Shown piece after piece: positions 1-64,000 of a stretch of DNA of 64,000 nucleotides. The stretch lies in contig CAZYQO010000002.1 in the NCBI GenBank assembly GCA_964649695.1, forward strand, positions 66,728 through 130,727, given 5' to 3'. The notes under the pieces were generated by a model. That model ran no database searches. It was not told the DNA's origin and was given only the letters and a program-made list of their open reading frames with translations. Made by a program: the position numbers and the translations under genes. How positions within the stretch are numbered: position 1 is the first letter of the stretch; every line of letters begins with the position of its first letter. This DNA is from an uncultured Candidatus Peribacteria bacterium (lineage in GTDB: Bacteria; Patescibacteriota; Gracilibacteria; Peribacterales; Peribacteraceae).

Positions 1-1
1 C

Positions 2-754
2 GGGTTTGACCCCGCCAAGGCGGTGATCTTCTACCAATCCGATGTGCCCGAGCATGCCGAATTGATGTGGATCCTTTCCACGGTGACGCCCATGGGGCTT
101 TTGGAACGTGCGGTCAGCTACAAGGACAAGGTCGAAAAGGGGATTGCCGCATCGGTGGGGCTCTTCACCTATCCGGTGCTGATGGCCGCCGACATCCTGC
201 TCTATAACGCCGATGTCGTGCCGGTGGGCAAAGACCAAAAGCAGCATGTCGAGATCGCGCGCGATATCGCGATGAAGTTCAACAATGCCTTTGGGGACAC
301 CTTCACCCTCCCCGAACCGTCGATCCGCGCGGACGTCGCCGTCGTGTGCGGTACCGACGGCCAGAAGATGAGCAAGAGTTACGGCAACACCATCCCGCTG
401 TTCGGTGACGAATCCGTCATCAAGAAGGCGATTATGGGCATCGTGACCGATTCCAAAGGGGCAACGGATCCCAAAGACCCCGACAGCTGCCCCATCTATC
501 AGATCCACAAGCTGTTTTTGACAAAAGAGGAGGCCAAAACGCTTGCAGACGAGTACAAAAACGGAATGGCCTACGGCGATGCGAAAAAGAAGCTTCTGAC
601 CGCCTACATGGATCACTTTTCGGCCATGCGCGCGAAGCGGGACGCGTTGCTCAAACAGGATCTTTCGGCGGTGATTGCCGACGGAACAACCCGTGCCCGT
701 GCCATTGCAGGCAAAACGATGGATGCTGTGCGAAAGGCAGTAGGACTACGCTGA
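2..754 (+). CDS. trpS: Tryptophanyl-tRNA synthetase, C-terminal ~250 aa (5' end outside window)
   Basis: Frame is open from the window edge (GFDPAKAVIFYQSDVPEHAEL...). It has the class I aaRS KMSKS loop (DGQKMSKSYGNTIPLF) and a VPVGKDQKQHVE block. TGA stop at 752-754. Confidence 0.9.
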   Translation, partial: GFDPAKAVIFYQSDVPEHAELMWILSTVTPMGLLERAVSYKDKVEKGIAASVGLFTYPVLMAADILLYNADVVPVGKDQKQHVEIARDIAMKFNNAFGDTFTLPEPSIRADVAVVCGTDGQKMSKSYGNTIPLFGDESVIKKAIMGIVTDSKGATDPKDPDSCPIYQIHKLFLTKEEAKTLADEYKNGMAYGDAKKKLLTAYMDHFSAMRAKRDALLKQDLSAVIADGTTRARAIAGKTMDAVRKAVGLR

Positions 755-757
755 ACC

Positions 758-1336
758 ATGGAGCAGCCGTGGATTCTCGCATCGGCAAGCCCCCAGCGCA
801 GGAAGCTTTTGGAGGGATTGGGCGTGTCTTTTGAGGTGCTGCCGAGTCATGTCGATGAGGATGCTTTGGAGGAGCGCGATCCCGCGAAGCGTGCGGTCAT
901 GCTTGCCGCGCTCAAGGCGCAGACGGTGGCGGATGCGATGCCCGGCCGTTTTGTCATCGGGTGCGATACGCTCGTGGTTGCTCCCGACGGCACACGTCTT
1001 GAAAAGCCCACGGATGACAAAGATGCCGAACGGATGCTTCGCCTGCAGTCCGGCGGCGTGTCGCTCGTGCACTCCGGCCTTGCCGTCGTTACGCCCACGC
1101 GGCAGCTGTTGACCGGCATCAGTACTTCACGGGTGCATTTTCGCGCGCTTTCCGACCGTGACATTTCCTGGTGGCTGTCGACCGGCCTGTGGAACGACCG
1201 CTCGGGATCATTCCAGATCGATGGCCCGGGTCAGCTGATGATCGAGCAGCTCGAAGGGGATTGGCCGGGCGTGGTGGGCTTTCCGGTGCATCTGTTCGGA
1301 CAACTTGCCGCCTCAGCGGGACGACCGTTGCTGTAG
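758..1336 (+). CDS. maf: Maf-like nucleoside triphosphate pyrophosphatase (septum formation inhibitor family)
   Basis: 192 aa. N-terminal ILASASPQRRKLLEGLGV, IGCDTLV and SGSFQIDG blocks are typical of Maf/YhdE. Confidence 0.85.
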   Translation: MEQPWILASASPQRRKLLEGLGVSFEVLPSHVDEDALEERDPAKRAVMLAALKAQTVADAMPGRFVIGCDTLVVAPDGTRLEKPTDDKDAERMLRLQSGGVSLVHSGLAVVTPTRQLLTGISTSRVHFRALSDRDISWWLSTGLWNDRSGSFQIDGPGQLMIEQLEGDWPGVVGFPVHLFGQLAASAGRPLL

Positions 1337-2023
1337 ACGCACCATGCGGTACCCGCGCAGCGCGGCGATGGATTGCCTGTAGTCGGGCAGTGCCGATGCG
1401 ACGAGCGCCCAAAAGCGTTTGCCGTGATTGCGCTGCTGCAGATGTGCCAGCTCATGCACGATCACATAGCGTTGCAGATGTTCTGGAACGAAGAGTAGTG
1501 CGCCCGACAGTGCGATGCCTCCCCGGGAGGAGCAGCTGCCCCATTGCGTGGCAGTGTATTTGAGGGAGACCGTGCCGACCGCAAACCCGAATGTCATGGC
1601 ATTCTGCAGCGCGACTTCTGCCGTCATTCGCGGGAGCTCGGCGGCACACAGCGTGCGCCACAGCAGGCGATGCAAAGCCCGTGGCTCCTGCTTTGGGGAC
1701 ACGGTGAGTTCCCAACAGGTGTCCGACATCCGGATACGCGTGGCATGTCCTGTGCGGCGCCTGACGGTGAAGGTTCGACCGTCTCCAAGGCACACGCGAC
1801 TTTCGGCTTTTCCTGCAATTACCTCACGAAAAGGGTCAATGGGGGTTTTGGCGACATGCCGTTTGGCCGCTTCCCCCATGCGCTTTGTCAGAAGGGCGAT
1901 GTGCTCCTCCTCCATCCAGCGCGGCAGGCGCCCCGCCAGACGAATCAGAATGCCGTCATCCGTCAGAATGGCGCGTGACGTGCGATTCGTCGTCCGTTCG
2001 ACGGTGACAGACATTGTGCTCAT
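1313..2023 (-). CDS. YgjP/DUF45-type zinc metallopeptidase (M48-like)
   Basis: 236 aa with an HExxH motif in YVIVHELAHLQQRNHGKRFW. Its 3' end overlaps maf convergently by 24 nt, and its start overlaps the upstream stop (ATGA, 2020-2023). Confidence 0.75.
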   Translation of the reverse strand: MSTMSVTVERTTNRTSRAILTDDGILIRLAGRLPRWMEEEHIALLTKRMGEAAKRHVAKTPIDPFREVIAGKAESRVCLGDGRTFTVRRRTGHATRIRMSDTCWELTVSPKQEPRALHRLLWRTLCAAELPRMTAEVALQNAMTFGFAVGTVSLKYTATQWGSCSSRGGIALSGALLFVPEHLQRYVIVHELAHLQQRNHGKRFWALVASALPDYRQSIAALRGYRMVRLQQRSSR

Positions 2024-2829
2024 GCTTCCGGCGTCTGTGCGCCGCTGCCCGTGTCCGCTGCCGGGGCAAGCAGAGGCAAACAGGCGGTCAACTGGGTATG
2101 TGCTGCGGCCAGGTTGGACTGTGCGGAGGGCAGATCATCGCCCGTGCCCGCTCGATCGAGCGAGATGCGCGCGGTCTCGAGGCAGGAGATTGCGTCTGCA
2201 TACGATCCCAGTGCCTGGTCATCCATCGCTGCAAGCTCATCCATCGCCGCGCGCAGGCGCCACTGCAGGCGCTCGGCGTCCACATGCGTCTGGGCGATCC
2301 AGACCGGTGTGCGGTAACGGTTCCCCAGGTTCCGTTTGCTCTCTTCCGCGTCAGCTTCCGTGGTGAAGACATCATTGTCGATGCCGGAGACGATTGCGGC
2401 GATTGCCTCGGTCAACGCGTCGGTGGATGTTGTCAGTTCCTGTGTTGCCGGTGTCGATATTGCGGCTCGCAGATCCTGTTTTATTGCACGCAAAGTTTGC
2501 AGTTCCGTCGTGAGATCCCCGCGAAAACAGCGCAGGAGGACGGCGGTTTTTCCGTCACGGTTTGCCCTGCGCAGATCATCATCGCAGCGCGCGGCGAGCT
2601 CCTGCTTCTTGAGATGCATCGCGTTTTTCTGCTTCTGCATGTCGGCCAATGCGGTCGTGTCTTTCTGCAGCGCATCGGCTGCGGGAACCGCGGGAAGCAA
2701 GGCAATACCGGTCGCAAGAATGTCTCGGGGCGGGGTGACCAGTTGTCCGACCAGCCTGCTGCCCACAATGACGGCGATGCCCACTGCGGCGATGGCGAGT
2801 CCTGAAAGTGTCCTGTGCATGGCGTTCAT
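2020..2829 (-). CDS. Hypothetical N-terminally anchored, helical/coiled-coil protein
   Basis: 269-aa ORF with an N-terminal hydrophobic segment (LSGLAIAAVGIAVIVGS). No family recognised. Positioned in an operon with flanking minus-strand genes. Confidence 0.5.
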   Translation of the reverse strand: MNAMHRTLSGLAIAAVGIAVIVGSRLVGQLVTPPRDILATGIALLPAVPAADALQKDTTALADMQKQKNAMHLKKQELAARCDDDLRRANRDGKTAVLLRCFRGDLTTELQTLRAIKQDLRAAISTPATQELTTSTDALTEAIAAIVSGIDNDVFTTEADAEESKRNLGNRYRTPVWIAQTHVDAERLQWRLRAAMDELAAMDDQALGSYADAISCLETARISLDRAGTGDDLPSAQSNLAAAHTQLTACLPLLAPAADTGSGAQTPEA

Positions 2830-2840
2830 CCTACCACTGC

Positions 2841-4886
2841 TCAGGCGGGCAGGGCACGTTCACGCGCCAGATACTGCAGGATCGTCTCGATAAATGTGGC
2901 GTGACTCCAGGTGAGCGGGGAGACCGAAAGCGGCGCACCCGTCAGCGGATCCATCTGCTCCGGGAGCAGCCCTGCTGCGGAAGCCTTGGATGCCGCCCAT
3001 TCGATCGTGTCGCGGGCCTTGGCGAGTTCGCCGCGGGTTTTGGCACGTGCGATATTCCATTGGGCGAGCCACAGTGTCGTGATGATCCAGGGGTTGCCCG
3101 GCACATCCGCGGACGGAGATACCACGCAGTGGTACACATCACCCGTATAGCGTGCCAGGCCGCCGACGGCGGTATGCACGGCGAGTGTCGATGCCATCTG
3201 TTCCATGGTGGAGACCACGCGGGGGTCATCGGGCGGCAGCACGCCAAGCTTCCAGATGAAGGCGAGGCTCGCGTCGATGGTGTCGTCGCGGTGGGTGGTT
3301 ACGCCCTTCTCGCGGTCGATTTTCTTCATGAAACGCTTCTTTTGCTCATCAAACAGATGGAAGACCAGTGCCTGGCGCATCTGGTCAGCCACTTCCGAAT
3401 ACTTCTGCGAATGGCGAAGATGCCCCAGGGTCTGTGCGATGTGGGCGGCTGCCGTCAGGCCGGCGATGGTGCACGCGGTGGCGTAGGTGCCCACGCCGCG
3501 CTGCTCCTCCCACGGGTCATAGCTGGCCAGCGGCAGACCGCTTTCCGGCTCACGGAATTCCGCAAGGAATTCAGCGGCATGACGGATGAATTTTTCGTAG
3601 GTTTCCTGCAGGAATTCAAAGTCCTGCGTAAGTTCGAAGTGGTGCCACATGGCGTGCAACACCAGAGCGGTTTCGTCTTCCTGGATCGGCAGCTGCGGTT
3701 CGTTGTTTTTGTACCAGGCATGCCACGACGATCCCAAAGAGCCGTCCGGGTTGTATTTGTGCATCATGTAGCCGTCTGGGGTTTGCACTCGGCAGCAGAA
3801 ATCGAAGAAGCGGCGGGAGATCTCCCCGTATCCGGCGTCGTCGAGCGCCGTACAGACCAGCGCGCCGTCGCGCGGCCACACATAGGTGTATGTGTCGCGG
3901 TTGAAGGCCATGATGTCGCTGTCGGCAGCCGCAAGGATGCCGCCGTGATTGTCGGCGTGTGTGCGGATCGTCAGCAGACTGCGCTTGTACAGATCGATCA
4001 GATGGGGCGAGAGGGAGGTGACGCCGATCGGCGCCTTGTTCACCCAGCTTTTCCAGTAGTTCGCACAGTTGCGCTCCAGCCGTTCGGGCGTTTCGCTCAG
4101 CACCAGCTGCTGCAGCTTGATGACTTCGTCCAGCGTGGTGCCAAGACAGAGCCACAGAGCCACTTCCGTGACCTTTCCCGGTTCCACGATGCAATGGATG
4201 GCTGCGGTGGAATCCACCGATCCCTGTTCGATGGGGTGCTGGCTCAGCACGCCGTCTTCGGCATCCTTCCATGTGCCTTCGAGCCCGCGATAGTTGGCCT
4301 TGCCGGTGGTGAACGAGTTGATGCCGCAGCCGCCGACTTCGGTCATGCTGTGCAACACCGACGCGAACGGTCCGCCACGGTGACCGATCGTGCACTCCTC
4401 ACCGTTGGACGTTTGTCCACCGATCAGGAAGTACCGTTTTCCACGGAAGTGGATGAGGGAATTCGTGTACGGTTCGTAGAATGCGGTGTCTTTCTGCGTG
4501 TCGCCGTAGATGTGAAAATTGTGATTGAAAAAGAGGCGCACTTTCTGCGTTTCCTTGGCACTGCTTTTGATGAAAAAGCGGCGCAGCAAGACGTTGTGCA
4601 CCGGGTGGACGCAGTCTTCCACGGTCATGCTGATTCCCAGCTGCTCGTGCTCTGCATTGGACTGTGTGACGAGCGTTTCCAGTTTGTAGGCGGGCTGCAT
4701 TTTCCATGCGCTGTCGCCCAGCCAGGAAAACCCTTTGCCCTCCACAAACACGCCGACGCGATGCACGTTGCCGTAGGTGGTATGGTCTTCCATTCCCACA
4801 TAGGGAAAGTACAGGTCGCGCAGCTGCAGGCGGTCATCGAATGCCGCAAGCACGGAGCCGTTGCCGAGGACGAGGGAGCGGGGCAT
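2841..4886 (-). CDS. Glycoside hydrolase family 15 (glucoamylase/glucodextranase-like)
   Basis: 681 aa. Has the YVWPRDGA block and further (alpha/alpha)6 GH15-like blocks (GGILAAADSD, LPEQMDPLTG). Confidence 0.8.
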   Translation of the reverse strand: MPRSLVLGNGSVLAAFDDRLQLRDLYFPYVGMEDHTTYGNVHRVGVFVEGKGFSWLGDSAWKMQPAYKLETLVTQSNAEHEQLGISMTVEDCVHPVHNVLLRRFFIKSSAKETQKVRLFFNHNFHIYGDTQKDTAFYEPYTNSLIHFRGKRYFLIGGQTSNGEECTIGHRGGPFASVLHSMTEVGGCGINSFTTGKANYRGLEGTWKDAEDGVLSQHPIEQGSVDSTAAIHCIVEPGKVTEVALWLCLGTTLDEVIKLQQLVLSETPERLERNCANYWKSWVNKAPIGVTSLSPHLIDLYKRSLLTIRTHADNHGGILAAADSDIMAFNRDTYTYVWPRDGALVCTALDDAGYGEISRRFFDFCCRVQTPDGYMMHKYNPDGSLGSSWHAWYKNNEPQLPIQEDETALVLHAMWHHFELTQDFEFLQETYEKFIRHAAEFLAEFREPESGLPLASYDPWEEQRGVGTYATACTIAGLTAAAHIAQTLGHLRHSQKYSEVADQMRQALVFHLFDEQKKRFMKKIDREKGVTTHRDDTIDASLAFIWKLGVLPPDDPRVVSTMEQMASTLAVHTAVGGLARYTGDVYHCVVSPSADVPGNPWIITTLWLAQWNIARAKTRGELAKARDTIEWAASKASAAGLLPEQMDPLTGAPLSVSPLTWSHATFIETILQYLARERALPA

Positions 4887-4889
4887 GGG

Positions 4890-6170
4890 TTAGCGGGGAA
4901 GGTGAACGGATGTCTCACTGATGCCCAGGCGCATGCGCAGATCCTGCAGCGCATGGCTGAAACGTCGGAATGCTTCGTAGGGTGAGTCGTACGGACTGAA
5001 ATATTTGTGCACGTCACCGTCCGCCCAGTATTTGGTCGACATGTAGTAGAAGTGGTCGGAGGTCTGCAGTTTGCGCCAGTGCTCCACCAGATCGGGGTCA
5101 TTGCTCAGTTTCACGGGTTTTTCGAGTGCGTAGATCGCTTCAAGTGCGGCGTTCTGGATGTTGTTGCCGAGCCACGCGGAGAGATCGCGCTCACTGTCCG
5201 CCCATGACGTGTAGTTATGGGCGTCGTACACATGTTCGCGGTCGGTCTTCCATTGCGAGATCACCTGCGAGGGCGTGCGGACGACGATGCCGCGTTCCTC
5301 GAGCATGCGGGGAAGGGCGGCAAGAAAGTCGAAGATGCCGGTATCCGCCCACTGGTGTTCGCCGAAGGTCTCGTAGTCCATGAACAGATTGATGCTGTGT
5401 CCGCCCGTTTCCTTCACCCAGTCGGCAAACGTCTCCGCAAGCAGCGGATTGCCGCTGTGGTGATTGGCACTGAAACGGAAGGCGATGTCGTCCGAGAGGC
5501 GGTAGTGCTTCAGCAGGATGTGGATGTCGCGCGCAGCCTGTTTGTAGGGGCGCTCCTTGTTGATGATGCGCTCCATCCAGGTGGGCAGACGGAAATGCGG
5601 CGGGACGTACGGCACGGTTGGCGAGCGGTCTCCCAGGATGCCGTCCACGCCCTCGGCCACGATGCCCTGAAAGCCCATGAGGCGGACGATATGGGAGATT
5701 TCATTGCGATAAATGAGCTCGGTATTGCGAAACACCTTGGGCTTTTGGCCGAAGAGGCGATGGATTTCGCCCACGTGGCGTTTCACCTGTGCGCAGAATT
5801 CCGGCAGCGAACGCAGGCTGCTGAGCGAGTGGTAATACGTCTCCGCGAGGAATTCCACACGTCCCGTCTTCGCGAGTTTGCGGAACGAGGCGAGCACATC
5901 GGGCCCGTATTCTTTGCACTGGTCGAGGAACACGCCGGACAACGAGTACGACACGCGGAATTCCGGGTGCTGCTTCAGGAGCTTGAGGATGACCTTATTC
6001 GCAGGCAAATAGCACTTTTCAGCCACTTTTCGGAAGACCGCACGGTTTTTGACATGGTCGAAGTAGTCGAGGTCTTCGTTGCCGATGTCCGTCACGCGGA
6101 GATCCGTCAGGCGGTATGGCTGGTGTACCTGGAAGTACAGGCAGACGCCGGTCTGTTGCTTCTTCGTCAT
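4890..6170 (-). CDS. Glycoside hydrolase family 57 (alpha-amylase / alpha-glucan-active enzyme)
   Basis: CLYFQVHQPYRL N-terminus and MDYETFGEHQW block typical of GH57. Start placed at ATG 6170 (MTKKQQTG), overlapping the upstream TGA as ATGA. The 130-aa N-terminal extension in the ORF track lies inside the upstream gene. Confidence 0.8.
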   Translation of the reverse strand: MTKKQQTGVCLYFQVHQPYRLTDLRVTDIGNEDLDYFDHVKNRAVFRKVAEKCYLPANKVILKLLKQHPEFRVSYSLSGVFLDQCKEYGPDVLASFRKLAKTGRVEFLAETYYHSLSSLRSLPEFCAQVKRHVGEIHRLFGQKPKVFRNTELIYRNEISHIVRLMGFQGIVAEGVDGILGDRSPTVPYVPPHFRLPTWMERIINKERPYKQAARDIHILLKHYRLSDDIAFRFSANHHSGNPLLAETFADWVKETGGHSINLFMDYETFGEHQWADTGIFDFLAALPRMLEERGIVVRTPSQVISQWKTDREHVYDAHNYTSWADSERDLSAWLGNNIQNAALEAIYALEKPVKLSNDPDLVEHWRKLQTSDHFYYMSTKYWADGDVHKYFSPYDSPYEAFRRFSHALQDLRMRLGISETSVHLPR

Positions 6171-7378
6171 GAGCGGGTGGGGGAGGAGAGCAAGTGGTGA
6201 TAGATGTCTCGGATAAGTTTTGCCTGGTTGTGCCAGGTCAGGCGCTTGAGGACGCGGGGGGCTTCGATGCGCAGCTGTTGCGAGAGCACATGCTCGCGCA
6301 GGATGGTCATGATGCAGTCGGCCATTTTGCCGGTGTCCCAGTAGTCGACGGCAAATGCATGATCCAGCACTTCGCTGACGCCCGATTGTTTGCTGACCAC
6401 CACGGGTACGCCGTGGCCGATGGCTTCGAGCGCCACGAGGCCGAACGGCTCGCTGAGGGACGGCATCACAAAGCAGCTCGCATTCCGATACAACGCGTCT
6501 GCCTCCCTGCGGTTCACCTTGCCGGTGAACAGCATGCAGTCTTGCAGCCCCAGCGCGCATGTACGATCTAGCAGTTCGGGCAGCATGCCGCCTTCGCCGG
6601 CCATGACGAACTGTACGTCGGGTCGCAATGTGTGGATGACCGAGGCGATTTCCAGAAACTGCCAGGGGTTCTTTTGCACTGTCAGGCGCCCCAAAAAGAG
6701 CACCATGGGCGGCTTGTTCGATCCGAGTTGTGCCACGGGCGACGGCAGGATCTGGTCGTGGACATGGTGCCCGTTGTGTACGACGGAAATCTTGTCCGCT
6801 GGGATGCCGTAGTGCTGCACGATGAGGTTCTTCGTGTAGTTGCTGACCGCAATGATGCGGTCGGCGGATCGCAGGCCATGCATTTCGCGTTCAAAGATCC
6901 ACGGATGGGGCTGGAAGTTGGTGCGGTCGAGCTCGGTGGCATGGATGTGGGCGACGTGGGGCACGCCGTGGTGCTTCGCCGCGGTGATGCCCGCACCATA
7001 GGTCATCCAGTCGTGGGTGTGCACGATGTCGGGTTCCAGATGCGCCGTCACTTCCGCGCCGCGTTCGGCATAGCGCACGACAGCCTCTCCCATGTTCGGC
7101 CCATAGAGATCCTTCATGCCGGCGGAGATGGTGGAGACGCGTGTGGCGTAGGTTTCCACCGTGTCGTAGGGCAGCAGCAGTGAAGGCACTTGGATGACCG
7201 TGTGGCTTGCGTGCGGGTCGCCGTTGATGATCTCTCCGGTTGCGCCCATCGGCAGCACCAGGCTGACCTGCATGCCGTTGTGGAGCATGCCCTTCACGAG
7301 GCCTTCGCAGGCGACGCCCAATCCTCCCGAGTGATGAGGAGGATATTCCCAGCCGAACATGAGGCTATGTACGGACAT
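6167..7378 (-). CDS. Glycosyltransferase, GT4/GT5 glycogen-synthase-like
   Basis: 403 aa. N-terminal EYPPHHSGGLGVACEGL and C-terminal PSLSEPFGLVALEAIGHGVPVV (GT-B E-x7-E region). First gene of the GT-GH57-GH15 operon. Confidence 0.75.
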   Translation of the reverse strand: MSVHSLMFGWEYPPHHSGGLGVACEGLVKGMLHNGMQVSLVLPMGATGEIINGDPHASHTVIQVPSLLLPYDTVETYATRVSTISAGMKDLYGPNMGEAVVRYAERGAEVTAHLEPDIVHTHDWMTYGAGITAAKHHGVPHVAHIHATELDRTNFQPHPWIFEREMHGLRSADRIIAVSNYTKNLIVQHYGIPADKISVVHNGHHVHDQILPSPVAQLGSNKPPMVLFLGRLTVQKNPWQFLEIASVIHTLRPDVQFVMAGEGGMLPELLDRTCALGLQDCMLFTGKVNRREADALYRNASCFVMPSLSEPFGLVALEAIGHGVPVVVSKQSGVSEVLDHAFAVDYWDTGKMADCIMTILREHVLSQQLRIEAPRVLKRLTWHNQAKLIRDIYHHLLSSPTRS

Positions 7379-7548
7379 TGTTTGGTGTTTGTGTGCGAGA
7401 AATCACAACACTATAGCAGTTTTTTGGCTTCCTGACTACACCCGTGACCTATCACAACATCGGTGAATATGGCCAAATCACCTTTGGATCATTTTCCGCC
7501 GTGCTGCCACGGTTTTTTTGGCTTCCAGATTGGATCAAAACGGATCTG

Positions 7549-10326
7549 TTACAGTGATTTTCGTTCTCGTCTGCGTCGGACGAGCGCCAGCCCCGATGCC
7601 GCGCCAGCCGCCATGGCTGCGAGCGACCCCGGCCCCGTGGAACCGACAGGTGCATGGCTCGGAGGCGCCATCGTGACGGTCTGCAATTGCTGAGGCATGG
7701 CCGGTGCCGCCGCATTGGGGGGCAACTGCGATTGGGTGGGCAGCTCGCGCGCGCAGGTCGTGCTGCAACCGTCTCCTTCAATATGGTTGTGGTCGTCACA
7801 TTGCTCCTGGGGCGCATCCAGAATGCCGTCTCCACAGCGTGCAAGGCTGCAGTCGGTTCTGCAGCGGCTTCCCGGGCGATCGTTGTTTCCTTGGCCACCG
7901 TCACATTCCTCGCCCGCGTCTCGCTGGCCGTTGCCGCAGCTCGAGGAGAGCAGGCGGCAGGTTGTCGTACAACTCATGCCGGCAGGCAGTCGCTGTCCCA
8001 CGTCGCACTGTTCATCCAGTGCCCGCTCGATCACACCGTCCCCACAGAAGCCGCGCTCCAGCAGGCACTGTGCCGTGCAGCCGTCGCCGTTTTGGGTGTT
8101 GCCATCGTCGCATTCTTCATCGCCTTCCTTCGTACTATCTCCACACAGACCCGGAGCGGTGATGTCGTTGATGCCCAGTACGAGGCCGAAAGGGGATGAG
8201 CTTGTTGAGCTGCCGCCGAGAGAGAGCGGCAGCCAGCTGATAGCGGTGGATGCTTCGCCACAGGCGAAACAGGGTGAATCATTCGATTCTTGGCAGCTCT
8301 TTCCTGCGATTGCACAGTAGGCAGCCCCGCCATCCCCGCAGGCATGTCCGCTGCAGATTGCGCCGCCCGCACAGGCGAAACAGGGCGCATCGGCAGACTC
8401 CTGACATGTTTGGCCGGAAATGCCGCAGTAGGCTGTCCCGCCACCTGCACAGGCGTTTCCGTCGCAGGCCGAAGCACTGCAGACAAAGCAGGGCGCGGTG
8501 TCGCTGTTTTGGCAGGTTTGTCCGCTCACTGCGCAGAATTGTGTGCCCCCTTCGCCGCAGGCGTTGCCGCCGCAGGCGAGTGTTACTGCGGAACTGCTTG
8601 TTGTCGGGGTGGATGATAGTGCGCTGGAAGCGCTGGATGCGACTGATGAGGATATGCTGCTTCGCGACGATGTTGTGGACGATGTGGAGATCGTCGATGA
8701 CACGCTTGATGAGGATGTGCTGCCGGGCAATGATGATTGGGAAGATGAACTTCGGGAAGAAGAGCTCCTTGATGAGGGGCTTTTCGACGAAGACGATCTG
8801 CTGCTGGATGAACTGCTCGTCGGACGGATGCAGGCTGCAGCCTTGGGGGCGGGGATGGTGCAGCAGCGGGCGTAGCAAAGGCTGGGGGCGGCTGTACTGT
8901 CTCCAAAATCATCAGTACATAGCCAGCCATTGCCGTATAAACTGTTGCTATCGGTATCATCATTGCCAGTGGAGTTGTCCAAGAACCCACCGCCAGTGAC
9001 AGTTGTTCCTGTGACGCAATTGGTTTTTATTGTGGATTCGCCATTATTTGATCCTACAACTTGCGATACACAATTAAGCGCATCTCCATTCTTTTTGCGC
9101 GCACACACTGCATAGCAGTAGGAATCTGCATTTACAGAATCATCATCATAGCAATGCCATGCATTTCCTTCTTCCGGACGCAAAATATCCTCGTCTTTTG
9201 CAGGAGTGCCATCGGCAAACCCGCCACCGGTGATCGTAAATCCCGCAGGACATTGTGGTTGTGGGTGATTTTGCAGCGGACTTTTAACAGTGATTGTCAT
9301 AACGTCTATTGTTTCTGTTCTGCAGCATACAGCGCTGCAAATAGAATCACTGCCTGGAGGATTTTTTGCGCATTCCCATCCGGTATTGCCGCTTAATGGT
9401 CGCGAAACATCCAGACTATCGTCTGTGACGCCGTATCCGCGCCAGCCTCCGCCTACACTTAAATATCCAGCAGGGCAGTTGATGGCGATGTTGCCAACTC
9501 CACTAGCATCTTGATCTACCGTCATACACGCGCCGCCGGTCAGGGGCTTCATTACTTCTTGCTCCGTTGTGTCATACGTATCCTGGCAACCCGAATCCGC
9601 TAGGTCTTTCTGACCATCACCATCGTTATCGATGTTGTCGTTGCATTGGGAGATATTGCAGTTGGCAGGCCGCGGCGGCGGAGCGGCACTGCTGCGGCTC
9701 GATCTGCTGGCAGATGCGCAGTCCTGCGGACAGCAGATTTTACCAGGCACGGCGTCACAAATGGCCAAGTCCAAGCAAATCTCATTGCTCTGATGAATGC
9801 CGTCGCCGCAACGACCTCCACCGATCGTGCTTGATCCTCCTCCGCCCCCTCCACCGCCTCCTCCTGTCGAGTTGCCTTGTGACGCGGAACTGCTAGCCGG
9901 AGCCGTTGCTACCGAAATGGATACGGATCCTGATGGGCCGGGCACTTGTGACCAAGAGCCGGCTGCATAATAGGCATATCCACAGCTGAGATTGAAGGTG
10001 TCGCTCGCTCGGACTGAAACGGAAGCTATTCCCGAGAGGGACGTTGCACTTCCTGCCACAGTCTGTCCGGCACCATTGGTAAGGTTGCAGTGAAATTGTC
10101 CGTACTCGATGACTGCTCCGTTGCCATTCCACGTAGGTTGATCATATTGCCACTGAAACGTCACGTTCCCTCCTCCTGCCGGCAGGGAGGTTGGGGAAGC
10201 GACGAAAGTATTATGAATGGTCACAGCTGCACCCAGATTCGTTGACCTCCAACGTGCGGTAACCCCCAGCGCAATAAGAAACGCGATCGATGACAGCCCG
10301 GCAAAGAAGAGCGGCCGGCGGATCAT
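7549..10326 (-). CDS. Large modular cell-surface protein (925 aa). Modules in order: signal/anchor, Ig-like N-domain, Gly/Ser linker, IDNDGDG (MopE-like) motif, 3x CPxG-GGGF-GWxC module, Ser-rich stalk, 3x 36-aa Cys repeat, DUF4215/Myxococcus-type Cys-rich repeats, C-terminal sorting-signal-like tail
   Basis: N-terminal hydrophobic segment LFFAGLSSIAFLIALGV. CGDG..E.CDDGN..NGDGC repeats at aa 727-859. C-terminal HAPVGSTGPGSLAAMAAGAASGLALVRRRRERKSL. Start overlaps the upstream stop (ATGA, 10323-10326). Confidence 0.8.
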   Translation of the reverse strand: MIRRPLFFAGLSSIAFLIALGVTARWRSTNLGAAVTIHNTFVASPTSLPAGGGNVTFQWQYDQPTWNGNGAVIEYGQFHCNLTNGAGQTVAGSATSLSGIASVSVRASDTFNLSCGYAYYAAGSWSQVPGPSGSVSISVATAPASSSASQGNSTGGGGGGGGGGSSTIGGGRCGDGIHQSNEICLDLAICDAVPGKICCPQDCASASRSSRSSAAPPPRPANCNISQCNDNIDNDGDGQKDLADSGCQDTYDTTEQEVMKPLTGGACMTVDQDASGVGNIAINCPAGYLSVGGGWRGYGVTDDSLDVSRPLSGNTGWECAKNPPGSDSICSAVCCRTETIDVMTITVKSPLQNHPQPQCPAGFTITGGGFADGTPAKDEDILRPEEGNAWHCYDDDSVNADSYCYAVCARKKNGDALNCVSQVVGSNNGESTIKTNCVTGTTVTGGGFLDNSTGNDDTDSNSLYGNGWLCTDDFGDSTAAPSLCYARCCTIPAPKAAACIRPTSSSSSSRSSSSKSPSSRSSSSRSSSSQSSLPGSTSSSSVSSTISTSSTTSSRSSISSSVASSASSALSSTPTTSSSAVTLACGGNACGEGGTQFCAVSGQTCQNSDTAPCFVCSASACDGNACAGGGTAYCGISGQTCQESADAPCFACAGGAICSGHACGDGGAAYCAIAGKSCQESNDSPCFACGEASTAISWLPLSLGGSSTSSSPFGLVLGINDITAPGLCGDSTKEGDEECDDGNTQNGDGCTAQCLLERGFCGDGVIERALDEQCDVGQRLPAGMSCTTTCRLLSSSCGNGQRDAGEECDGGQGNNDRPGSRCRTDCSLARCGDGILDAPQEQCDDHNHIEGDGCSTTCARELPTQSQLPPNAAAPAMPQQLQTVTMAPPSHAPVGSTGPGSLAAMAAGAASGLALVRRRRERKSL
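7750..8148 (-). repeat. Coding repeats: about 4 copies of the Myxococcus-type cysteine-rich repeat (DUF4215-like) within the 925-aa protein
   Basis: GLCGDSTKEGDEECDDGNTQNGDGCTAQC / FCGDGVIERALDEQCDVG / SCGNGQRDAGEECDGG / RCGDGILDAPQEQCDDHNHIEGDGCSTTC. Confidence 0.7.
8257..8577 (-). repeat. Coding repeats: three tandem ~36-aa six-Cys units (AC..GG...C....G..C.....PCF.C)
   Basis: ACGGNACGEGGTQFCAVSGQTCQNSDTAPCFVCSAS / ACDGNACAGGGTAYCGISGQTCQESADAPCFACAGGA / ICSGHACGDGGAAYCAIAGKSCQESNDSPCFACGEAS. A single copy occurs in the 818-aa paralog (12312-12413). Confidence 0.75.
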
Positions 10327-11999
10327 TGGGTGCAGAGGTTACAGCCTGGTTTGTAGCCCATCATTTTGAAGATGTTGTAGTACCACTCTGTCCCCGAGCA
10401 GCTCTGTTGGAAGCCGCCGTCCTGGGGCAGGAACACAGCCGCCCCATGCGAAGAAGTGGCTTTAGTAAGAGCAAAAGCCGGTTGGGAACCCAACACACTG
10501 CCAACGAATGCGGGTCGGTCGTTTCCCCATGGCGCACTCGAGAGGAGCGTCATGGTCGAGAAATTCTTGCGATAGACCTTGGTGACGCCGGTCATCAGTG
10601 TGTCGGTGGATTGCACCGGAACGCAGTTGTCGGTCTGGTTGGTGACACCCTCGAACTGCAATCCCAGCTGTGCCCCGATCTGATTCACTCTGGAGGCGCA
10701 GTCGAGGCAGTCGGTCGGTTTTTTGCCGTTCAGATTCCCGCCGGAGAGGAGGAGAAGATGCTTGTTGTTCAGGTAGAAGTTCTGCACCGCACTCAATTCC
10801 GTGGCGCTGAGTGCGGCTGACTGGTCGCCGCAGCCGTTCATAACCCAGAGGGCGTCGAACTGGTTGATGAATGCGCTGCTGAACGTCGGCAGCGACACGC
10901 GTGTGTGATAGGTCACGCTGTATCCCATGTTTTTCAGATCTGACACTTCGATCGGATCCGCCGACGTGGCAAAAGGCAGAGGCTGAAGATTCAGGATCAA
11001 AATCGAAGGTTGGTCATCCTGCGACGTGGAGCAGCGCGGATCCTGCGGAGTTACAGAGGAGGCCGATGACGTCGGCAAACCACATCGACTGCCTGTTTCG
11101 CACAGATAATTTTGCACGGGGAAAGCCGGGTCATTACAGCCGACATCGTGCCAGGTATCCCTTGCGCTCTGATGATTCATGAATGTGCAATCGTTCGCGG
11201 CAACGCCATAGTCGATGAATCTGCCATTGGGTTGCCCCCATGCGTATTTGCTGTACGCAAAGGGGAGGCCCGAAGTCCAACGGTATTCGCCTTCCTTCTG
11301 TATGTCGTTCAGTCCAATCCATACATTGGGTTTGTTGTTCAGTGCGGCATACGCCATATTATTCTCAATGTCTGAGAGGATGGTGGCGAGGTGTCCTCCC
11401 TTCGAAACGCAGGATGCTTCTGCCTGCTGCCAACTCAGTGGCGACGTCGAGGAATACACCGTATACCGCAGATCCGGTGTGCATACGGATGAAGACGAAG
11501 AAATGACCGAACTGCTCCGCGGAGAAGATGCAGCTCTGCTACTGCTATTGCGCGATGAAGATGTAGCTCTGCTACTGCTTGTCCCACCACCTCCTCCACT
11601 GCTTGATGTGGAGTTGGGGTTTTGCTGTACGACCGGCGCGCGGTCGTAAAGGCTGATCTTTGGTTTATTGTTGGCGTCCAACAATGCACATGAGACTCCT
11701 GTTTCCGAGTTGTTGGGTTGTGTGAAGGTATACGAACCGCTTACGCCATCGATACGCACATCACCCACTCCCTCCACGAAAAGCAGACAATACCCGTTCG
11801 GATAGCCATAACTGCTCAAGTCCCAATGGATGGTGAGCGGCGCATAGAATGGAGGGCCGGGGGGCAGATTTTGATCAATGAAATTGGCGGTGAGCCTTCT
11901 GGAATCGCTCAAGTGCGTATTGCTGAACACGGCAACACAGAGCACAAGTGCCAGGAGCGAACCCATGATCAGCGGACTGCGGCGAACCACGGTCGGCAT
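10323..11999 (-). CDS. Secreted protein (558 aa): signal peptide, Ig-like domain, Ser-rich linker, canonical C-type lectin domain, shared C-terminal ~220-aa domain
   Basis: CTLD hallmarks at aa 172-302: SWQQAEASCVSKGGHLATILS, VWIGLNDIQKEGEYRWTSG, WGQPNG...DCTFMN...WHDVGC...YLCE. The C-terminal domain is alignable to aa 64-292 of the 818-aa protein. A GGAG lies 9 nt upstream of the ATG. Confidence 0.8.
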   Translation of the reverse strand: MPTVVRRSPLIMGSLLALVLCVAVFSNTHLSDSRRLTANFIDQNLPPGPPFYAPLTIHWDLSSYGYPNGYCLLFVEGVGDVRIDGVSGSYTFTQPNNSETGVSCALLDANNKPKISLYDRAPVVQQNPNSTSSSGGGGGTSSSRATSSSRNSSSRAASSPRSSSVISSSSSVCTPDLRYTVYSSTSPLSWQQAEASCVSKGGHLATILSDIENNMAYAALNNKPNVWIGLNDIQKEGEYRWTSGLPFAYSKYAWGQPNGRFIDYGVAANDCTFMNHQSARDTWHDVGCNDPAFPVQNYLCETGSRCGLPTSSASSVTPQDPRCSTSQDDQPSILILNLQPLPFATSADPIEVSDLKNMGYSVTYHTRVSLPTFSSAFINQFDALWVMNGCGDQSAALSATELSAVQNFYLNNKHLLLLSGGNLNGKKPTDCLDCASRVNQIGAQLGLQFEGVTNQTDNCVPVQSTDTLMTGVTKVYRKNFSTMTLLSSAPWGNDRPAFVGSVLGSQPAFALTKATSSHGAAVFLPQDGGFQQSCSGTEWYYNIFKMMGYKPGCNLCTQ

Positions 12000-12026
12000 T
12001 CTACAGCACTCCGTGCCCGAAAGCCG

Positions 12027-14429
12027 CTAGCCTCGACGGTGTTTTCGCCGGATCCATGCCATCCCCGAAGCTGCTCCTGCAGCCATGATTCCCAGGGTGC
12101 CCGGTCCGGTAGCCCCCACAGGGGCGTGGCTGGCTGCAGGGTGTGGCTGCTGCTGCATCGGTTGGAGCTCTGCAGTAAGGGGTCGTAGTGGCGACACCAT
12201 GGCCGAGGAAGCGGTTCTGCTGCTGCCCGCGGAAGTGGGGGATTCCACACTGACAGTCGGCAGCGCGCGCATGGAAGAAACGGCTGTGACACTTGCTGTC
12301 GTACCTGCAGATAGGCATACGAAACATGGGGCATCGGCAATCTGGGCGCATCGCAGCCCATACCCGGTGCAATACGCCTGGCCGCCGATGGCGCAGGCGT
12401 CGACAGGGCATTGCTGTGCTATTGCCGCTGATGACGAACTTTCTGCACGTGCGATGTTGCTAACCGAAGAAGCGACTGCAATCGATGCAGACGAACGTAT
12501 GAAGGATGCTGCAGATGACGCTGTGGAAGACTCTATACTGGCCGAGGTGCTCGAATCAGTGGAGGAAATGCTGCTGCTTAAGGATTCCCCCGATACTCCT
12601 ACTTCCTGCACAGAGCTGGTGCTGGATTCCGTTGCTGCCATCTGCTGTTCAGAGGAGCTGCTGCCCAATAGAGCAGGAGCGGAAGACGGTATGGATGTGG
12701 CGGAGGAGGGGAGCTGCGGCGGCGGCAGCATGAATGGAGAGAGGGACGAAGAGGTGGATGAAAGTGATTGTTGCGACGAAAGCACCGAAGGCAATGATGA
12801 TGCGGTTACTCCGGCGGATGAAGCTGATTGGACAACAAGGGGGATCACCGGACCTGCGGAAAGCACGTCCTCGGGAAGAGTGCAGCATCGTGCGTAGCAG
12901 ATATTCGCTCCTGTGCCGCTTTTCTTAAGATTTCCGGTTTTACTGCATGCCCAGCCATCCGCTGTCGGCAAAGGCATGCTTTTATCCTGGTCATGATTGC
13001 TGGTGCTCTTATCTTCAAAGCCTCCACCGGTTACAAAGGTTCCCGGTGGGCAGTAGGCGATGGACTCCGGATCCTGTGCGCCGATGACCGATGTCGTTTT
13101 GCATACCATGATGTCGGATGTTTTTCGTTTACCACAAAGAGCAAAGCACCGGCTGCCGCTTTGTTGCTTGGAATCATCGTCGTAGCATGTCCAGCCGTTG
13201 GATTCATCTTGTGGTGCGAAGATGTCTTCGTCTTTTCCTGTTGTCCCGTCGATGAATCCGCCCCCTAGCAACTGTCGGTCAGGGGAGCAGGTGGGTGTCA
13301 GATGGTCACTGAGCCCTCCTTCGCGGTACACAATCGTGGAGTCATACAGGTTTGCATCGCAGCAGATAGCCGTGCAAGTACCCAGTGCATCGTCGCGGTT
13401 GCCTGTGCATTGCCAGCCGCCACCTTCTTCGAATGGCATGGATTGATCGAAGGTTTCGCCACCGCCATTGTTCCACCCGCCGCCCATAATGACGGTGCCT
13501 TTTGGACACGCCACTTTCACGGCACCGGATCCATAGAGCGAACGTTGAACAAACGTGCAGCTGCCGCCTGCAATTTCAGTAGTGATGGGCACGGAGACCG
13601 GATCCTTGCAGGTGACCGCATGACCAAGAAAATCGAAGATTCGTTTATAGAGCAGGCCGTCCTTGCCCGAGCATTGTGCTGAGAATCCCTGATCCTGTGG
13701 GCTGAACACGGCACCTCCGTGATTCTCATCCGGCGGGATGATCGCAAGCGCAGGCTCCTTGTTTTCGGGTATTTCTCCGATGAATTCCGGCTTTGTCTTG
13801 CCCCAGGCGACAGAGCCAATGGTCATTTTCCCACTGGATTCACGGTAGATTTTCTCGATGTTATTAAGCAAGACACTTCCACTTCCTCGTATCGTCCGAC
13901 AGGAGTTTGCGCTGTTCTCGTATCGCACGCGCCCAGAGAATGTGATGCCCAAATTTTCGGAAATATCATTGATGCGTGTCTGGCAATCGGCGCCAGCCGG
14001 GCCGAGATCCCCGCCGGCGTAGTCGTCGCCACCACTGAGAATCAGGCTGCCGCCCTTCAGGTAAAAGTCTTTGATGACGGCAACTTCTCCTGATTTGAAT
14101 GGGTATGATTCCCCGCCGCAGCCTCCATGGATCCAAAGTATGTTATATGAGGACAGCACATCTTTGGTGATTGTTTTGACCGAGAGGTGATTTTCGAGGA
14201 CAACGCCCGTACCCACAAGCGCTTTGATGTCCTGGAATTCTTGCACTTCGCCGTCACGACCGTACAAATTGGGCTGTGCGTTGAAATACAGTATGCGAGG
14301 GGGTGTGCAGGCAGTGTTTACAGTGGTATTGGAAATTTGAGCTTTCCAAGTATCGGGGAAGAACATCGTGAAGCTGCAAATAGTTCCAATGATGAGCGCG
14401 CCATAACTCCAGTAGATCTTCGGTTTCAT
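12027..14429 (-). CDS. Large modular cell-surface protein (about 800 aa): signal anchor, shared ~230-aa domain, 3x CPxG-GGGF-GWxC module, Ser-rich stalk, 1x 36-aa Cys repeat, C-terminal sorting-signal-like tail
   Basis: The ORF track starts at GTG 14483. ATG 14429 (MKPKIYWSYGALIIGTICSFTMFF) gives a typical signal anchor. C-terminal HAPVGATGPGTLGIMAAGAASGMAWIRRKHRRG matches the tail of the 925-aa protein. Confidence 0.75.
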   Translation of the reverse strand: MKPKIYWSYGALIIGTICSFTMFFPDTWKAQISNTTVNTACTPPRILYFNAQPNLYGRDGEVQEFQDIKALVGTGVVLENHLSVKTITKDVLSSYNILWIHGGCGGESYPFKSGEVAVIKDFYLKGGSLILSGGDDYAGGDLGPAGADCQTRINDISENLGITFSGRVRYENSANSCRTIRGSGSVLLNNIEKIYRESSGKMTIGSVAWGKTKPEFIGEIPENKEPALAIIPPDENHGGAVFSPQDQGFSAQCSGKDGLLYKRIFDFLGHAVTCKDPVSVPITTEIAGGSCTFVQRSLYGSGAVKVACPKGTVIMGGGWNNGGGETFDQSMPFEEGGGWQCTGNRDDALGTCTAICCDANLYDSTIVYREGGLSDHLTPTCSPDRQLLGGGFIDGTTGKDEDIFAPQDESNGWTCYDDDSKQQSGSRCFALCGKRKTSDIMVCKTTSVIGAQDPESIAYCPPGTFVTGGGFEDKSTSNHDQDKSMPLPTADGWACSKTGNLKKSGTGANICYARCCTLPEDVLSAGPVIPLVVQSASSAGVTASSLPSVLSSQQSLSSTSSSLSPFMLPPPQLPSSATSIPSSAPALLGSSSSEQQMAATESSTSSVQEVGVSGESLSSSISSTDSSTSASIESSTASSAASFIRSSASIAVASSVSNIARAESSSSAAIAQQCPVDACAIGGQAYCTGYGLRCAQIADAPCFVCLSAGTTASVTAVSSMRALPTVSVESPTSAGSSRTASSAMVSPLRPLTAELQPMQQQPHPAASHAPVGATGPGTLGIMAAGAASGMAWIRRKHRRG

Positions 14430-14652
14430 GTGCGAGAAGAATTCTACCCTGTTTTCATTTTTTGAGGCTAGTGAGAGCCACACACCTCAGTCGGTGTCTG
14501 TTGGGCTATCGTTTGTTCTTAAAAATTTACACAAAGTACATAATAATTTCTAATACTATTTGTACATACTATTTTACCGTAAAACACATACTCTCCTCCA
14601 TTCTGTAACAGCGTTTTTTAGGGCTCCCTCTAGAGCAAAAATGCACTTTTTC

Positions 14653-14661
14653 TGCTATAAT
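14653..14661 (+). promoter_or_regulatory. Extended -10 promoter element TGCTATAAT
   Basis: TGCTATAAT lies 7 nt upstream of TTG 14669 (20 nt upstream of ATG 14681), in the AT-rich divergent intergenic region. It is identical to the element at 21324-21332. Confidence 0.4.
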
Positions 14662-14668
14662 CAAGAGA

Positions 14669-16984
14669 TTGGCTACTTCCATGGAAAATACAAATAGCGC
14701 ACCATTGGCTGATACCGAAGGATGGCGCTGGCTAGAGCGGCCAGATGTCACACATTTGCCATTTGTGAGGCCACAAAATGTTCTGCAGTCACAGTCGATA
14801 GATGGGCAGCCGAAAGTGGCGCAGAGAATGGCGAGTGTTTTTGTGCTGACACATGCAGAACATGTGAATCTGCCCCACATCATTTCACGACTGAGCGATG
14901 TACTGATCAAGGCAGGGGAGCAGTTTGAGTTGATAGTGATCGATGAGGGTAATTTTTATCTGAACACGCAGGATTATCTACGTGGTATCGCAGAGCAGTT
15001 GCCGCTGCAGGTTATCAAACCGGCCGTGCAGGGGGCTTTGACAAGTGCCGATCTTGAAAAGGCAAACGGTGATCGTCTCGTGATATTCGATGCGGATTTG
15101 CACCACGCACCCGATGTGATTGTGGACATGTTGCATGCTTTGGAGCAGCAAGATGTCGTTGTGGGTAGAGTTCCCTTGAAACGGATGCCATGGTACCGCG
15201 CAGTTCAGACAGTGTGTAGCAGGCTTCTCCTTCTGCCTGTCGCCTCGCTTTTTGCGGGAGTGCCACAGCCTGGCCAGCGTGCTTATCGAAGGGATGCCCT
15301 TAGTAAACTTGCTCAGTTTCGTCGATTCCGGGCGCAAGCTGCATTCGATACACAAGCACTCTTTTTTGCTAGACGGCTAGGATTGCGCGTTGGGTACGTA
15401 GAGGAGACTCTTGAGCCGGGCATTCTCTTTGGATGGACTGCACGACGCACGACGCGTCAGCTGACTGTCATGGGTGCAATCTATGCGTTGCGAGCAATCA
15501 TGATGACAGAGTTCGCGATGCCGTTCTTGTTCCCGCCAACACGCGCTGAATATTCAGCTTCAGGATTTACCAATGTGCGTGATTTTCTTTTTCTGTCGGA
15601 CTCAGAGAGTGCAAAGCAACACATCACTAAGGAAACAGTTACTTTGTGTTTTTGGGTAATCTTGCTAACTACACTCTGTATCGTAGGGGCAGCAGCGCTG
15701 TTCCAACAATCATGTCTTCGAGTTGTTCTAACGATGTTTTCAATGTTGTATCTTGCGCTGCTTTTCATAAAGCTATTTGTGACAATTCGAAGCACAAAAC
15801 ATTCGTATCTGCACGTTTCTCCCGCAGAAATCGCAACATTAAGTCCTCAGGATTTTCCCGTCATTTCCATACTCATTCCGTTGTACCGCGAACGCGAGAT
15901 TATCCCTCAAATCTGCCGCCGCCTTGCGGATCTTGATTATCCTGTCGATAAGCTTGATATAATTTTTATCTTAGAGTCGACCGACCGAGAAACCATCGAC
16001 GCGTTCCTCACAGCTAGGCCTCCGACGCATTTCAAAGCGCTACTTTCCCCTGATGTGCTACCAAAAACAAAGCCAAAGGCTCTCAATGTCGCCTTCCAAA
16101 AGTCGCGCGGTGAAGTAGTCGTAATTTACGATGCTGAGGTGTTGCCTGAGTTGGATCAGCTCAAGAAGGCCTGCTTTGCCCTGAAGAAGTATCCGGAGGT
16201 AATGTTCGTGCATACCCGATTGAACGTATATAACGCTGAATATAACTGGCTTACAAAGCTCTACACGGCCGAATTCTCTTTTTACTATGATTCATTCATT
16301 AATGGTTTAGTGAGCTTAAACATTCCTCTTCCCATCTCCGGTCACAGCATTTATTTCCGTCGCCACGTCATTGAGCAGGTTGGAGGTTGGGATCCCTATA
16401 ACGTTGCAGAAGATTGTGACATTGGTATTCGTATTTTCCGCCATGGTTTTGGGTGTGGAATTATGATCGATTCTTTTGCTTGGGAGCAATCCACCACAAC
16501 CATTCCCGCATGGGTGTCACAGCGTACTCGTTGGCTGAAGGGATTTTTGCAAACCACAATGGTGCATTTACGCTTCCCATTGCTGCTTAAGCAGGATGTT
16601 GGTGGATGGCGTAATTTTCTGTGGTTCCTGATTCTTGTTCCGGGGACAACCTTGGTAAATGCGCTTAATCTTCTCCAGTCTATTTTTCTGCTTGCGTGGT
16701 TTGTAACACATTCTTTGTATATCGAACTCGCATACGAGGGCTTGCCAATTTATGCAGCTATGTTCACCTTCATTGTTGGGAATTATCTCTTTACATTTTT
16801 TAACATATTAGGACTCTACACACGGGGGCTCTACGCCATCATGCTTTTGGCATACTTTTCGCCATTCTATTGGATTATGCTTGGCTATGCTACCGTGCGA
16901 TCCATTCTTGAGTTTTTCTTTGCACCGCGCCGTTGGAATAAAACAGTGCATTCAATGGCATCGACTAGTATCGCTAATACATAA
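14669..16984 (+). CDS. Two-domain membrane glycosyltransferase: N-terminal Dpm1/Ppm1-like GT2 fused to a processive (D,D,D,QxxRW) GT2 synthase with C-terminal TM helices
   Basis: Domain 1 (aa ~57-170): FELIVIDEGN ... LVIFDADLHHAPDVIVDML. Central TMs follow. Domain 2 (aa ~397-625): VISILIPLYRERE, VVVIYDAEV, NVAEDCDIGIRI, QRTRW at 16520-16534. The start may instead be ATG 14681. Confidence 0.75.
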   Translation: MATSMENTNSAPLADTEGWRWLERPDVTHLPFVRPQNVLQSQSIDGQPKVAQRMASVFVLTHAEHVNLPHIISRLSDVLIKAGEQFELIVIDEGNFYLNTQDYLRGIAEQLPLQVIKPAVQGALTSADLEKANGDRLVIFDADLHHAPDVIVDMLHALEQQDVVVGRVPLKRMPWYRAVQTVCSRLLLLPVASLFAGVPQPGQRAYRRDALSKLAQFRRFRAQAAFDTQALFFARRLGLRVGYVEETLEPGILFGWTARRTTRQLTVMGAIYALRAIMMTEFAMPFLFPPTRAEYSASGFTNVRDFLFLSDSESAKQHITKETVTLCFWVILLTTLCIVGAAALFQQSCLRVVLTMFSMLYLALLFIKLFVTIRSTKHSYLHVSPAEIATLSPQDFPVISILIPLYREREIIPQICRRLADLDYPVDKLDIIFILESTDRETIDAFLTARPPTHFKALLSPDVLPKTKPKALNVAFQKSRGEVVVIYDAEVLPELDQLKKACFALKKYPEVMFVHTRLNVYNAEYNWLTKLYTAEFSFYYDSFINGLVSLNIPLPISGHSIYFRRHVIEQVGGWDPYNVAEDCDIGIRIFRHGFGCGIMIDSFAWEQSTTTIPAWVSQRTRWLKGFLQTTMVHLRFPLLLKQDVGGWRNFLWFLILVPGTTLVNALNLLQSIFLLAWFVTHSLYIELAYEGLPIYAAMFTFIVGNYLFTFFNILGLYTRGLYAIMLLAYFSPFYWIMLGYATVRSILEFFFAPRRWNKTVHSMASTSIANT

Positions 16985-16986
16985 CT

Positions 16987-18732
16987 ATGCGTAACCCCTT
17001 TTTACTCAAAGGCGCAGAACGTGATGAGTTTTTGCTTATGTTAGTTGTGGCAGCCTTAGGCATATGCACTCTTTGGAACGTGATTGACGATAACATGATG
17101 TATTTCGACTTTGATACACGCTCACATTTGAACGTTGCACGCATGACTCTCGATAATTTAACGCCAGGGTTCAACCAGCTGGGTATTTGGAATCCACTGT
17201 TGCATATATTACTGCAGCCATTTATTTGGGTGTGGCCATTTTACACGTCGGGTGTCGCTGGCTTTTGTCTGCTTATCCCATGTCTATTTCTCAGTGTCGT
17301 CTTCCTTAGGCGTATTATTGTCGAATTGACCACCAATGAACTTTTGGGATCAGCAGGCGGTTTATTATTAGCTTTACATCCTTATGCGCTCTTTTTTGCA
17401 GTCGTGCCGATGACTGAGATGTTGCAAATGACATGCAATCTTGGTTCTGCATATTTCTTAACTCTTTGGCTGAAGAGATCTAGCTTGAAATTTTTGTTGT
17501 ACAGCGGCCTCTTTGCAGCGCTTTCCTGTATGGCTCGTTTTGAAAGCCTTGGACTAGCGCTTGCGATTGGCATTGTCATTGTCATTCATGGCCAATTTCT
17601 TCATAAGAAGGTTTCTGAAATTTTTGCACTATTACAATTATTTTTTCTCGTAGCTTTGCTAGGGATGGCATATTTGGTCATTTATGGAGTGGCATATATG
17701 GATGGGCCACTATCATTTTTGTCACTTGCGTCTTCTTCTGAGGTGGCGCAGCAAAAAACATTGTTGTTTACATTTCAAATTGTTACACATGGACTATTTC
17801 ATATTCATGGCATTCAACTTCTTATAGGCGCAATATGCGCCATCCTGGTGCTTATATTTTTTGCGCGTTCGTTTAAAGAGGAATTGTACGTGCTTTTTGT
17901 CCTTATCAATCCACTTATTGTGGTCTTTTATGCACTTTATACAAAGGCAGGAGTAATACTTTGGGTTCCCGAGCTTCCAAGAATAAACACAGGTCCACCC
18001 ATTGGATATTTTGCAGGAATTAGATTCCTATTGAGCTCAACGCCGTTTGTACTTTTAAGTATTTTTTTGGGGTTGTCTCTAATTCTCAAATATGCAGCCA
18101 GGCTAAATCGTTCGTATGTTCAAGTTTTGGTCATAGTTGTAGTGACATTTTTTATCGGCTCACAATCCATGCGTCTATTCAAAATTGAAAATGCAGCATT
18201 TCCTGCGGCTCAAAAAAGTTCTCAAACCGCATTTGAAATGCGTTTTCATCTGCAAATTGCTGAATATTTAAAAAATAATTACGATTATGGTTTAATCATT
18301 TATTCTCGTATCTCATCAGATATCTTGCAATATCATGCTCAGATCCCGCTAAAAAATTATATCTATACTGCAAACTATCCATATTTTGACCAAGCAGTTC
18401 GTTTTCCTTGGCTATTTTTGCGGTGGGTCATTCTGCCAACTACAGAAACATCTGGTCTATTGGTTGATATGAAGTATTCCGATGATTTTAATAAGTACTT
18501 TGAAAAAGTGCTTGCAGTTCCCGCCACTAAGCTCAAAGGATTTACAGTGTATCGACTGAGAGAAGATATCTTGCGAGAAGATTTGCTTAAATATCATGTC
18601 AATACTCAGGAAGTGCCTTCACTATGGAAGGTGACTCGCACATGGGATACGAATAATATAAACAGGATTCTTCATCTAGAAGATTCACCTTGGCACATTG
18701 AAAGAAGGTATAGCTCTACTAAAAAGTTATGA
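16987..18732 (+). CDS. GT-C superfamily membrane glycosyltransferase (ArnT/PMT-like, polyprenyl-phosphate-sugar dependent)
   Basis: 581 aa with more than 10 predicted TM helices. It has an acidic first-loop motif (VIDDNMMYFDFDTRSH) after TM1 and a C-terminal soluble domain. It starts 2 nt after the upstream gene. Family assignment rests on architecture and motif only. Confidence 0.55.
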   Translation: MRNPFLLKGAERDEFLLMLVVAALGICTLWNVIDDNMMYFDFDTRSHLNVARMTLDNLTPGFNQLGIWNPLLHILLQPFIWVWPFYTSGVAGFCLLIPCLFLSVVFLRRIIVELTTNELLGSAGGLLLALHPYALFFAVVPMTEMLQMTCNLGSAYFLTLWLKRSSLKFLLYSGLFAALSCMARFESLGLALAIGIVIVIHGQFLHKKVSEIFALLQLFFLVALLGMAYLVIYGVAYMDGPLSFLSLASSSEVAQQKTLLFTFQIVTHGLFHIHGIQLLIGAICAILVLIFFARSFKEELYVLFVLINPLIVVFYALYTKAGVILWVPELPRINTGPPIGYFAGIRFLLSSTPFVLLSIFLGLSLILKYAARLNRSYVQVLVIVVVTFFIGSQSMRLFKIENAAFPAAQKSSQTAFEMRFHLQIAEYLKNNYDYGLIIYSRISSDILQYHAQIPLKNYIYTANYPYFDQAVRFPWLFLRWVILPTTETSGLLVDMKYSDDFNKYFEKVLAVPATKLKGFTVYRLREDILREDLLKYHVNTQEVPSLWKVTRTWDTNNINRILHLEDSPWHIERRYSSTKKL

Positions 18733-19769
18733 AAACAAAATTACTATTTTGGGCAAAATTGGCAAAAGAAATTATTTTGAGAGTATCTGCATCCCTGCAA
18801 GATTGGGCATTTATGCTTCGTGTTCGGCCATCTCTATTGAGAGGCAGTAATTTTGTTGAGTTCTTGCGCGAATCTGCCGAATTTCCTGGGGGTATATACA
18901 ATCCGGGTGCAATCGAAGTTCATGGAGCTATTGTGACAGTCTTAAGGGGCGAGCAGTATCGTCCATTCCAATTGTATATAGATTCAACGAAAGCTCTGAA
19001 TTCATGTACCCCACTTCTGGCTTCATACAGTCAAGAAATGCAGCTAAAAAAACCACTGACTAAGCTCTCCCTGGCAGCCTTCCCCGAAAGAAGGACTCAG
19101 CGTTATGAAGATTTTAGATTATTTAGATTTCGAGATAAGATTTTTTCCAATCTTTGTGTTTTTATTCCAAATACAAATTCAGTTTGGCCTTCGGCCATTG
19201 ATTCGGGTAATTACAATCGTCAAGCTCTAGCTGAATTGGACTTACAAAGTATGAGTCTGAATTATGCAAAAGAAGTGCAAATAGATTTTCCCATGCATGG
19301 CCGAGAGAAAAATTTCATGTATTTTGAACACGAAGAAGATCTATATTTGCTGTATTCAATTTGTCCCTATATTTTGCTAAAAGCTCAAAATTGGCCTAAT
19401 GCTAATTTCGTAACAGTACTTCATAAAGAGCTGAATTTGTCTTTTGGTAAAAATAATCAACAAAAAATTCACTTAAGTACAAATCCAGTCGTGCTTGATG
19501 ATAAATATTTGGTCACAATTATCTCTCGTAAAGCCCACGGTTATGGGATATTTAAGACATTGTTCTCCACATGGGTCATTCTAATCGATCGTGCTACTCT
19601 AGAGCCGGTGAAAATCTCGAAACAATGCTTGACCTCAGGGCTCAGTGTATATTTTTCGAGTCTTATCGTCGAAGGCGATAGTTTGCTACTTTTTGGCGGT
19701 CAGGATGATAGGCGCTGCTGCTTTACTCGCTTGTCTAAAAAGGCGATCGAATTCGATAACATCGAATAG
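18729..19769 (+). CDS. Hypothetical protein, possibly a GH130/DUF377-like beta-propeller glycan-active enzyme
   Basis: 346 aa. Start overlaps the upstream stop (ATGA). Weak motif resemblance only: GIYNPGAI, YEDFRLFRF (like EDPR), REKNFMYFE (like EKNW.pF). Confidence 0.35.
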   Translation: MKTKLLFWAKLAKEIILRVSASLQDWAFMLRVRPSLLRGSNFVEFLRESAEFPGGIYNPGAIEVHGAIVTVLRGEQYRPFQLYIDSTKALNSCTPLLASYSQEMQLKKPLTKLSLAAFPERRTQRYEDFRLFRFRDKIFSNLCVFIPNTNSVWPSAIDSGNYNRQALAELDLQSMSLNYAKEVQIDFPMHGREKNFMYFEHEEDLYLLYSICPYILLKAQNWPNANFVTVLHKELNLSFGKNNQQKIHLSTNPVVLDDKYLVTIISRKAHGYGIFKTLFSTWVILIDRATLEPVKISKQCLTSGLSVYFSSLIVEGDSLLLFGGQDDRRCCFTRLSKKAIEFDNIE

Positions 19770-19809
19770 CATCAACACATATTTAAGATGCTGTTTATTA
19801 ATTTCAAAT

Positions 19810-21213
19810 TTACAGGTTGCTGAAGTTGGCCTTTGAGCGTCGACGGATATCGGGCAACGAAGAAGCGATCTGCTGTTTTGTTGCATCGCTCGTATTTAAG
19901 GTTTTTTGTATGTGTGAAGACAGCGAGGGGACATGCATGACTTCTTCGGACGGGATGCTGCAATCCCTAAGCTTAAACATTTGAAGTAAGCCCTCAAATT
20001 TGTCTTGATATGTAATGCAAAATACGGGCACCCCTGTGTTGAGACACTTGATTGCTAGATGCATTCTTCCTGTGATTGTGCAATCAAGTTTTGAGCAAAT
20101 GAATTGCAGCTCAGATTGGGAAAAAACGGGTGGCACGATTTGAACCTTTTTCTTTAGCGACACCGGCAGTCCCTCGAGAATGAGGGTAGCCATAGTGCGG
20201 TCACTGTTGGCGTCAATCTTTCGCGTGTCGTGCGGTATCAACACAAAACAGATACGCTCGTACATTTCGGCGCAATCCGTGATAGTTTGAATATACATTT
20301 TAATGATACGATCACTGCCGCCTTCGTATGACATTGCGTTGTGAATACTTGGATTTATGCCAATTACCAATTGGTTATTTGTCTTCTGTTCCAGTAGCCA
20401 ATCTAGAAAGTCATTGTTCGTAGGTTCTTCGCTTTTCAGAAGAAATGCAACATCTGCCACTTCTTCAATATGCCGACCGGTGCAGATCTGCAATCTCTCA
20501 TGTGATATAGGATCGCGCGCACAAATGCGTACATTAGTGGATAGACGCCTTAAGTCTTGGACTACAGAACAGACGGGGTGAGCATTAAAGCTGCTTCCCA
20601 ATATTGTTGTGCTGTTGCCGAACTTAGCGGCTGCATTGGTCAATGCAATCCGAAGACGTGAGCCTATTTCTGAATAGGCACCATCAATGACATCTGCGCC
20701 GATACAGAAAAAGTAGTCGTGTAGCTGAATGGCTCGCACGGTTTTGAATATTGACAAAGGCGAGAATGCGCCATGCCAAGGGAACATTAATGACACCCCA
20801 GCGCTGGCTAGTTTTGGGTTCATAAAATCCCATTCATGTTTGTCTGCGGCGGATAAATATCTGACAGTATCGATTTTCATTTTTAGAATTTCATCGATTG
20901 TTACCCTCATCATTGTTTCGTCGCCTAAGCTGCCCGGAAATGAAGGCGGTAAAATAAGTGCAGTGCGTTTTGTTTTTGTCTGCTTTCCAAGCCACTGCGA
21001 AACAATTATTGCTATCCATAATATGGATCTAAAATATGCAAGAAGTAAAAAGGTACACGCTTGGATGCAGACTGTAGTCAGCACAGGAAAATATGCATGC
21101 GTAACACGAGTAATTCGAGTAAGCTTCCACGTATCGGTAGAGTAGTGTTGACATGTCAACTCGCATGTTTTTTTAATATTTAATTCCACTTCGATTGGCA
21201 TAGTGTGACTCAT
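19810..21213 (-). CDS. Polysaccharide pyruvyl transferase family protein with N-terminal TM segment
   Basis: PPSFPGSLGDE, CIGADVIDGAY and TGRMHLAIKCLNTGVPVFCITYQDKFEGL blocks typical of CsaB/WcaK-type pyruvyl transferases. TM segment at aa ~45-75. Confidence 0.65.
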   Translation of the reverse strand: MSHTMPIEVELNIKKTCELTCQHYSTDTWKLTRITRVTHAYFPVLTTVCIQACTFLLLAYFRSILWIAIIVSQWLGKQTKTKRTALILPPSFPGSLGDETMMRVTIDEILKMKIDTVRYLSAADKHEWDFMNPKLASAGVSLMFPWHGAFSPLSIFKTVRAIQLHDYFFCIGADVIDGAYSEIGSRLRIALTNAAAKFGNSTTILGSSFNAHPVCSVVQDLRRLSTNVRICARDPISHERLQICTGRHIEEVADVAFLLKSEEPTNNDFLDWLLEQKTNNQLVIGINPSIHNAMSYEGGSDRIIKMYIQTITDCAEMYERICFVLIPHDTRKIDANSDRTMATLILEGLPVSLKKKVQIVPPVFSQSELQFICSKLDCTITGRMHLAIKCLNTGVPVFCITYQDKFEGLLQMFKLRDCSIPSEEVMHVPSLSSHIQKTLNTSDATKQQIASSLPDIRRRSKANFSNL

Positions 21214-21323
21214 GTATTTAATGTAACTCTAGCATCTATTTAATTTATTGTACATAATCGACCCTTTACCTGTAAAAAACGAGTAGGCGATTGCAATCGT
21301 CATTAGATCTTCTTATCTATATA

Positions 21324-21332
21324 TGCTATAAT
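21324..21332 (+). promoter_or_regulatory. Extended -10 promoter element TGCTATAAT positioned for a leaderless transcript
   Basis: TGCTATAAT is followed by 7 nt (atatatt) and then ATG 21340. No Shine-Dalgarno. Confidence 0.45.
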
Positions 21333-21339
21333 ATATATT

Positions 21340-22440
21340 ATGGCAGATCTTGAGAAAGAAAAAAATATCAATTCAACACCTGATATAAATGCGCCTGTTT
21401 TTTTAGATACAACAGGTGGATCGTTATCAGATTCACCTGCCAAAGTGGTGGTGCCGCAAAGTGCTATGCTAAGTATAGCAAGTGATCATTTTGGGGTGGC
21501 AGAGGTCAACATCAAATCATCACAATCCTGCATTTCTCCATGGAAATTTACTTCAGCTGCTTGCGCAGCTTTAGTACTGGGAATGCTATTTATGTATTTA
21601 GTGTTATCTTTTTTTAGACCAAATCACTCCGGCTCTTCGGATGCAGCAAAAGATAGTTTGGCAACGCGTTTTTTGGCTTCAGGAGCAGAATTGACCATCG
21701 TCAATGACGATGGTAAGGATTTGAAGGTAACCAAAGCAGCCGAGGCTCCTGATCCGTTACTCATCACAGGTGTTTCCTTTGGTACAAATGCGGACACGTC
21801 TGTTTTAGAGGAGATTTATCAACTTCGGAGCCTCCGCAATCTTACAATCTCGAATGTTGAAATTAGTCAGTCAAATTTGGTTTCTTATCTTAAGCAAGCG
21901 AGTGCGTCTGTTACTTCGTTGCAGCTGTCGCAGCTGCCCGATATTGATGTAAATGATGAGCTGATAGAGGTGATCCGCACTTCTTTTCCTGCTCTTAAAA
22001 CACTCAGCATCAAGGGATTAACAGTATCAGAGGGAAGTATTGCGGGCATAGCAAAAATGCCATATTTGCAGATATTAAATCTTGCAGACACGAATCTTAC
22101 GGATGCTGAACTTTACGCACTGAAAAACATGAAATTGGCATCCCTTGATGTAAGTATGACGAAGGTGACAGCTCATGGCCTCATTCAAATGCGTCCCTAC
22201 GTCAAGACACTGAGTCTAGCTTCTTTAGATATAAATGATGAGGATATTAAATTAATTGCAAATTATTTTCAGATTTTACAAAAGCTAAATATTGCCGCCT
22301 CAAATGTTTCTGATGATAGTGTTCCTTTAATCCAAAACATGGCTCAACTCACATCATTAAACATAAAAGAAACAAAGATTTCTTCTTTTGGGATTATCAA
22401 GATTCAACAGAGTTTGCCTGGCTGCAAAATTACAAAATGA
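21340..22440 (+). CDS. Single-pass membrane protein with leucine-rich repeat (LRR) ectodomain
   Basis: TM at aa ~70-92 (AACAALVLGMLFMYLVLSFF). About 9 LRR units (LRNLTISNVEIS.., LKTLSIKGLTV.., LQILNLADTNLTD..). C-terminal IKIQQSLPGCKITK. Confidence 0.7.
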   Translation: MADLEKEKNINSTPDINAPVFLDTTGGSLSDSPAKVVVPQSAMLSIASDHFGVAEVNIKSSQSCISPWKFTSAACAALVLGMLFMYLVLSFFRPNHSGSSDAAKDSLATRFLASGAELTIVNDDGKDLKVTKAAEAPDPLLITGVSFGTNADTSVLEEIYQLRSLRNLTISNVEISQSNLVSYLKQASASVTSLQLSQLPDIDVNDELIEVIRTSFPALKTLSIKGLTVSEGSIAGIAKMPYLQILNLADTNLTDAELYALKNMKLASLDVSMTKVTAHGLIQMRPYVKTLSLASLDINDEDIKLIANYFQILQKLNIAASNVSDDSVPLIQNMAQLTSLNIKETKISSFGIIKIQQSLPGCKITK

Positions 22441-22458
22441 TAAACAACATGCAGCTTT

Positions 22459-24456
22459 TTATTTATTAATAACGCATTTTGGCATGTTTTTTTGCAACTG
22501 TTGGAGCCCCATTGGAGACAGTTGTGTGCTTGTTACATTAAGACTGGAAAGCGTCTCGATTGCACTCAGTGTGGGTACTGAACGGTCGGAGATTAGTGTT
22601 TTTGCCAAGGATAAATAGGATAGCTTCATGGCTTTGAGGTTCGTGACCATTTCGTCATTAACCTTGACGCCATCAAGTCGCAAAACCTTAATAGGAAGCT
22701 TCGAAATAATCTCGAGTGTCCTTGATCCGGCATTTGTATTGGAAATAGACAGAACCTCAAGGTTCTGTAATTGGGCGATTGAAGAAAATTCAGCGTCACC
22801 CGCTGCACAATCGGTTATTTTTAGAGATGTGAGTCCGCGCAATTGTCCGAGATATGCCATCCAAGCCAAATTTTGGCTCTTACTTGCCGTAATGCTAGTA
22901 ATGGAAAAATCTCCGGGCGGAAGATCTTTTGCGTTGCCCACGCTTCCTGGAGCGGATGGTGATCCTGATGTTGTAATTTTCACTCCAGCAAGCAGGAGTT
23001 GTTCTGCGAACTTGCGTTCAAATTTTGCCTGGTTATCGTTTGTGGGTGCCACCTCTGCTGCTGGTGGAGTGCTGGCGGCAGTTGGAGCAACAGGAGGCAC
23101 AGCCGTGGCTCCGGCAACATCGAGTGTTGCTGATCTTGGTTCGATATGTGGATTCTTGGTAAAGATGTCGTTCACTGTTACCAGTGAGATGCCACCAAGG
23201 CCGTGTTTTTTGGCCTCAGAAAACATATGGCCAGCAAATAGCTTAAAGCTATTTTGCAAAGCAGAGTCTGACATTGCTTGCGCGTCCTGCCATGCTTTCA
23301 GGCCAGCTTGAAAGAATCCGTCAGCGCCGATAGCGTCGACTTTCTTTCCTGTGGCCGGATCTACTTCAGGGTCGTATTTCCTAATAAAGGGGCTTTGGCC
23401 AAGACGCAGATGATATAAGGCGCTTTCCCATTTATTTTCGATGAATGCATATTCGCCCAAACTCTTATGCCCCTCGGTGTCCAATGGGGTCTTTTTCCCT
23501 ATAGCAATAATCGCTTTGTTCGTAACACCTAGTTCTCGATTGATGCCCTTCGCATCGTCGATAAGCTCGCTCTCGCGGATATCGGAGGGATTTTTGTTTA
23601 TGAAAGTCTGCACTAAAGGTTGCACGAGAGGGGTAATTTTGCGTGCTGTTGCCAAATCCTCATCGTCGCGCTTATCGGAGGGCAGATCTATATATCTATT
23701 GAGATAGAGCTGTGCGCAATTGAGGCGGCTTGCCGCAAGATCGATACGCAATGCAGCATTGTTGCGCATTGTTGGATGGCTGCTGGCGCCAGTGAGCGTG
23801 GCAACACGCAATTTGCGGATAGTGGCAGCTGTTTCAATGCCTTCTTGCTCCATGGCTGCAATTTCTGTTAATGCCATTTGATATTCGCCGTCGGCATTCA
23901 GTAGACGGATGTGAGCGTTGCCTTCCAGTGATCGTTCGCTCTTTGAATAAAGCATGCTTGTGCCGTTTGCCAACCGGCTATTGCCAATGAATGAAAGCGC
24001 AAGTGACTGAGCTTCCGCGCTTTTGCTTTGTCTTGCAACACTCCATGCTTCTTGGGCAATTGCTCGCAAGAGAGCGGGTGAATTTTTGGCCTCATCAAGA
24101 ACAGACACACCTATGATCCGTTGCACGAGGACAGATCCTTTTTCTGGCGTTGGCTGCATGCTGAACGCAGCGTATTCTTGCTGCAATAGGGCTTTCAGTT
24201 GCTGGATATTCATATCAATTTCCTTCGCGCTGGGTGGCGGAATTGGGATTTCCTGTGCAGAAGAGTCTGCGGCAGCGACAGTGGCAACGACCTTACTGGG
24301 GGTTTCCTCTGCACTCGAATGAGCAGCAGTATTTCCCAGTACACCCAAAAGAATGCTGTAGCGTAGTGCTTTCGTGATGCTGCCTGGAAGCCGCACATTT
24401 GCTTCCTTTTCAGGAGTATGGGGTTGCTCGCGATCTTGATGATCTAGATAGCCCAT
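22459..24456 (-). CDS. Secreted/anchored protein with helical central region, Ala/Pro linker and C-terminal LRR domain
   Basis: LRR units LTSLKITDCAAGD.., LEVLSISNTNAG.., LSYLSLAKTLISD... C-terminal LQQLQKNMPKCVINK parallels the neighbouring LRR protein. ATG 24456 is preferred over TTG 24492 because a TTGACA-N17-CACAAT promoter spans 24472-24500. Confidence 0.65.
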   Translation of the reverse strand: MGYLDHQDREQPHTPEKEANVRLPGSITKALRYSILLGVLGNTAAHSSAEETPSKVVATVAAADSSAQEIPIPPPSAKEIDMNIQQLKALLQQEYAAFSMQPTPEKGSVLVQRIIGVSVLDEAKNSPALLRAIAQEAWSVARQSKSAEAQSLALSFIGNSRLANGTSMLYSKSERSLEGNAHIRLLNADGEYQMALTEIAAMEQEGIETAATIRKLRVATLTGASSHPTMRNNAALRIDLAASRLNCAQLYLNRYIDLPSDKRDDEDLATARKITPLVQPLVQTFINKNPSDIRESELIDDAKGINRELGVTNKAIIAIGKKTPLDTEGHKSLGEYAFIENKWESALYHLRLGQSPFIRKYDPEVDPATGKKVDAIGADGFFQAGLKAWQDAQAMSDSALQNSFKLFAGHMFSEAKKHGLGGISLVTVNDIFTKNPHIEPRSATLDVAGATAVPPVAPTAASTPPAAEVAPTNDNQAKFERKFAEQLLLAGVKITTSGSPSAPGSVGNAKDLPPGDFSITSITASKSQNLAWMAYLGQLRGLTSLKITDCAAGDAEFSSIAQLQNLEVLSISNTNAGSRTLEIISKLPIKVLRLDGVKVNDEMVTNLKAMKLSYLSLAKTLISDRSVPTLSAIETLSSLNVTSTQLSPMGLQQLQKNMPKCVINK

Positions 24457-24471
24457 AACTGTATGGCGCTC

Positions 24472-24500
24472 ATTGTGAGCATTATGTGGCAAATTGTCAA
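24472..24500 (-). promoter_or_regulatory. Sigma70-like promoter TTGACA-N17-CACAAT
   Basis: On the minus strand, TTGACA (24495-24500) and CACAAT (24472-24477) are spaced 17 nt apart. ATG 24456 lies 15 nt downstream of the -10. Confidence 0.45.
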
Positions 24501-24620
24501 TCTTTCATTACTTTTTCTTTTACTCTTGATCAATAGTCAAACGTGTCTAATGGATAGTGCTTATAGCCACCTCGTCGCCGAAGTCGAATCCCGCTAGGCT
24601 CTGCGCTCATCATTTCTCCT

Positions 24621-26060
24621 ATGTCCACAACACACCCTCCCCGCGACGCCCGTTGGCTCGCTCTCATTGTCCTTTGCCTTGGAGTGCTCATGATTGTGCT
24701 CGATTCCACGATCGTGAACGTTGCATTGCCGTCGATCCGCGAAGATCTGGGCTTTTCACAGACCTCGCTCGCCTGGGTGGTGAATGCCTACATGCTCACA
24801 TTTGGCGGGTTTTTGCTTCTGAGCGGCCGCCTGGGTGACCTCTATGGTAATCGCAGGGTGTTTTTGGCCGGCATCGCGCTGTTCACCGCGGCATCGCTTG
24901 CCTGCGGGCTTGCGCAGTCGCAGGTGGCACTGATCGCCGCCCGCGCCATCCAAGGCTTCGGGGGTGCTGTGGTCACATCGGTGGCTCTGTCGCTCATCAT
25001 GACCATGTTCACGGAGGAGGGGGAACGTGCAAAGGCGATGGGTATCTACGGGTTTGTCTGTTCGGGAGGGGGGAGCATCGGCGTGCTGCTTGGGGGGCTT
25101 TTGACCGGCAGTTTTAACTGGCACTGGATCTTCCTCGTCAATATCCCGATTGGCTTGGGCGTGTGCCTGCTTTCCCTGTGGCTGCTGCCCAAGGCGGCCG
25201 ATCGCGGTGTCGGGAAGCTCGACGTGACCGGAGCCATTCTGGTCACGACCTCCGTCATGTTGGCGGTCTATGCCATCGTGAACGGCAACGATGTGGGATG
25301 GATGACTCATCAGACATTGGGGATGCTTGCTGCCGCAGCGCTGCTGATGGTGACATTTCTCTGGACGGAATCACGCGTGCATTCGCCACTGATCCCCCTC
25401 AAGCTGTTTCGCCTGCGTAACGTGGTTGTCGCCAATATCGCCGGAGTCCTGTGGGCGGCCGCGATGTTTGCCTGGTTCTTCATCTCTGCGCTCTATCTGC
25501 AGCTGGTGTTGGGTTACAGCCCGCTGCAGGTCGGCCTGTCGTTCCTGCCGGCCAACCTGATCATGGCGGCGTTCTCGCTCGGTCTCTCCGCGCGTCTGGT
25601 GATCCGTTTTGGCACGCGTCTGCCCCTGTTTGTGGGGTTGGCACTGGCTTCCGTCGGTCTTGGCCTGTTCGCTTTCGCACCCACGAACGGGGGATTTGTC
25701 GCGCATGTGCTGCCCAGCATGATCCTGCTCGGGTTCGGTGGCGGCATCGCCTTCAACCCCTTGCTGCTGTCGGCCATGAGCGATGTGAAACCGCAGGAAT
25801 CGGGCTTGGCATCCGGTGTGGTGAATACCGCCTTCATGATGGGTGGCGCTGTGGGTCTCGCGATCCTGGCGAGTCTGGCAGCCCTGCGCACCGCGTCACT
25901 GACTGCAGCCGGCGTCGACCCGCTGATGGCTCTGAACGGCGGATACCATGCGGCATTCCTGCTGGGCGCCTGCAGCGCGCTGTGTGCCGCGCTCCTCGGC
26001 GGGCTGTTTTTGCGGGAGTCCAAAGGTCATGGGGCAGCGCACGGAGGCCACATGGGCTGA
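24621..26060 (+). CDS. MFS transporter, DHA2 (EmrB/QacA-type, 14-TMS) drug:H+ antiporter family
   Basis: 479 aa. N-terminal LIVLCLGVLMIVLDSTIVNVALPSI, motif LSGRLGDLYGNRRVF, and about 14 hydrophobic segments. Confidence 0.85.
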   Translation: MSTTHPPRDARWLALIVLCLGVLMIVLDSTIVNVALPSIREDLGFSQTSLAWVVNAYMLTFGGFLLLSGRLGDLYGNRRVFLAGIALFTAASLACGLAQSQVALIAARAIQGFGGAVVTSVALSLIMTMFTEEGERAKAMGIYGFVCSGGGSIGVLLGGLLTGSFNWHWIFLVNIPIGLGVCLLSLWLLPKAADRGVGKLDVTGAILVTTSVMLAVYAIVNGNDVGWMTHQTLGMLAAAALLMVTFLWTESRVHSPLIPLKLFRLRNVVVANIAGVLWAAAMFAWFFISALYLQLVLGYSPLQVGLSFLPANLIMAAFSLGLSARLVIRFGTRLPLFVGLALASVGLGLFAFAPTNGGFVAHVLPSMILLGFGGGIAFNPLLLSAMSDVKPQESGLASGVVNTAFMMGGAVGLAILASLAALRTASLTAAGVDPLMALNGGYHAAFLLGACSALCAALLGGLFLRESKGHGAAHGGHMG

Positions 26061-26119
26061 CACAAAGGGCTACTCAGACAGCGCCGATCTCCCTATGATG
26101 CGCGCTCCCTTCTCTCTCC

Positions 26120-27571
26120 ATGAGCCACGGCGATGTCATCCTCCGGTTCCAAGATGTGACGTTTCACTACGATCACCATAAGCCCATTTTGGATGCGGCG
26201 AGTTTTTCGGTGCGCGAGAACGCCAAATTGACGATCATGGGGCAAAACGGTGCCGGCAAAAGCACCCTGTTCAAACTGATCACCAAGGCGCTCAAACCGC
26301 AGGAAGGGGAGATCCACATCCAGCGGGGTGCGACCATCGGCATCGCCAAGCAGGTGATTGCCCATGAGGATCTCCAAAAGACGGTGTGGGAGTTCTTTTC
26401 CGGCGCGTTTGCCATGGAGCCCGGGGATCTTGAACGACACATCTCACGCGTGTTGGAGGTGGTGCACTTGAAGGCCGATCACGACAAAAAGCTCAGTGCC
26501 TTCTCCGGCGGGCAAAAGGCGCGTCTGCTGCTGGCCTACGCGCTGATCCAGGAGCCCGATATTCTGCTTCTTGATGAGCCGACCAACAACCTGGATGCGG
26601 AGGGCATCGACCATCTGACGAGCTTCCTGATCATGTATGACAAGACCTGCATCGTCATTTCCCATGATGCTGCCTTCCTGAACAGTTTTACCGAGGGTGT
26701 GCTGCATCTCGATTCGCATACGCACAAAGTGGAGCAGTTCGTGGGCGATTATTATGACGTGGTGGAGAAGATCCAGGAACAGATCGAACGGGAGCAGAGC
26801 CAGAATGCGCGCATGGAGAAGGCGATCATTGACCAGAAAGAGAAGATCAACTTCTTCTCCCACAAGGGAGGAAAGATGCGCAAATTGGCCAGCAAGATGC
26901 GCGATGCCGTTGCCGAGGCTGAAGAAAACAAGGTTGATGTGCGCCGCGAAGACAAAACCATCCCCGACTTCACCATCGAAGCGGAGCCCTTCACGCTGCC
27001 CCTGGTGCAGATGAGCTCGGTCACGATCATGCAGAACCACAAACCCACGAAGAAGAAGGTGGAAGTGACCGTGCGCCGCCGGCATCGTCTGTTGATCACC
27101 GGTCCCAATGGCATCGGCAAGAGCTCATTGCTCGAGGCGCTGGCCAACGGCACGGAGAAGGGGGCGGTCATGACCCCCGGGGTAAACGTCGGCTACTACC
27201 GTCAGGACTTCTCGGGGTTGCCGATGGACAAGACCGTGTATCAAATCCTGGAGGATGCCATGGCCAAGCCCAACAAAGAGACCATCTATGCCACGGCTGC
27301 GCGCTTCCTTCTGCCCGGTGACAAGCTGCAGACGAAGGCTATTGCCCTTTCGGAGGGGCAGAAGGGTCTCCTGTGTTTTGCACGCTTCACACTGCAAAAG
27401 CCGACACTTCTCATCCTTGATGAGCCGACCAATCACATTAACTTCCGTCACTTGCCTGTGATCGCCCGCGCCCTCAACGAGTACGAAGGGGGAATGATCC
27501 TGGTCAGCCACGATCAGGAATTTGTCTCACAGGTGCAGACCAACGAAGAGCTGGATCTGGGGGCGCTGTAA
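26120..27571 (+). CDS. ABC-F family ATPase (two tandem ABC domains, no TM domain)
   Basis: Walker A GQNGAGKSTLF and GPNGIGKSSLL. Signatures LSGGQKARLLLA and LSEGQKGLLCFA. Walker B LLLDEPTNNLD and LILDEPTNHIN. Charged inter-domain linker. Confidence 0.85.
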   Translation: MSHGDVILRFQDVTFHYDHHKPILDAASFSVRENAKLTIMGQNGAGKSTLFKLITKALKPQEGEIHIQRGATIGIAKQVIAHEDLQKTVWEFFSGAFAMEPGDLERHISRVLEVVHLKADHDKKLSAFSGGQKARLLLAYALIQEPDILLLDEPTNNLDAEGIDHLTSFLIMYDKTCIVISHDAAFLNSFTEGVLHLDSHTHKVEQFVGDYYDVVEKIQEQIEREQSQNARMEKAIIDQKEKINFFSHKGGKMRKLASKMRDAVAEAEENKVDVRREDKTIPDFTIEAEPFTLPLVQMSSVTIMQNHKPTKKKVEVTVRRRHRLLITGPNGIGKSSLLEALANGTEKGAVMTPGVNVGYYRQDFSGLPMDKTVYQILEDAMAKPNKETIYATAARFLLPGDKLQTKAIALSEGQKGLLCFARFTLQKPTLLILDEPTNHINFRHLPVIARALNEYEGGMILVSHDQEFVSQVQTNEELDLGAL

Positions 27572-27576
27572 GCGTC

Positions 27577-28053
27577 CTACGCAGGGCGCATGCTTTGCTG
27601 GAGAGCCTGGATCTTCCGCAGCAGGGTATCGTCTTTCTCAAAGGCATTTGCCAGATGTTTGGCTTCTGCGGCAGCCAGGACGAGTGAGTGCCCAATCTTC
27701 TGGTAGTCAGGGGTCGGCAGCTGATGTTCCGCGGTCGCAGCGGCAATGTGGTGATTGCAGACCAGTGTGAGCAGTCGGGTGTAGAGCTTATCCACCTCTG
27801 GGATGCCTGGCTGCTCCATTGCGTCGCGATAGGCGAGCACTTCGCCCACGCTTTCTACGTGCCTCACAATGTCTGGAAGGAGTTCCGTGGGGGATTCGAC
27901 GAAAGCCGCTGCTGCAGCCACCACACGACGGTCACTTTCGCTATCGAGCGCCTCTCCGTTCAGGATGTTGTGTATGGCAGCGGAAATTACTCCTGTCTCT
28001 ACGGCGGGAATCTTTCCCGGCTCTTCGGGTTGCTGCTCTGCAGGTGTATTCAT
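27577..28053 (-). CDS. Hypothetical protein
   Basis: 158-aa ORF with backbone-like composition and no recognised motif. A TATAAT box lies 6 nt upstream of the ATG. Confidence 0.5.
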   Translation of the reverse strand: MNTPAEQQPEEPGKIPAVETGVISAAIHNILNGEALDSESDRRVVAAAAAFVESPTELLPDIVRHVESVGEVLAYRDAMEQPGIPEVDKLYTRLLTLVCNHHIAAATAEHQLPTPDYQKIGHSLVLAAAEAKHLANAFEKDDTLLRKIQALQQSMRPA

Positions 28054-28159
28054 AATATGATTATATCATATTTATGATATTTTTGCTTTACGCAGGGAAA
28101 AGTGGGGTTTTTGTTGTACCAAAAAGAATCAACGAAAGGGGTCGGATCGATGTGATTAA

Positions 28160-28594
28160 TCAGGCAGGCACTTGTTCGTGTCCGGCTTTCGCTTCTGCAT
28201 ATTTCTTGAAATGATCGAGAATCGCTTGCCATCCCTGCCGCTGCATCTCTTCAGGGTTTTCCGATTCGGGTTCAAAGCATTCGGTGATATGCGTTTTGCC
28301 GTTCATTTCATCAAAGGTTGTCCTGACTTTTCTGTCGTCTCCCAGGGTGTATTCGATGCGCTTGAGGTGCTCCACCTTGGTGTAGACGCCTCCCAAATCA
28401 AATCCGACACTCCCATCTTTCGCCTCCATGCGGAAGACAAAGCTGCCGCCGTCGCGAAGATCATTGGTCGCTCTGGGCGTATGCCAATCGTCCGATGCAT
28501 TGTTCCAGTGCACGATGTGCTCAGGGCTCGTCCAATAGTCCCATACCTGGGTGACAGGTGCGTTGACGAGTGTTTCAATCGTGATGGGTGCCAT
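28160..28594 (-). CDS. SRPBCC superfamily protein (AHSA1/Aha1-like domain)
   Basis: 144 aa. IETLVNAPVTQVWDYWTSPEHIVHWN ... GGSFVFRMEAKDGS ... WQAILDHFKKYAE is typical of PF08327-type proteins. Confidence 0.8.
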   Translation of the reverse strand: MAPITIETLVNAPVTQVWDYWTSPEHIVHWNNASDDWHTPRATNDLRDGGSFVFRMEAKDGSVGFDLGGVYTKVEHLKRIEYTLGDDRKVRTTFDEMNGKTHITECFEPESENPEEMQRQGWQAILDHFKKYAEAKAGHEQVPA

Positions 28595-28611
28595 AGGCTT
28601 GTTGGAGCTCC

Positions 28612-28980
28612 TTATGGGAGTTTATTCGAACTCAGAACAGAATTGTATCGTTGGTTGAATTCCTCAAAAACTGCAGCGGATTTTGACTGTTTATCTCTAA
28701 AATAAAGAATAGTAACGCTTTCTATGACCATTTGAAGGTGTCCTAAGATGTCATGCCTCTTCATGGAGACCCGAATCTCATCCGTAATTACAGCTATTTT
28801 CGTGACAGCCATTGCACGGCAAAGAGAATCAACAACTTCGCCATCTTTCTCAAGGAGAAACGGTTCCTCGCCAACTTCATTGCACTCCAGATCAATATCA
28901 GTAAGCATTTTTCGTACCTCTGTTTCGGATTCGACTGCCGCATTTATAAAAGCATGCCAATGATCTATGGAACTGTTCAT
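28612..28980 (-). CDS. Hypothetical protein in an AT-rich patch next to tRNA-Gly
   Basis: 122-aa ORF preceded by TTGACA-N17-TTAATA-N5-ATG. No family recognised. Confidence 0.5.
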   Translation of the reverse strand: MNSSIDHWHAFINAAVESETEVRKMLTDIDLECNEVGEEPFLLEKDGEVVDSLCRAMAVTKIAVITDEIRVSMKRHDILGHLQMVIESVTILYFRDKQSKSAAVFEEFNQRYNSVLSSNKLP

Positions 28981-28985
28981 GTATC

Positions 28986-29014
28986 TATTAAACCACTTGT
29001 ATTATTTGTGTCAA
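28986..29014 (-). promoter_or_regulatory. Sigma70-like promoter TTGACA-N17-TTAATA, leaderless geometry
   Basis: On the minus strand, TTGACA is at 29009-29014 and TTAATA at 28986-28991. Only 5 nt separate the -10 from ATG 28980. Confidence 0.5.
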
Positions 29015-29155
29015 TTTTAGCTCCTTATGAGAGCTTATCGGTTCGGCTTCGTCTCGCCGAGGCTCGGCTACGCCGTGGCATCAGTCTTCTTTTGGTTGTT
29101 TTTGGCTTTGCGAAAATCCCGGCGTAGTTCCATTCACAAATGGAACGAAGACGGT

Positions 29156-29229
29156 TGGAGCGGGTAGCGGGAATCGAACCCGCGTCCTCAGCTTGGAAGG
29201 CTGATGTACTACCATTGTACGATACCCGC
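29156..29229 (-). tRNA. tRNA-Gly (anticodon UCC), CCA encoded
   Basis: Hand-folded cloverleaf: GCGGGTA/TACCCGC acceptor, anticodon arm TCAGC-CTTCCAA-GCTGA, T-arm GCGGG-TTCGATT-CCCGC, terminal TCCA. Confidence 0.9.
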
Positions 29230-29260
29230 TTGCGGCAAAGAGCCTGAGCATTGTAAGGAC

Positions 29261-29548
29261 TCACTGGCGTCCTGCAACCTCCAAAATGCGTTGTGGATCG
29301 GGTTTTGCAAAAGGATTACACCGCAGGATACGCCAGAAGCTGAGCAGCAGCCCGATTACCGCGCCGCGCCGCAGGATCGCCTGTTTTGCATACATGGAGC
29401 AGGTGGGCGAGTGGCGGCAGTAGCCGTAGGGAAACAGTGCTTTGAGTGGTCCGTGATCCGGTGAGAAGGTGGCTTGGTAGATGTCGATCAGCACTACAAG
29501 AACGCGTCGAGGCAAAGTCCAGATGGTGATGGCCAGATTGCGAAGCAT
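29261..29548 (-). CDS. yidD: Membrane protein insertion efficiency factor YidD
   Basis: LIDIYQATFSP......CRHSPTCSMYAKQAILRRGAVIGLLLSFWRILRCNPF. Start uncertain (ATG at 29548, 29584 or 29638). Confidence 0.8.
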   Translation of the reverse strand: MLRNLAITIWTLPRRVLVVLIDIYQATFSPDHGPLKALFPYGYCRHSPTCSMYAKQAILRRGAVIGLLLSFWRILRCNPFAKPDPQRILEVAGRQ

Positions 29549-29573
29549 TGCAGCTATGGTAGCGTAGGCACCG

Positions 29574-29843
29574 ATGTTGGACATCGCGTGGACAACACAG
29601 GGGATCTTGAGCGCCCTCTTTGCCGTCGTGGCGGTCATGCTTATCGTGGTGCTGTATCACGTGTTGTTCATTGTGGCCGACCTGCGACGCGTTGTGCGCC
29701 GCGCCGAGCGCATCACCCGCGAGTTGCAGGCCGTGTTGCTCAAGCCGCTGGCCGTGACCGATGAGATCTTGGCCTGGATCCTCCACACCGTACAAAAGCA
29801 CCCCAAAGCCAAGAAGGCGGAGTTCAAGAAGACCAACGTTTAA
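29574..29843 (+). CDS. Small membrane-anchored protein (one N-terminal TM plus helical tail)
   Basis: 89-aa ORF. TM ILSALFAVVAVMLIVVLYHVLFIV is followed by a charged helix. It overlaps only the dubious upstream extension of yidD. Confidence 0.45.
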   Translation: MLDIAWTTQGILSALFAVVAVMLIVVLYHVLFIVADLRRVVRRAERITRELQAVLLKPLAVTDEILAWILHTVQKHPKAKKAEFKKTNV

Positions 29844-29846
29844 TCC

Positions 29847-30347
29847 TCAGAGGATCGGCTGCTTGTCGATGAAGACTTTGATGAACAGCCTGCGCAGCAC
29901 CTCGTAGGATGCTTCGAAGATTTCGTGCAGCAGCGCATGCAGACGGCGCAGGCGCGTGTAGAGCTCGTTGAGACGAAAGGCACCTCCCGGATCGCGCAGG
30001 CGAGTGACGCGCTTAATCTCTTTGCGCAGCTCCTTCACTTCCTGCAGCACATGTGCCTCGAGCTGGCGCATCATCAGTGGGGGGAGCGGGAGATTGGCGA
30101 TGGCCTGGTCGCGGGGGGATTGTGCGGTTGCCTTGCTGCCGGTCTGAGCAACGGCAGTGCCACCCGAAGCGCCGCTCCAGTCGCCGGACCGATCTTCGCC
30201 GGTCTTCTCACTGATACGGTCGATCTCCTCCAAGAGCGTCATCATGCCTTCCAGGTGGGGCAGTTTCTGCGGCTGTGAAACAGATGCGGGCGCCTGTTCG
30301 AGGTGGCCGCCCGAGCCTTCTGCGGTGAGGGTTGTTTGCGTCACCAT
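29847..30347 (-). CDS. Hypothetical protein
   Basis: 166-aa ORF with a helical C-terminal half and no recognised motif. Confidence 0.45.
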   Translation of the reverse strand: MVTQTTLTAEGSGGHLEQAPASVSQPQKLPHLEGMMTLLEEIDRISEKTGEDRSGDWSGASGGTAVAQTGSKATAQSPRDQAIANLPLPPLMMRQLEAHVLQEVKELRKEIKRVTRLRDPGGAFRLNELYTRLRRLHALLHEIFEASYEVLRRLFIKVFIDKQPIL

Positions 30348-30443
30348 TACCTACTATTTTCCGCTTTTTTGAGCCAAAAAGCAAGGTTTGGCTCTGGAAG
30401 CGGGCTCTTGCGGCGCCCCTCCAGGCTGCCGTACCGTGGATCT

Positions 30444-30782
30444 ATGACTGCCGAACAGACCATCTTTCACCGGATTTTGGCACGCGAAGTGCCGGCAACG
30501 ATCGTCTACGAGGACGACCATGCCATGGGATTTCTGGATATCCATCCCAAGGCACCCACCCATGTGCTGTTTGTGCCCAAGGAATTCGTGGCATCGGTCG
30601 CCGACTTGTCTGAGGATACGGCGCACATCCCCGGCGAACTGCTGCTGGCTGCAAAAACGTTTGCCGATCAGCAGGGGATCACGGGCTACAACCTCCAGGT
30701 CAATGTTGGCAAAGGCGGCGGACAGGAGGTGTTCTACCTGCACGTGCATTTTCTCAGTCAGCAGAAGATGAAGACGGTCTAA
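30444..30782 (+). CDS. HIT family (histidine triad) nucleotide hydrolase
   Basis: MTAEQTIFHRILAREVPATIVYEDDHAMGFLDIHPKAPTHVLFVPKE ... FYLHVHFLS (HxHxHxx). Confidence 0.85.
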   Translation: MTAEQTIFHRILAREVPATIVYEDDHAMGFLDIHPKAPTHVLFVPKEFVASVADLSEDTAHIPGELLLAAKTFADQQGITGYNLQVNVGKGGGQEVFYLHVHFLSQQKMKTV

Positions 30783-31429
30783 CAGAGTGCCCGAAGCGCT
30801 TCTTCCGTGAGGTCGTTGAGACTGCGGATGTGGTGATCGGCCTGTGAGAGATCCTGCTCGGTGTTCATATCGGTGTGGATGGCAATGCAGGTCATGCCGG
30901 CTGCTTTGGCGGCTGCAACGCCGTTTTTGGAGTCTTCGAGTGCGATGCATTGTGCGGGCGGCGTCTCCAGCAGGGTGGCGGCAAGCAGGTAGACATCGGG
31001 CAGGGGCTTGGTGCGGTGTTCCACGTCTTCGGCCACACAGACGGTCTCGAAGGTCTCCTGCAGGTGGTGCTGCTCGAGGCAGGTGCGTACCCATTCGCGG
31101 CGCGAGGAGGAGGCGATGCCCAGGCGCAGACCCAGGTTTCCCAGTCGCGCGATCAGCGGCAGCAGACCGGGCAGCGGCTTGGCCAGATCGCGGTACACGG
31201 TGATCACCGCCTGGTTCAGCTTGCGGTCGTACTCCTCGAAATCCACCACGAGCCCATAGTCGCTACAGAGCTTGTCGTAAACGGCACGCACGCCGAGCCC
31301 CATGACATTGGCGCCGTCGCCCTCGGTCCACCCGGGGATGAAGGAGGCGAAAAACGAGGTATCCAGCCGCTTCCAGTAGCGTTCGCTATCGACCACCACG
31401 CCGTCGAAATCGAAGATGAATGCGCCCAT
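30779..31429 (-). CDS. HAD-IA family hydrolase (beta-phosphoglucomutase-like)
   Basis: FIFDFDGVVVDSE (DxD motif I), GIASSS (motif II), EDSKNGVAAAKAAGM (motif III/IV). Confidence 0.8.
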   Translation of the reverse strand: MGAFIFDFDGVVVDSERYWKRLDTSFFASFIPGWTEGDGANVMGLGVRAVYDKLCSDYGLVVDFEEYDRKLNQAVITVYRDLAKPLPGLLPLIARLGNLGLRLGIASSSRREWVRTCLEQHHLQETFETVCVAEDVEHRTKPLPDVYLLAATLLETPPAQCIALEDSKNGVAAAKAAGMTCIAIHTDMNTEQDLSQADHHIRSLNDLTEEALRALC

Positions 31430-31495
31430 AGAGGAGGCCAGCGTATCACAAAAGAGCCGGACAACACTGCCCGGCTCCCGTGAGCTTTTCGATGC

Positions 31496-32713
31496 TTAGG
31501 CCTCTTCGGATTCGTCCTTCTTGGCCTTTTTCTTCTCTTCTTTGGGCTCCTTGTCCTCGGCTTCCGCTGCGGCCTTTGCCTCTTCCTCCTCGCGCTCCTT
31601 CTTAATGCGCTCCATCGTCTCCTTGTCGATGGGCTGGAGAGCCTTGAGTGAGAGACCGATGCGGCGCTCGTCGATGTCGATCGAGATCACCTGGGCTTCG
31701 ATCTTCTGGCCGATCGTCAGCACCTGGGACGGGTCGGTCACCTTGTGGTGGGCGAGCTCCGTGAGGTGGATGAGACCGTTGATGTCCTTCTCGAGGCGGA
31801 CAAATGCGCCGTAGTCGGCGAAGCGCACCACCGTACCGCTCACCTTGCGGCCGACGGGGAAGCGCTCGGCAACCTCTGCCCACGGATCCTCCGTGAGCTG
31901 CTTGATACTGAGTGAGAGCTTGTCGCCGTCGACACCGATGACCTTTACGGTCACGCGGTCACCCATTTCGGCGAACTCGGAGGGGTTCTTGACGTGTCCC
32001 CAGGCGATTTCGGAGATGTGGACGAGACCCTCGAGGCCGTCGAACGTCACGAACATGCCGAACTTCACGATACCGCTGACCACACCTTCCTTCACGGAGC
32101 CGATCTTGAGACCTTCCAGCGACTTGGCACGCTCCTCGGCCATGGCGTCGCGCTCGGATACCACGATCTTTCCGGCTTCCTGATCCATGGTCATGATCTT
32201 CACCGTGAAGGTGTGACCGATGAACTTCTGGAGGCGGGAGATGATTTCGGTGGACTCGGCGTTGTTCACGCGCGGGTAGTGCATCGGGGCGAGCTGGCTG
32301 ACCGGGAGGAAGGCGCGGATGCCGTCGATGTTGGCAATGAGACCGCCCTTGTTGGCTTCCTGAGCCGTGAACTTCATGGTGCCTTCCTGCTCGATCATCT
32401 TGTGGAACTTCTCCCAGGCCTTCTTCTGGCTGGCCATGCGGAGGGAGAGGACGACCAACCCTTCGTCGTTTTCCTCTTCGAGCACGAGAGCGGACACTTC
32501 ATCGCCCTCCTTGAGGTCGCGGAAGGTGTGGAAGGAGTCGCGCAGTTCGCGACCGGAAATGATGCCGGTGGCCACGCCGCCGATATCGATGAGGAGTTTG
32601 TTCTTGCCGCGGTGCACAACAGCACCTTCAACCATCTCACCGGGCTTGGCGCGGAAGACCTCGGGAGAACTCGGGAGCAGCTGCTCCATGACGGCCATAG
32701 ACTTTTTTGCCAT
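31496..32713 (-). CDS. rpsA: 30S ribosomal protein S1 (multiple S1 domains) with acidic/Lys-rich tail
   Basis: Repeated S1 OB-fold blocks (G.V..V...G..V.L..G..G..H.SE). Start placed at ATG 32713 (MAKKSMAVMEQ). Confidence 0.85.
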   Translation of the reverse strand: MAKKSMAVMEQLLPSSPEVFRAKPGEMVEGAVVHRGKNKLLIDIGGVATGIISGRELRDSFHTFRDLKEGDEVSALVLEEENDEGLVVLSLRMASQKKAWEKFHKMIEQEGTMKFTAQEANKGGLIANIDGIRAFLPVSQLAPMHYPRVNNAESTEIISRLQKFIGHTFTVKIMTMDQEAGKIVVSERDAMAEERAKSLEGLKIGSVKEGVVSGIVKFGMFVTFDGLEGLVHISEIAWGHVKNPSEFAEMGDRVTVKVIGVDGDKLSLSIKQLTEDPWAEVAERFPVGRKVSGTVVRFADYGAFVRLEKDINGLIHLTELAHHKVTDPSQVLTIGQKIEAQVISIDIDERRIGLSLKALQPIDKETMERIKKEREEEEAKAAAEAEDKEPKEEKKKAKKDESEEA

Positions 32714-32904
32714 AGAAAAGGGGTGGTGCGAGGGGAGAAATAGGGAATCCGGTTCCCGCACGAGCAACCAGATGTGCGCCCAGTATGGCCACAGACCCCT
32801 TTGAAGTCAACAAAACCCGACGGAAAACTGCTTCAAAGGAAATGTCGCGAATGCAGGCGCTGCCTGCCCTGCGCTTGTCGTTGGGTGGGTTTTCCTCAGA
32901 TTCG

Positions 32905-33624
32905 TTAGATGGTGTTCTTCTCCAGCTTCAGCTGGCTCAGATCGGCCGGGATCTTCTGGTGTTGGCTCGTTTTGGGGTTGTAGATCTCGTAGTACATCGA
33001 GAGCAGCTCGCGGGTATTGAGGCGCTTGCAGTGCAGGCCGATGTTGTTGAGGCCGGCTGCCACCAGCTCCACGCGCTCCGTCAGCGCCTTGCTGGCCTGG
33101 GGGAAACCGCGGATGCGCTCACTGGCCTTGCCGGAGGAATCATCGGGAGAAATCCAATCGAGGAACTGCCCCACGAGAGTCTTTTTGGTGGCCACATGGT
33201 CAAACGGCACCACCACGTAAAAGCGCTTCTGCATGATGTCCGCGACATCCAGCAGGCGCTGGATGAAGGCGATATACGAGTTGGTCTGCGACTTGAGCAG
33301 CTCATTTTGCTGCTTTTCGCCGATCACCTGGAGCGAGTTGATGTACTCGTCGATGTTCGTGCGCATGGAGCGGATGATCACCTGCAGCGGGAAGGTGATG
33401 GTGTTGAGGAACGAACCGTAGCCGGCGATGATGCCCTGCTGTTCCACTTCGCTCTTGAGATTGAAGTTCACCGCTTCAACCAGCAGCACCGCACGCAGGC
33501 CGCCGTTTTTGAGGAGCACGGTGTCGTTGCGGATCTCTGCAATGGGCAAAAATCGCTGCGTCGACGCGCTTGCAGGCTGCTTGCGCGTATGGACGGTTCC
33601 CTGTGAGGGCGATGCTTCAGGCAT
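32905..33624 (-). CDS. VirB4/TraC-like N-terminal domain protein (no ATPase domain; truncated or split)
   Basis: 239 aa. FLPIAEIRNDTVLLKNGGLRAVLLVEAVNFNLKSEVEQQGIIAGYGSFLNTITFPLQVIIRS resembles the N-terminal region of Gram-positive/CPR VirB4-like proteins. There is no Walker A, and the ORF ends 190 nt before the rpsA start. Confidence 0.5.
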   Translation of the reverse strand: MPEASPSQGTVHTRKQPASASTQRFLPIAEIRNDTVLLKNGGLRAVLLVEAVNFNLKSEVEQQGIIAGYGSFLNTITFPLQVIIRSMRTNIDEYINSLQVIGEKQQNELLKSQTNSYIAFIQRLLDVADIMQKRFYVVVPFDHVATKKTLVGQFLDWISPDDSSGKASERIRGFPQASKALTERVELVAAGLNNIGLHCKRLNTRELLSMYYEIYNPKTSQHQKIPADLSQLKLEKNTI

Positions 33625-34252
33625 GTGCGGGGCGCGAGGAGTAGATGGAGGAGCGGGGAGCGATGCCGTCCACGCCTGGGGCGCTTTGGTGCTCGCTCAC
33701 GCTCACGCGTGCGGGGTTCACCGGGATGCGCGGCAGGGGGGAGGGTTCCGGAGCGGGGGGTGCGTCATGACCCGGGGCGTCCACTTCCTTCTCGGCGACG
33801 GGTGCGGCCTGCGCGTTGGCATCCTGATCCAGCATGGTGCTGAGTTCGACCAGCTTGTTTTCGCGTGCCTGCATCTGCGCAGCCGTGAAGGGGTCGGCTT
33901 TGCTATTCTCTTCCGTTTTGAATGTGCGGATGGTCACCGCAATGCCTGTCCTCGGTCCCCAGGTGCGTACGGCCGGCTTCTGCATGCGCTCTGCGGTGAG
34001 CAGAAGCAGATGGGTGAGGCTCAGGTCGTTGATGCGGATGAAGGCAAAGGCCAGCGACAACACGGCGGGGATCCAGGCGATGGCCGTGGTGACGATCGAT
34101 AGCTGGCCGTAGGCCTTCATCAGGCTCGACCAAATCGCATAGCTGCCTCCGCCGCCGAGGGCGACGATCATCACCTGCCTGAGCGTCAGTGGGCCGACAA
34201 TGCGGTCTTCCACATAGACGTTCTGCGGAATCTTGACTGCTTCAATTGGCAT
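33617..34252 (-). CDS. PrgI-like (VirB3-analog) T4SS membrane protein
   Basis: N-terminal KIPQNVYVEDRIVGPLTLRQVMIVALGG followed by two TM helices, as in the PrgI family. Overlaps the downstream VirB4-N gene by 8 nt. Confidence 0.55.
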   Translation of the reverse strand: MPIEAVKIPQNVYVEDRIVGPLTLRQVMIVALGGGGSYAIWSSLMKAYGQLSIVTTAIAWIPAVLSLAFAFIRINDLSLTHLLLLTAERMQKPAVRTWGPRTGIAVTIRTFKTEENSKADPFTAAQMQARENKLVELSTMLDQDANAQAAPVAEKEVDAPGHDAPPAPEPSPLPRIPVNPARVSVSEHQSAPGVDGIAPRSSIYSSRPAHA

Positions 34253-34269
34253 AATCGTTTAAGTATAGC

Positions 34270-34312
34270 AGAAAACGGCCTGTTTCGGAAGATGCCTCCC
34301 GAGGCCGTTTTC
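34270..34312 (-). terminator. Putative intrinsic terminator downstream of the clpC-like gene
   Basis: AAAACGGCC (34272-34280) pairs with GGCCGTTTT (34303-34311). On the minus strand the stem is followed by TTTTCTGC. The loop is large with an internal TCGG/CCGA pairing. Confidence 0.4.
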
Positions 34313-34328
34313 CGTGGTTTAGGGCTGT

Positions 34329-36935
<2,607 letters not shown>

Positions 36936-37141
36936 AGAGGGAGGAGAGGAATTATCACTCTAGAGGATCGAGTGATAATGAGGCAAGTCTTCAGCACATG
37001 GTACCAGAATGCGGCCGATCCTTGCAGTGTGTAGACGAAGAAATCATGGTCTGATTGCAGCGTAGTCTGATCACCAAAGTTGTTCAAAATCTTGGGCTTG
37101 CCCAAAAAGGACGCTGTGTTTTTGTTCGTTTCGGCGTTTTC

Positions 37142-38398
37142 CTACGGTCGGCGCGAGCGGGCGATGCGCCAGTCCTCAATAAACAATGCCAAGATTGTTG
37201 TACCTGGCACGGCGAGAAGAATGCCCAAAATGGGGTGCACAACAGACGGGAAGCTGACGCCGATGAGCATGGCGATGATGATGGCGATGGGCGAGAGACC
37301 CACGGCACGCTTCATGATGAGCGGCACAAGCAGGTTGTTCTCGCACCACTGGATCACGTAGTAGACGCCGGCGACGATCAGCGCCCAGAGCCAGCCTTCC
37401 TGCGTGACGGCAATCAGGACGGAGGGGATGGCGGCGATGATGGGGCCGACATAGGGGATGAACTCGGTGAATGCGGCGAGCACGGCAAGGGTCACGGCAT
37501 ACTGCATGCCCAGGAAGGTGAGGGCGATGAAGACCAGTGTGCCGATGGCGGCGCCAAGAATCAGCTGGCCGCGCGCCCATTGGCCGATCTTGTGATGGAT
37601 GGCGTCGGTCTTGGTGTCGATGTAGTTGCGGTAGCGGTGGCCGAAGAAGCTGACGAACCAGCTGCGCAGCTGCTCGCGTTCCATCTGGATGAAGAAGCCA
37701 AGGACAAGCACCACGATCAACTGCACGATGAATGACACGATCGATGTGGCCACCTGCGCGGCGAACGTGATGGAGCCGCGGGCAAAGGCCGAAATGCCGT
37801 CACTGAAGTTTTTCAGGGCATCGGTGAATTGATGGATGTCCAGGCTCTGGAGCATTGCGGTGGTGAACTCCGTCAGGCGCTGGTTGAGCTCGGTGGTGAG
37901 GAAGGGCAGATCAATGGTCGGGTCGCGCAGGAACGCATTGAATGTCTCGCTCACCATGTTCAGGATCTGTCCGATCTGATCGGCGATGATCGGCGTAAGG
38001 GAGAGGACGAGGAAGAGGAAGACAAGCAGGGCAACCAGGTAATGCACCAAGACGCCAATGCCGCGGGGAATGCCCCAGCGCTCCATGGCACGCACACCCG
38101 GATCGATCACTGCCGCGGCAAAGAAGCCGAGCACCAGCAGGAGCAGCGGCTGGGTGAGATTGATCACCAGCACCGTGGCACCCACGACCACGAGTACCCA
38201 CAGGGCGCCGCGCACGACACTCCATTGGTCGATGCTCACCTGGATTTCGGGCAATTGCAGCGGCTGCGGCATGGCCACGGATCCGTTGCTCCCGCCGTGC
38301 ATGCGTGCCTTGCGGGCACGGGCAAGCAGTTCCTGCGCCTTGCGGCCGATGACACGGAACGAGGTGAACGCGGACGATGATTTGCGGGATTTGGCCAT
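37142..38398 (-). CDS. AI-2E family transporter (PerM/UPF0118)
   Basis: About 8 TM helices and a C-terminal block FIPYVGPIIAAIPSVLIA typical of the family. ATG 38398 overlaps the upstream TAA by 1 nt. Confidence 0.8.
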   Translation of the reverse strand: MAKSRKSSSAFTSFRVIGRKAQELLARARKARMHGGSNGSVAMPQPLQLPEIQVSIDQWSVVRGALWVLVVVGATVLVINLTQPLLLLVLGFFAAAVIDPGVRAMERWGIPRGIGVLVHYLVALLVFLFLVLSLTPIIADQIGQILNMVSETFNAFLRDPTIDLPFLTTELNQRLTEFTTAMLQSLDIHQFTDALKNFSDGISAFARGSITFAAQVATSIVSFIVQLIVVLVLGFFIQMEREQLRSWFVSFFGHRYRNYIDTKTDAIHHKIGQWARGQLILGAAIGTLVFIALTFLGMQYAVTLAVLAAFTEFIPYVGPIIAAIPSVLIAVTQEGWLWALIVAGVYYVIQWCENNLLVPLIMKRAVGLSPIAIIIAMLIGVSFPSVVHPILGILLAVPGTTILALFIEDWRIARSRRP

Positions 38399-38787
38399 TA
38401 CACGATTGCGGAAAGAACGGCGTTGATGATACCAAAGGTTGAGGCGGTGACGAAGAAACCGATGAGCGCCCACCGCAGGCGTTCCTTGCCGCCGGTGTCG
38501 CCGCTCGCGGTCGCGTTGCCCAGGGCGATTTGGTAGCCGGCGACGATGATGTTGAGCAGACAGATGGCGCCCGCGAAGGCGAACACAATGTCGATGGCGT
38601 TGGCGATGACCGTATTCAAACAGCTCGGATCGAGCTTTCCGGTCTTAAAATCGCATTCGCTGTTGCCGGCGCTGTCGATGACCGACTTTGCGGTCGCGGC
38701 GTACAGCGTGGTCGGGACAGTGACGAGAAGGCCGATTGCGCCCGTCCGAAAAGAAGAAATGACTGAGGTGAACATCGGCTCTATCAT
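38398..38787 (-). CDS. Small TrbC/VirB2-like T4SS pilin family protein
   Basis: 129 aa: signal-like N-terminus, two Cys in the mature N-terminus, then TM - AGYQIALGNATASGDTGGKERLRWALIGFFV - TM. Same layout as ORFs at 57014-58387. Confidence 0.55.
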   Translation of the reverse strand: MIEPMFTSVISSFRTGAIGLLVTVPTTLYAATAKSVIDSAGNSECDFKTGKLDPSCLNTVIANAIDIVFAFAGAICLLNIIVAGYQIALGNATASGDTGGKERLRWALIGFFVTASTFGIINAVLSAIV

Positions 38788-38872
38788 GCGTTCGAGCGCT
38801 TCCTACAGCGACCCTCTTCTTGCTGTTTTGCCTCGCCTCAGAGCCAAATTTGTGCTCTGCTATCGGTCACTC

Positions 38873-39838
38873 ATGGCGCCTTTCCAATGGTCAACGGCCG
38901 CCCGCCCCATCGTCGCACTCGCCCCCATGGCCGGTGTGACCGATGCGTCGTATCGGCAGTTCATCAAAAAGCTGTGTCCGGAGGCGGTGGTGTATACCGA
39001 ATTCCTCTCCACCGATGCCATCAGTTACGGAGCCAAGCGCACGTTGCGCATGATGGAGTTTGATCCGGAGGTGGAGCGGCCGTTCATTGTGCAGGTATTC
39101 GGGCATGACCCGGAACATTTCCTCGAGGCGGCGAAGGTGATCGAACAGATGGGTGCCGACGGCATCGACATCAACATGGGCTGCCCCGCCGCAAAGGTGG
39201 TGTCGTCGTGTCATGGCGCTGCGCTCATCCGCGAACCCGAACTGGCTGCAGAGCTGGTGGCGGCAACCAAAAAAGCCGTGAAGATCCCCGTGAGCGTGAA
39301 GACGCGCCTGGGGTGGGACAGCAAAACCACGCTGATTCCGTTCTGCAAAAAGCTGGTTGAGGCGGGAGCGGAGGCTTTTGCCATCCATGGGCGCCGCTTC
39401 TGCGACAAATTCACCGGCAGTGCCGATTGGAACCCCATCTATGAACTGAAGAAAGAGGTGAACGTGCCCGTGATCGGCAATGGCGACATCTACAGTGCGC
39501 AGGATGCCCTCGACAAGATCGGCAACCTCGACGGTGTGATGGTGGGGCGCGGCACCTTTGGCAACCCGTGGCTGCTGCAGGACATCCTGGAGGCGTTTGC
39601 CGCGCGTGAGGCCAAGCAGCCGACCATCGCCACCATGACGTTTGCGCAGAAGGTGCCGTTCATCCTGGATCACTGCGAACTGGCGGTGAAGCTGAAGGGG
39701 GAGAGCAGGGGAATGCGCGAGATGCGCCGACATCTGTGCGGCTATGTGAAGGGGTTCGATGGTGCGGCGGAGATGCGGGCAAGCCTGATGCGGACAGAGA
39801 GTTTTGAGGAGACGAAGAGGATTTTGATCAAAGCGTAG
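38873..39838 (+). CDS. dus: tRNA-dihydrouridine synthase
   Basis: VALAPMAGVTDASYRQF, IDINMGCPAAKV, VSVKTRLGW, IHGR blocks. Start at ATG 38873; the longer ORF-track start would overlap the pilin gene. Confidence 0.85.
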   Translation: MAPFQWSTAARPIVALAPMAGVTDASYRQFIKKLCPEAVVYTEFLSTDAISYGAKRTLRMMEFDPEVERPFIVQVFGHDPEHFLEAAKVIEQMGADGIDINMGCPAAKVVSSCHGAALIREPELAAELVAATKKAVKIPVSVKTRLGWDSKTTLIPFCKKLVEAGAEAFAIHGRRFCDKFTGSADWNPIYELKKEVNVPVIGNGDIYSAQDALDKIGNLDGVMVGRGTFGNPWLLQDILEAFAAREAKQPTIATMTFAQKVPFILDHCELAVKLKGESRGMREMRRHLCGYVKGFDGAAEMRASLMRTESFEETKRILIKA

Positions 39839-40223
39839 AAATGCCAGCATTCCTTCTTTCTTCTTGCAGCCGCCCAGAAGAAAGCAGCAAAGAAGAACCC
39901 AACGCTGCCGACGCACCGGCTCCTTCTTTTGGGCGACTCGAGGGATGAGTAGACAAGTGTAGGAGCACTTCCCGCACCCCCTGCCTTCGGCAGCGGAGCC
40001 CCCAAGGTTCAGAACGTATCGGATATCCAGACAACCACACTCACAGCCTCGGTGGGGCGCGACGCGAGCGGGGGTGAAGGGGTGATGCAGTTTCGGGATG
40101 GGAGAAACAGACGCCTGATTCGATCGGGCAGGGCGAGGGCATGGCGGCGCACGCGTTTGGGCTCCACCCTTGCCGCTTGGGCAAGGGTGGAAGAGGAAAA
40201 AGGCGACACCATGTCATTTTTGC

Positions 40224-40256
40224 AATAAAAAAACCGCCCTCAGAGAAGGCGGTTTG
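40224..40256 (-). terminator. Rho-independent terminator of the rplK-rplA operon
   Basis: On the minus strand, AACCGCC-loop-GGCGGTT is followed by T8 (A-run 40227-40233 on the plus strand), 17 nt downstream of the rplA stop. Confidence 0.75.
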
Positions 40257-40272
40257 ATTGATCGTCGAATGC

Positions 40273-41025
40273 TTAGGCCTTCACCTTGAGCCCCGGTCCC
40301 ATCGTGGGCGCAATGCCGATGGAGAGGATGTAGGTGCTCTTGATGCCGGCGGGCTTGGCCTCGTTGATGGCGGCGATGAGGGCGACGAGGTTCTCCTCGA
40401 GCTTCTTGCTGCCGAACGAGATCTTGCCGAACGGCGCGTGGATGATGCCGAACTTGTCCATCTTCACTTCGATGCGACCCTTCATGAGGGCGGTGATGGC
40501 CTTGGTGACGTCTTCCGTCACGGTGCCGGCCTTGGGGCTGGGCATGAGACCGCGCTGACCGAGGGTCTTGGCGATCTTTCCGAGGTTCTTCATCATGGCG
40601 GGAACGGCCACGGCGATGTCGAACTCGATGTTGCCGCTTTCGATCTCCTTGATCAGGTCTTCGTTGCCGGCGATCACGGCGCCAGCGGCCTTGGCCTCCT
40701 TCACGAGGTCATCGGGCACGAATGCGGCAATGCGCACCTTCTTGCCTGTGCCATGGGGGAGATCCACCGTGGTGCGGACAAGCTGGTCGGCCTGTGTGGT
40801 GTCGGCGTTGATGTGCACGTGTGCCTCGGCCGTTCCATCGAACTTCGTGATGGCGAGTTTCGGCAAAAGCTCACACGCCTCCGCGAGATCGTAGATCTCC
40901 TTGGTGACGAGCGCCTTGGCGGCAATGTACTTCTTACCAGCTCCGTGCTGGGTGGTGCCGCGCTCGTGCGTGGAGCGGCCGGCGGTCTTCTCGGTCTTTT
41001 CTGCTGCGGCTTTCTTGGTAGCCAT
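40273..41025 (-). CDS. rplA: 50S ribosomal protein L1
   Basis: FDGTAEAHVHINAD...VDLPHGTGKKVRIAAF...GIIHAPFGKISF blocks. Start at ATG 41025 (MATKKAAAEK). Confidence 0.9.
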   Translation of the reverse strand: MATKKAAAEKTEKTAGRSTHERGTTQHGAGKKYIAAKALVTKEIYDLAEACELLPKLAITKFDGTAEAHVHINADTTQADQLVRTTVDLPHGTGKKVRIAAFVPDDLVKEAKAAGAVIAGNEDLIKEIESGNIEFDIAVAVPAMMKNLGKIAKTLGQRGLMPSPKAGTVTEDVTKAITALMKGRIEVKMDKFGIIHAPFGKISFGSKKLEENLVALIAAINEAKPAGIKSTYILSIGIAPTMGPGLKVKA

Positions 41026-41205
41026 AGGATTGGGGGGAAGTGGTACAGGCGCCACGCAGGTGCGGGCTCCCACAAAGTAGGCGCCTAGAGTGTCAGAACC
41101 GGGCGATGGATGCAAGAGAAAGGTCTCAATGGCACAAAAGGAAAGAAAGGATGCCGTGGGGCGAACCCGGGCATCCTTTCAGTCTTATCGGTCGTTTGGA
41201 GGGGG

Positions 41206-41862
41206 TTATTTCTTCTTCTTGGCCGGGGAGACCATCTTCTTTTGGACGGGTGCCTTGGCGAAGGCCGGCTTGGGGCGGCTGTCGCTTGCCGTCGCCCACA
41301 GCAGGAGGATGCCGAAGAAGAGGATCGTGGAGGGCAGCGCCCACCAGTTGCCACCGACATTGCCCTGGCTGATGAGGATGAAGACGAGCAGGTAGAGGAA
41401 CCCGAGCACGCTGAGCAGCAGACCCACGGTCTTCCAGGTGTAGAACGCCACAGCCTGGGGCACGGCACGCGACACGGGATCGATCTGATGCAGCAGGTGA
41501 TCATGACGCAGGAACACGAGGCCGCCCACCACGAAGGTGAACAGCAACGAGGCGTAGGTCATGGCCGGCAGTGCGAGGCGGGCAAGCACCGATGCGAGCG
41601 TGGGAAGCCCCCCGAGCGCCATGAGGATGATGCCGAGTCCTTCTGCCAAGACGCAGAAACATGCGCGGCCGCCATCGCCCGAGCGCGCGCCTTTCAGCAG
41701 CGTGGGAACGAGCAACAGCGCAATCACGTTGGCCGTGATGACGGGGATGAGCAATCCGTAGAGGACTGCGGACGGACCAAAGAGTCCGTTGAATGCGGTC
41801 GTGAGCATGTCGGAAAGTGGGATGAGTGGAATGTAGACTACAGCTTCACAAAAAACGCGCAC
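41206..41862 (-). CDS. Hypothetical polytopic membrane protein (about 6 TM) with Lys-rich tail
   Basis: 218-aa ORF lying between rplK and rplA. Hydrophobic segments run throughout. No family recognised. Confidence 0.5.
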   Translation of the reverse strand: MRVFCEAVVYIPLIPLSDMLTTAFNGLFGPSAVLYGLLIPVITANVIALLLVPTLLKGARSGDGGRACFCVLAEGLGIILMALGGLPTLASVLARLALPAMTYASLLFTFVVGGLVFLRHDHLLHQIDPVSRAVPQAVAFYTWKTVGLLLSVLGFLYLLVFILISQGNVGGNWWALPSTILFFGILLLWATASDSRPKPAFAKAPVQKKMVSPAKKKK

Positions 41863-41957
41863 GACAAATGCATTGCTGCAAAATGCGGACGTGATGTGGC
41901 TGTTATTTGCACATGTTGAAAAGCTGTGGTGCCTTGCGCGTCTCCGTTGTCAGCAAG

Positions 41958-42383
41958 TTAGCCCTCGATGGTGATGCCCATGTTCTTCGCCGTGCCTTCC
42001 ATCATGCGTGCTGCGGCGTCGATATCGGCGGTGTTGAGGTCGGGCATTTTCACTTCGGCGATCTCGCGCAGCTGTGCGCGGGTGATCTTGCCCACCTTGT
42101 TCTTGTTGGGTTCGCCGCTGCCCTTCTCGAGCTTCACCTTCTCCATGATCAATGCGGAAGCGGGCGGCTGCTTGAGGATGAAGACGAACGTGCGATCGTC
42201 ATACACCGTGATTTCGGCAGGGATCAGCTGACCCTTGCGCTCCATCGTGCGCTGGTTGAACTGGTTGCAGAAGCCTGCAATGTCGATACCGGCCTGGCCA
42301 AGCACAGGTCCCAGAGGAGGTGCGGGAGTGGCAGAGCCACCGCGCGCCTGAACCTTGATGATTTTCTTGATTGCTTTAGCCAT
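41958..42383 (-). CDS. rplK: 50S ribosomal protein L11
   Basis: [43 protein letters not shown]. Start at ATG 42383. Confidence 0.92.
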
Positions 42384-42403
42384 ACAAAAGAGAGTGCTGG
42401 GGG

Positions 42404-42431
42404 AGTGTACGGATCGGCAGAGCGCTGTCAA
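42404..42431 (-). promoter_or_regulatory. Sigma70-like promoter TTGACA-N16-TACACT upstream of rplK
   Basis: On the minus strand, TTGACA is at 42426-42431 and TACACT at 42404-42409. The ATG lies 20 nt downstream of the -10. Confidence 0.5.
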
Positions 42432-42450
42432 TCCGACTTCTTCACGAACT

Positions 42451-43080
42451 TCACTGTGCCAACGCCTGCGACAGGCTGTCGACCAGGGGGGCGACGGCGT
42501 CTTCCTTTCCGGTGGTGATGTGCAGCTCGATCAGCGCGTCACCGGTTTTGACAAAGAGGAGGCGCTCGGTGCTGAGGGCGGGATCAAGGAAGGTGAGCGT
42601 GGAGCGTACGGGCTTGCCGGGGATTTCCTGGGTCTCATCCTTGAGATCCTGCAGGTTGGCGGAGAACGACTGGAGCAATGATTCCTTGAGGGTTTGGTAG
42701 GCCTTGGCGGATTCGGGGGTGACGATCCATGCCAGCGAACCGGCGCGGTCGCCGTCTTTGAGCAGGGTAACCGTGGGGATCTGGCTGCCCGGGAGGATCT
42801 GGCGGAGGAACGACGGCTCTTCCTTCTCTTCAAAGGTGAAGCCCTGTGCCACCAGCGTCTGCAGGAGCTGGTCTTTGTTGCCGGCAGGATCCATGGCCAC
42901 ACTTGAGGTGCTGCCGGTGCCCGTGGCAACCGACGACACGGAGCTTTCCTCTCCACCTTCCAGCCACAGGCCAAGCTGCCCGGTCAGCGACTTCTCGCGC
43001 AGAAGCGCATCGGAAGCGGCGAGCCCCGCGATGGCGAGGACGGCGAGCGACGTGACGGCAACTTTGGAGGAGGTCTTCAT
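42451..43080 (-). CDS. Hypothetical secreted protein
   Basis: Start at ATG 43080 gives a signal peptide ([23 protein letters not shown]). No family recognised. Confidence 0.5.
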
Positions 43081-43158
43081 AGGCGGGGAGTGTACCCCCC
43101 GCACGGTCGCGCGGGGAAGGAGGCTCATAGTATAATATTATCAAATTTTGTCAATATC

Positions 43159-43902
43159 TCACTCGGGCTTGTTTTTAGGCCCAATGCCCAGCGCCTTCGC
43201 CATTTTGCGTTCCAGCGTTGCCCGCATGCAGTCCAAAAGGAGCATTTTTATGCGGTCATATTCTTCCTCTTGCTGCGTCTCGCTCACGAGCTTTGCGGTC
43301 GCGCGTGTGACGAATGCATTGGGATCGTTGTCGTACTGCCGGCGCTGCTTTTTGGTGAGCAGATTCAACCGATCCTGCTTGTCGCTGTAGACGTGCCGCA
43401 AGTGGATGCGGCAGGCATCGGTGAGCGAGATGTGCGGTGTGAGCACGTGCTCTTTTACCTGCAACGCGGCGTACTGCCCGAAGCGCTGTGAGAACTGGCG
43501 CATGGCCGGGTCATCGCGCCCTTCAAGGGCGATGTCATAGAGGGCTTGAGTGTTGGCTTCGCACCATCCCACAGTCTGACCAATGCTCAACACAGCGCCC
43601 GCTTCGTCGCGCACATGACGGATCATGGAACAGGTGGTTTCGGCAACCATGTATTCTCTCATGCCGGGTGCGTGCAATGAGTAGATGTGATCGATGCCCC
43701 CCAAAAACAGATCGAGTGTTTTCCCCGTCATACCCACTTTCATGGCCATGTCTCGTGCAGATGTCATCCGCTTTTTGGTTTTGTGTTGCAGCGTGAGAGC
43801 ATCGGGAATCGTGGCATGCTGCTTGAGGCCATTCATATCCACCATCGTTGTATCAATGCCGGCCAATACCGCCTCGGGCAGCTCGACGTTTTCGTGTTCC
43901 AT
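43159..43902 (-). CDS. Hypothetical protein
   Basis: 247-aa ORF with backbone composition and no recognised motif. Confidence 0.45.
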   Translation of the reverse strand: MEHENVELPEAVLAGIDTTMVDMNGLKQHATIPDALTLQHKTKKRMTSARDMAMKVGMTGKTLDLFLGGIDHIYSLHAPGMREYMVAETTCSMIRHVRDEAGAVLSIGQTVGWCEANTQALYDIALEGRDDPAMRQFSQRFGQYAALQVKEHVLTPHISLTDACRIHLRHVYSDKQDRLNLLTKKQRRQYDNDPNAFVTRATAKLVSETQQEEEYDRIKMLLLDCMRATLERKMAKALGIGPKNKPE

Positions 43903-43963
43903 GCACTCATTTTGATATATTTCAACAATTGATCAAGGACTAGGGGTGGAAGTCCGTCCACTC

Positions 43964-43972
43964 TGGTATAGT
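43964..43972 (+). promoter_or_regulatory. Extended -10 element TGGTATAGT, leaderless geometry for ruvB
   Basis: TGGTATAGT is followed by 7 nt (cggcgcc) and then ATG 43980. Confidence 0.45.
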
Positions 43973-43979
43973 CGGCGCC

Positions 43980-45026
43980 ATGACCGTCGAGAGGAAGCAA
44001 AAGCGCGAATCGGCAGTGGAACCGGCAGCTGCAGCCCCCGAGGAGCAGCAGGTGGAAAATGGCCTGCGACCCAGGCGGCTTTCGGAGTATGTGGGGCAGC
44101 AGAAAATCAAAGAACATCTCCTTGTGCATATCGATGCCGCCAAGCACCGCATGGAACCGCTGGGGCACACCTTGCTCCATGGTCCTCCGGGACTGGGCAA
44201 GACCACCCTCGCCCATATCATCGCTTCGGAGATGGGCTGCTCGATCCGCGTGACCAGTGGACCCGCCATAGAGAAGGCAGGGGACTTGGCGTCGCTCCTC
44301 ACCAACCTCGAGAAGGGCGATGTCCTCTTTATTGATGAGATCCACCGCCTGCGACCGCAGATCGAAGAGGTGCTGTATGCCGCGATGGAAGACTGCGTGC
44401 TCGACATCATGATTGGCAAAGGCCCCACCGCACGCTCCGTGCGCCTGACGCTGCAACCCTTCACCCTCGTGGGTGCCACCACCAAGGCCGGCGTGGTCAG
44501 CGCGCCGCTGCGCGACCGCTTTATGCACCAGTTCAAGCTGGCGTTCTACGAGCCCATCGAAATGCGACAAATCGTGGAGCGCAGCGCGCAGATCCTTGGC
44601 ACGCCCATCGCACCCGCCGCCGCAGAGCGCATCGCAAGCAGCAGCCGCGCCACCCCGCGCATTGCCAACCGCCTTGTCCGTTCGGTGCGCGACTTTGCAC
44701 ACGCGGGGAACCTGAGCGCCATTGATGCCGCGCTGGTGGAGCGCACATTGCAGAGCCTGGAGATCGACAGCGACGGCCTCGACCGCACCGACCGCGCGCT
44801 GCTCGCCGTACTCATTGATCAGTTCAACGGCGGCCCCGTGGGCTTGGGCACCCTCGCGGCGATCCTGGCCGAAGAAGAAGACACGATTGAAGATGTGTAC
44901 GAGCCCTACCTTATGCAATCCGGTCTGCTGCAGCGCACGCCCAAAGGCCGCATGGCTACGCCTCGAACCTATGAGAAACTGGGGAAGAAGGCGCCTGAAA
45001 ACAAAAGTCAGGTAGAAATGTTTTAA
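43980..45026 (+). CDS. ruvB: Holliday junction branch migration helicase RuvB
   Basis: RPRRLSEYVGQQKIKEHL, Walker A GPPGLGKTTLAHIIA, Walker B VLFIDEIHRL, sensor GATTKAG..S.PLRDRF. Confidence 0.92.
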   Translation: MTVERKQKRESAVEPAAAAPEEQQVENGLRPRRLSEYVGQQKIKEHLLVHIDAAKHRMEPLGHTLLHGPPGLGKTTLAHIIASEMGCSIRVTSGPAIEKAGDLASLLTNLEKGDVLFIDEIHRLRPQIEEVLYAAMEDCVLDIMIGKGPTARSVRLTLQPFTLVGATTKAGVVSAPLRDRFMHQFKLAFYEPIEMRQIVERSAQILGTPIAPAAAERIASSSRATPRIANRLVRSVRDFAHAGNLSAIDAALVERTLQSLEIDSDGLDRTDRALLAVLIDQFNGGPVGLGTLAAILAEEEDTIEDVYEPYLMQSGLLQRTPKGRMATPRTYEKLGKKAPENKSQVEMF

Positions 45027-45044
45027 ATTTCTATCATTTTTTTT
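45013..45044 (+). terminator. Putative intrinsic terminator overlapping the ruvB stop codon
   Basis: TAGAAAT (45013-45019) pairs with ATTTCTA (45027-45033), followed by tca and T8 (45037-45044). Confidence 0.55.
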
Positions 45045-45658
45045 CTAGCCTTCATATCAGACAGCATTTCTTCGTTTTTGCGTATAAATTCTGAAAACTT
45101 TTTTGTTTTGCTGTTTTTGCGGTTTCTGAATGCTTCGTTTAATTTTTCGGTTAAATGTATGGCAACCTGCAATAAACATTCAGTTGTAGCATTGTTGTAA
45201 TCGACTGCCAGTTTTTTTAAACCAGAATCAGATTCATCTTTCAGAAACAGTTTATGGAACAAGTCATTTCGTCGTGTATGCAGACTATGAAGTGTTGATG
45301 CAGTATTGATTAGACCGATTCGAGCCGCTTCATTATAAATTGATCGGTCACTGATTTGGCCAAGTAGCGGATGGCTGTGATCAGTAAATAATTCGTCAAT
45401 GTAGTCGTTACCTCTTTGATCTATTTTAAGAATAATTCCTTTTCTTAAAATTGCATTAATTGCGTTAAAACTGATCGCTATAGATTCAAAGTAATAGCCC
45501 TTTTTTAAAGCATCATCTTGCTTCTTCATCCATTTTTCTGAAATAAATGACCATTCGGGGTTAGACTCGGGTCTTTTCATAAATGCAGGAAAGGAATTTG
45601 GATTTAGTAAATTTTTGCGCTTGTTCATGCTGTGCATTACATCCAAATTGTGATGCAT
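45023..45658 (-). CDS. HEPN-motif protein (Abi-like candidate RNase) in an AT-rich insertion
   Basis: R-x4-H motif RRNDLFH lies at 45254-45274 in a predicted helical protein. The local sample 45121-45220 is 34% GC (hand count). Start uncertain (ATG at 45658, 45637, 45628 or 45580). The N-terminal part overlaps the 3' end of the glycosyltransferase gene. Confidence 0.5.
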   Translation of the reverse strand: MHHNLDVMHSMNKRKNLLNPNSFPAFMKRPESNPEWSFISEKWMKKQDDALKKGYYFESIAISFNAINAILRKGIILKIDQRGNDYIDELFTDHSHPLLGQISDRSIYNEAARIGLINTASTLHSLHTRRNDLFHKLFLKDESDSGLKKLAVDYNNATTECLLQVAIHLTEKLNEAFRNRKNSKTKKFSEFIRKNEEMLSDMKARKKMIEI

Positions 45659-46649
45659 CGAATCTCACTATTGCGCTCATAAGCGACTCCGCCGTCGGCT
45701 CATCGAAGAACATCCCCGTCTTTCCTTCCTCCACTGTCTCCAGCGCCCCACCGCCGCGATAGGCAATGACCGGCGTGCCACAGGCCATGGCTTCGAGCGG
45801 GACAAGGCCAAAGTCTTCCTCGCCGGGGAACAGCACCGCCTGTGCGCCGGCGTAGAGGTCGATCAGCTCCTGCCCGTCTTTGCGACCGCGGAACTCGGTG
45901 TGGGAGCCTGCAAGCCGTTTGAGGCGGGGCATGTCTGCTCCTTCCCCCACGATGATCAGGCGCTTGCCCAGCCGCTCGCACGCTTCGATGGCCAGGTCGA
46001 TACGCTTGTAGTGCGCGAGGGTGGAGACGACGAGGAAATATGGGGATAGGGCTGGGGATAGGGACGGCTTGGCATGTAAAAACATGTCGTCGATCGGCGG
46101 GTGGATCACCGTGCTCTCGCGGCGCCAGTACAGCTCGATGCGTCGTTGCACTTCTTTGGATGGGGCGATGAGCACATCGGGTCGCTCGGAGCTTTCGCTG
46201 TCCCAGATCCGCAGCTTGTGGAAGAGTTTTGCGAGGTAGGGCTTGTTAAGGAACCCCAGCGGCTGTTTGCCCACGCGCTCCAGCACATCGTGTGTGCGAT
46301 CCCACAGGTAGCGGGCGGGGGAGTGGACATAGCAGATGTGCTTGGGTTTGCCGTTGGTGATGATGCCGTGGACGAAGGCCGAGGAGCTGCTGATCACGAG
46401 ATCGAACTCGGAGAAATCCCAGCTCTCCACCTGCGTGGCGAACCTGCCGAGGTAGTGGTGGTGGTTATAGCCAAGGATGGGTCGGCGGTAGCCACGCACG
46501 CGCGAGGCGGGGAACCAGTCACCGAGTTTCTTCTCGTTGTAGAGCAGCGTGTAGATGGGCGCATCGGGATACTGATCTGCAAGGATCTTGAAGACGCGTT
46601 CGGCGCCGCCTTTCATGGTGAGCAGTTCGTGGACGAGGGCGATCTTCAT
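45561..46649 (-). CDS. Glycosyltransferase family 4 (GT-B, group 1)
   Basis: 362 aa. C-terminal domain LFPGEEDFGLVPLEAMACGTPVIAYRGGGALETV. The last ~30 codons lie in the AT-rich insertion. Confidence 0.8.
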   Translation of the reverse strand: MKIALVHELLTMKGGAERVFKILADQYPDAPIYTLLYNEKKLGDWFPASRVRGYRRPILGYNHHHYLGRFATQVESWDFSEFDLVISSSSAFVHGIITNGKPKHICYVHSPARYLWDRTHDVLERVGKQPLGFLNKPYLAKLFHKLRIWDSESSERPDVLIAPSKEVQRRIELYWRRESTVIHPPIDDMFLHAKPSLSPALSPYFLVVSTLAHYKRIDLAIEACERLGKRLIIVGEGADMPRLKRLAGSHTEFRGRKDGQELIDLYAGAQAVLFPGEEDFGLVPLEAMACGTPVIAYRGGGALETVEEGKTGMFFDEPTAESLMSAIVRFDASQFGCNAQHEQAQKFTKSKFLSCIYEKTRV

Positions 46650-46733
46650 TGCCTCTAGCGTAGAGGAAAAAGAGGAGTCAGAGGAGTCAGAAGAATCCGC
46701 GCAAAAGAAGGAGCCAGGGCATTGCGAACGCGC

Positions 46734-48602
46734 TTATGCAGTCTGTAATTCCTTCGTAATGAACAGCACTCGCAGCGCATTTAGAATCACCGCCACATCA
46801 ATCCCTTCCTGGAAGAAGGCGCCCATGATGGGCGGGATATAGCCCAGTGCCGCAAAGACCATGCACACGGTGCTCAGGCCGATGCCCACGAGGATGCTTT
46901 GCTTGGCGATGGTCATGACCCGGTGGCCGATCAGCAGTGCCTCGCCCACGCGCTCGATGCGGTCGACCAGGATCACGATGTCGCCGGCTTCGCTGGATGC
47001 CGTGGAGCCGTGGCCGCCCATGGCGATGCCCACATCGGCTGCGGTGATGGCCGGTGCATCGTTTACGCCGTCGCCCACCATCACCACGGGGGCGTGGGTT
47101 GCGTGGGTCTCCTGCACGATGCGCACCTTGTCCTCGGGCAGCAGCTCGGCATACACCGCGCTTTCGGGCAGGCCGATGTCCTTGGCCATCTTGAGCCCCA
47201 CGGCCGCCTTGTCGCCGGTCAGCATGGCCACCTTTTGGATGCCCAACGTGGCGATATGGGCAAACAGCTGTTTCACATTGGGGCGCACATGGTCGGCAAA
47301 CACGATCACGCCCAGCACGGAGCGTTCATCGGCGACAAACACCGGGATCTCGCCCGCCTCACGCGCCGTGTCGTGCTCGTGTTGGAGCTTTGCTTCCACG
47401 GCGATGCCCAATCTCTCGAGGTACTTCATGCGGCCGACGGTGTAGCGCTTGCCATCCAGCGTGCCGCGCACGCCGTCGCCAAAGTCCTCCACGAAGTCGG
47501 TGGGGGTGGAGAGGTCGACATTTCTGGTGTGTGCCTCGGATGTGAGCGAGCGGGCAAGCACATGGGTCGACAGCTGGTCGAGGCTTGCGCCGATACGCAG
47601 CACGTCTGTTGCTGATGCGGCCATGGCCTCGATACGGGCGATCACGGGGGTGCCGAGCGTGATGGTGCCGGTCTTATCGAAGAGGAAGCTTTTGGCTTCG
47701 CCCAGCTTTTCCAGCACGCCGCCGTTTTTCACGATGATGCCGCGGGCAGCCGCCACCGAGATGCCCGAGGCAAAGGCGGTGGGTGTGGCGAGGATCAGCG
47801 GGCAGGGCGTGGCCACCACCAACACGGCAAGCAGGCGCACCGGGTCACCGGAGATCCACCACGCGATGGCGGCGATCACGAAGGTGATACTGGTGAACAC
47901 CACGCTGTAGCGGTCGGCCAGGCGCACGAACGGCGCCTTCTTGTCTTCGGCTTCCTGCACCAGGCGGATGATCTTGGCGTAGTTGCTCTCGCTTGCGGCC
48001 TTGGTGGCGCGGATCACGAGCAGGGCGTCGTTGCTTACGCTTCCGCTGAGCACGTTGCTGCCTTTGGCTTTGCGCACAGGCACCGATTCACCGGTCAGGG
48101 CGGACTCATCGACCATGGCCACGCCCTCCAGCACCTCGCCGTCGACCGCGATGGTTTCGCCGGGTTTGGCGATCACGATGTCGCCGGGGACGATGGTGCC
48201 CACCGGCACGTCGATCACGTCGCTGCCGCTGCGTTTGTGGGCGGTGGTTGGTGCGTTCTCGATAAGACTGGTGAGCTCTTTGCGCGCGCGGCGCAGGGCA
48301 TAGGCCTCCAGCGCCTCACCGCCGCTGAGCATGAGCAGCACTACGGTGCCGGCCAGGTATTGGCCAAGGAAAAACGCGGTGATGATGGCGACGATGGCAA
48401 TCAGATCGACCCCGAAGTGGCCGCGGATCATTGCTTCGGCAATCTCCACAATGAGCGGAAGCGACCCCACCACCAGGGTGAGGAGCAAGGCTCCGTTGGT
48501 TGCGGCCGGCATGGCCAGCGCGTTGCATACACCGGCAACCACCAGCCCCGTGACCACAAAGAGGGGAATGACGGCCTTGAGCGACAAGGAGGGCAAACGC
48601 AT
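46734..48602 (-). CDS. P1B-type heavy-metal translocating ATPase without an N-terminal metal-binding domain
   Basis: DKTGTIT phosphorylation site, TGES actuator motif, GDGVNDAP hinge. TM metal motif T-P-C-P at 47799-47810. Confidence 0.85.
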   Translation of the reverse strand: MRLPSLSLKAVIPLFVVTGLVVAGVCNALAMPAATNGALLLTLVVGSLPLIVEIAEAMIRGHFGVDLIAIVAIITAFFLGQYLAGTVVLLMLSGGEALEAYALRRARKELTSLIENAPTTAHKRSGSDVIDVPVGTIVPGDIVIAKPGETIAVDGEVLEGVAMVDESALTGESVPVRKAKGSNVLSGSVSNDALLVIRATKAASESNYAKIIRLVQEAEDKKAPFVRLADRYSVVFTSITFVIAAIAWWISGDPVRLLAVLVVATPCPLILATPTAFASGISVAAARGIIVKNGGVLEKLGEAKSFLFDKTGTITLGTPVIARIEAMAASATDVLRIGASLDQLSTHVLARSLTSEAHTRNVDLSTPTDFVEDFGDGVRGTLDGKRYTVGRMKYLERLGIAVEAKLQHEHDTAREAGEIPVFVADERSVLGVIVFADHVRPNVKQLFAHIATLGIQKVAMLTGDKAAVGLKMAKDIGLPESAVYAELLPEDKVRIVQETHATHAPVVMVGDGVNDAPAITAADVGIAMGGHGSTASSEAGDIVILVDRIERVGEALLIGHRVMTIAKQSILVGIGLSTVCMVFAALGYIPPIMGAFFQEGIDVAVILNALRVLFITKELQTA

Positions 48603-48658
48603 GGATCCAGTCTAGCGTAGTTGGCATCGGGGCGCTGATCCGTTAGGATTCGCCCCTT

Positions 48659-48961
48659 ATGTTCGAATCTGCCAATTTCGACGAGCTGGAGCGCAGTGTG
48701 CGCCGCACCATCAAGCGGTTTGAAAAACTGCCCGATGAGGCCATGGCACAGCACATCAATATGGAGCTGAGCATGCCGTATTGGTTGGTGACCGAAGGAA
48801 ACAGGTTTGACTGCGCCAGCCGTCTGCACGCGCTGTTTGTCGAGGCGGAGCAGGCACTTGTGGAGAACAAGGATGACATGGAGGCGATCGACAAGCTGAT
48901 CGCCATCGCCCGTAGGCGCCGCGAATGGCTGGAATATCTGATGACGGGTGAGTTGAAATAA
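48659..48961 (+). CDS. Hypothetical protein
   Basis: 100-aa helical ORF, preceded by TAGGAT-N9-ATG. Confidence 0.45.
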   Translation: MFESANFDELERSVRRTIKRFEKLPDEAMAQHINMELSMPYWLVTEGNRFDCASRLHALFVEAEQALVENKDDMEAIDKLIAIARRRREWLEYLMTGELK

Positions 48962-49014
48962 CCGCACAAAGGGCATCTTCAAGAGCGCAGTGTTTTCTGC
49001 TATACTGAGCCGAT

Positions 49015-49218
49015 ATGGCAAACACACCCGATCTGTATTGGAAGGCAAAAATCGAGGAGAAGGGAAAGCCCGTGCGCTTTGAGTACATCACCAAAAACGA
49101 AGCCCGCACGCGCGGCCTCATTGGCCAGGTGCTGCTGCATGGCGAGGAATCCGCCTATGTGAAAATTTCGGAGCAGACCTACCAAACCTATCGCGATTGG
49201 AAGAGGGCGAATCGGTAG
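49015..49218 (+). CDS. Hypothetical small protein
   Basis: 67-aa ORF preceded by TGCTATACT-N8-ATG. Confidence 0.4.
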   Translation: MANTPDLYWKAKIEEKGKPVRFEYITKNEARTRGLIGQVLLHGEESAYVKISEQTYQTYRDWKRANR

Positions 49219-49315
49219 GCGATCGAGGTGCATCGTTGAGAATCTATTGTGAAGTTTGCTTTTCATTTTTTGCATGGCAGGGGTAAAGTGCAAGGTTGCC
49301 TTTTCCCCATCACCC

Positions 49316-49642
49316 ATGCCCGCCATTGCCAAGGCCAAGCCGGCTGCAAAGAAGCGCATCGTTGTGCGAGCAACGCCCAAAAAGGTGCCGCTGCTCAAGA
49401 TCAGGATTCTCGGGAGAGTGATCCACTACTACGACCATATCGGGGTGGCGATCGTGGAGCTGGCCGCGCCCATCCGCCTGGGCGACATCATCCGGATCAA
49501 GCACGGCGCCCATGAGCACATGCAGCCGGTCACCTCGCTGCAGATCGACCATCAGCCGGTCAACGCAGCAAAGAAAAAGGACGTGGTGGGCATCCGCACC
49601 ATGGAAAAGGTGCAGGAAGGCGCCCTGGTCATGCCGCTGTAG
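49316..49642 (+). CDS. Small beta-barrel protein, EF-Tu domain-2-like (tentative), with Lys-rich N-terminus
   Basis: ILGRVIHYYDHIGVAIVELAAPIRLGDIIRIK...VVGIRTMEKVQEGALV resembles translation-factor beta-barrel domains. Start at ATG 49316. Confidence 0.4.
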   Translation: MPAIAKAKPAAKKRIVVRATPKKVPLLKIRILGRVIHYYDHIGVAIVELAAPIRLGDIIRIKHGAHEHMQPVTSLQIDHQPVNAAKKKDVVGIRTMEKVQEGALVMPL

Positions 49643-49671
49643 TTTGCAGGAGGCGACGGGGTGACTATCCT

Positions 49672-49989
49672 GTGTGCATGACTGCTCGCACCTCCCGTCT
49701 GTTGCACAAGATCGTTGTGTGGCTCGCCGTGCTCCTCACGCTGCCGTTCTATCTGACGATCACCGGATTGTCGCTCATGGCCTTTGATTCGCCGGATGCC
49801 GGCATGAAGGCGTGGGTGTTTGTGTCGAGCGTGGCGGGAGTCAGCATGTTGGTGCCGCTGCTTTCACTGGTCTATGCATTGCGATCGCTCAAGCATCACA
49901 AAACGCTGCGGGGCATCCTGATTGGGTTTGTGCCGTTCTTCGTGCTCGCGGGGTTTTGGCTGTGGGTGAGCCAGCAGTCGTTCACGTGA
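49672..49989 (+). CDS. Small membrane protein (3 TM)
   Basis: 105-aa ORF with three hydrophobic helices. Confidence 0.45.
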   Translation: MCMTARTSRLLHKIVVWLAVLLTLPFYLTITGLSLMAFDSPDAGMKAWVFVSSVAGVSMLVPLLSLVYALRSLKHHKTLRGILIGFVPFFVLAGFWLWVSQQSFT

Positions 49990-50014
49990 TTCTTGTGCCA
50001 CTTTACAACGAATT

Positions 50015-50102
50015 GTTCCGAAGCGGAGCTTTGCTTCGCCGAGGAACTCCTCTGCAGGGAAAGGGGTACTGGGGAAAACCGTCGTAGGTTTTCCTCAGAA
50101 GA
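50015..50102 (-). repeat. tRNA-trailer element, copy A (immediately 3' of tRNA-Lys)
   Basis: By hand alignment, 73/88 nt are identical to 53404-53491. Hairpin GGGGAAAACC-GTCGTA-GGTTTTCCTC lies at 50071-50096. Confidence 0.7.
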
Positions 50103-50178
50103 TGGTGGGTCGGGAGGGGTTCGAACCCTCGACCAATGCCTTAAAAGGGCACTGCTCTACCAGCTGAGCTACCGACCC
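50103..50178 (-). tRNA. tRNA-Lys (anticodon UUU), CCA encoded
   Basis: GGGTCGG/CCGACCC acceptor, anticodon arm GTGCC-CTTTTAA-GGCAT, T-arm GAGGG-TTCGAAC-CCCTC, terminal ACCA. Confidence 0.9.
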
Positions 50179-50236
50179 AAAGAACGTGCGGGGAGTATAT
50201 CGTGTTTTTTGCGTCCGTCGATGTAGTCTGTGGGTC

Positions 50237-51001
50237 ATGATCGACTCCCACTGCCACTTGGCCGACGCACAATTCGCCGATGATCTGCAGGCGGTGCTCG
50301 GGCGGGCGGCGCTGGAGGGCGTTGCCACGATGGTCACCATCGGTGACAGCATTGAGGAGTCGAAAAAATGCATAGAGCTGGCGGAGAACCATGAACAGAT
50401 TTTTTGTGCGATCGGTGTGCATCCCCACAATGCCAAGGAGTGGACATCGTGGGATCTGCAAACGTTCAAGGCGCTCGCGGCATCGTCGCCCAAGGTGAGG
50501 GCGATCGGGGAGATCGGCTTGGATTACCATTACGATTTCTCCGAGCCGGCCGATCAGCGTACCGCATTTTTGCAGCAGCTGATGTTGGCCAAGGAAGTCG
50601 CATTGCCCGTGGTGGTGCACTGCCGCGAGGCCGTGAACGACGTGTGGGCGATTGTCGATGATGTGAAGCCCGAAAAGCTGGTCATCCACTGCTGCACGGA
50701 AAAGTGGAAGGACGTGGAGCGGTTTGTGGAGCGCGGGTACCTGTTGTCGTTCACGGGCATCGCCACCTATGCCAACGCCCAAGACGTGCGCGACTGCATC
50801 CGTCACTGTCCGCTTTCGCAGATGATGATCGAAACCGACGCCCCCTATCTCGCGCCCGTGCCCCATCGCGGCAAGCGCAACGAGCCGTCGTTCGTGACGG
50901 AGGTCGCCAAGCTGATCGCGCAGGAAAAGGGGGTCAGTCTGCAGGAAGTGGACGTTGCGACGACGCGGAATGCCGTAGAGTTTTTTGGCTTATCACAGTA
51001 A
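50237..51001 (+). CDS. tatD: TatD family metal-dependent hydrolase (DNase)
   Basis: MIDSHCHL, GEIGLDYHY, VVVHCREA, ETDAPYLAP blocks. Confidence 0.88.
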   Translation: MIDSHCHLADAQFADDLQAVLGRAALEGVATMVTIGDSIEESKKCIELAENHEQIFCAIGVHPHNAKEWTSWDLQTFKALAASSPKVRAIGEIGLDYHYDFSEPADQRTAFLQQLMLAKEVALPVVVHCREAVNDVWAIVDDVKPEKLVIHCCTEKWKDVERFVERGYLLSFTGIATYANAQDVRDCIRHCPLSQMMIETDAPYLAPVPHRGKRNEPSFVTEVAKLIAQEKGVSLQEVDVATTRNAVEFFGLSQ

Positions 51002-51014
51002 TCTCCCGCTTGTC

Positions 51015-51089
51015 GTCCCCGTAGGTTAACGGATAGACCACTGGCCTCCGAAGCCGGGAATACAGGTTCAATTCCTGTCGGGGACACCA
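51015..51089 (+). tRNA. tRNA-Arg (anticodon CCG), CCA encoded
   Basis: GTCCCCG/CGGGGAC acceptor, anticodon arm CTGGC-CTCCGAA-GCCGG, T-arm ACAGG-TTCAATT-CCTGT, terminal ACCA. Confidence 0.85.
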
Positions 51090-51201
51090 CTCATTTTCCA
51101 CGGCGTCAGTGGATTTTTTTTGCTGCGTAGACTTGGTTATTTCACAAGATTTTGCTACAATACCAAGAACACAACATTCACAACCTTCACCTCTTCTCCG
51201 T

Positions 51202-52530
51202 ATGATTTCCGCCGATCAGGATTCGTCGCATGTCGAGCATCAGCAGTCCATCAGCTGCCTTGTGACTCCGCATGACGCACCGCACTCCGCAGATCCCCGT
51301 ACCTCCTCCCTTCGTCTCATGGTGTTCTTCGCAACGATGGCCATCCCCGTTCTGCTGCTGGCCAGTTCCACGCAACAGTTTGCGTATCGCCCAGGCGCGC
51401 TGCCCGGCACCCATGGTGCCGCCACCGCCAGCGGCACGACGGCACCTGCGGCCGGTATGACCGGCTCGGTGAATTCCGGCAGCAAGATCGATGCCATGCG
51501 TGAGAAGCGCCGCGCCGCCAACCCGGGTGTGGAACCCTGGCATCCGTCCGCTCCTGAGCATGCCGACAACCACACCGGCGTGTATCTCACGATCTCATCT
51601 GCCCAGAACGAACAGAAGCTGCGCGACACGATCAAGGCGCTCAAGGAGCGCGGCGAGACCTCCATCGTTGTCGATGCAAAAGGCGGTCGCGTGCACTATG
51701 CGTCGAATGCCCCCTATGCCAACGAGCTCGGCCTCGTGAATCCGTATCTCGACATCGACAAGGTGATTCGGATCGCCCACGAAGAAGGCATGTACCTTAT
51801 CGCGCGCACGGTCACGCTCAAGGACGATGGCCTCTACGACAAAGTGCCTGCAGCCCGCGTAAAGAATCCAAAGACGGGCGCCACGCTCGCCCCAGGCTGG
51901 ACGGATCCGGCCAGCCCCGAGACGCAGCGGTACAACTACGAAGTGTTCTGCGAGCTCGCGCAGAAGGGATTTGACGAGATCAACATGGACTACATTCGCT
52001 TCTCCACGGCCGATTTCGGCAATCTTCGCGCCTATACAGGTCAGGAGAAGGCAGACCGTCTTGTGGCGTTCATCAAGGGGGCAAGGGAAAAGATCGCCGA
52101 ATGCAATCCGGCCACGAAGCTCGGCGTTTCCACGTTCGCCATCATCGGTTGGAATTATGACGTGAACGTCGAAACCCTTGGTCAGGATATCAAGCGCATC
52201 GCACCGTACGTCGACATCATCTCGCCGATGGCCTACCCCGCCACGTTCACGAGCGAGGGCTACTACGTCCCCGGCAAGCATCCGCGCAGTCGCATGTACT
52301 GGCTCGTGTACCGCACGATCAAGGGCTATGCCGACTTCCTCGGCGCCGATGCCGTGAAGCTGCGCCCCTGGATCCAGGGCTACTACGTCGATGCCAAGGA
52401 CATGCGCGAACAGATGGACGCCCTCACCGATGCAGGCGCCTGCGGCTTCCAGGTGTGGAACGCCAATAACAACTACGGTCCCGTCTATCAGGCGATGGGC
52501 AACTGGGAGTTGCCGGAGAACTGCAAGTAA
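51202..52530 (+). CDS. Putative secreted TIM-barrel glycoside-hydrolase-like protein (DUF4015/GHL-type)
   Basis: GVYLT.SSA...L...I....E.G..SIVVDAK...G.V.Y, IARTVTLKDD, DEINMDYIRF blocks. N-terminal TM (MVFFATMAIPVLLLA). Start uncertain (GTG 51109 or ATG 51202). Confidence 0.6.
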   Translation: MISADQDSSHVEHQQSISCLVTPHDAPHSADPRTSSLRLMVFFATMAIPVLLLASSTQQFAYRPGALPGTHGAATASGTTAPAAGMTGSVNSGSKIDAMREKRRAANPGVEPWHPSAPEHADNHTGVYLTISSAQNEQKLRDTIKALKERGETSIVVDAKGGRVHYASNAPYANELGLVNPYLDIDKVIRIAHEEGMYLIARTVTLKDDGLYDKVPAARVKNPKTGATLAPGWTDPASPETQRYNYEVFCELAQKGFDEINMDYIRFSTADFGNLRAYTGQEKADRLVAFIKGAREKIAECNPATKLGVSTFAIIGWNYDVNVETLGQDIKRIAPYVDIISPMAYPATFTSEGYYVPGKHPRSRMYWLVYRTIKGYADFLGADAVKLRPWIQGYYVDAKDMREQMDALTDAGACGFQVWNANNNYGPVYQAMGNWELPENCK

Positions 52531-52581
52531 ACACCGTCGACAGGATGCAAAGGCATAGGGTCTCCCCTATGCTTTTTGCGT

Positions 52582-53277
52582 ATGCCTTCCGGTGTGAAAG
52601 CGGCGCTGCTGGAACTCCACGACCCCAAAAAGGCCGCGTTCTTCCCGAAGTTCTTTAAGGCAGGGAAAGGGGAATATGCCGAGGGTGATCGTTTCCTTGG
52701 CCTGTCTGTGCCGCAGATGCGCGCGATCGCCAAGCAGCATGTTGGTCTGTCCTTTTTGCATATCGAGCCGCTGCTTGCCGATGCGTATCACGAGGTGCGC
52801 CTCGTGGCGCTGTTCATCCTGACCATGCAGTATGAGCAGGCGGACGAGCGACAGAGGAAAGCGATCGTGGAGTTTTATCTCTCCCATCTCGAGGGAGTGA
52901 ACAACTGGGATCTTGTCGACTGCAGCGCCTACAAGATTCTCGGGGATTGGCTGCTCACACACGATCGCAAGATTCTCGTGCGTTTCGCCAAGAGCGGAGA
53001 GCTGTGGAAACAGCGCATCGCCATCGTGAGCACCTATGCGTTGATCAGGGCAGGGGACTATGCCGATACCCTGGCCATCGCCACGTTGCTCCTGGGGCAT
53101 GACCACGATCTGATCCACAAGGCGGTGGGCTGGATGCTGCGGGAGGTGGGCAAACGGGACAAAAAGACCCTGCTGGGCTTTCTGGAGATGCATGTGCGCC
53201 AGATGCCCCGTACGGCGCTGCGGTATGCCATAGAGCGGTTCCCTGAGGCTGAGCGCCGCCGCTGGTTGGCACGCTAA
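52582..53277 (+). CDS. DNA alkylation repair protein (AlkC/AlkD-like HEAT-repeat glycosylase family)
   Basis: LHDPKKAAFFPKFFKAGKGEYAEGDRFLGLSVPQMRAIAK ... NNWDLVD ... HDLIHKAVGWMLREVGK. Confidence 0.8.
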   Translation: MPSGVKAALLELHDPKKAAFFPKFFKAGKGEYAEGDRFLGLSVPQMRAIAKQHVGLSFLHIEPLLADAYHEVRLVALFILTMQYEQADERQRKAIVEFYLSHLEGVNNWDLVDCSAYKILGDWLLTHDRKILVRFAKSGELWKQRIAIVSTYALIRAGDYADTLAIATLLLGHDHDLIHKAVGWMLREVGKRDKKTLLGFLEMHVRQMPRTALRYAIERFPEAERRRWLAR

Positions 53278-53326
53278 AGAGGTGTTGCACCCCGCCCCGC
53301 CTCTCCGTACCATGTCGTGGCTCTTT

Positions 53327-53403
53327 GCGGACATAGCTCAATTGGCTAGAGCGTCGCCTTGCCAAGGCGAAGGTTGCGGGTTCGAGTCCCGTTGTCCGCT
53401 CCA
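53327..53403 (+). tRNA. tRNA-Gly (anticodon GCC), CCA encoded
   Basis: GCGGACA/TGTCCGC acceptor, anticodon arm TCGCC-TTGCCAA-GGCGA, T-arm GCGGG-TTCGAGT-CCCGT, terminal TCCA. Confidence 0.88.
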
Positions 53404-53600
53404 TTTTCTGAGAGGAACCTACGACGGTTCCTCCCAGTACCCACCTCCCTGCAGAAGAGTTCCTCACCGAAGCAAAGCTCTGGTTCGGAACGGTTCCTTT
53501 TCTGAGAGGAACCTACGATATTTCTTCTCGTAGGCTCGTTTTCCCTGTCCAGGGAGTCGTTGGAGGAGAACAAAGCTCGCTTCATGACGATTCATTAGAA
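53404..53600 (+). repeat. tRNA-trailer element, copy B1 (53404-53491) plus a degenerate tandem copy B2 (from 53498)
   Basis: The 21-nt TTTTCTGAGAGGAACCTACGA is repeated exactly at 53404 and 53498. B1 hairpin GAGAGGAACC-TACGAC-GGTTCCTCCC. B2 hairpins CCTACGA/TCGTAGG and TCCCTG/CAGGGA. Confidence 0.7.
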
Positions 53601-53667
53601 ATTTTCTAGGGCGAAGCTTAGACTCTGCCGGTCATTTATCGTTCTTTCGCAAGGAATATCCGATCGC

Positions 53668-53741
53668 GCGGGATTAGTACAGTGGTAGTACGCTAGCTTC
53701 CCAAGCTAGAGATGCGGGTTCGATTCCCGTATCCCGCTCCA
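53668..53741 (+). tRNA. tRNA-Gly (anticodon CCC), CCA encoded
   Basis: GCGGGAT/ATCCCGC acceptor, anticodon arm CTAGC-TTCCCAA-GCTAG, T-arm GCGGG-TTCGATT-CCCGT, terminal TCCA. Confidence 0.88.
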
Positions 53742-53778
53742 AACTCCCTGCAGGAGGCCGAAGGTCACATACACACTC

Positions 53779-54810
53779 TTGATGTCGTTTGGTTCTTCGG
53801 GGACACTGGCGACGATGCTGTGGGCAATCGGTGACAGACGGCGATGGCTGGTATTGGCGGGGTATCTCTGTGTGTTCGCATGCGGAGCCGCGGTGGTATT
53901 GCTGCTGAGCCGATCGTATACCTGCACCGCCGGTCTTACGTTGCTGAACCCCGATTTGCCATGTTTGGATGAGCGCAAGGCACGATCCGAGTTGGATTAC
54001 GATCCCTTGCGTGCACAGCTGATCCAAACGATCGATCAATACAACAAGTCCGGCACGGTGCCGCATATCGCCCTCTTCTTCCGCGATCTCAAATATGGTC
54101 CGCGCTTTGGCATCCGGGCAAACTGGAATTTTGACCCGGCGAGCCTGCTCAAATTGCCCATCTTAATGGTGATCCTGCATGAGGCGGAGCATCACCCGGC
54201 GCTGCTGGATGAGAAACTCACCTATGAAAAGGATTACGGCAAGGACTATGTGTTGGGCGAGCCCGATTCGACCATCACGCTTCATGCGTCCTACTCCATA
54301 CGGGATCTGCTGCAGAAAATGGTGGAGTTTTCGGACAACAGATCCACCTACATGCTCCTCGACAAGATCAATGAGCTTGGCCTGCGTGAGAATTCCAACA
54401 CCTTCTCGGATCTTGGCACCATGCAGCTTTTGGTCAGCGGCCAGCTCGACAATGTGCGGCTGATCTCCCTCGTGAACATCTTTGTCGCGCTCTATAACGG
54501 CAACTATCTCTCGCGCGAGTCATCGCAGTTTGCGCTGGATCTGCTGGCGCACACTACCTTCAACGATGGGCTTGTTGCCGGGGTGCCCAAGGGCACCGCT
54601 GTTGCGCACAAGTTCGGCATCCGGCAGGGTGCGACGGCGAAGGAGGGGGAGCTGCATGACTGCGGCATCGTCTATCATCCTTCACACCCATATGTGCTGT
54701 GCATTCTGACGGCAGGGGCTGATGCGGATGCCGCATCTGCCGCCATCGGCAATCTGTCGAAGATGGTGTACGACAATGTCGATGCACTGCGGCCGGGGTC
54801 GGGACAGTAA
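53779..54810 (+). CDS. Class A beta-lactamase-related serine hydrolase, membrane anchored
   Basis: S-x-x-K (PASLLKLP), S-D-N (EFSDNRS) and K-[TF]-G-like (HKFGIRQG) motifs in canonical order. N-terminal TM. Confidence 0.65.
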   Translation: MMSFGSSGTLATMLWAIGDRRRWLVLAGYLCVFACGAAVVLLLSRSYTCTAGLTLLNPDLPCLDERKARSELDYDPLRAQLIQTIDQYNKSGTVPHIALFFRDLKYGPRFGIRANWNFDPASLLKLPILMVILHEAEHHPALLDEKLTYEKDYGKDYVLGEPDSTITLHASYSIRDLLQKMVEFSDNRSTYMLLDKINELGLRENSNTFSDLGTMQLLVSGQLDNVRLISLVNIFVALYNGNYLSRESSQFALDLLAHTTFNDGLVAGVPKGTAVAHKFGIRQGATAKEGELHDCGIVYHPSHPYVLCILTAGADADAASAAIGNLSKMVYDNVDALRPGSGQ

Positions 54811-54829
54811 AGCTATGCCTCGGCGCTTC

Positions 54830-56284
54830 TTACTGATGGTGAATCTCATCTCTGCCGCCGTTTTGCTTGAAGTTGTCGATATGGATCGCAACGGTGGTTC
54901 CTACTCCTTCTTCTGAGGAAAGCGTCAGTCTGCCGCCCAAGAGCTTGGTGAGGAGCTGTACCAGATACAGCCCCAGCCCCGTGCCGGCGGTATGGACGAT
55001 CATGGCATTTTTGCCGCGATAGAACTTGGTGAAGAGATGCTCCTGTTCTTCTGCAGAGATGCCAATGCCCGTATCGTGAATGGTGAATACAGTCTCTTCG
55101 CTTGTCGATGAGACGTGGACGTCGATGCTTCCGTGGTTTGGAGTGTAGAGAATCGCATTGAGTAAGATTTGCGAAAGGATCTCGTGCAGGAGGCTTGCAT
55201 CGGTGAACGGGGCGAATTGTGCTGTGCATCCCCAGGTCATCTGTAGGTTTTTCTTCAGGGCTTCTGGTTCATATTCAGATTTGAGCGTATTGAGCAGAGC
55301 ACAGGTGTTCACTTCGGTCACGGCGACGCTGTTTTTGCCGGCCTCCAGGCTGGCGACGTGCATCATGGTCTCAATGGAGCTGCCCATTTGTCCTGCGGCA
55401 TTTTTGGCCTCTAGCAGGAGTTGCTGACGTTGCTCATGGGGCAGATCTTTTGCGCTGTCTGCGGTGAGCGTTTCCAGCGTCCAGCGCATAGCGGTGATCG
55501 AGGTGCGGAGCTGATGCGAGGCCACCGCCAGGAAGCGTGATTTCGAATCTTCCACCTCTTGCAGCACCTCCATGCGGCGGCGATACAGGAAGACCTCCAC
55601 ATACAGTGCGCACAGCGCACCAATCGCCAGTACGACAAGCAGCGCCGCGGGCGAAAATACCGATCGGGATTGCTCGTAAAATGTGTCGGCACGTATGTCC
55701 AAACCGATGATGGCTACCGTTTCGTTGTTGCTGTTTTGTATTGGTGCATACCCCGAGATGAATGATCCCCATTGATCCTGGGTGACAGACGCATCGACCG
55801 AGGGGTGCTCGAACGCTTGCCATATGGCGGGCATGGCCGAGGCGTCGTAGATGTCACCGAGCGTCGAAGCCTCTTCGGTGTCGTCGACGGTGCCGTTTTT
55901 GTCGAGATCCAACTCCTTTTTTGTCGCAAGAGAATCGGCATCGGCCACGAAGAGCAGCGTGCGTTTTGATTCTCGATTTTTGCGCAGGATATAGGCAAAA
56001 CGTATACGGGGGTCCGCATTGCGAATGTTCTGCAAACGTTCGACCACTTCGCGGAAGAGCGGGGTTTTTGTCTGGTTGGGGTTCTGCAGCACCGTGAGCG
56101 CATCTCCTGAAAATTGCATTGCTGCAACCGTCGCGAGGCTCGTGATATGGTCTTTGATCTGATCCTCGGTGATCTGTCCGCTGCGCTGGTACAGCAAAAT
56201 GCTTGTCGCACTGGTGACCGTCAGCACGAGAACGGCAGGAAGTGCGAACTTCAGTGCGCGCCAAAACTGATTGGAAGACACCAT
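54830..56284 (-). CDS. Sensor histidine kinase with extracytoplasmic (Cache-like) sensor domain
   Basis: H-box SRFLAVASHQLRTSITAM; N, G1 and G2 boxes (ILLNAILYTP, IHDTGIGIS, GTGLGLYL). Two TMs flank a ~230-aa periplasmic region. Start at ATG 56284. Confidence 0.8.
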   Translation of the reverse strand: MVSSNQFWRALKFALPAVLVLTVTSATSILLYQRSGQITEDQIKDHITSLATVAAMQFSGDALTVLQNPNQTKTPLFREVVERLQNIRNADPRIRFAYILRKNRESKRTLLFVADADSLATKKELDLDKNGTVDDTEEASTLGDIYDASAMPAIWQAFEHPSVDASVTQDQWGSFISGYAPIQNSNNETVAIIGLDIRADTFYEQSRSVFSPAALLVVLAIGALCALYVEVFLYRRRMEVLQEVEDSKSRFLAVASHQLRTSITAMRWTLETLTADSAKDLPHEQRQQLLLEAKNAAGQMGSSIETMMHVASLEAGKNSVAVTEVNTCALLNTLKSEYEPEALKKNLQMTWGCTAQFAPFTDASLLHEILSQILLNAILYTPNHGSIDVHVSSTSEETVFTIHDTGIGISAEEQEHLFTKFYRGKNAMIVHTAGTGLGLYLVQLLTKLLGGRLTLSSEEGVGTTVAIHIDNFKQNGGRDEIHHQ

Positions 56285-56337
56285 GGGTATTCCTACTATT
56301 GTAGCAAAAAGTACGTTTTCTGACGAGATGATTCCTG

Positions 56338-56760
56338 TTACGGCGTCATCGTCCCGTCGGCATTGCGTTGCCAAAACGGGTTGTGTGCCACTTCCCAAAG
56401 GTGGCCGTCGGGGTCTTTGAAATAGCCGCTGTAGCCGCCCCAAAACACCTTCTGCGCTGGTTTCACAACGGTGCCTCCTGCTGCCTGGGCTTCGCGAAGC
56501 AATGCATCTACTTCAGTTTCAGTGTCTACATTGTGAGCCAGGGTGATGCCTGAAAAGCCGCTGCCGGTCTCGGGCACAGTGGCGTCTTCGGCCAGCAGGT
56601 GGCGCGGGTAGAGGGAAAGAATGATGTTGTTCAGCTTGAAGAAGGCGGTTGTGTCGCCGGCAAGCACAGGGGGAGGGAACTTCAGGCCATCTCGGTAAAA
56701 GCGCACGGAGCGATCGAAGTCGATGACGCCGAGGGTGACGACGGTAAGAGAGGGGTGCAT
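56338..56760 (-). CDS. VOC family protein (glyoxalase/bleomycin resistance fold)
   Basis: 140 aa. LTVVTLGVIDFDRSVRFYRDGLKF ... GYFKDPDGHLWEV. Confidence 0.8.
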   Translation of the reverse strand: MHPSLTVVTLGVIDFDRSVRFYRDGLKFPPPVLAGDTTAFFKLNNIILSLYPRHLLAEDATVPETGSGFSGITLAHNVDTETEVDALLREAQAAGGTVVKPAQKVFWGGYSGYFKDPDGHLWEVAHNPFWQRNADGTMTP

Positions 56761-57013
56761 ACGGGCAGCCTAACGCATCTGCGGTTTACAACCCATAACC
56801 CCCGTCGTAGGATCCCGCTCCACCCAACCACATAAATTCTCCGGACTCTTGGGTGAGTCGGAGCGTGATCTCCTGGTTGGCTGGATCCTCCTGTGCAGCG
56901 GCATTGCCGCACCTATCCAAAGCACAGGAGGCTTTTTGTGGCCAAATGGAGAGGTTTATGTCACCCGATGCCACTCGCCAAAACGGCGATTTTCCGCTAT
57001 ACTGAAGGGATTT

Positions 57014-57436
57014 ATGAAACACCTTTCTTTTGTTGCCTATCGTGCATTGTGGACGTTGCTCGCAGTCTTCTTGTCTGTCGGTCATGCCGCATTGGCCTGG
57101 GCTGCAGAGGGCGAAGGCACGAATCCGGGTGGCGGTGGCGGCACCAGTCATACACTGAGGCTGTTTTCCAAGTTCTGCGGGGGCACGGTCAACGGTTCCG
57201 GCATCCAACTGTTCATCAACTACTTCAACTGCATGTGGCCATGGTTGCTGTCGATTGCAGGCGGTATGGCGGTGCTGAATGGAGTGATCGGCGGCACCAT
57301 GATGATGATGTCGGGCGGTGACAGCGGCCTGCAGTCGCAGGGCAAGCAGAAGCTGATGTATTCGATCGTGGGTCTGCTCATCGTCATGCTCTCGGGCACG
57401 ATCCTGCGCACCCTCAACGCCGACTTCTTCAAATGA
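57014..57436 (+). CDS. TrbC/VirB2-like T4SS pilin family protein 1
   Basis: Signal peptide (MKHLSFVAYRALWTLLAVFLSVGHAALAWA), then TM - MMMMSGGDSGLQSQGKQKLMYSIVGLLIV - TM. Confidence 0.55.
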   Translation: MKHLSFVAYRALWTLLAVFLSVGHAALAWAAEGEGTNPGGGGGTSHTLRLFSKFCGGTVNGSGIQLFINYFNCMWPWLLSIAGGMAVLNGVIGGTMMMMSGGDSGLQSQGKQKLMYSIVGLLIVMLSGTILRTLNADFFK

Positions 57437-58026
57437 TCGCCGATTTTCTCTCACTGGCGCTTCAGGCAATCACTACGTTCGCGGCCGAACCGCCCGATGT
57501 GCCGTGTCCCGACAACCTCGATTGCAACGGCGGAGGCACCAACGTGCTGATGAGCGTGGCAGAGGCGATTGCGTTGTTTGCGCTGCGCCTTTCCGTCGGT
57601 CTGTCGCTGGTCTTTGTCCTGTACGGAGCCCTGCTCATGGTGATCAGCCAGGGCGATGAAGGGCAGATCGGCAAGGGCAAGAGCCACATCCAATATGCCA
57701 TTGTGGGTCTGGCCGTCGCGCTGATGGCTCAGAACATCTACTCGTTCGTGTATGACGTGGTGCAGAACGTGAACCCCAACGATGCGATCTTCGGCGGGAT
57801 TCTGCCCGGCGTCGCCAGTGCCATTGTGACGGTCTTCAACCCGCTGTTTTTCATCTCCATCATTGTTGCGGGCATCCGTATGGTGCTCGACCGCGGCAAG
57901 GATCAGGAGTTCGGCAAGGCCAAGACCGCACTGTTATGGTCGTGTGCCGGTGCCGTGGTGATCAACGTTGCCTACAGCCTCATCAAGGCTGTCATGGGTA
58001 TTCTTTCCGGTGCCAACGGCCTCTGA
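57433..58026 (+). CDS. TrbC/VirB2-like T4SS pilin family protein 2 (with extra C-terminal TM pair)
   Basis: ATGA overlap with the preceding gene. Cys-containing mature N-terminus, then TM - VISQGDEGQIGKGKSHIQYAIVGLAV - TM. Confidence 0.55.
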   Translation: MIADFLSLALQAITTFAAEPPDVPCPDNLDCNGGGTNVLMSVAEAIALFALRLSVGLSLVFVLYGALLMVISQGDEGQIGKGKSHIQYAIVGLAVALMAQNIYSFVYDVVQNVNPNDAIFGGILPGVASAIVTVFNPLFFISIIVAGIRMVLDRGKDQEFGKAKTALLWSCAGAVVINVAYSLIKAVMGILSGANGL

Positions 58027-58027
58027 T

Positions 58028-58387
58028 ATGCAGATGCTTTCCGCCCTCTTCGGCCTCCTTACCACTGCGGCGCATGCCGCCAGCACGCTTGATTACGGCG
58101 GCATGTACGATCGTATCTGTACCACCCTGCCGTTCTGTGACCGCCAGGAACATTTCTTCGCGCAGATCGGCATGGCGGCCATCAATGTGATCCTGCCCAT
58201 CACCGGGTTTGCCGCCGTCGGCAGCCTTGGTGTGGCCGCGGTGAAGATCGTGAGCGGCGGAGAGGAGGGGTTCAGCACGGGGAAGAAGATCATCATGACC
58301 ACGATGCTCGGTGTCTTTTTGGCGCTCGGCGCCTACGGCATCATGGTGTATTTGAACAATCAGGTCGTCTCCGACGCCACGCACTGA
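58028..58387 (+). CDS. TrbC/VirB2-like T4SS pilin family protein 3
   Basis: Signal peptide MQMLSALFGLLTTAAHAAS, two Cys, then TM - KIVSGGEEGFSTGKKIIMTTMLGVFL - TM. Start at ATG 58028. Confidence 0.55.
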   Translation: MQMLSALFGLLTTAAHAASTLDYGGMYDRICTTLPFCDRQEHFFAQIGMAAINVILPITGFAAVGSLGVAAVKIVSGGEEGFSTGKKIIMTTMLGVFLALGAYGIMVYLNNQVVSDATH

Positions 58388-58424
58388 AAATGCGCACAGA
58401 GAGGGAGACCTGCGTGTTTTGACG

Positions 58425-58433
58425 TGGTATTGT
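58425..58433 (+). promoter_or_regulatory. Extended -10 element TGGTATTGT, leaderless geometry for metG
   Basis: TGGTATTGT is followed by 7 nt (cgttgcg) and then ATG 58441. Confidence 0.4.
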
Positions 58434-58440
58434 CGTTGCG

Positions 58441-59961
58441 ATGACGCAGCGACACTACATCACCACAGCCATCGACTATCCCAATGCGGCGCCCCACATG
58501 GGACATGTGCTGGAAAAGGTGCTGGCTGACGTGGTCGCGCGTTGGCACCGCCTGCAGGGGCACGAGGTGCGTTTGCAGATTGGTACCGATGAACACGGCA
58601 CGAAGATCGCGCAGACCGCCAAGAAAGAGGGGATGACCCCCAAGGAGCTGGTGGATCGAAATGTGCCGAAGTTCGAGGAGATCTACACGAAACTAGGTAT
58701 TTCGTACGACAACTTTGTCCGTACGACCGACCAGAACAAACACTGGCCGACCGTGCAGGCACTGTGGAAGAAGCTTGCCGATGCGGGTGCGCTGGAGCAG
58801 CGCAGCTACACGGGGCTCTACTGCAGCGGATGCGAGCGCTTTGTCACCAAGAAGGATCTTGTCGAAGGCAATTGCCCCGATCACGGCATCCCCCCGCAGG
58901 AGGTGACCGAGACAAACTGGTTCTTCAGGCTCAAGGGCCGGGAAGAGCAGCTGAAAGCGCTGCTGTCTTCGACCTACAGGATCATCCCGGAAAATCGCGC
59001 CCCGGAGACGCTGCAATTGCTCGGCGGCGGCCTTGAGGATGTGTCGTTCTCCCGCCCCCGAACCACGCTTGACTGGGGTGTGCCCGTGCCCGGCGATGAT
59101 GCACAGGTGATGTATGTGTGGTGTGACGCGTTGACCAACTACATTTCGGGTATCGGGCTGCTTACCGAGCAGGCGGACGGCAAGTGGTGGGACGATGCGA
59201 CGGTGACCCATGTGATCGGCAAGGACATCGCGCGTTTCCATGCGCTCATCTGGCCGGCGATGCTGCAGTATGCGGGTATCCGCACGCCTGACCGGCTGCT
59301 GATTCACGGCTTTGTGACCAGTGAAGGACAGAAAATGAGCAAAAGCCTGGGCAATGTGGTCGATCCCCAGGAGGTGATCGCGAAGTATCCCGTCGATGTG
59401 CTGCGGTTCTACCTGTCGCATGAGATTCCCGTGGGCAACGACGGAGATTTCAACTGGAAGCACTTCCATGAATTCTATGTCGGCGTGATGAGCAACAAGA
59501 TCGGCAACCTCCTCAACCGTGTGGTGGTGCTGCTCAACAAGGACGGTGGCTCCGTTGTGTTGCCCAATCACCAGGAGATGCAGGCAACCGTGTCCGATCT
59601 GTGGAAGAAGTACGACGCGGAGATGGAGGCATTTGATCTCTCTGCCGCGGCAGCCGATGCCGTTTCTTTGGCGGCCATGGGCAATCTGCAGATGGAAAAA
59701 GACAAACCGTGGACGCTGACCGGGGAAGGGAAGACGACAGTCCTCTCCATCATTGCCGAGATGCTGCGACATACATCGTTGATGTTGTTGCCGTTTGCCC
59801 CGGAGACCGCCCAGAAGATCGCACGCCAGCTTGCCGTGCCCTATGCGGAGCAGATGCTGGAGAAGGGGTTTACGATCAGTGCACAGCTCAAGACCTGGGG
59901 CGGCTGTTTTGAGTGGAAGAAGGTGGGGGAATCGCAGATTTTGTTTCCCAGAGTGGATTGA
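58441..59961 (+). CDS. metG: Methionyl-tRNA synthetase (short form, no C-terminal tRNA-binding domain)
   Basis: [21 protein letters not shown] (HIGH-type) and [12 protein letters not shown]. Confidence 0.92.
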
Positions 59962-60033
59962 CCGAATATTGACGTATTGGTAAAATTGTTTTCCGCTTTT
60001 TTCGTCCTTTTCCTCAACGTCCGGAGAACAAAC

Positions 60034-60324
60034 ATGCGATTGTCCAAGAAGGCCTGGAGATATCTGGAAATGGTCGTGATCGCCATCGCGCTGATCATGA
60101 CGCTGCTCACGATACAAAAGGCAAACAGTCTGGAGACTTCCTTTGGCCAGCACCCGCGTGCTCCCCTGATCATTGCCCTGATGGGGATCGGCATCGTGTT
60201 TGCCGCGCTCGAAGCGCTCATGGGGCAGATGCCCTGCATGAAGGAACGGTTGCTGCTGCGCCTGGCGCTCGACTGCGCATGGATGATGAGCATTGTCGTC
60301 GCGTTCGTCATGCTCGTCGTCTGA
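60034..60324 (+). CDS. Small membrane protein (3 TM)
   Basis: ORF with three hydrophobic helices. Start at ATG 60034 (MRLSKKAW) or the upstream 59977. Confidence 0.4.
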   Translation: MRLSKKAWRYLEMVVIAIALIMTLLTIQKANSLETSFGQHPRAPLIIALMGIGIVFAALEALMGQMPCMKERLLLRLALDCAWMMSIVVAFVMLVV

Positions 60325-60518
60325 TCCGATGTTGATGGATCGGCAGCAAAGCGGATAGGCCTGGCCTTGTGCCAGGTCTTTCCTTGTGGAGAAGCGGCTT
60401 CCCGTTTGGGCTGCATTGGAGTATGCTGAAGGCACTTCGGAGTTAGACCGAGCACGTGAAGGGTGATGAACCATGAGCGAGCGAGGCCGGCCGATGATTA
60501 CTCTCTACCCTTTCTGTT

Positions 60519-60857
60519 ATGTTTGATCCTATGTCCGAGCTGACCGGCGGCGCCTCGCACGGCGATGACTTCGGTTCCTCACCCGCACCCGCTCCCCGCG
60601 CCCACCATGGCGGCGGCGGATTCCGTGGGGGCAACGCTGGCGGCGGCAACCGTTCGTTTGCCAACGATCTGCACAGCGTGACGATCCACGCCAAGCAGCG
60701 CACCTTCTATGTCGATCTCAAGGAGAGCGGCAACGGGAAGTTCTTCAAGATCTCCGAGAAGAGCCGTGGCGGCCAGAAGACGACGATCATGTTCGATGCC
60801 GAAGACCTCGACCCGATCATTGCGGCGCTGCAGGAGATGAAGACGAAGTTGGCCTGA
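60519..60857 (+). CDS. Bacterial Pur-alpha-like (DUF3276/PUR repeat) nucleic-acid-binding protein with Gly-rich N-terminus
   Basis: IHAKQRTFYVDLKESGNGKFFKISEKSRGGQKTTIMFDAEDLDPIIAALQEM matches the PUR-repeat pattern. Confidence 0.6.
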   Translation: MFDPMSELTGGASHGDDFGSSPAPAPRAHHGGGGFRGGNAGGGNRSFANDLHSVTIHAKQRTFYVDLKESGNGKFFKISEKSRGGQKTTIMFDAEDLDPIIAALQEMKTKLA

Positions 60858-60911
60858 TCTGAAGATGCAGAAGAACCAGGGGATTCAGAGGACACTCTGG
60901 ATCCTCTTTTC

Positions 60912-61781
60912 TTATGTTTTTTGAATACCCCGCAGCCAATCTTGCGCCGCCATGGGCTTTTTGCCCGCTTCCACCACCTCGGTCACATAGAGGGTGGTGT
61001 CGCCGTTGCAGTGTAAGGGAATGGCTTTGGGATTCTCCGTAAGTGAAGCCGCCAGGATTTTCACCGTTCTGCCTTCGATATCGGTCTGTACGCCCGGCCA
61101 CGGGAAATACGCACGCAGTCTGCGGTCGATCTCTTCCGCGGTAAGAAGCGAGGGATCCACGATGCCGTCTTCGCGGGAGATCTTGCCGCACACGGTGATA
61201 CCCTCTGCGGGCTGCGGGCGGGGGCTTAGGGGCATCGAAAGGGTCTCGACAAGGAGATCGGCACCCATGCGTGCCAGGCGCTCGCGCAGGCTCATTGCCG
61301 TGTCATGGGCGTTGATCGGGGTTTGCGCCATGCTCAGGATGTCACCGGCATCCAATTCCTCGGCCATGATCTGTACCGTCACGCCGGTGGCGTTGTCGCC
61401 ATGCAGAATGGCGTGTTCAACGGGCGAGGCGCCGCGCCAGCGGGGGAGCAGCGAGCCATGGAGGTTGATGGGGGCGATCTTCGGGAAGGCCAGGATCTCG
61501 GGCTTCAGAATTTTTCCGTAGGCGACAACCACCAGGAAGTCCGGCCGCTCGCCAAGGTCGGCGATGGCGTTGTTGATGTTTTCGGGTTGCAACACGGGGA
61601 TGCCCAATTCCTCTGCCGCGATCTTCACGGCAGGCGCCATCATCTCCTGTTTGCGGCCTACGGGGCGATCGGGTTGGGTGACGACAGCCTTTACCTCAAA
61701 CAGCGGGCTGCCGTGCAGCGCCCGAAGCGACAGGACGGCGAACGAAGGGGTGCCGCAGAAGAGGACGGAGTGCTTGGACAT
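60912..61781 (-). CDS. fmt: Methionyl-tRNA formyltransferase
   Basis: VLFCGTPSFAV, INLHGSLLPRWRGASPVEHAIL and a C-terminal formyl-transferase domain. Start at ATG 61781. Confidence 0.88.
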   Translation of the reverse strand: MSKHSVLFCGTPSFAVLSLRALHGSPLFEVKAVVTQPDRPVGRKQEMMAPAVKIAAEELGIPVLQPENINNAIADLGERPDFLVVVAYGKILKPEILAFPKIAPINLHGSLLPRWRGASPVEHAILHGDNATGVTVQIMAEELDAGDILSMAQTPINAHDTAMSLRERLARMGADLLVETLSMPLSPRPQPAEGITVCGKISREDGIVDPSLLTAEEIDRRLRAYFPWPGVQTDIEGRTVKILAASLTENPKAIPLHCNGDTTLYVTEVVEAGKKPMAAQDWLRGIQKT

Positions 61782-61913
61782 GACCTGCAGTCTACCGAAA
61801 AACGGCATTGTCTTCCTGCGAAACCCGCCAACACTCACTACACGAAAAATGTGGAACATCGACAACCCCATTGCATTTGTCGCCTTGGAACACAGCGGTA
61901 GCATTCGCCCCTT

Positions 61914-62951
61914 ATGCCGCTCACTGCTGAACTTGCCTCAAAGGCGCAGACGTTGCTCTCCTCAGCAAAGGCGATTCGCTGCATGTGCCACCGCAATCCC
62001 GACGGCGATGCCATCGGTTCGCTGCTGGGCATGGGGCTGCTGCTCGAGCAGGCGTTCCCCGGCAAGACGGTCACCTTGCACTGCAAGGATCCCGTTCCCG
62101 AGATGTTCCTGTTTTTGCCTGCGGCTGTGCGGGTTCAGGGTGCTCCCGTGCTGGAACCCGGTGATGCGGCGGTGATTCTGGATTGCGGCGAGGCCAAGCT
62201 GACCGAGTTCCATGTCACCCATCCGCAGCTGTTTGACGGCTCGATGCCTGTGCTGATGCTCGACCATCACCCGGGCAATCCGCTGTTTGGGACGGTGAAC
62301 ATTCTCGAGCCCCAGGCGGCATCGACCTGCGAGATCGTGGTGATGCTGGCCGATGCGTTGCATTGGGCGATTTCCAGTGATGCCGCCACATGTCTGCTGA
62401 CCGGCGTGTACACCGATACAGGCGGACTCCTGCACAGCAACACCACATCCGAGGTCTACCGCACCACGGCGCGTCTGCTGCGGGCGGGTGCGCGTCATCA
62501 GCTGCTGGTCACGGCGATCTTCCGCACGGCCAAGCTCAGCACGCTCAAGCTGTGGGGCAGGGTGCTCGAGAAGATTACGGTGAGCGAGGAGGGCGGTGCG
62601 ATCAGTGCGGTCACGGAAGGGGATTTTCGTGCGACGGGTGCCGACGGCAGCGAGCTGACGGGTGCCATCGACTATGTGAACGCCGTGCCCGGCATGCGGT
62701 TTTCGTTGGTGCTCAGCGAGCGTGACGGCAAGGTAAAGGGCAGCCTGCGCACGCTGCGCGATGACGTGGATGTGGCGGCTATGGCCAGCAAGTACCAGGG
62801 GGGTGGGCACAAAAAGGCGGCCGGGTTTGCGGTCGCCGGAAAGCTGCAGCCCGAGGTGCGTTGGAAGGTTGTGGAGCCGACGGGAAAGCCCGTGGCGCTT
62901 ACGCCTTCTTCTCCGCCTCCCTCGTCTCCTTCTGCGTCTGCTGGTCTTTGA
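61914..62951 (+). CDS. DHH/DHHA1 family phosphoesterase (NrnA-like)
   Basis: CHRNPDGDAIGSLLG, LMLDHHPGN and GGGHKKAAGF motifs. Pro/Ser-rich tail. Confidence 0.8.
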   Translation: MPLTAELASKAQTLLSSAKAIRCMCHRNPDGDAIGSLLGMGLLLEQAFPGKTVTLHCKDPVPEMFLFLPAAVRVQGAPVLEPGDAAVILDCGEAKLTEFHVTHPQLFDGSMPVLMLDHHPGNPLFGTVNILEPQAASTCEIVVMLADALHWAISSDAATCLLTGVYTDTGGLLHSNTTSEVYRTTARLLRAGARHQLLVTAIFRTAKLSTLKLWGRVLEKITVSEEGGAISAVTEGDFRATGADGSELTGAIDYVNAVPGMRFSLVLSERDGKVKGSLRTLRDDVDVAAMASKYQGGGHKKAAGFAVAGKLQPEVRWKVVEPTGKPVALTPSSPPPSSPSASAGL

Positions 62952-63999
62952 GATCCTCGCCTTCCTGCTTCAGCACGTCGGCGGGTTTCGTGGTGACCAG
63001 TTTTGCCTCTTCGGGGCTGGCCAGCACTTCCATGGCCACGTGACGGTAGCCGGCGAACAGAATGCCCTGACCCACGCCGGAGTTCAAAAGCACGTACTTC
63101 TCGCCGTCCGTGAGATAGAAGAGCTTCTGGAGACTGTCGACCGTGGCAGGCGACTGTTTGAGGAGCATCTGCAATCCGGAGTTGGTGATGATCGGTTTGC
63201 CGTAGGGTGATTCCACGAAGTCGTCGATGTCCTGCGTGATGGTGGTGACACCGAGGTAGTACTTGCGGGCGCGCTTCACGATGCCGTAGAGGAAGCGGGC
63301 GGAGTCCTCGAACTGCATGAGGTTCCACGCTTCGTCGATTACGAGCAGTCGTTTCTTCAGTTCACTGCGGATGCGGTTCCAAAGGAAGTTCAAGACCACG
63401 TACATGGCGATCGGGCGCAATTGGTCTTCAAGATCGCGGATCTGGAAGACGATCATCTGGGCGTCGAGCGACACGTTGGTCTTCTGGTCGAAGAGACCGG
63501 CAAAGCTACCCGTGGTGTACTTCTGCAGCGTCTGCGCCATGTTCTCGCCGCCTTCGGTGGTCGAGAGCACATCGACCAACTGGCCGAGCGTGGGCGGGGC
63601 GATCTTCTCGGGGTTCTTGGTTTCCAGAGTGATGCCCGAAAGCGCGTAGGTATCGAGGAGCGCCTTGTCGAGGATGCCGTCTTCCGACGGCGTAATCGGA
63701 CCAAGCATCAGTTTGAGCAGGCCGTGCAGGTTGATGATGGCCGCGCGCAGCACCTCACCCGATGCCGCCTCGTCGCCGCGCACCGCCTGGGGCAGATCAA
63801 ACGGGTTGATGCGGTATTGGCTCTGGATCGAGAGGGGAATATGCGTGCCGCCGACGGCTTCACACAGCTGGCTGTATTCGTTTTCCGGGTCGATGACGAA
63901 GATCTCGGTGCCCAGCATCAGGTAGCGCAGAAGCTCGAGTTTGGCCGTGAACGACTTACCCGCACCGGAGGTGGCGAAGATGTTGCTGTTCGCGTTGGG
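62899..63999 (-). CDS. VirB4/TrbE-like T4SS ATPase, C-terminal part (5' end outside window)
   Basis: Frame is open to the window edge. Walker A ATSGAGKSFT (about 63946-63975), Walker B LLVIDEAWNLM, and FVIDPENEY. Converges with the DHH gene, overlapping it by 53 nt. Confidence 0.75.
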   Translation of the reverse strand, partial: PNANSNIFATSGAGKSFTAKLELLRYLMLGTEIFVIDPENEYSQLCEAVGGTHIPLSIQSQYRINPFDLPQAVRGDEAASGEVLRAAIINLHGLLKLMLGPITPSEDGILDKALLDTYALSGITLETKNPEKIAPPTLGQLVDVLSTTEGGENMAQTLQKYTTGSFAGLFDQKTNVSLDAQMIVFQIRDLEDQLRPIAMYVVLNFLWNRIRSELKKRLLVIDEAWNLMQFEDSARFLYGIVKRARKYYLGVTTITQDIDDFVESPYGKPIITNSGLQMLLKQSPATVDSLQKLFYLTDGEKYVLLNSGVGQGILFAGYRHVAMEVLASPEEAKLVTTKPADVLKQEGEDLKDQQTQKETREAEKKA

Positions 64000-64000
64000 C

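Follow-up and report, generated by a model that had tools for sequence, protein, structure and literature searches.

A lineage-restricted C-terminal module of Peribacteria surface proteins and its possible processing

Two tail-bearing genes in one cluster

Peribacteria are uncultured, small-genome bacteria of the CPR (CPR/Patescibacteria). In the 64-kb stretch of DNA analyzed here (the window), two surface proteins end in a shared tail, and this locus raises the question of whether the tail is a sorting signal and, if so, which enzyme might read it. The most striking feature of Peribacteria genomes is a set of giant extracellular proteins, Cys-rich and fast-evolving, to which a role in attachment is ascribed (PMC4736985). 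The genes concerned are the following.

7549–10326, minus strand: gene for the 925-aa tail-bearing surface protein (ORF list)
7741–8148, minus strand: Cys-rich acidic repeats (DUF4215 / myxo_disulf_rpt), aa ~727–862 of the 925-aa protein
10323–11999, minus strand: 558-aa secreted C-type-lectin protein between the two carriers (ORF list; Lectin_C, 54.8 bits)
12027–14483, minus strand: 818-aa ORF, the second tail-bearing protein (ORF list)

In the 925-aa protein an N-terminal signal/TM segment (MIRRPLFFAGLSSIAFLIALGV) is accompanied by three beta-rich modules that contain Cys, a linker rich in Ser, CxxC modules, the DUF4215/TIGR02232 repeats and the tail; a Pro/Gln-rich linker lies between the repeats and the tail. 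Its scores for TIGR02232 (66.1 bits; cut-off 20.8) and DUF4215 (34.5 bits; cut-off 27) are above threshold. An exact-sequence look-up matched no record, and the same tail is present on the homologs P0002 and P0003. The real start of the 818-aa ORF is probably the ATG at 14429, which gives 800 aa and agrees with P0014; this ortholog and two others (P0004 and P0005) bear the tail. In their central Cys modules the 818-aa and 925-aa proteins are paralogous, the alignment outside the tails being restricted to residues ~250–540, and neither the DUF4215 nor the TIGR02232 repeat model matched the 818-aa protein. The 558-aa protein, a relative within this gene cluster, lacks the tail; its C-terminal domain shares homology with the one at the N-terminus of the 818-aa protein (BLAST, 32% over 234 aa). 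No other tail carrier was found in the window. Residue by residue, the two tails are laid out as follows.

7630–7656, minus strand: tail 1, signature motif HAPVGSTGP (aa 891–899)
7579–7629, minus strand: tail 1, hydrophobic segment of 17 residues, GSLAAMAAGAASGLALV
7552–7578, minus strand: tail 1, basic end RRRRERKSL
7549–7551, minus strand: tail 1, stop codon of the gene
12102–12128, minus strand: tail 2, signature motif HAPVGATGP
12051–12101, minus strand: tail 2, hydrophobic segment GTLGIMAAGAASGMAWI
12030–12050, minus strand: tail 2, basic end RRKHRRG
12027–12029, minus strand: tail 2, stop codon of the gene

The first-pass annotation had quoted these tails and compared their tripartite layout with that of sorting signals. 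Both were found exactly as quoted, although on the minus strand, and motif, 17-residue hydrophobic segment and basic end are present in each. The segment of tail 1 is Ala/Gly-rich, with a small-xxx-small pattern, a mean KD value of 1.61 and a simple Hessa sum of +2.6 kcal/mol. The two tails are identical, ungapped, at 23 of 33 residues, far beyond chance, and chance or low-complexity similarity was rejected. Their nucleotide identity is 66%, and 16 of the 23 identical residues are encoded by different codons, which indicates that selection acts on the tail peptide and that the copying was not recent; gene conversion or a recent duplication was likewise rejected.

A discrete C-terminal module of Peribacteria

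A profile built from six tails and searched against 1.84 billion proteins matched 373 cluster representatives. Among the matches listed, all 150 align at the extreme C-terminus, in proteins of 36–3171 aa, and the short ones are the ends of giant ORFs whose genes were called wrongly. A pattern for the tail at the DNA level, validated on the window and then scanned over 185,579 species genomes, gave 110 sites, at least 106 of which are genuine tails at the C-terminal end of an ORF. All of the genuine tails lie in Peribacteria/Peregrinibacteria-type DNA, and contigs that bear the tail under other taxon labels have Peribacter-like neighbor genes. Genomes carry several to more than 10 copies (up to 11 tail loci per genome). 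The first-pass annotation had proposed a profile scan of the whole proteome and had allowed that the tail might occur only in the two paralogs, with no candidate enzyme; instead, hundreds of carrier proteins were found in about 60 Peribacteria genomes, and a candidate enzyme, a sortase, is encoded in tail-bearing genomes.

The layout of the family is fixed and ungapped. A signature P-[VAIL]-G-x-[TS]-G-P, in many cases with a His before it, directly adjoins a 17-residue Ala/Gly-rich helix with the consensus (A/G)(A/S/T)(L/V/I)A(V/I)MAAGAAAGxAW(M/V), which is followed by RR[RK][RK], the Arg/Lys cluster lying exactly 20 residues past the Thr of the signature. T/S at position 0, G at +1 and P at +2 occur in 100% of the tails, P at −4 in 92% and G at −2 in 87%; position −3 is hydrophobic [VAIL], and position −2 is never Pro. 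There is no hydrophilic spacer, T-G-P running straight into A/G-A/S/T-L/V/I-A-V-M, and by ungapped column statistics the helix is conserved as strongly as the motif, without indels. The motif PVG[SA]TGPG[ST]L of the first-pass annotation therefore holds for the window tails but is too narrow for the family, which has the broader signature and the conserved MAAGAAAGxAW helix. The 17-mer is 41% Ala and 16% Gly, and its simple Hessa insertion energy, positive in 153 of 153 tails, resembles that of the protein A sorting signal and is unlike that of glycophorin A.

The carriers are large secreted proteins, most of them Cys-rich and with DUF4215 repeats, and their heads are unrelated. The repeats stand just upstream of the tail in 65 of 70 carriers (~93%), separated from its motif by a variable Pro/Gln-rich linker. 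In short, both tails represent one discrete C-terminal module, which is lineage-restricted and absent from current family libraries, and no earlier description of it was found in literature searches. It probably marks Peribacteria surface proteins for attachment to the cell surface. As a tag it makes the surface proteome of the lineage easy to list and helps to mend many broken gene calls, and as a lineage marker it is specific enough to flag mis-binned contigs.

Possible processing of the tail

As the first-pass annotation had remarked, the window encodes no processing enzyme: phmmer searches that took as query first SrtA and later a sortase of the lineage itself found no sortase in the 64 kb. 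Sortase genes are present, however, in tail-bearing MAGs (L013, L014, L054, and L039 together with L114). The lineage sortases score above the cut-offs of Pfam Sortase (PF04203; 63.6–85.1 bits) and TIGR01076 (48–59 bits) but far below every class model A–F and GN (cut-offs 140–166 bits), the best being class D at 50–71 bits; their best PDB matches are of class C/D (E~1e-8). The catalytic residues H163, C233 and R242 do not vary across the aligned sortases, and the conserved neighborhood TsaD-sortase-Lgt-RNaseHII-Mur ligase marks the enzyme as housekeeping. In the complete annotation table of Peribacter riflensis there are two srtA hits, whereas the table entries (not an HMM scan) include no exosortase, archaeosortase, EpsH, CPBP, CAAX, PrsW or 'intramembrane' entry, and the one rhomboid hit is sub-threshold (PMC4736985 suppl. 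2).

We tentatively favor the reading of the tail as a non-canonical sortase signal, [VAIL]-G-x-T-G cut between Thr and Gly, to which we give slightly under an even chance. The carriers would be exported through Sec by an N-terminal signal, and the weakly hydrophobic helix and the arginines would keep the C-terminus in the cytoplasmic membrane. The housekeeping sortase of the lineage, with its His/Cys/Arg motifs intact but of no defined class, would then read [VAIL]-G-x-T-G as a variant of LPXTG/LAXTG, cut between Thr and Gly and pass the protein to a peptidoglycan precursor, so that the variable head domains would be shown on a disulfide-rich stalk. This reading is suggested by the invariant T-G pair and the hydrophobic position −3, as in LPXTG/LAXTG; by small LAPTG proteins of the same lineage, which share the 20-residue spacing from Thr to RR and the Pro at −4; by the sortase genes in tail-bearing MAGs, with their invariant His, Cys and Arg; and by the P. 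riflensis annotation, with srtA hits but no exosortase, CPBP or credible rhomboid. Against it, the helix and the Pro after T-G are strongly conserved, which is unusual for a peptide that a sortase would discard, and position −2 is Gly instead of Pro or Ala. The motif also adjoins the helix without the hydrophilic spacer that LPXTG signals usually have, and spacer-less signals have so far been paired with multi-pass intramembrane enzymes (Haft, bioRxiv 10.1101/2023.06.07.544157).

Genetic linkage is a further point against a sortase: tail genes show no enrichment of sortases alongside. The adjacencies first seen (L013, L014 and L054) had been ascertained through tails; of 39 sortase-centered metagenome loci (400 kb), only one has tails, and gene adjacency was withdrawn as evidence for a sortase–tail link. 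When the neighbors of the 110 tail loci were clustered, neither a recurrent enzyme nor a recurrent multi-pass protein was found, the recurrent neighbors being LCP, GT4, PMT and SLH proteins, acyltransferases and three small proteins specific to the lineage. An unclassified sortase acting on a [VAIL]-G-x-T-G-P signal is a concrete, testable enzyme–substrate hypothesis. If the sortase link is true, known sortase recognition motifs extend to a compact, spacer-less form. If it fails, the tail becomes an orphan among sorting signals, and a search for its enzyme would be worthwhile; MYXO-CTERM remained such an orphan for a decade.

The chief alternative, possible but with a chance well below even, is that the tail stays uncleaved, as a permanent type I membrane anchor inherited with the DUF4215 stalk in an expanding paralogous family. 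The small-xxx-small helix (AAGAAAG) would then pack on itself or on a membrane partner, and P-x-G-x-T-G-P would form a rigid hinge, possibly with an O-glycosylated Thr. DUF4215 repeats are common to 65 of the 70 carriers, and the tail could accordingly have been inherited within a stalk-plus-anchor cassette instead of being a portable signal. The equal conservation of helix and motif without indels, the missing spacer and the lack of a genetically linked enzyme also fit an anchor, as does the recurrence near tail genes, in the window too, of glycosyltransferase genes including a protein O-mannosyltransferase. However, a 17-mer of this Ala/Gly content, with a positive insertion energy in every tail, would be a weak hold for ectodomains of 1000–3000 aa, and this composition, together with the Pro/Gln-rich linker ahead of the motif, argues for a cleaved signal over a permanent anchor. 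The invariant T/S-G-P and near-invariant P(−4) and G(−2), kept across unrelated heads, resemble an enzyme recognition site. Moreover, conservation is discontinuous, the variable linker splitting the tail from the repeats, and some carriers, such as the 818-aa protein of the window, have no DUF4215.

It is unlikely that the tail is instead processed by a not-yet-recognized intramembrane enzyme, analogous to exosortase/archaeosortase, rhombosortase or the CPBP myxosortases, that reads both the conserved helix and, at the membrane face, the motif. In its favor, the geometry is of the PEP-CTERM/PGF-CTERM type, with a three-residue signature adjoining the helix and then Arg; the PEP_CTERM model aligns over profile positions 4–23 of 24, missing only PEP; the helix is strongly conserved; and Haft's rule pairs spacer-less signals with multi-pass enzymes. 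On the other hand, no multi-pass protein recurs beside the 110 tail loci, and a phmmer search for rhomboids, with E. coli GlpG as query, had no match when 0.89 Mb of lineage DNA was translated in six frames (ORFs of ≥80 aa, 0.87 million residues). As is established for CPR bacteria, the lineage has no outer membrane. Nor does the complete Peribacter annotation contain an entry for exosortase, archaeosortase, CPBP or PrsW, or a credible rhomboid (PMC4736985 suppl. 2). Two PrsW-like hits were obtained when 76 multi-TM ORFs were scanned with Pfam and NCBIfam; the screen covered the 25 commonest families, and singletons may have been missed. Cleavage by a membrane-embedded enzyme of a family not yet tied to protein sorting, in a CPR lineage without exosortases, rhombosortases or CPBP myxosortases, would amount to a fifth kind of prokaryotic C-terminal sorting system, in an episymbiont-type bacterium; we consider this quite unlikely.

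The full-length 925-aa and 818-aa proteins reach the cut-off of no sorting-signal model in NCBIfam or Pfam (PEP_CTERM gives 8.1 bits against a cut-off of 16 for the former, and no match was reported for the latter), which bears out the view of the first-pass annotation that the tail fits no catalogued consensus; none of the NCBIfam models with which it had proposed a comparison claims the tail. Cut-out tail peptides reach or approach some low cut-offs: 14–19 bits for PEP_CTERM (best 18.9; cut-off 16), 12.9–18.1 for LPXTG_anchor (TIGR01167; cut-off 15.9; isolated window tail 14.1) and up to 18.9 for GC_trans_RRR (cut-off 15.85). LPXTG_anchor matches 15 of 118 tails at E≤0.01, and none in the full window proteins. 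MYXO-CTERM gives 12.5–18.0 bits, below its cut-off of 20, and GlyGly-CTERM has no match at E≤10 in the window proteins or the tail peptides. The PEP_CTERM, IPTL and GC_trans_RRR matches begin at the P of TGP or beside it and leave out the signature, whereas those of LPXTG_anchor and MYXO-CTERM begin three or four residues upstream, inside the motif, and score no higher. Although isolated peptides reach such scores and one JGI record calls a tail fragment a 'MYXO-CTERM domain-containing protein', it is highly improbable that the tail is a divergent PEP-CTERM, MYXO-CTERM, LPXTG anchor, IPTL-CTERM or GVDTG-CTERM signal, given that five mutually exclusive models match the same peptides at similar scores without gaining from the motif, that the full-length proteins pass none of them, that the tail has no PEP, Cys, GG or L-P, and that GVDTG_CTERM stays at 9–16 bits against a cut-off of 29.

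Comparison with known sorting systems

GVDTG_CTERM (NF058571), for which literature searches found no description of host range or enzyme, shares with the tail a T-G-containing signature and the same compact distance to the C-terminus. The tail T-G aligns to positions 23–24 of the 44 in the model, but the match (9.3–16 bits) covers positions 22–44 only and leaves the upstream half unmatched.

MYXO-CTERM/myxosortase (TIGR03901, TIGR03382) resembles the Peribacteria system in its tripartite, Arg-rich end, in the label of the one public tail record and in its large carriers rich in TIGR02232/DUF4215 repeats; in Myxococcota, MYXO-CTERM often follows the same Cys-rich acidic repeats (TIGR02232). 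However, its defining invariant Cys is absent from both window motifs and from the family consensus, the tail scores below its cut-off, no CPBP protease is annotated, and the phylum is different.

With PEP-CTERM/exosortase and PGF-CTERM/archaeosortase (TIGR02595, TIGR04126) the tail shares a three-residue, Pro/Gly-containing signature adjoining the helix, about 20 residues from signature to Arg cluster, and a lineage-restricted distribution in many copies per genome, and the PEP_CTERM model aligns to its helix and Arg part. It differs in having neither PEP nor PGF, in a complete Peribacter genome annotation without exosortase or archaeosortase, and in a host that lacks an outer membrane and is not an archaeon.

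LPXTG/LAXTG (TIGR01167; class A and class E sortases) differs from the tail at several positions: the Peribacteria motif, [VAIL]-G-x-[TS]-G, contains neither the L-P-x-T-G pentapeptide nor its variants LAxTG and NPxTG, has Gly at −2 in place of Pro or Ala, and adds two prolines, one conserved at −4 and the other invariant at +2. The hydrophilic spacer typical of LPXTG-type signals is lacking, the hydrophobic segment, with its 17 residues, is short and shows sequence conservation (MAAGAAAGxAW), and the Peribacteria sortase fits none of classes A–F or GN. In common, the two have a C-terminus in three parts, borne by surface proteins that a peptidoglycan-containing monoderm exports through Sec, an invariant T-G with a hydrophobic −3, Pro-rich sequence ahead of the motif, a segment of weak hydrophobicity with an Arg/Lys cluster behind it at the very end of the protein, and many substrates per genome, which an unlinked housekeeping sortase would serve.

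The two tails and their surroundings

Two proteins in the window, of 925 and 818 aa, end in related C-terminal tails (tails 1 and 2), and no further carriers were found there.

Features of the window
2841-4886, minus: GH15 glucoamylase-like
4890-6560, minus: GH57
6167-7378, minus: GT4/starch-synthase-like
7549-10326, minus: 925-aa ORF, tail-bearing
7552-7578, minus: tail 1 basic end, RRRRERKSL
7579-7629, minus: tail 1 hydrophobic segment, GSLAAMAAGAASGLALV
7630-7656, minus: tail 1 signature motif, HAPVGSTGP
8900-9570: Cys-framed module, 925-aa protein (residues ~252-492)
10323-11999, minus: 558-aa C-type-lectin protein between both carriers, without tail, a relative of the 818-aa protein
12027-14483, minus: 818-aa ORF, tail-bearing
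12030-12050, minus: tail 2 basic end, RRKHRRG
12051-12101, minus: tail 2 hydrophobic segment, GTLGIMAAGAASGMAWI
12102-12128, minus: tail 2 signature motif, HAPVGATGP
12870-13600: Cys-framed module, 818-aa protein (residues ~294-537)
14669-16984: double GT2 protein
16987-18732: PMT_2-like protein, 9-TM
19810-21213: polysaccharide pyruvyl transferase
21340-22440, plus: LRR protein
22459-24492, minus: LRR protein
29156-29229, 50103-50178, 51015-51089, 53327-53403, 53668-53741: tRNA genes (Gly-TCC, Lys-TTT, Arg-CCG, Gly-GCC, Gly-CCC)

Both ends read as the first-pass annotation quoted them (7552-7656 and 12030-12128, minus strand); the true start of the 818-aa ORF is probably the ATG at 14429, giving 800 aa. 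Without gaps, 23 of 33 residues are identical between the tails at a nucleotide identity of 66%, and 16 of these 23 are encoded by different codons, so the tail peptide is under purifying selection and is no recent copy. Beyond the tails, the two proteins can be aligned over only one central block of Cys-containing modules. The Cys-framed module, present three times (CP.G..(V/L)(T/S)GGG(W/F)…D…P…GW.C…C.A.CC), is common to both and to database proteins P0003-P0006, and no Pfam family covers it.

A glycogen/alpha-glucan trio (2841-7378, minus strand) follows the 925-aa gene immediately on its downstream side, and an envelope-glycan and surface cluster (14669-24492) adjoins the 818-aa gene. Envelope genes (LCP, GT4, protein O-mannosyltransferase, SLH proteins and acyltransferases) are the recurrent neighbours of tails at 110 loci; because protein O-mannosyltransferase genes recur near tails in other genomes too, glycosylation of the Ser/Thr-rich carriers is plausible. 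The five tRNA genes are ordinary.

A tail module in Peribacteria

The 925-aa protein has few homologs, and the same tail ends every large one. An exhaustive search of 1.84 billion cluster representatives with a profile of six tails yielded 373 proteins with E ≤ 1e-3, of which 22 reached E ≤ 1e-10, so that the tail noted in the first-pass annotation marks a family, not a pair. The match lay at the extreme C-terminus in all 150 of the matches listed. The matched proteins span 36 to 3171 aa, the very short ones being artefacts, in which the end of a much longer ORF (at least 808 aa, possibly truncated, or 1786 aa) was called as a gene. Public gene callers break giant low-complexity tail genes (loci L001:4489-9849 and L003:648-3074; proteins P0007-P0011), and the databases consequently hold 36-83-aa 'proteins' that are mere tails, one of them named 'MYXO-CTERM domain-containing protein'.

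When 153 tails were anchored on T-G-P, the stretch from motif to arginines was free of gaps, with the consensus HAPVGDTGPAAVAVMAAGAAAGxAWMRRRRK.

Conservation by position, counted from Thr (0) of T-G-P, in 153 tails; percentages are somewhat inflated, as the sequences were HMM-selected
-6: His, 54%
-4: Pro, 92%
-3: V/A/I/L, 92%
-2: Gly, 87%
0: Thr 92% or Ser 8%, together 100%
+1: Gly, 100%
+2: Pro, 100%
+11: Gly, 100%
+12: Ala, 97%
+15: Gly, 99%
+18: Trp, 83%
+20: Arg, 96%

A degenerate tail (L008:1844-2743, minus strand; …APLQDAGPPALLFMSACMAAGAGYLYKRARN) has Ala in place of Thr, so the supposed cleavage residue is missing from rare carriers.

A DNA pattern for P-x-G-x-T-G-P-x8-G-A-x2-G-x2-W-x-R-R, validated on the window and estimated from column frequencies to detect about half of all tails, matched 110 stretches in species-representative genomes of 185,579 species. 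Genuine tails end ORFs, mostly long (up to >2400 aa), in at least 106 of the 110; four loci with the match at a block edge (L024, L042, L049 and L077) are absent from those listed. Two were judged to be chance matches and lie in DNA of 68-70% GC, labelled Solirubrobacterales and Archangium. MAGs with genuine tails are named Candidatus Peribacteria, Peribacter, Peribacteraceae or Peregrinibacteria, and the remaining genuine tails lie on contigs whose neighbouring genes resemble those of Peribacter MAGs, mostly at 66-94% identity, including contigs binned as 'Kiritimatiellales' (L056, JAIPIN010000002.1), 'Gracilibacteria' (L004 and L009) and 'bacterium' (L022). L025, a genuine tail, is likewise labelled 'bacterium', and in L092 (JBJHAW010000052.1, 'Planctomycetaceae') the tail protein alone, ~55% identical, ties the contig to Peribacter. 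The occurrence of genuine tails in otherwise-labelled MAGs points to mis-binning or label differences, and the tail can be used as a lineage marker. About 60 assemblies carry it; the strict pattern found 11 loci in one Peribacter MAG and five tails within 32 kb in a 1.07-Mb single-contig genome.

The carriers share a layout of variable head, Ser-rich linker, disulfide-rich stalk and tail. DUF4215 (TIGR02232 'myxo' Cys-rich acidic repeats) was present in 65 of 70 carriers scanned, and the alignment places these repeats immediately upstream of the tail, with a variable Pro/Gln-rich linker between. Towards the N-terminus the carriers differ widely (Vgb-lyase-type propellers, FG-GAP, LamG, DUF11, CARDB, SGL, Ig-like and others), many carriers have a signal-like N-terminal segment, and median Cys content is 6.4%. 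Evidently these are the 'large, cysteine-rich extracellular proteins' highlighted in the Peribacter genome paper, which does not mention a C-terminal tag (PMC4736985). The 818-aa protein and its orthologs have the tail but no DUF4215, so tail and repeats are separable, though rarely separated.

A 'TSHxPAGxTGP' subgroup of carriers (14 loci) is accompanied by a conserved gene set. Twelve loci (L002, L003, L019, L033, L044, L063, L069, L073, L075, L085, L099 and L112) encode a ~170-200-aa single-pass protein with a LPSSWTLREVRG motif, which has no Pfam match, and a ~125-aa Zn-ribbon protein (MRCPQCGKRVPVDF), as at L073:2691-3410 and L073:2437-2907. In L059 and L086 only the former was seen, not its Zn-ribbon partner, and five loci additionally have a small lipoprotein-like gene.

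Candidate enzyme and mechanism

No sortase is encoded in the 64-kb window, as the first-pass annotation had stated. Among the recognised families of sorting enzymes, sortase alone was seen in this lineage. The full Peribacter riflensis gene table contains two srtA hits, one beside a 'pappalysin-like' Cys-rich protein, a single sub-threshold rhomboid hit, and no exosortase, archaeosortase, EpsH, CPBP, CAAX, PrsW or 'intramembrane' entries (PMC4736985 supplement). The sortases of tail-bearing MAGs score 64-85 bits with Pfam Sortase and 48-59 bits with TIGR01076 (cut-off 39), and only 20-71 bits with the class A-F and GN models (cut-offs 140-166); their closest PDB relatives are of class C/D (E~1e-8), and all sequences of an 11-member alignment retain the catalytic His (IAGHSS), Cys (LITC) and Arg. 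A tail locus and this sortase occur together in at least one MAG, on separate contigs (L039 and L114). The conserved neighbourhood TsaD-sortase-Lgt-RNaseHII-Mur-ligase marks the enzyme as housekeeping. Within it, the prolipoprotein diacylglyceryl transferase (Lgt) gene always adjoins the sortase (L014:4779-6376, L013:1414-3050, L114-L117), which suggests that these two surface-anchoring enzymes are expressed together.

This unclassified sortase is the leading candidate enzyme for the tail, and we hold that the tail is a sortase-processed signal only tentatively, at somewhat less than an even chance. In its favour, the tail core is that of LPXTG/LAXTG with Gly at -2, the host is a peptidoglycan-bearing monoderm, and no other recognised sorting-enzyme family was seen in the lineage. 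The same lineage also has ~180-aa small secreted proteins (L053:4710-5258, plus strand; L045:2589-3182, minus strand) ending in P-P-L-A-P-T-G, a helix and RR, a canonical class-E-like LAxTG signal, which share with the tail the Thr-to-RR distance (20 residues) and Pro at -4; the LAPTG gene comes after one for a thrombospondin-type-3-like Ca-binding-repeat protein. Moreover, the hydrophobic 17-mer (41% Ala, 16% Gly) had positive insertion energy in 153 of 153 tails by a crude, position-independent sum, and on that sum it is like the sorting signal of protein A and unlike a stable anchor.

Against sortase processing, the helix and Pro +2 are conserved far beyond the need of a discarded peptide, and tails occurred in just one of 39 sortase-centred metagenome loci (an unbiased sample, 400 kb), so no weight attaches to the sortase genes that lie no more than 1-2 kb from a tail gene in L013, L014 and L054. 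Missing linkage is also expected of a system with one enzyme and many substrates. Because DUF4215 accompanies the tail almost constantly, a simple stalk-plus-anchor cassette, inherited as a unit and never cleaved, could also account for it; we consider this less likely. Finally, the tail has no hydrophilic spacer between motif and helix, and a survey by Haft states that signals lacking a spacer have been paired with intramembrane enzymes of the multi-pass type (bioRxiv 10.1101/2023.06.07.544157). When the ORFs surrounding the 110 tail loci were all clustered, no multi-pass enzyme recurred, and processing by an intramembrane enzyme of a family yet to be recognised seems improbable.

Relation to catalogued sorting signals

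The first-pass annotation had found no exact fit of the motif to the catalogued consensus sequences, and this holds: no sorting-signal model reaches its cut-off in the full-length 925-aa and 818-aa proteins, and no Pfam family matches the tail. Several models that exclude one another all give isolated tail peptides scores close to their cut-offs, which are very low.

Scores of isolated tails against NCBIfam models
PEP_CTERM: 14-19 bits (cut-off 16)
LPXTG_anchor: 13-18 bits (cut-off 15.9)
GC_trans_RRR: up to 18.9 bits (cut-off 15.85)
MYXO-CTERM: 12.5-18 bits (cut-off 20)
IPTL-CTERM: up to 17.5 bits (cut-off 20.5)
Rumino_NPXTG: up to 18.4 bits (cut-off 23.5)
GVDTG_CTERM: 9-16 bits (cut-off 29)

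The PEP_CTERM (profile positions 4-23 of 24), IPTL and GC_trans_RRR alignments begin at or beside the Pro of T-G-P, covering essentially helix and arginines and missing the signature, whereas LPXTG_anchor and MYXO-CTERM begin a few residues upstream, within the motif, and score no higher. The scores therefore mostly reflect the common tripartite architecture, not membership of a single family, and a divergent member of a catalogued signal is very improbable.

In short, the TGP tail is a real, sharply defined, single-lineage module; neither NCBIfam 20.0 nor Pfam contains it, and no description of it was found in the searchable literature. The earlier interpretation of a shared sorting-signal-like tail is supported, and is extended by a family-wide consensus, restriction to Peribacteria, coupling to DUF4215 stalks, and a leading, still only candidate, enzyme. 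The tail belongs to a known general kind, the tripartite C-terminal sorting or anchoring signals, and its core, [VAIL](-3)-G(-2)-x-T(0)-G(+1), is like that of LPXTG/LAXTG except for the Gly at -2.

Follow-up and report, generated by a model that had tools for sequence, protein, structure and literature searches.

A Candidatus Peribacteria glycosyltransferase operon as a possible member of a conserved module for a decorated, synthase-dependent surface glycan

The question raised by this locus, which forms part of a 64,000-nucleotide stretch of DNA from an uncultured Candidatus Peribacteria bacterium (hereafter the window), is whether a compact glycosyltransferase operon next to genes for Ser-rich surface proteins glycosylates those proteins or builds a polymer of its own. 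The operon comprises three forward-strand genes, here termed P1 (16984 at its 3' end, with an ATG at 14681 and an open reading frame reaching back to a TTG at 14669), P2 (16987-18732) and P3 (18729-19769). A sequence-only reading of the locus had described them as translationally coupled, and the junctions agree with this: the first reads TAA-ct-ATG, a 2-nt gap, and the second ttATGAaa, a 4-nt ATGA overlap. The divergent orientation reported with respect to the surface-protein genes is likewise evident, and some 185 bp of AT-rich sequence separate the operon from the opposing minus-strand gene (12027-14483). Sequence composition and a drop in GC content define this divergent intergenic region (14484..14680) as the left edge of a low-GC island spanning 14.5-24.5 kb of the window and containing the glycosyltransferase operon. 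A promoter scan of the region returned one weak match (14519-14547), no commoner than expected by chance.

P1 (14681..16984, plus strand) encodes a GT2 membrane protein of 767 amino acids with two glycosyltransferase domains. More than 50 of the 120 homologues listed are full-length proteins with the same two-domain architecture, and those named belong to the CPR/Patescibacteria. The N-terminal GT-A domain (residues ~50-232; 14828..15376, plus strand) is predicted to be a polyprenyl-phosphate sugar synthase domain like those of Dpm1, ArnC and GtrB. All seven of its PDB matches are polyprenyl-phosphate glycosyltransferases (PfDPMS at 8.6e-10, ArnC and GtrB), and the NCBIfam ArnC model matches it at 1.6e-8, with ArnC and PgfS scores both below their cut-offs. 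The earlier assignment of this domain to the Dpm1/Ppm1/GtrB type is therefore borne out by the PDB matches; the motif FDADLHHAPDV, on which it drew, is present in P1, and the DxD motif of the domain, DAD at residues 137-139, aligns with the DAD of PfDPMS and ArnC. In the D-x-x-S-G-L-K loop of the domain, the conserved Asp is replaced and the sequence reads VPQPGQRAY. The loop acid preceding the (F/L)-(R/K) motif is absent in all five members of the window's clade, whereas it is an Asp in all 11 other CPR fusions. Members of this clade differ in this respect from GtrB, which needs its loop Asp for activity (the D157N variant is inactive; PMC4728340), with the alignment leaving the exact equivalence of the two positions unestablished. 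Furthermore, the N-terminal domain evolves faster than the synthase domain within the clade (pairwise identity 34% vs 64%). Judging from its sequence, the Dpm1-like domain of the window's clade may be impaired, and if so the lipid-linked donor might be supplied from elsewhere.

The initial account of P1 overlooked its second half. A hydropathy scan located a transmembrane hairpin between the two GT2 domains (residues 322-366; 15644..15778, plus strand), so that the two catalytic domains lie on one side of the membrane, presumably the cytoplasmic one. The hairpin is followed by a GT2 domain of the processive synthase type with C-terminal transmembrane helices (15827..16906, plus strand), matching PF13641 (6e-27) and PF13632 (1e-23) in Pfam, TIGR03937 PgaC_IcaA in NCBIfam (3.9e-22, model positions 35-387 of 407) and BcsA structures in the PDB (1e-8, aligned residues 375-708). 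The motifs YDAE (DxD, residue 483), AEDCD (ED, 576) and QRTRW (QxxRW, 614) can all be identified, and these three elements are invariant across 16 homologues. Hydropathy also points to a PgaC-like 2+3 arrangement, with two helices preceding the glycosyltransferase domain and hydrophobic helices after it. At the level of sequence, the domain thus has every signature of a PgaC/BcsA-type processive synthase that exports its own product. Its scores nonetheless fall far below the equivalog cut-offs for PgaC (78.8 vs 422 bits) and CelA (52.5 vs 699 bits), and P1 thus matches no synthase of defined product at equivalog level. Escherichia coli NfrB is a distant match only (E 0.004, 21% identity).

P2 (16987..18732, plus strand) encodes a polytopic protein of 581 amino acids that had been proposed to be a GT-C enzyme, and structure prediction upheld this proposal. 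The AF2 model (pLDDT 78.7, pTM 0.79) returned GT-C enzymes in all of its best 41 Foldseek matches against the PDB, with E-values down to 4e-8 and encompassing STT3/PglB/AglB, DPY19, ALG9/12, ArnT, AftB/D, PMT and Emb. The best of these matches are oligosaccharyltransferases, in a ranking that is weak because the TM-score is close to 0.5 for all GT-C classes; PMT structures rank below the oligosaccharyltransferase, DPY19, ALG and ArnT ones. The acidic motif DDNMMYFDFD cited in the original proposal does occur in P2 (residues 34-43), but D43 is the only one of its acids to be conserved. Within the first loop, 8 homologues without exception keep both D43 and D56, and GT-C topology together with weak positive-inside counts suggests that this loop is extracytoplasmic. 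The C-terminal region of P2 (residues ~415-581) forms a soluble domain.

The third gene, P3 (18729..19769, plus strand), encodes a protein of 346 amino acids in which a hydropathy scan detected no signal peptide, transmembrane or hydrophobic segment. P3 on its own has no match in Pfam even at E<10, and its single-sequence AF2 model has a pLDDT of 35, too low to bear on the five-bladed beta-propeller proposed for it. The profile of its 36-member family, in turn, matched 17 PDB entries, all of them GH130 (best 2.9e-8), and Pfam GH130 (PF04041) matched 12 of the 36 members at a relaxed cut-off of E<=0.1 (best 1.2e-8), so the earlier remark on weak GH130-like motifs proves right at the family level. 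P3 presents the motifs NPGA, EDFRLF, EKNF/W and GxxDD, of which the NPG, ED-x-R and K/R-N elements align with sugar and phosphate sites of GH130 beta-mannoside phosphorylases and dual-activity mannosyltransferases (7fip, a beta-1,2-mannobiose phosphorylase; Lin0857; Uhgb_MS). Like the phosphorylases, P3 is predicted to be cytoplasmic; unlike them, it falls below every Pfam threshold and belongs to a rare, divergent branch (182 relatives in a search of 1.84 billion representative proteins), its family being a predicted one only. Fusions to GT2, GT4 or FkbM methyltransferase domains are frequent in this branch and suggest that its members work in biosynthesis, not catabolism.

The low-GC island continues with a convergent gene for a polysaccharide pyruvyl transferase with one N-terminal transmembrane segment (19810..21213, minus strand; PF04230 at 3.9e-14, WcaK/CsaB-like in NCBIfam), and is completed by two leucine-rich-repeat proteins (21340-22440, plus strand; 22459-24492, minus strand). 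In one relative (L006) the pyruvyl transferase is followed by the same leucine-rich-repeat pair, and the gene order and GC dip of the island are both reproduced. The module has a related pyruvyl transferase in its vicinity in this locus, in two others (L005 and L009) and in seven metagenome loci, and the enzyme can be regarded as a recurrent accessory. Open reading frames and profile searches left no gene in the island that would fit Wzx, Wzy or a phosphoglycosyl transferase, as had been claimed. The island likewise contains no gene for a GtrA-type flippase, and has neither spare coding space nor an unassigned small open reading frame; a small LAB_N membrane protein adjoins the GT-C gene in one relative only (L005).

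A comparison covering about 160 related loci outlined the conserved context of these genes. In a survey seeded with the synthase, the GT-C gene was located directly 3' of the synthase gene in 34 of 74 assessable species-representative genomes, including 12/12 CPR, 4/4 Chloroflexota, 8/9 Bacillota and 7/20 Actinomycetota. A converse survey seeded with the GT-C protein yielded 79 metagenome loci, in which the synthase was fused to it (12), directly upstream (20), elsewhere in the locus (18) or absent (11), with 18 loci being unassessable. The GT-C gene is near-obligatory beside the synthase in monoderm lineages and mostly absent in diderms, where the Mariprofundus locus (L055) presents instead a synthase with a BcsB-like partner. 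Fusions were observed between the Dpm1-like domain and the synthase (CPR), between the synthase and the GT-C protein (among metagenome loci) and, in Amnibacterium, between a Dpm1-like domain, a GT-C protein and a GH5 cellulase-family domain. Many loci with synthase and GT-C genes lack a nearby Dpm1-like gene, and 16 loci contain two to four tandem GT-C paralogues. Overall, adjacency and every pairwise fusion support a link between synthase, GT-C protein and Dpm1-like enzyme across phyla. A literature search returned no published description of this module.

The partners of this module in related loci resemble those of synthase-dependent exopolysaccharide systems, such as BcsA/BcsB/BcsZ for cellulose, clostridial CcsA/CcsB/CcsZ, Streptomyces CslA/GlxA/CslZ and PgaC/IcaA for PNAG. 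GT-C proteins are fused to GH8 domains in five loci (L004, L014, L015, L021, L092) and followed by a separate GH8 gene in three more (L005, L016, L020), GH6 adjoins the module in two cases, and a GH113 mannanase is also found among the partner hydrolases, although the window's operon itself has no GH8, GH5 or GH6 gene. The cognate hydrolases in known cellulose synthase systems come from GH8, GH6 and GH5, with BcsZ belonging to GH8 and CslZ to GH6. The clostridial CcsZ is a GH5 enzyme (10.1101/837344). In addition, non-CPR homologues of the P1 synthase bear MshEN c-di-GMP receptor domains, in one case with a GGDEF neighbour, features that are typical of exopolysaccharide synthases (PMC5013675). 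The module further shares with these systems a membrane GT2 enzyme with D/DxD/ED/QxxRW motifs and its own transmembrane channel, and dispenses with Wzx/Wzy or an ABC transporter. It differs from them in having a GT-C protein as co-partner, rather than BcsB, CcsB, IcaD or GlxA, and a polyprenyl-phosphate sugar synthase fused or adjacent to it.

These two distinguishing components recall three-component systems (GtrA/GtrB/GtrC, CsbB/GtcA/YfhO, GacI/GacJ/GacL, PpgS/Rv3779 and ArnC/ArnT), in which the polyprenyl-phosphate sugar provided by a Dpm1/GtrB-type GT2 enzyme is passed on by a GT-C enzyme to a polymer at the outer surface of the membrane, roles that P1 and P2 would share on the basis of their predicted families. 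Such systems obtain their acceptor polymer from a distinct pathway (Wzy, ABC or LTA), whereas here the GT2 or GT-C protein has the synthase that would make the acceptor fused to it or encoded alongside, and the flippase of the GtrA type is missing from the window's island.

The sequence-only reading had favoured protein O-mannosylation, with the Dpm1-like domain of P1 making polyprenyl-phosphate mannose and the GT-C protein O-glycosylating the three surface proteins of the divergent upstream operon on their Ser-rich stalks. The Ppm1/Pmt pair of actinobacteria glycosylates Ser/Thr-rich regions in this manner, and the window offers a comparable setting, in that a predicted polyprenyl-phosphate sugar synthase and a GT-C protein lie close to exported proteins with 13-14.5% Ser each and sortase-like C-terminal signals. 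Ser-rich stretches are real in all three of these proteins, the one in the middle protein spanning only ~45 amino acids. GT2 and GT-C pairs (GtrB/PgtC2 or the Pgf enzymes) also glycosylate Ser/Thr-rich regions in streptococci (PMC12041528), P2 has a weak match to PMT_2, and a GH6 enzyme with Ser-rich linkers adjoins the module of one relative (L004). Several lines of evidence nevertheless make this proposal unlikely. The PMT_2 match (E 0.009) scores 16.7 bits against a Pfam cut-off of 26.1, so that P2 is not a GT39 enzyme by that threshold; no homologues of the Ser-rich proteins were found in related loci, and their operon lies outside the low-GC island, the gene order and GC dip of which recur in L006. 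The conserved partners of the GT-C protein, fused or adjacent, are the polymer synthase and glycanases rather than protein substrates, and protein O-glycosylation would leave the synthase domain of P1 without a role. The evidence hence favours the other alternative in the earlier reading, an exopolymer system, and the operon most likely serves to build and decorate a surface sugar polymer, without the adjacent Ser-rich proteins being its targets.

How such a polymer is assembled admits more than one answer. A lipoglycan resembling lipomannan, in which the second GT2 domain makes a glycolipid anchor that one or more GT-C proteins extend outside the membrane from a polyprenyl-phosphate sugar, would accommodate the match of this domain to GT21, the ceramide glucosyltransferase family (3.8e-13), the tandem GT-C paralogues, which recall mycobacterial LM/LAM logic, and the heavy investment of Peribacteria in isoprenoid synthesis (PMC4736985). 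We consider it improbable in view of the complete, invariant QxxRW/ED/DxD set and PgaC-like 2+3 helix architecture, and of the c-di-GMP control through MshEN and the endoglycanase partners typical of secreted polymers. Somewhat less unlikely, but still doubtful, is a lipid-primed polymer, for which the Dpm1-like domain would prime polyprenyl phosphate, the synthase would extend and export the chain, and the GT-C protein, as a ligase or oligosaccharyltransferase, would transfer it en bloc. Fusion of Dpm1-like and synthase domains in a single polypeptide would channel the primer directly, and the near-obligatory GT-C gene of monoderms fits an anchoring step needed in these lineages. This partnership is, by the same token, unusual for a mere decorating enzyme and counts against decoration; the oligosaccharyltransferases found as best structural matches of the P2 model would fit en-bloc transfer equally well, although the ranking of GT-C classes is weak. 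Precedents can be found in the Salmonella O:54 antigen, which is synthase-dependent (WbbE/WbbF plus WaaL), and in Haloferax AglJ/AglB, which use dolichol-monophosphate-linked glycans. Tandem GT-C paralogues are, however, hard to square with a single ligation and fit stepwise decoration better, and many loci have no Dpm1-like gene nearby. Furthermore, the presence of the synthase family in diderms, mostly with no detectable GT-C and in Mariprofundus with a BcsB-like partner, suggests that the synthase needs no lipid primer. A lipid-primed chain could in the end be attached to peptidoglycan, to a membrane lipid or to a protein.

We therefore tentatively favour, at somewhat short of even confidence, the interpretation of the operon as a member of a conserved, widespread and uncharacterised module that makes a synthase-dependent cell-surface glycan and glycosylates it outside the membrane. 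In this decorated glycan model, the synthase domain of P1 would use a nucleotide sugar to polymerise a beta-linked backbone, and would pass the chain through the channel that it provides itself. A backbone of the beta-1,4 glucan or mannan type is probable, since relatives carry GH8, GH6, GH5 or GH113 partners, and this mixture of cellulase-type and mannanase hydrolases constrains its chemistry loosely. The Dpm1-like domain would load a sugar onto polyprenyl phosphate. Mannose is the probable one, because the GDP-mannose synthase ManC is encoded immediately 5' of the synthase gene in four Bacillota cases, DPMS gives the best structural match, and the partners include GH130 and GH113; with many loci lacking a nearby Dpm1-like gene, this source of the lipid donor is only proposed. 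Once flipped, a step for which the lack of a GtrA-type gene in the island counts against the model, the charged lipid would serve the GT-C protein, which, positioned beside the channel exit, would move the sugar onto the emerging polymer. In the window's lineage, the cytoplasmic GH130-like phosphorylase or transferase and the membrane-anchored pyruvyl transferase would add lineage-specific chemistry.

The three open reading frames outlined by the sequence-only reading were confirmed at 14669/14681-16984, 16987-18732 and 18729-19769, with a TAA-ct-ATG junction followed by an ATGA overlap. The N-terminal GT2 domain of the first product (P1) matched only polyprenyl-phosphate glycosyltransferases in the PDB (the Pyrococcus Dol-P-Man synthase, 8.6e-10, ArnC and GtrB), and its assignment to the Dpm1/Ppm1/GtrB type therefore holds. 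P1 had also been recognized as a fusion, but only its first domain had been named; the remainder is a complete processive synthase. This C-terminal domain was detected by the Pfam models Glyco_tranf_2_3 (6e-27) and Glyco_trans_2_3 (1e-23), covers the PgaC_IcaA model almost fully (3.9e-22), matches BcsA structures at 1e-8 and presents the YDAE, AEDCD and QRTRW motifs, which are invariant across 16 homologues. A hydropathy scan located a transmembrane hairpin between the two GT2 domains (residues 322-366), which would place both on one side of the membrane, and further hydrophobic helices C-terminal to the second domain. The synthase scores far under every equivalog cut-off, and P1-like proteins are labeled in databases as 'cellulose synthase/PNAG synthase-like' or 'XagB'. 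The closest species-level match to P1 comes from an uncultured Candidatus Peribacteria genome (57% identity), and the window as a whole resembles a Peribacteria-type CPR bacterium in base composition and in the genes that it encodes. Escherichia coli NfrB was considered as the family of the synthase domain and rejected (21% identity, E 0.004).

The second product (P2) has only eight word-indexed homologues among 5.8 billion proteins, and its match to Pfam PMT_2 falls under threshold. The AF2 model obtained from those eight homologues was nonetheless confident (pLDDT 78.7, pTM 0.79), and its first 41 fold matches in the PDB were all GT-C enzymes, encompassing STT3/PglB/AglB, DPY19, ALG9/12, ArnT, AftB/AftD, PMT and Emb. 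The sequence-only reading had named the lack of a GT-C fold as one finding that would refute its proposal; given these matches, that ground for refutation does not arise. The acidic stretch highlighted in the same protein (DDNMMYFDFD) fared less uniformly: D43 is conserved among the homologues, but the rest of the stretch is not. Other invariant positions include D56 and an HLN-x-AR / TPG-x-x-Q-x-G-x-W-x-PLLH block.

A word-indexed search returned a single close relative of the third product (P3), and its family was reached only through exhaustive profile search, which yielded 182 relatives. Pfam searches at E<10 with P3 and its one close homologue returned only a chance Kelch match, a metagenome scan with the alignment of these two sequences gave zero matches (the 36-member alignment described below offered no conserved stretch usable as a query), and the AF2 model generated from the single sequence (pLDDT 35) was unusable for fold assignment. 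An alignment of 36 family members matched only GH130 structures in the PDB, comprising beta-1,2-mannobiose phosphorylase (2.9e-8), Lin0857, 1,2-beta-oligomannan phosphorylase and the Uhgb_MS mannoside synthase, and 12 of the 36 matched Pfam GH130 at a relaxed cut-off (E<=0.1). The NPG, ED-x-R and EKN motifs are invariant in the family, at positions that we take to be those of the GH130 sugar- and phosphate-binding residues. The absence of any hydrophobic segment in the P3 hydropathy scan and the fusion of its relatives to GT2, GT4 and FkbM methyltransferase domains suggest that P3 acts in biosynthesis, in the cytoplasm. Dual phosphorylase/mannosyltransferase activity has been described for some members of GH130 (PMC12814180).

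The association between synthase and GT-C enzyme was analyzed in loci from other genomes. Using the synthase domain as seed, 80 species-representative genomes were scanned with custom HMMs. A GT-C homologue was found directly downstream of the synthase in 34 of the 74 assessable loci, including all those from Patescibacteria (CPR; 12/12) and Chloroflexota (4/4), most of those from Bacillota (8/9), and fewer from Actinomycetota (7/20), PVC (2/15) and Proteobacteria (1/10). An independent GT-C seed yielded 79 metagenome loci, some on near-duplicate contigs. The synthase is fused with the GT-C enzyme in 12 of these loci, lies directly upstream of it in 20, elsewhere within 10 kb in 18 and is absent from 11, the remaining 18 not being assessable. 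The single-polypeptide fusions span approximately 1,180-1,230 amino acids (loci L114, L117, L119, L121, L123, L138, L142, L155-L157, L166 and L167), and at least six (L114, L117, L119, L121, L123 and L142) are followed by a gene encoding a Dpm1-like domain. The Dpm1-like GT2 is fused to the synthase in the CPR, and is encoded by a separate neighboring gene in Paenibacillus, Cohnella and Sporolactobacillus. In Amnibacterium endophyticum, a 1,114-aa protein directly after the synthase homologue (L050 11294-14635) combines Dpm1-like GT2, GT-C and GH5 cellulase-family domains. Through adjacency, fusions and recurrent partners, these links say that the GT-C enzyme, as judged from gene arrangement, would work with the synthase on a polysaccharide.

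In diderm lineages, the place of the GT-C gene is often taken by a gene encoding a membrane protein of about 500 amino acids. In Mariprofundus ferrooxydans PV-1 (L055 6891-13888), the order is a BcsB-like gene, the synthase homologue, a 510-aa polytopic protein without Pfam match and a GH113 enzyme. Comparison of such polytopic proteins with the GT-C profile in hhalign gave probabilities of 3% and 20%, which do not support homology. Clostridial CcsB, considered as a possible GT-C enzyme, was rejected since it has two transmembrane helices and an extracellular domain. Two loci binned as 'uncultured Gammaproteobacteria' (L015 and L018) carry a CPR-type synthase, with 42-45% identity to that of the window, and a likewise CPR-type GT-C gene, fused to GH8 in L015; both are probably mis-binned. 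At distances of a few kb from the module, CPR relatives repeatedly carry T4SS-pilin-like, PrgI-like and TraC-like genes (L002 4218-4619, L009 16668-18104 and L006 10791-12147). One relative encodes a small LAB_N (PF07578) membrane protein of 107 amino acids just upstream of the GT-C gene (L005 4233-4556), which might serve to flip the lipid-linked sugar; the window lacks a counterpart.

The recurrent partners are informative on sugar chemistry. A GH8 domain is fused to the GT-C enzyme in five loci, a separate GH8 gene follows it in three, and GH6 enzymes flank the module twice. Cellulose-type synthases have cognate hydrolases from families GH8, GH5 and GH6; BcsZ belongs to GH8 and CslZ to GH6. 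CcsZ is a GH5 enzyme (10.1101/837344). Taken with GH113, such partners suggest a backbone with beta-1,4 linkages. In four Bacillota cases, the gene directly upstream of the synthase encodes GDP-mannose synthase (ManC), and this adjacency, the DPMS-like N-terminal domain, the PMT_2-like GT-C enzyme and the GH130 and GH113 partners make a circumstantial case for mannose as the lipid-carried sugar. Furthermore, synthases outside the CPR bear MshEN c-di-GMP receptor domains, one of them with a GGDEF neighbor (cf. PMC5013675), and pyruvyl transferases recur near the module (L005, L006, L009 and seven metagenome loci).

The copy of the module in the window is atypical, with a GH130-like gene where relatives carry GH8, a location within a low-GC island and a possibly impaired Dpm1-like domain. 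The operon stands at the start of this island (about 14.5-24.5 kb; GC 0.35-0.50 versus 0.55-0.65 outside, with flanking GC of about 0.60), which also encodes a pyruvyl transferase convergent with the operon (19810-21213) and two LRR proteins (21340-22440, plus strand; 22459-24492, minus strand). One LRR protein has a transmembrane anchor; the other shows an N-terminal signal-like segment by eye and zero hydrophobic segments in the hydropathy scan. The LRR pair is also present in a related contig (L006, 1-8000), and the recurrence there of both gene order and GC dip points either to an ancient acquisition that has not ameliorated or to a base composition that is maintained locally, as it is in O-antigen loci. 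Promoter and terminator scans gave match counts not above those of shuffled sequence. Regarding the Dpm1-like domain, the five proteins of the window's clade all lack the Asp of its D-x-x-S-G-L-K loop, which the 11 other CPR fusions keep, and the DAD motif is retained in P1. Pairwise identity within the clade is 34% for this domain versus 64% for the synthase domain, the corresponding values in the other CPR fusions being 40% and 55%. In GtrB, an Asp in the corresponding loop (D157) is needed for activity (PMC4728340), its exact equivalence with the position lost in P1 not being certain. Judging from these sequence features, the Dpm1-like domain may function poorly or differently in this lineage.

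The most economical mechanism would have the synthase domain polymerize and export the chain, the Dpm1-like enzyme make a polyprenyl-phosphate sugar, and the GT-C enzyme, held at the channel exit, add the sugar so carried to the chain outside the membrane. We put forward, tentatively and with rather low confidence, an undescribed hybrid polysaccharide route in which a GT-C enzyme docked on or fused to a processive synthase would glycosylate the nascent chain at the channel exit (co-translocational branching), its polyprenyl-phosphate sugar being supplied within the complex by the Dpm1-like domain. Many CPR would make their surface glycan mainly in this way, and the route would also be common among Chloroflexota, Bacillota and Actinomycetota. 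In the principal alternative, the GT-C enzyme would move a lipid-primed chain en bloc to its final acceptor. Such a transfer would fit the near-obligatory presence of GT-C in monoderms, the union of Dpm1-like and synthase domains in one fusion, and the oligosaccharyltransferases heading the GT-C fold matches. Tandem GT-C paralogues, present in 16 loci, are however hard to reconcile with a single ligation, and the same synthase family occurs in diderm lineages mostly without a detectable GT-C enzyme.

The sequence-only reading had proposed, with an exopolymer system as the alternative, that the glycosyltransferase operon O-glycosylates proteins, with the neighboring Ser-rich proteins as candidate acceptors and actinobacterial Ppm1/Pmt O-mannosylation as the model. 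The Ser-rich stretches in these three proteins are real, but their operon (7549-14483, minus strand; GC 0.55-0.575) lies outside the island, no homologues of them were found next to the module in related loci, and O-mannosylation would leave the synthase domain of P1 without a role. The genome loci contain other Ser-rich ORFs close to the module, none of them related to those of the window; the one examined, from L004, encodes a GH6 enzyme whose linkers are rich in Ser. Chemistry of this kind is known from streptococcal GtrB/PgtC2 (PMC12041528), and O-mannosylation is therefore retained as a rival of low probability.

Two of the three surface proteins, both Ser-/Cys-rich (12027-14483 and 7549-10326, minus strand), end in HAPVG[AS]TGPG, a hydrophobic helix and RRK/RRRR, an arrangement resembling a C-terminal sorting signal of the sortase type whose motif is not LPXTG. 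The middle one (10323-11999, minus strand) contains a C-type lectin domain (Pfam 1.8e-14) and lacks a C-terminal anchor. About 230 of its amino acids form a module that recurs in the upstream protein, and a Cys-rich module of about 245 amino acids is common to the first and third proteins. Ca. Peribacter has been described as having 58.5% GC, Myxococcus-type cysteine-rich repeats, cysteine-rich extracellular proteins and sortase A, and the large Cys-/Ser-rich exported proteins of the window, with their sortase-like ends, fit that description (PMC4736985). Upstream of the surface operon, a GH15, GH57 and GT4 cluster (2841-7378, minus strand) resembles glycogen/alpha-glucan metabolism and is unrelated to the module. 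Elsewhere in the window, a putative DUF4015 glycoside hydrolase (51109-52530, plus strand; Pfam 2.8e-58) adjoins a cluster of tRNA genes (Lys, Arg and three Gly; 50.1-53.7 kb).

Textbook accounts recognize four routes to surface polysaccharides (Wzx/Wzy, ABC transporter, synthase and extracellular sucrase), and GT-C glycosylation outside the membrane is usually viewed as a late modification of polymers that other pathways have produced. Every domain analyzed here belongs to a known superfamily; what appears to be new is the merger of a synthase-dependent pathway with Gtr-type extracytoplasmic glycosylation. No description of a module comprising synthase, GT-C and polyprenyl-phosphate sugar synthase was found in the searchable literature, which is weak evidence of absence as most subscription journals lie outside it. 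In the CPR and three large monoderm phyla, gene order links these enzymes, as do fusions of every pair, and this suggests a single machine in which polymerization, export and branching of a glycan would be combined in one pass. The rare P3 family, fused elsewhere to GT2, GT4 and FkbM domains, may in turn represent an unrecognized biosynthetic glycosyltransferase-like domain. The natural synthase-GT-C fusions are good structural targets, and the existence of cultured carriers (Paenibacillus macquariensis ATCC 23464, Cohnella, Sporolactobacillus and Amnibacterium endophyticum) makes the proposal directly testable. CPR bacteria, host-attached organisms with tiny genomes, are mostly not culturable, and the module may specify their main surface glycan.

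Follow-up and report, generated by a model that had tools for sequence, protein, structure and literature searches.

What does the single gene in a short AT-rich patch between ruvB and a glycosyltransferase gene encode, and how did it come to lie in the GC-rich DNA of an uncultured Candidatus Peribacteria bacterium? We examined this locus within a stretch of 64,000 nt (the window). The features on which the argument turns are the following:

43980 to 45026, forward strand: ruvB (Pfam RuvB_N, AAA_lid_4 and RuvB_C), with its last ~9 codons AT-rich
44995 to 45660 (approximate), no strand: AT-rich patch, ~34% GC and GC3 ~0.3, in a backbone of 61–63% GC
45023 to 45580, reverse strand: HEPN-like gene, 185 aa if started at M27 (the likeliest start); the frame is open to 45658 (211 aa from M1)
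45254 to 45271, reverse strand: predicted catalytic motif R130-N131-D-L-F-H135 (residues numbered on the 211-aa form), an Rx4H motif in which a polar N follows the R
45485 to 45487, reverse strand: E58, a near-invariant upstream acidic residue and candidate for the second acidic residue of HEPN active sites
45561 to 45659, reverse strand: the 33 terminal codons (tail) of the GT4 glycosyltransferase gene, AT-rich in its codons and overlapping the 5′ end of the HEPN-like ORF
45660 to 46649, reverse strand: body of the GT4 glycosyltransferase (GT) gene, of backbone composition (Pfam Glycos_transf_1, 7e-27)

An AT-rich patch with one gene in a housekeeping neighbourhood

Read in a 200-nt profile, GC falls from 0.60–0.70 to 0.31–0.39 between ~44990 and ~45660 and then climbs back. 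Positions 45027–45660 have a GC of 0.345, as against 0.628 in the ruvB body and 0.613 in the GT body. The first-pass annotation had counted 34% GC at 45121–45220, and the recomputed value is exactly 0.34; the foreign composition that it proposed is also seen in codon usage, the HEPN-like gene having a GC3 of 0.31 where its flanks have 0.77–0.79. From ruvB the patch takes in ~9 terminal codons and from the GT gene 33, and the HEPN-like gene lies wholly within it. A second and larger low-GC island lies at ~14.3–23 kb of the window, and the 0.65-kb patch is thus not unique. The surrounding genes are of the housekeeping kind (ClpB, Dus, ribosomal protein L1, RuvB, GT4 and a P-type ATPase), with no defence island.

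Run SRR14271365 was assembled independently, and a 1257-bp contig of that assembly (L087) is 100% identical to the window over the GT 3′ end, the ORF and the ruvB 3′ end. Because both junctions are reproduced exactly in this contig, the patch is not an assembly artefact. Neither does it match a discrete mobile element such as an IS, a transposon or an integrative island: we found no meaningful direct or inverted repeats flanking it, no second ORF inside it (recombinase, integrase or partner), and no tRNA gene at its boundary, the closest being ~5 kb away.

An ORF of ~190–211 aa had been described here, wedged between convergent ruvB and GT genes. The ORF is present (45023 to 45658, reverse strand, 211 aa) as the sole real gene of the patch, and it does lie between the two genes; however, it shares the strand of the GT gene, so that it is itself convergent with ruvB. 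When the patch was shuffled 2000 times, the longest stop-free run averaged 66 codons and reached at most 156, and a run of 211 was never attained. M27 (45580) is the start in the gene-caller product P0001 (185 aa), and the N-terminal lengths of homologs agree with it. With M27 as the start, 20 nt of the ORF lie within the GT 3′ end; with M1, 98 nt do. At its other end, the stop codon of the ORF overlaps that of ruvB at 45023–45026 (TTAA). The HEPN-like gene is probably co-transcribed with the GT gene upstream.

The flanking genes keep homologous tails

Did the patch displace the ends of its neighbours? The C-termini quoted in the first-pass annotation, ...NKSQVEMF for RuvB and ...KFTKSKFLSCIYEKTRV for the GT, are both correct, and the GT end is indeed AT-rich (GC3 of 0.27 in the tail vs 0.79 in the body). 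The conclusion drawn from them, that the native 3′ ends had been replaced, does not hold, since the native tails found in relatives can be aligned with both the GT and the RuvB tail of the window. The aligned GT tail keeps F-D-x-S-x-F...A-x-x-F-x-K-x-x-F. The RuvB tail reads SQVEMF where a relative has SQQEGMF, and RuvB of the window aligns to its end with the 80% identical RuvB of L088, a related Peribacteria contig from a different organism and sample (ERZ3430527). These alignments rule out a swap of the native ends for unrelated sequence; at most, the GT tail may have been exchanged for a homologous tail with foreign codon usage. The GT gene of L088 shows the same drop in GC3 (0.34 in the tail vs 0.79 in the body), which is not seen in relatives that have no HEPN-like gene (0.83/0.83 in L002 and 0.50/0.51 in L004). 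A tail that is homologous and yet AT-rich in its codons suggests import by homologous recombination. The GT also passes, weakly, the Pfam GT4-conflict model (30.5 bits, cut-off 26), an observation that may or may not matter.

The GT/ruvB slot is variable among relatives

L088 carries an intact and equally AT-rich homolog of the HEPN-like gene in the orthologous slot between GT and ruvB, 40–44% identical to that of the window, and there the HEPN start codon and the GT stop codon overlap within the sequence ATGA. The GT proteins of the two contigs are 74% identical. With such a homolog (44% identical, AT-rich) in the equivalent slot of L088, the gene of the window is neither private nor a demonstrably recent insertion. 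The non-syntenic homologs P0003 and P0004 are at least as close to the window copy as this syntenic one. Nor is it a housekeeping gene common to all relatives, as it is missing from the slot in four Peribacteria genomes: the slot is empty in L001, encodes a secreted protein in both L002 and L003 and holds a 111-aa ORF in L004. No family member was found beside the 80 GT homologs examined. We also scanned metagenomes with a 23-nt conserved ruvB 3′ pattern, which matched only two unrelated organisms (RuvB 57–59% identical) and no family member.

Elsewhere the gene keeps varied company. One distant member has a type ISP restriction enzyme and a Toprim gene next to it (L093), another an integrase, IS3, HicB and ParE (L094), and a third lies near DndB and a methyltransferase (L081). 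In L088, L089, L090 and L091, as in the window, the GC of the HEPN-like gene falls below that of its flanks. These neighbours, the low GC and the variable slot speak for behaviour of a conflict type. The description of the gene as solitary stands: the patch has no ORF for an MNT or any other partner, and in eight further genomic contexts no neighbour is conserved.

How would the gene have entered the slot? Homologous recombination within the conserved flanking genes, GT and ruvB, is the most likely route, both for its arrival and for a later exchange. Such flank-mediated recombination would explain why the 33 codons of the GT tail are homologous to the native ones but resemble the patch in their usage.

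A family with a conserved R-N-x3-H motif

A word-index search with the single window protein recovered only the protein itself, but deeper searches yielded ~85 distant homologs, all metagenomic (23 by exhaustive phmmer and 65 by profile search). Three of the profile-search homologs are named 'YutE (UPF0331/DUF86 family)' by JGI. No match to the family was found by tblastn in phage and plasmid collections.

HEPN proteins are recognised by an Rx4-6H motif, a polar N, D or H right after the R and a conserved acidic residue upstream (PMC3710099). The sequence of the window protein holds this pattern, with R130-N131...H135 and E58. The stretch L-H-T-R-R-N-D-L-F-H that had been singled out in the first-pass annotation is present as residues 126–135, although its span is 45254–45283 and not 45254–45274. 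Conservation was counted over 84 aligned family members. The motif arginine and histidine are kept in homologs (R in 78/84, H in 79/84), as is the asparagine (79/84), and the position of E58 is E in 82/84, with no clear Ex3[KR] context around it, so that it corresponds to the HEPN acidic residue by position only. The near-invariant columns are E58, L71, R72, R105, Y108, R130, N131 and H135, and the window protein keeps every one of them, including the motif residues, E58, R72 and Y108. Two residues past H135 stands L137, where the HepT motif RX4HXY has Tyr; this column is Y in 64/84 members and L in 16/84, the window protein among the latter. Five members have lost R, N and H, showing that the fold can outlast catalysis.

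Profile searches with the window protein itself gave no useful match in Pfam, NCBIfam, PADLOC or PHROGs, and no HEPN model appeared even at E ≤ 10; its sole Pfam match, Tipalpha (E = 0.03), is spurious. The family as a whole was more informative. When the 84 members were scanned against Pfam, the sub-threshold matches were to HepT-like (42 members), HEPN_RiboL-PSP (26), NTase_sub_bind (16) and DUF4145 (15), followed by DUF3644 (8), HepT-like_2 (3) and HEPN_Cthe2314 (1). Thus, the first four of the five most-matched families are HEPN families, with DUF3644 fifth. All these matches lie under the gathering scores (best E = 2e-4 and 3.6e-5), and the matched stretches include the motif region. The best match to RiboL-PSP scored 24.2 bits against a cut-off of 28.4 and covered profile positions 43–190 of 191. 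NCBIfam HepT_toxin was likewise matched below threshold by 41/84 members (best E = 2.8e-5). No family member reached the curated cut-offs of Pfam or NCBIfam.

The structural matches are weak. Sequence searches of the PDB with the protein and two family profiles found no HEPN chain; we put their weak matches, to KsgA, ELL2 and others, down to chance. AlphaFold guided by the 84-sequence alignment predicted an all-helical protein of 7 helices (pLDDT 82.7, pTM 0.77); from the single sequence the model was unusable (pLDDT 44). When the guided model was compared with the PDB by Foldseek, the best E was 0.6 and designed helical bundles outranked the HEPN entries. Among the latter, 1wwp had the highest probability (0.80), a target TM-score of 0.60 and the best HEPN E of 1.5, a weak match; the others were 8xeh_D (target TM-score 0.50) and 7ae6, 7ae8, 8xdj and 8yuf (0.39–0.43). 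Foldseek against viral structures returned nothing. The claim that this is a HEPN protein is supported by the conserved R-N-x3-H and by the HEPN identity of the leading sub-threshold profiles, but draws little from structural similarity to HEPN proteins.

A putative solitary RNase toxin

What would such a protein do? Our preferred reading, to which we assign a probability of about 0.55, is that the gene encodes an unmodelled HEPN-family RNase that would act as a toxin or abortive-infection effector and that would have been swapped into the variable GT/ruvB slot. The suggestion of the first-pass annotation, a minimal toxin or phage-defence gene, is plausible. Against the preferred reading count the lack of a HEPN profile match for the window protein, the weak structural matches, the housekeeping neighbourhood, the missing PADLOC match, the absence of the family from the phage and plasmid collections searched and the members that have lost R, N and H. 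By analogy with characterised HEPN enzymes, the protein would be a metal-independent endoribonuclease whose predicted active site comprises R130, N131, H135 and probably E58, and is probably completed by homodimerisation; as a toxin, it would arrest growth. Since the Tyr of HepT is replaced by Leu and there is no MNT gene, its control would have to be intrinsic. Several modes may be envisaged: (i) expression could be kept very low by rare AT-rich codons, by the lack of a promoter and Shine-Dalgarno sequence of its own and by translation coupled to that of the GT; (ii) the C-terminal helices could auto-inhibit the enzyme; and (iii) the convergent, overlapping ruvB transcript could exert antisense interference. 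A bolder version would make it a self-contained, one-protein HEPN RNase module for immunity or addiction in candidate-phyla-radiation (CPR) bacteria, swapped between Peribacteria genomes as an AT-rich cassette by recombination of homologous GT and ruvB flanks, which would make the locus a polymorphic 'defence slot', with AT-richness throttling translation in the GC-rich host instead of an antitoxin; we hold this version to be rather unlikely.

Alternatively, a protein with the HEPN fold could have a non-toxic role, either as an RNA-processing or regulatory RNase or as a binding module working with the upstream GT, with which it would share a transcript in the window and in L088. Such a role seems to us rather unlikely, but it draws on real features of the locus. 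In the window and in L088 alike, the GT4 gene is followed at once by the HEPN-like gene, with an overlap between the two. The neighbourhood in the window is of the housekeeping kind, and no antidote gene is visible; the weak GT4-conflict match of the GT (30.5 bits vs 26) might be added, for what it may be worth. Moreover, because a solitary, constitutive RNase toxin would be hard to maintain without an antidote, a regulatory or non-toxic role has to be weighed. Against it, the link to the GT is confined to two contigs, is repeated beside none of the 80 GT homologs and is not shared by the other members, whose neighbours are unrelated. The gene is also missing from four syntenic relatives, far more diverged than its flanks and compositionally foreign. 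Absence, divergence and foreign composition together are more in keeping with an accessory or conflict gene than with one whose product works alongside a conserved enzyme.

If the protein is a toxin, could it belong to a two-part system whose antidote was missed, be it an RNA antitoxin (type I or III), a small overlapping ORF or a distant MNT? Solitary toxins are rarely stable, and an RNA-regulated AbiF HEPN system, reported in PMC12373285, would provide a precedent. The ruvB transcript must run into the HEPN-like gene because the stop codons overlap, and small unannotated ORFs sit just upstream of the gene in L081 (67 aa) and L093 (114 and 124 aa). However, these ORFs have no Pfam match and are not common to the different contexts. 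Searches of the patch for ToxI-like tandem repeats, Rfam RNAs, promoters and terminators gave nothing above chance, and no promoter- or terminator-like signal was specific to the patch. Finally, a loose motif scan found no convincing ORF with the MNT motif GSX10DXD in the 64-kb window, and Leu in place of the AMP-accepting Tyr argues against control by an MNT. A missed antidote is thus improbable, somewhat more so than a non-toxic role.

It is less probable again, by a good way, that the gene is decaying or non-functional, that is, the remnant of an old transfer whose frame stayed open through chance or weak constraint, with its AT-richness due to AT-biased mutation without selection. Its extreme composition, its overlaps with both neighbours and its want of detectable expression signals would suit a remnant. 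But an ORF of 185–211 codons is intact in DNA of 34% GC whose shuffles do not exceed 156, all near-invariant family residues are kept, and the L088 homolog is intact despite an amino-acid divergence of 56–60%. Intact ORFs and kept residues indicate purifying selection on the fold and the motif. An assembly chimera, in which a foreign low-GC read cluster was joined into a GC-rich contig, might be suspected from the very sharp compositional boundaries and the metagenomic source but is for practical purposes rejected, as L087 is identical over both junctions, L088 has an equal architecture in another organism and sample, and the GT and ruvB frames cross the boundaries with their homology to relatives kept.

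Few defence or toxin systems are known from CPR bacteria, and a one-gene HEPN module, if the toxin reading is true, would be among the smallest conceivable. New HEPN families turn up regularly; defining this one, with its ~85 members, would let proteins that are currently 'hypothetical' be annotated. The slot is also a natural experiment, with alleles ~40–44% identical between flanks that are 74–80% identical and a compositional boundary inside a conserved gene. It can be used to test the flank-mediated exchange of accessory toxin genes and their persistent AT-richness in GC-rich hosts.

Comparison with known toxin and defence systems

The closest likeness is to HepT, the top sub-threshold profile of the family: the window protein is small and all-helical, the R-x4-H lies within the matched stretch, and most of the distant family members carry the full RX4HXY (Y in 64/84). 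Yet the window protein is ~60–80 aa longer than the HepT-like model of ~120 positions, with two extra C-terminal helices, and it has no match to the HepT models (PF01934, NF047751), below whose cut-offs even the best members stay. In HepT, the Tyr of RX4HXY is the residue polyadenylylated (AMPylated) by MntA (PMC7641770), whereas the sequence in the window protein is R-N-D-L-F-H-K-L, where Leu137 stands in the place of the AMP-receiving Tyr. No MNT gene is adjacent to the family member in contexts L081, L085 and L088–L095. With Tyr and MNT both missing, we reject membership of the HepT/MntA (type VII) systems.

RiboL-PSP-HEPN (PF18735), the second commonest profile match (26/84), gave a nearly full-length best alignment; this family keeps Rx4-6H and is distantly related to AbiF and AbiD (PMC3710099). 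The match is nevertheless sub-threshold, and here there is neither a fusion to an endoribonuclease L-PSP domain nor a ParB operon. The AbiD/AbiF proteins (Abi_2) are alike in being encoded by a solitary gene that is AT-rich in its host, but Abi_2 falls outside the 25 Pfam families most matched in the member scan. DUF4145 (AbiU2-like) is matched weakly and partially by 15/84 members; in most cases DUF4145 occurs in fusions with restriction or helicase modules (PMC3710099), whereas the window protein consists of one domain and a helical tail. HEPN-T (PF05168; 1wwp) owes its place here to the top Foldseek probability, albeit with an E of 1.5. The defence models of PADLOC-DB v2 had no match to the window protein at E ≤ 10; weak matches of the family were to the DRT-associated RTas1465 (25/84, best 7.5e-5) and to DUF3644. 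We read the protein as a member of a HEPN family new to Pfam, NCBIfam, PADLOC and PHROGs, whose nearest branches are HepT/DUF86 and RiboL-PSP-HEPN.

An AT-rich patch between ruvB and a glycosyltransferase gene contains one gene

The window has a GC content of 56% overall and 60–66% around the HEPN-like ORF, and its GC profile drops to 30–39% across ~44995 to ~45660. The first-pass annotation had placed an AT-rich insert here, and its hand count of 34% GC at 45121-45220 is exact; the interval 45027-45660 as a whole has 34.5% GC, the ruvB body 62.8% and the GT body 61.3%. Pfam matches also confirmed the proposed identities of the flanking genes:

43980..45026, (+) strand, ruvB (RuvB_N, AAA_lid_4, RuvB_C)
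45023..45658, (-) strand, HEPN-like ORF of 211 aa, the one long ORF in the patch
45561..46649, (-) strand, GT4 glycosyltransferase gene, GT (Glycos_transf_1)

The GT4 protein also passes Pfam GT4-conflict (PF20706) weakly (30.5 bits, cut-off 26); its Glycos_transf_1 score is much higher, 40–45% identity is kept across many phyla, and the GT4-conflict match is probably meaningless.

We gauged chance ORF length by shuffling the patch 2000 times: the longest stretch without a stop codon had a mean of 66 codons and a maximum of 156, so AT-rich composition does not by chance account for the ORF. It lies on the GT strand and overlaps the GT 3' end by 98 nt (from M1) or 20 nt (from M27), which suggests that it is co-transcribed with GT. 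The N-termini of homologs fit the M27 start, as used by the gene-caller form in the public collection (P0001, 185 aa); residue numbers below refer to the 211-aa form. At the other end, its stop codon overlaps that of the convergent ruvB (TTAA, 45023-45026), leaving no room for a terminator, so transcripts of either gene must extend antisense into its neighbour; a gap of 34 bp separates ruvB from the homolog in L088, a related Peribacteria contig from another sample. No promoter, terminator, repeat array or known RNA family was detectable in the patch.

An assembly artefact can be ruled out: L087, a 1257-bp contig from a separate assembly of run SRR14271365, is 100% identical over the GT 3' end, the ORF and the ruvB 3' end, and L088, from a second organism, has the same architecture.

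The encoded protein probably represents a new HEPN family

The window protein matched no Pfam, PADLOC, NCBIfam or PHROGs model and no PDB sequence, and a word-index homolog search returned only the protein itself. Searching 1.8 billion representatives exhaustively with phmmer gave 23 homologs (best 44–45% identical, E about 1e-22), and a profile of these retrieved 65 proteins, three of which carry the JGI name 'YutE (UPF0331/DUF86 family)'. Conservation was counted over an 84-sequence family alignment, where the near-invariant positions are G54 (76/84), E58 (82/84), L71 (83/84), R72 (82/84), R105 (76/84, plus 6 K), Y108 (79/84), R130 (78/84), N131 (79/84) and H135 (79/84). The published signature of catalytic HEPN domains (PMC3710099) combines R-x4-H, in which the R is followed by a polar residue, with a conserved acidic residue upstream, and the window protein carries it.

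In a Pfam scan of all 84 members, every family match fell below the curated cut-off.

Sub-threshold Pfam matches among the 84 family members
HepT-like: 42
HEPN_RiboL-PSP: 26
NTase_sub_bind: 16
DUF4145: 15
DUF3644: 8
HepT-like_2: 3
HEPN_Cthe2314: 1

The matched stretches span the motif region, the alignment of one member, P0033, extends over almost all of the RiboL-PSP-HEPN profile, and NCBIfam HepT_toxin is matched by 41 of the 84. Sequence by sequence these HEPN matches are weak, but such agreement over half of the members would not plausibly arise by chance. Thus, the conserved R130 and H135, together with the sub-threshold profile matches, uphold the earlier reading of an R-x4-H HEPN-like protein.

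A confident AlphaFold model built with the alignment (pLDDT 82.7, pTM 0.77) is wholly helical, with seven helices. Foldseek found nothing significant for it in the PDB, the best E-value being 0.6, to designed helical bundles; HEPN structures nevertheless recurred among the non-significant matches, namely 1wwp (probability 0.80, target TM-score 0.60), 8xeh_D (0.50) and the HepT toxins 7ae6, 7ae8, 8xdj and 8yuf (0.39–0.43). The predicted structure is compatible with HEPN membership but no proof of it. From the motif and profile evidence, we put the probability that the protein belongs to the HEPN superfamily at about 0.85; it would represent an unmodelled new family inside this well-known superfamily.

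Some members depart from the common form. In one sub-clade (P0014, P0015, P0018, P0020 and P0023), the R/N/H residues are replaced by S-A-R, K-T-R, C-F-R or L-L-R while E58, R72 and the fold positions are kept, and these are presumably inactivated HEPN variants. P0017 (284 aa) has a C-terminal TPR_21 (YfgM-like) domain (E = 7.5e-30), and P0005 (270 aa) an N-terminal extension of ~100 aa.

The gene occupies a variable slot

GT homologs in species-representative genomes, of which the best are 57–61% identical, place the organism in the Peribacteria (Peregrinibacteria, candidate phyla radiation). The four closest genomes (L001–L004) all retain GT and ruvB as convergent neighbours, but the content of the slot between the two genes varies:

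L001, 1220-1372: 152 bp, no gene
L002, 7136-7783: secreted protein (213–215 aa in L002 and L003)
L003, 5569-6210: secreted protein
L004, 7483-7818: acidic 111-aa ORF

The two secreted proteins are 35% identical and weakly match DcrB; the slot genes of L002/L003 and L004 have no homolog in the window. As the HEPN-like gene is missing from the slot in L001–L004, and no family member occurs at any of 80 GT loci, it is not a housekeeping gene of all relatives.

The closest homolog, P0002, lies on the 3-kb contig L088, in the same slot: right after GT (ATGA start/stop overlap), convergent with ruvB and within a patch of 31–38% GC against about 60%. The GT and RuvB proteins of L088 are 74% and 80% identical to those of the window, clearly pointing to a nearer relative than L001–L004, whereas the window protein and P0002 are only 44% identical. 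When only gap-poor columns are counted, identity to the window protein is 40% for P0002 and 40–41% for P0003 and P0004. The latter two stand in unrelated contexts: the P0003 gene (L089) is likewise AT-rich and sharply delimited within a GC-rich genome, and that of P0004 (L090) lies, as read from translations, between PBP2-like and GlmS-like genes. Of the proposed horizontal insertion, the foreign composition and the absence of the gene from most relatives are borne out, but the gene is not unique to this genome. Taken together, slot contents, the L088 homolog and the protein and flank identities show that this is not a recent insertion private to the genome and not a housekeeping gene either: the gene holds a variable slot and has foreign composition wherever close relatives were examined. 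It either diverges far faster than its flanks or has been swapped for a different allele.

How did the patch enter? The first-pass annotation held that ruvB and GT had both lost their native 3' ends to the insertion. Alignments show no replacement by unrelated sequence: the window GT tail FDASQFGCNAQHEQAQKFTKSKF... aligns with the GT tails of L088, L001, L002 and L004 (e.g., FDRSRFSSDACHTQAEKFNRKDF) and the RuvB tail SQVEMF with SQQEGMF of L088. GC3 of the window GT switches abruptly from 0.79 in the body to 0.27 in the last 33 codons, and in L088 it goes from 0.79 to 0.34; GT genes without the HEPN-like neighbour show no drop (L002, 0.83 in both parts; L004, 0.50 body, 0.51 tail). In the window and in L088 alike, the left patch boundary coincides with the codons …EPTAESL, and the boundaries are marked neither by repeats nor by a recombinase or tRNA gene. 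The simplest reading would be homologous recombination with a crossover inside GT, from a donor of lower GC with the same GT-HEPN arrangement, either once in a common ancestor or by repeated allele exchange through the same flanks.

The window has other low-GC regions. A far larger island at 14300-23000 (33–45% GC against about 60%) contains a polysaccharide-type cluster. Its products include a double GT2 glycosyltransferase of 771 aa, a polysaccharide pyruvyl transferase and a protein that matches leucine-rich-repeat (LRR) models weakly, below Pfam cut-offs, and several further ORFs have no Pfam match; the island is probably a surface-glycan locus subject to horizontal exchange. Smaller patches lie at 8.9–9.2 kb (8900-9200) and 28.5–28.9 kb, the latter adjoining tRNA-Gly(tcc) (29156-29229). 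Four further tRNA genes (Lys-ttt, Arg-ccg, Gly-gcc, Gly-ccc) cluster at 50103-53741.

Genomic contexts, possible function and comparison with HepT/MntA

The genes around the window ORF are housekeeping genes (ClpB, AI-2E transporter, Dus, ribosomal protein L1, RuvB, GT4, P-type ATPase). Distant family members were found near DndB and a methyltransferase (L081), beside UDG (L085), next to genes for a type ISP restriction enzyme and a Toprim protein (L093), beside an integrase, IS3 transposase, HicB and ParE (L094), and, for P0007 (L095), before an overlapping 397-aa ORF (2779-3972, no Pfam match) and a UvrD-type helicase, an arrangement that could represent the system in multi-gene form. Several of these neighbourhoods are of the mobile or defence type. 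Small ORFs upstream of distant members had no Pfam match. The family is absent from the phage and plasmid collections searched, and a PADLOC scan of its members gave only weak matches, to a DRT-associated model and DUF3644.

By analogy with known HEPN enzymes, the protein would be a metal-independent endoribonuclease, probably dimeric when active, whose activation could cause growth arrest or abort infection. The full statement, a HEPN family member with a toxin or defence role, is somewhat better than an even bet.

Type VII HepT carries RX4HXY, whose Tyr is polyadenylylated, and is encoded adjacent to MntA with GSX10DXD (PMC7641770). In contrast, the window sequence is R-N-D-L-F-H-K-L, so that Leu stands where HepT has this Tyr, and its sub-branch also has Leu there; Tyr is found in 64 of the 84 family members. 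Consistent with the earlier claim that no partner antitoxin ORF is present, the patch contains no MNT gene, a GSX10DXD motif scan over the 64-kb window gave no convincing candidate, the other sampled family contexts contain no MNT gene, and no partner gene is common to L081, L085 and L093–L095. The Leu and the missing MNT gene rule out membership in the HepT/MntA type VII system. Because both MNT and the acceptor Tyr are lacking, control would have to operate through low expression from rare codons (GC3 0.31, against about 0.78 in the host), through C-terminal helices that inhibit the protein itself, or through antisense transcripts from ruvB.
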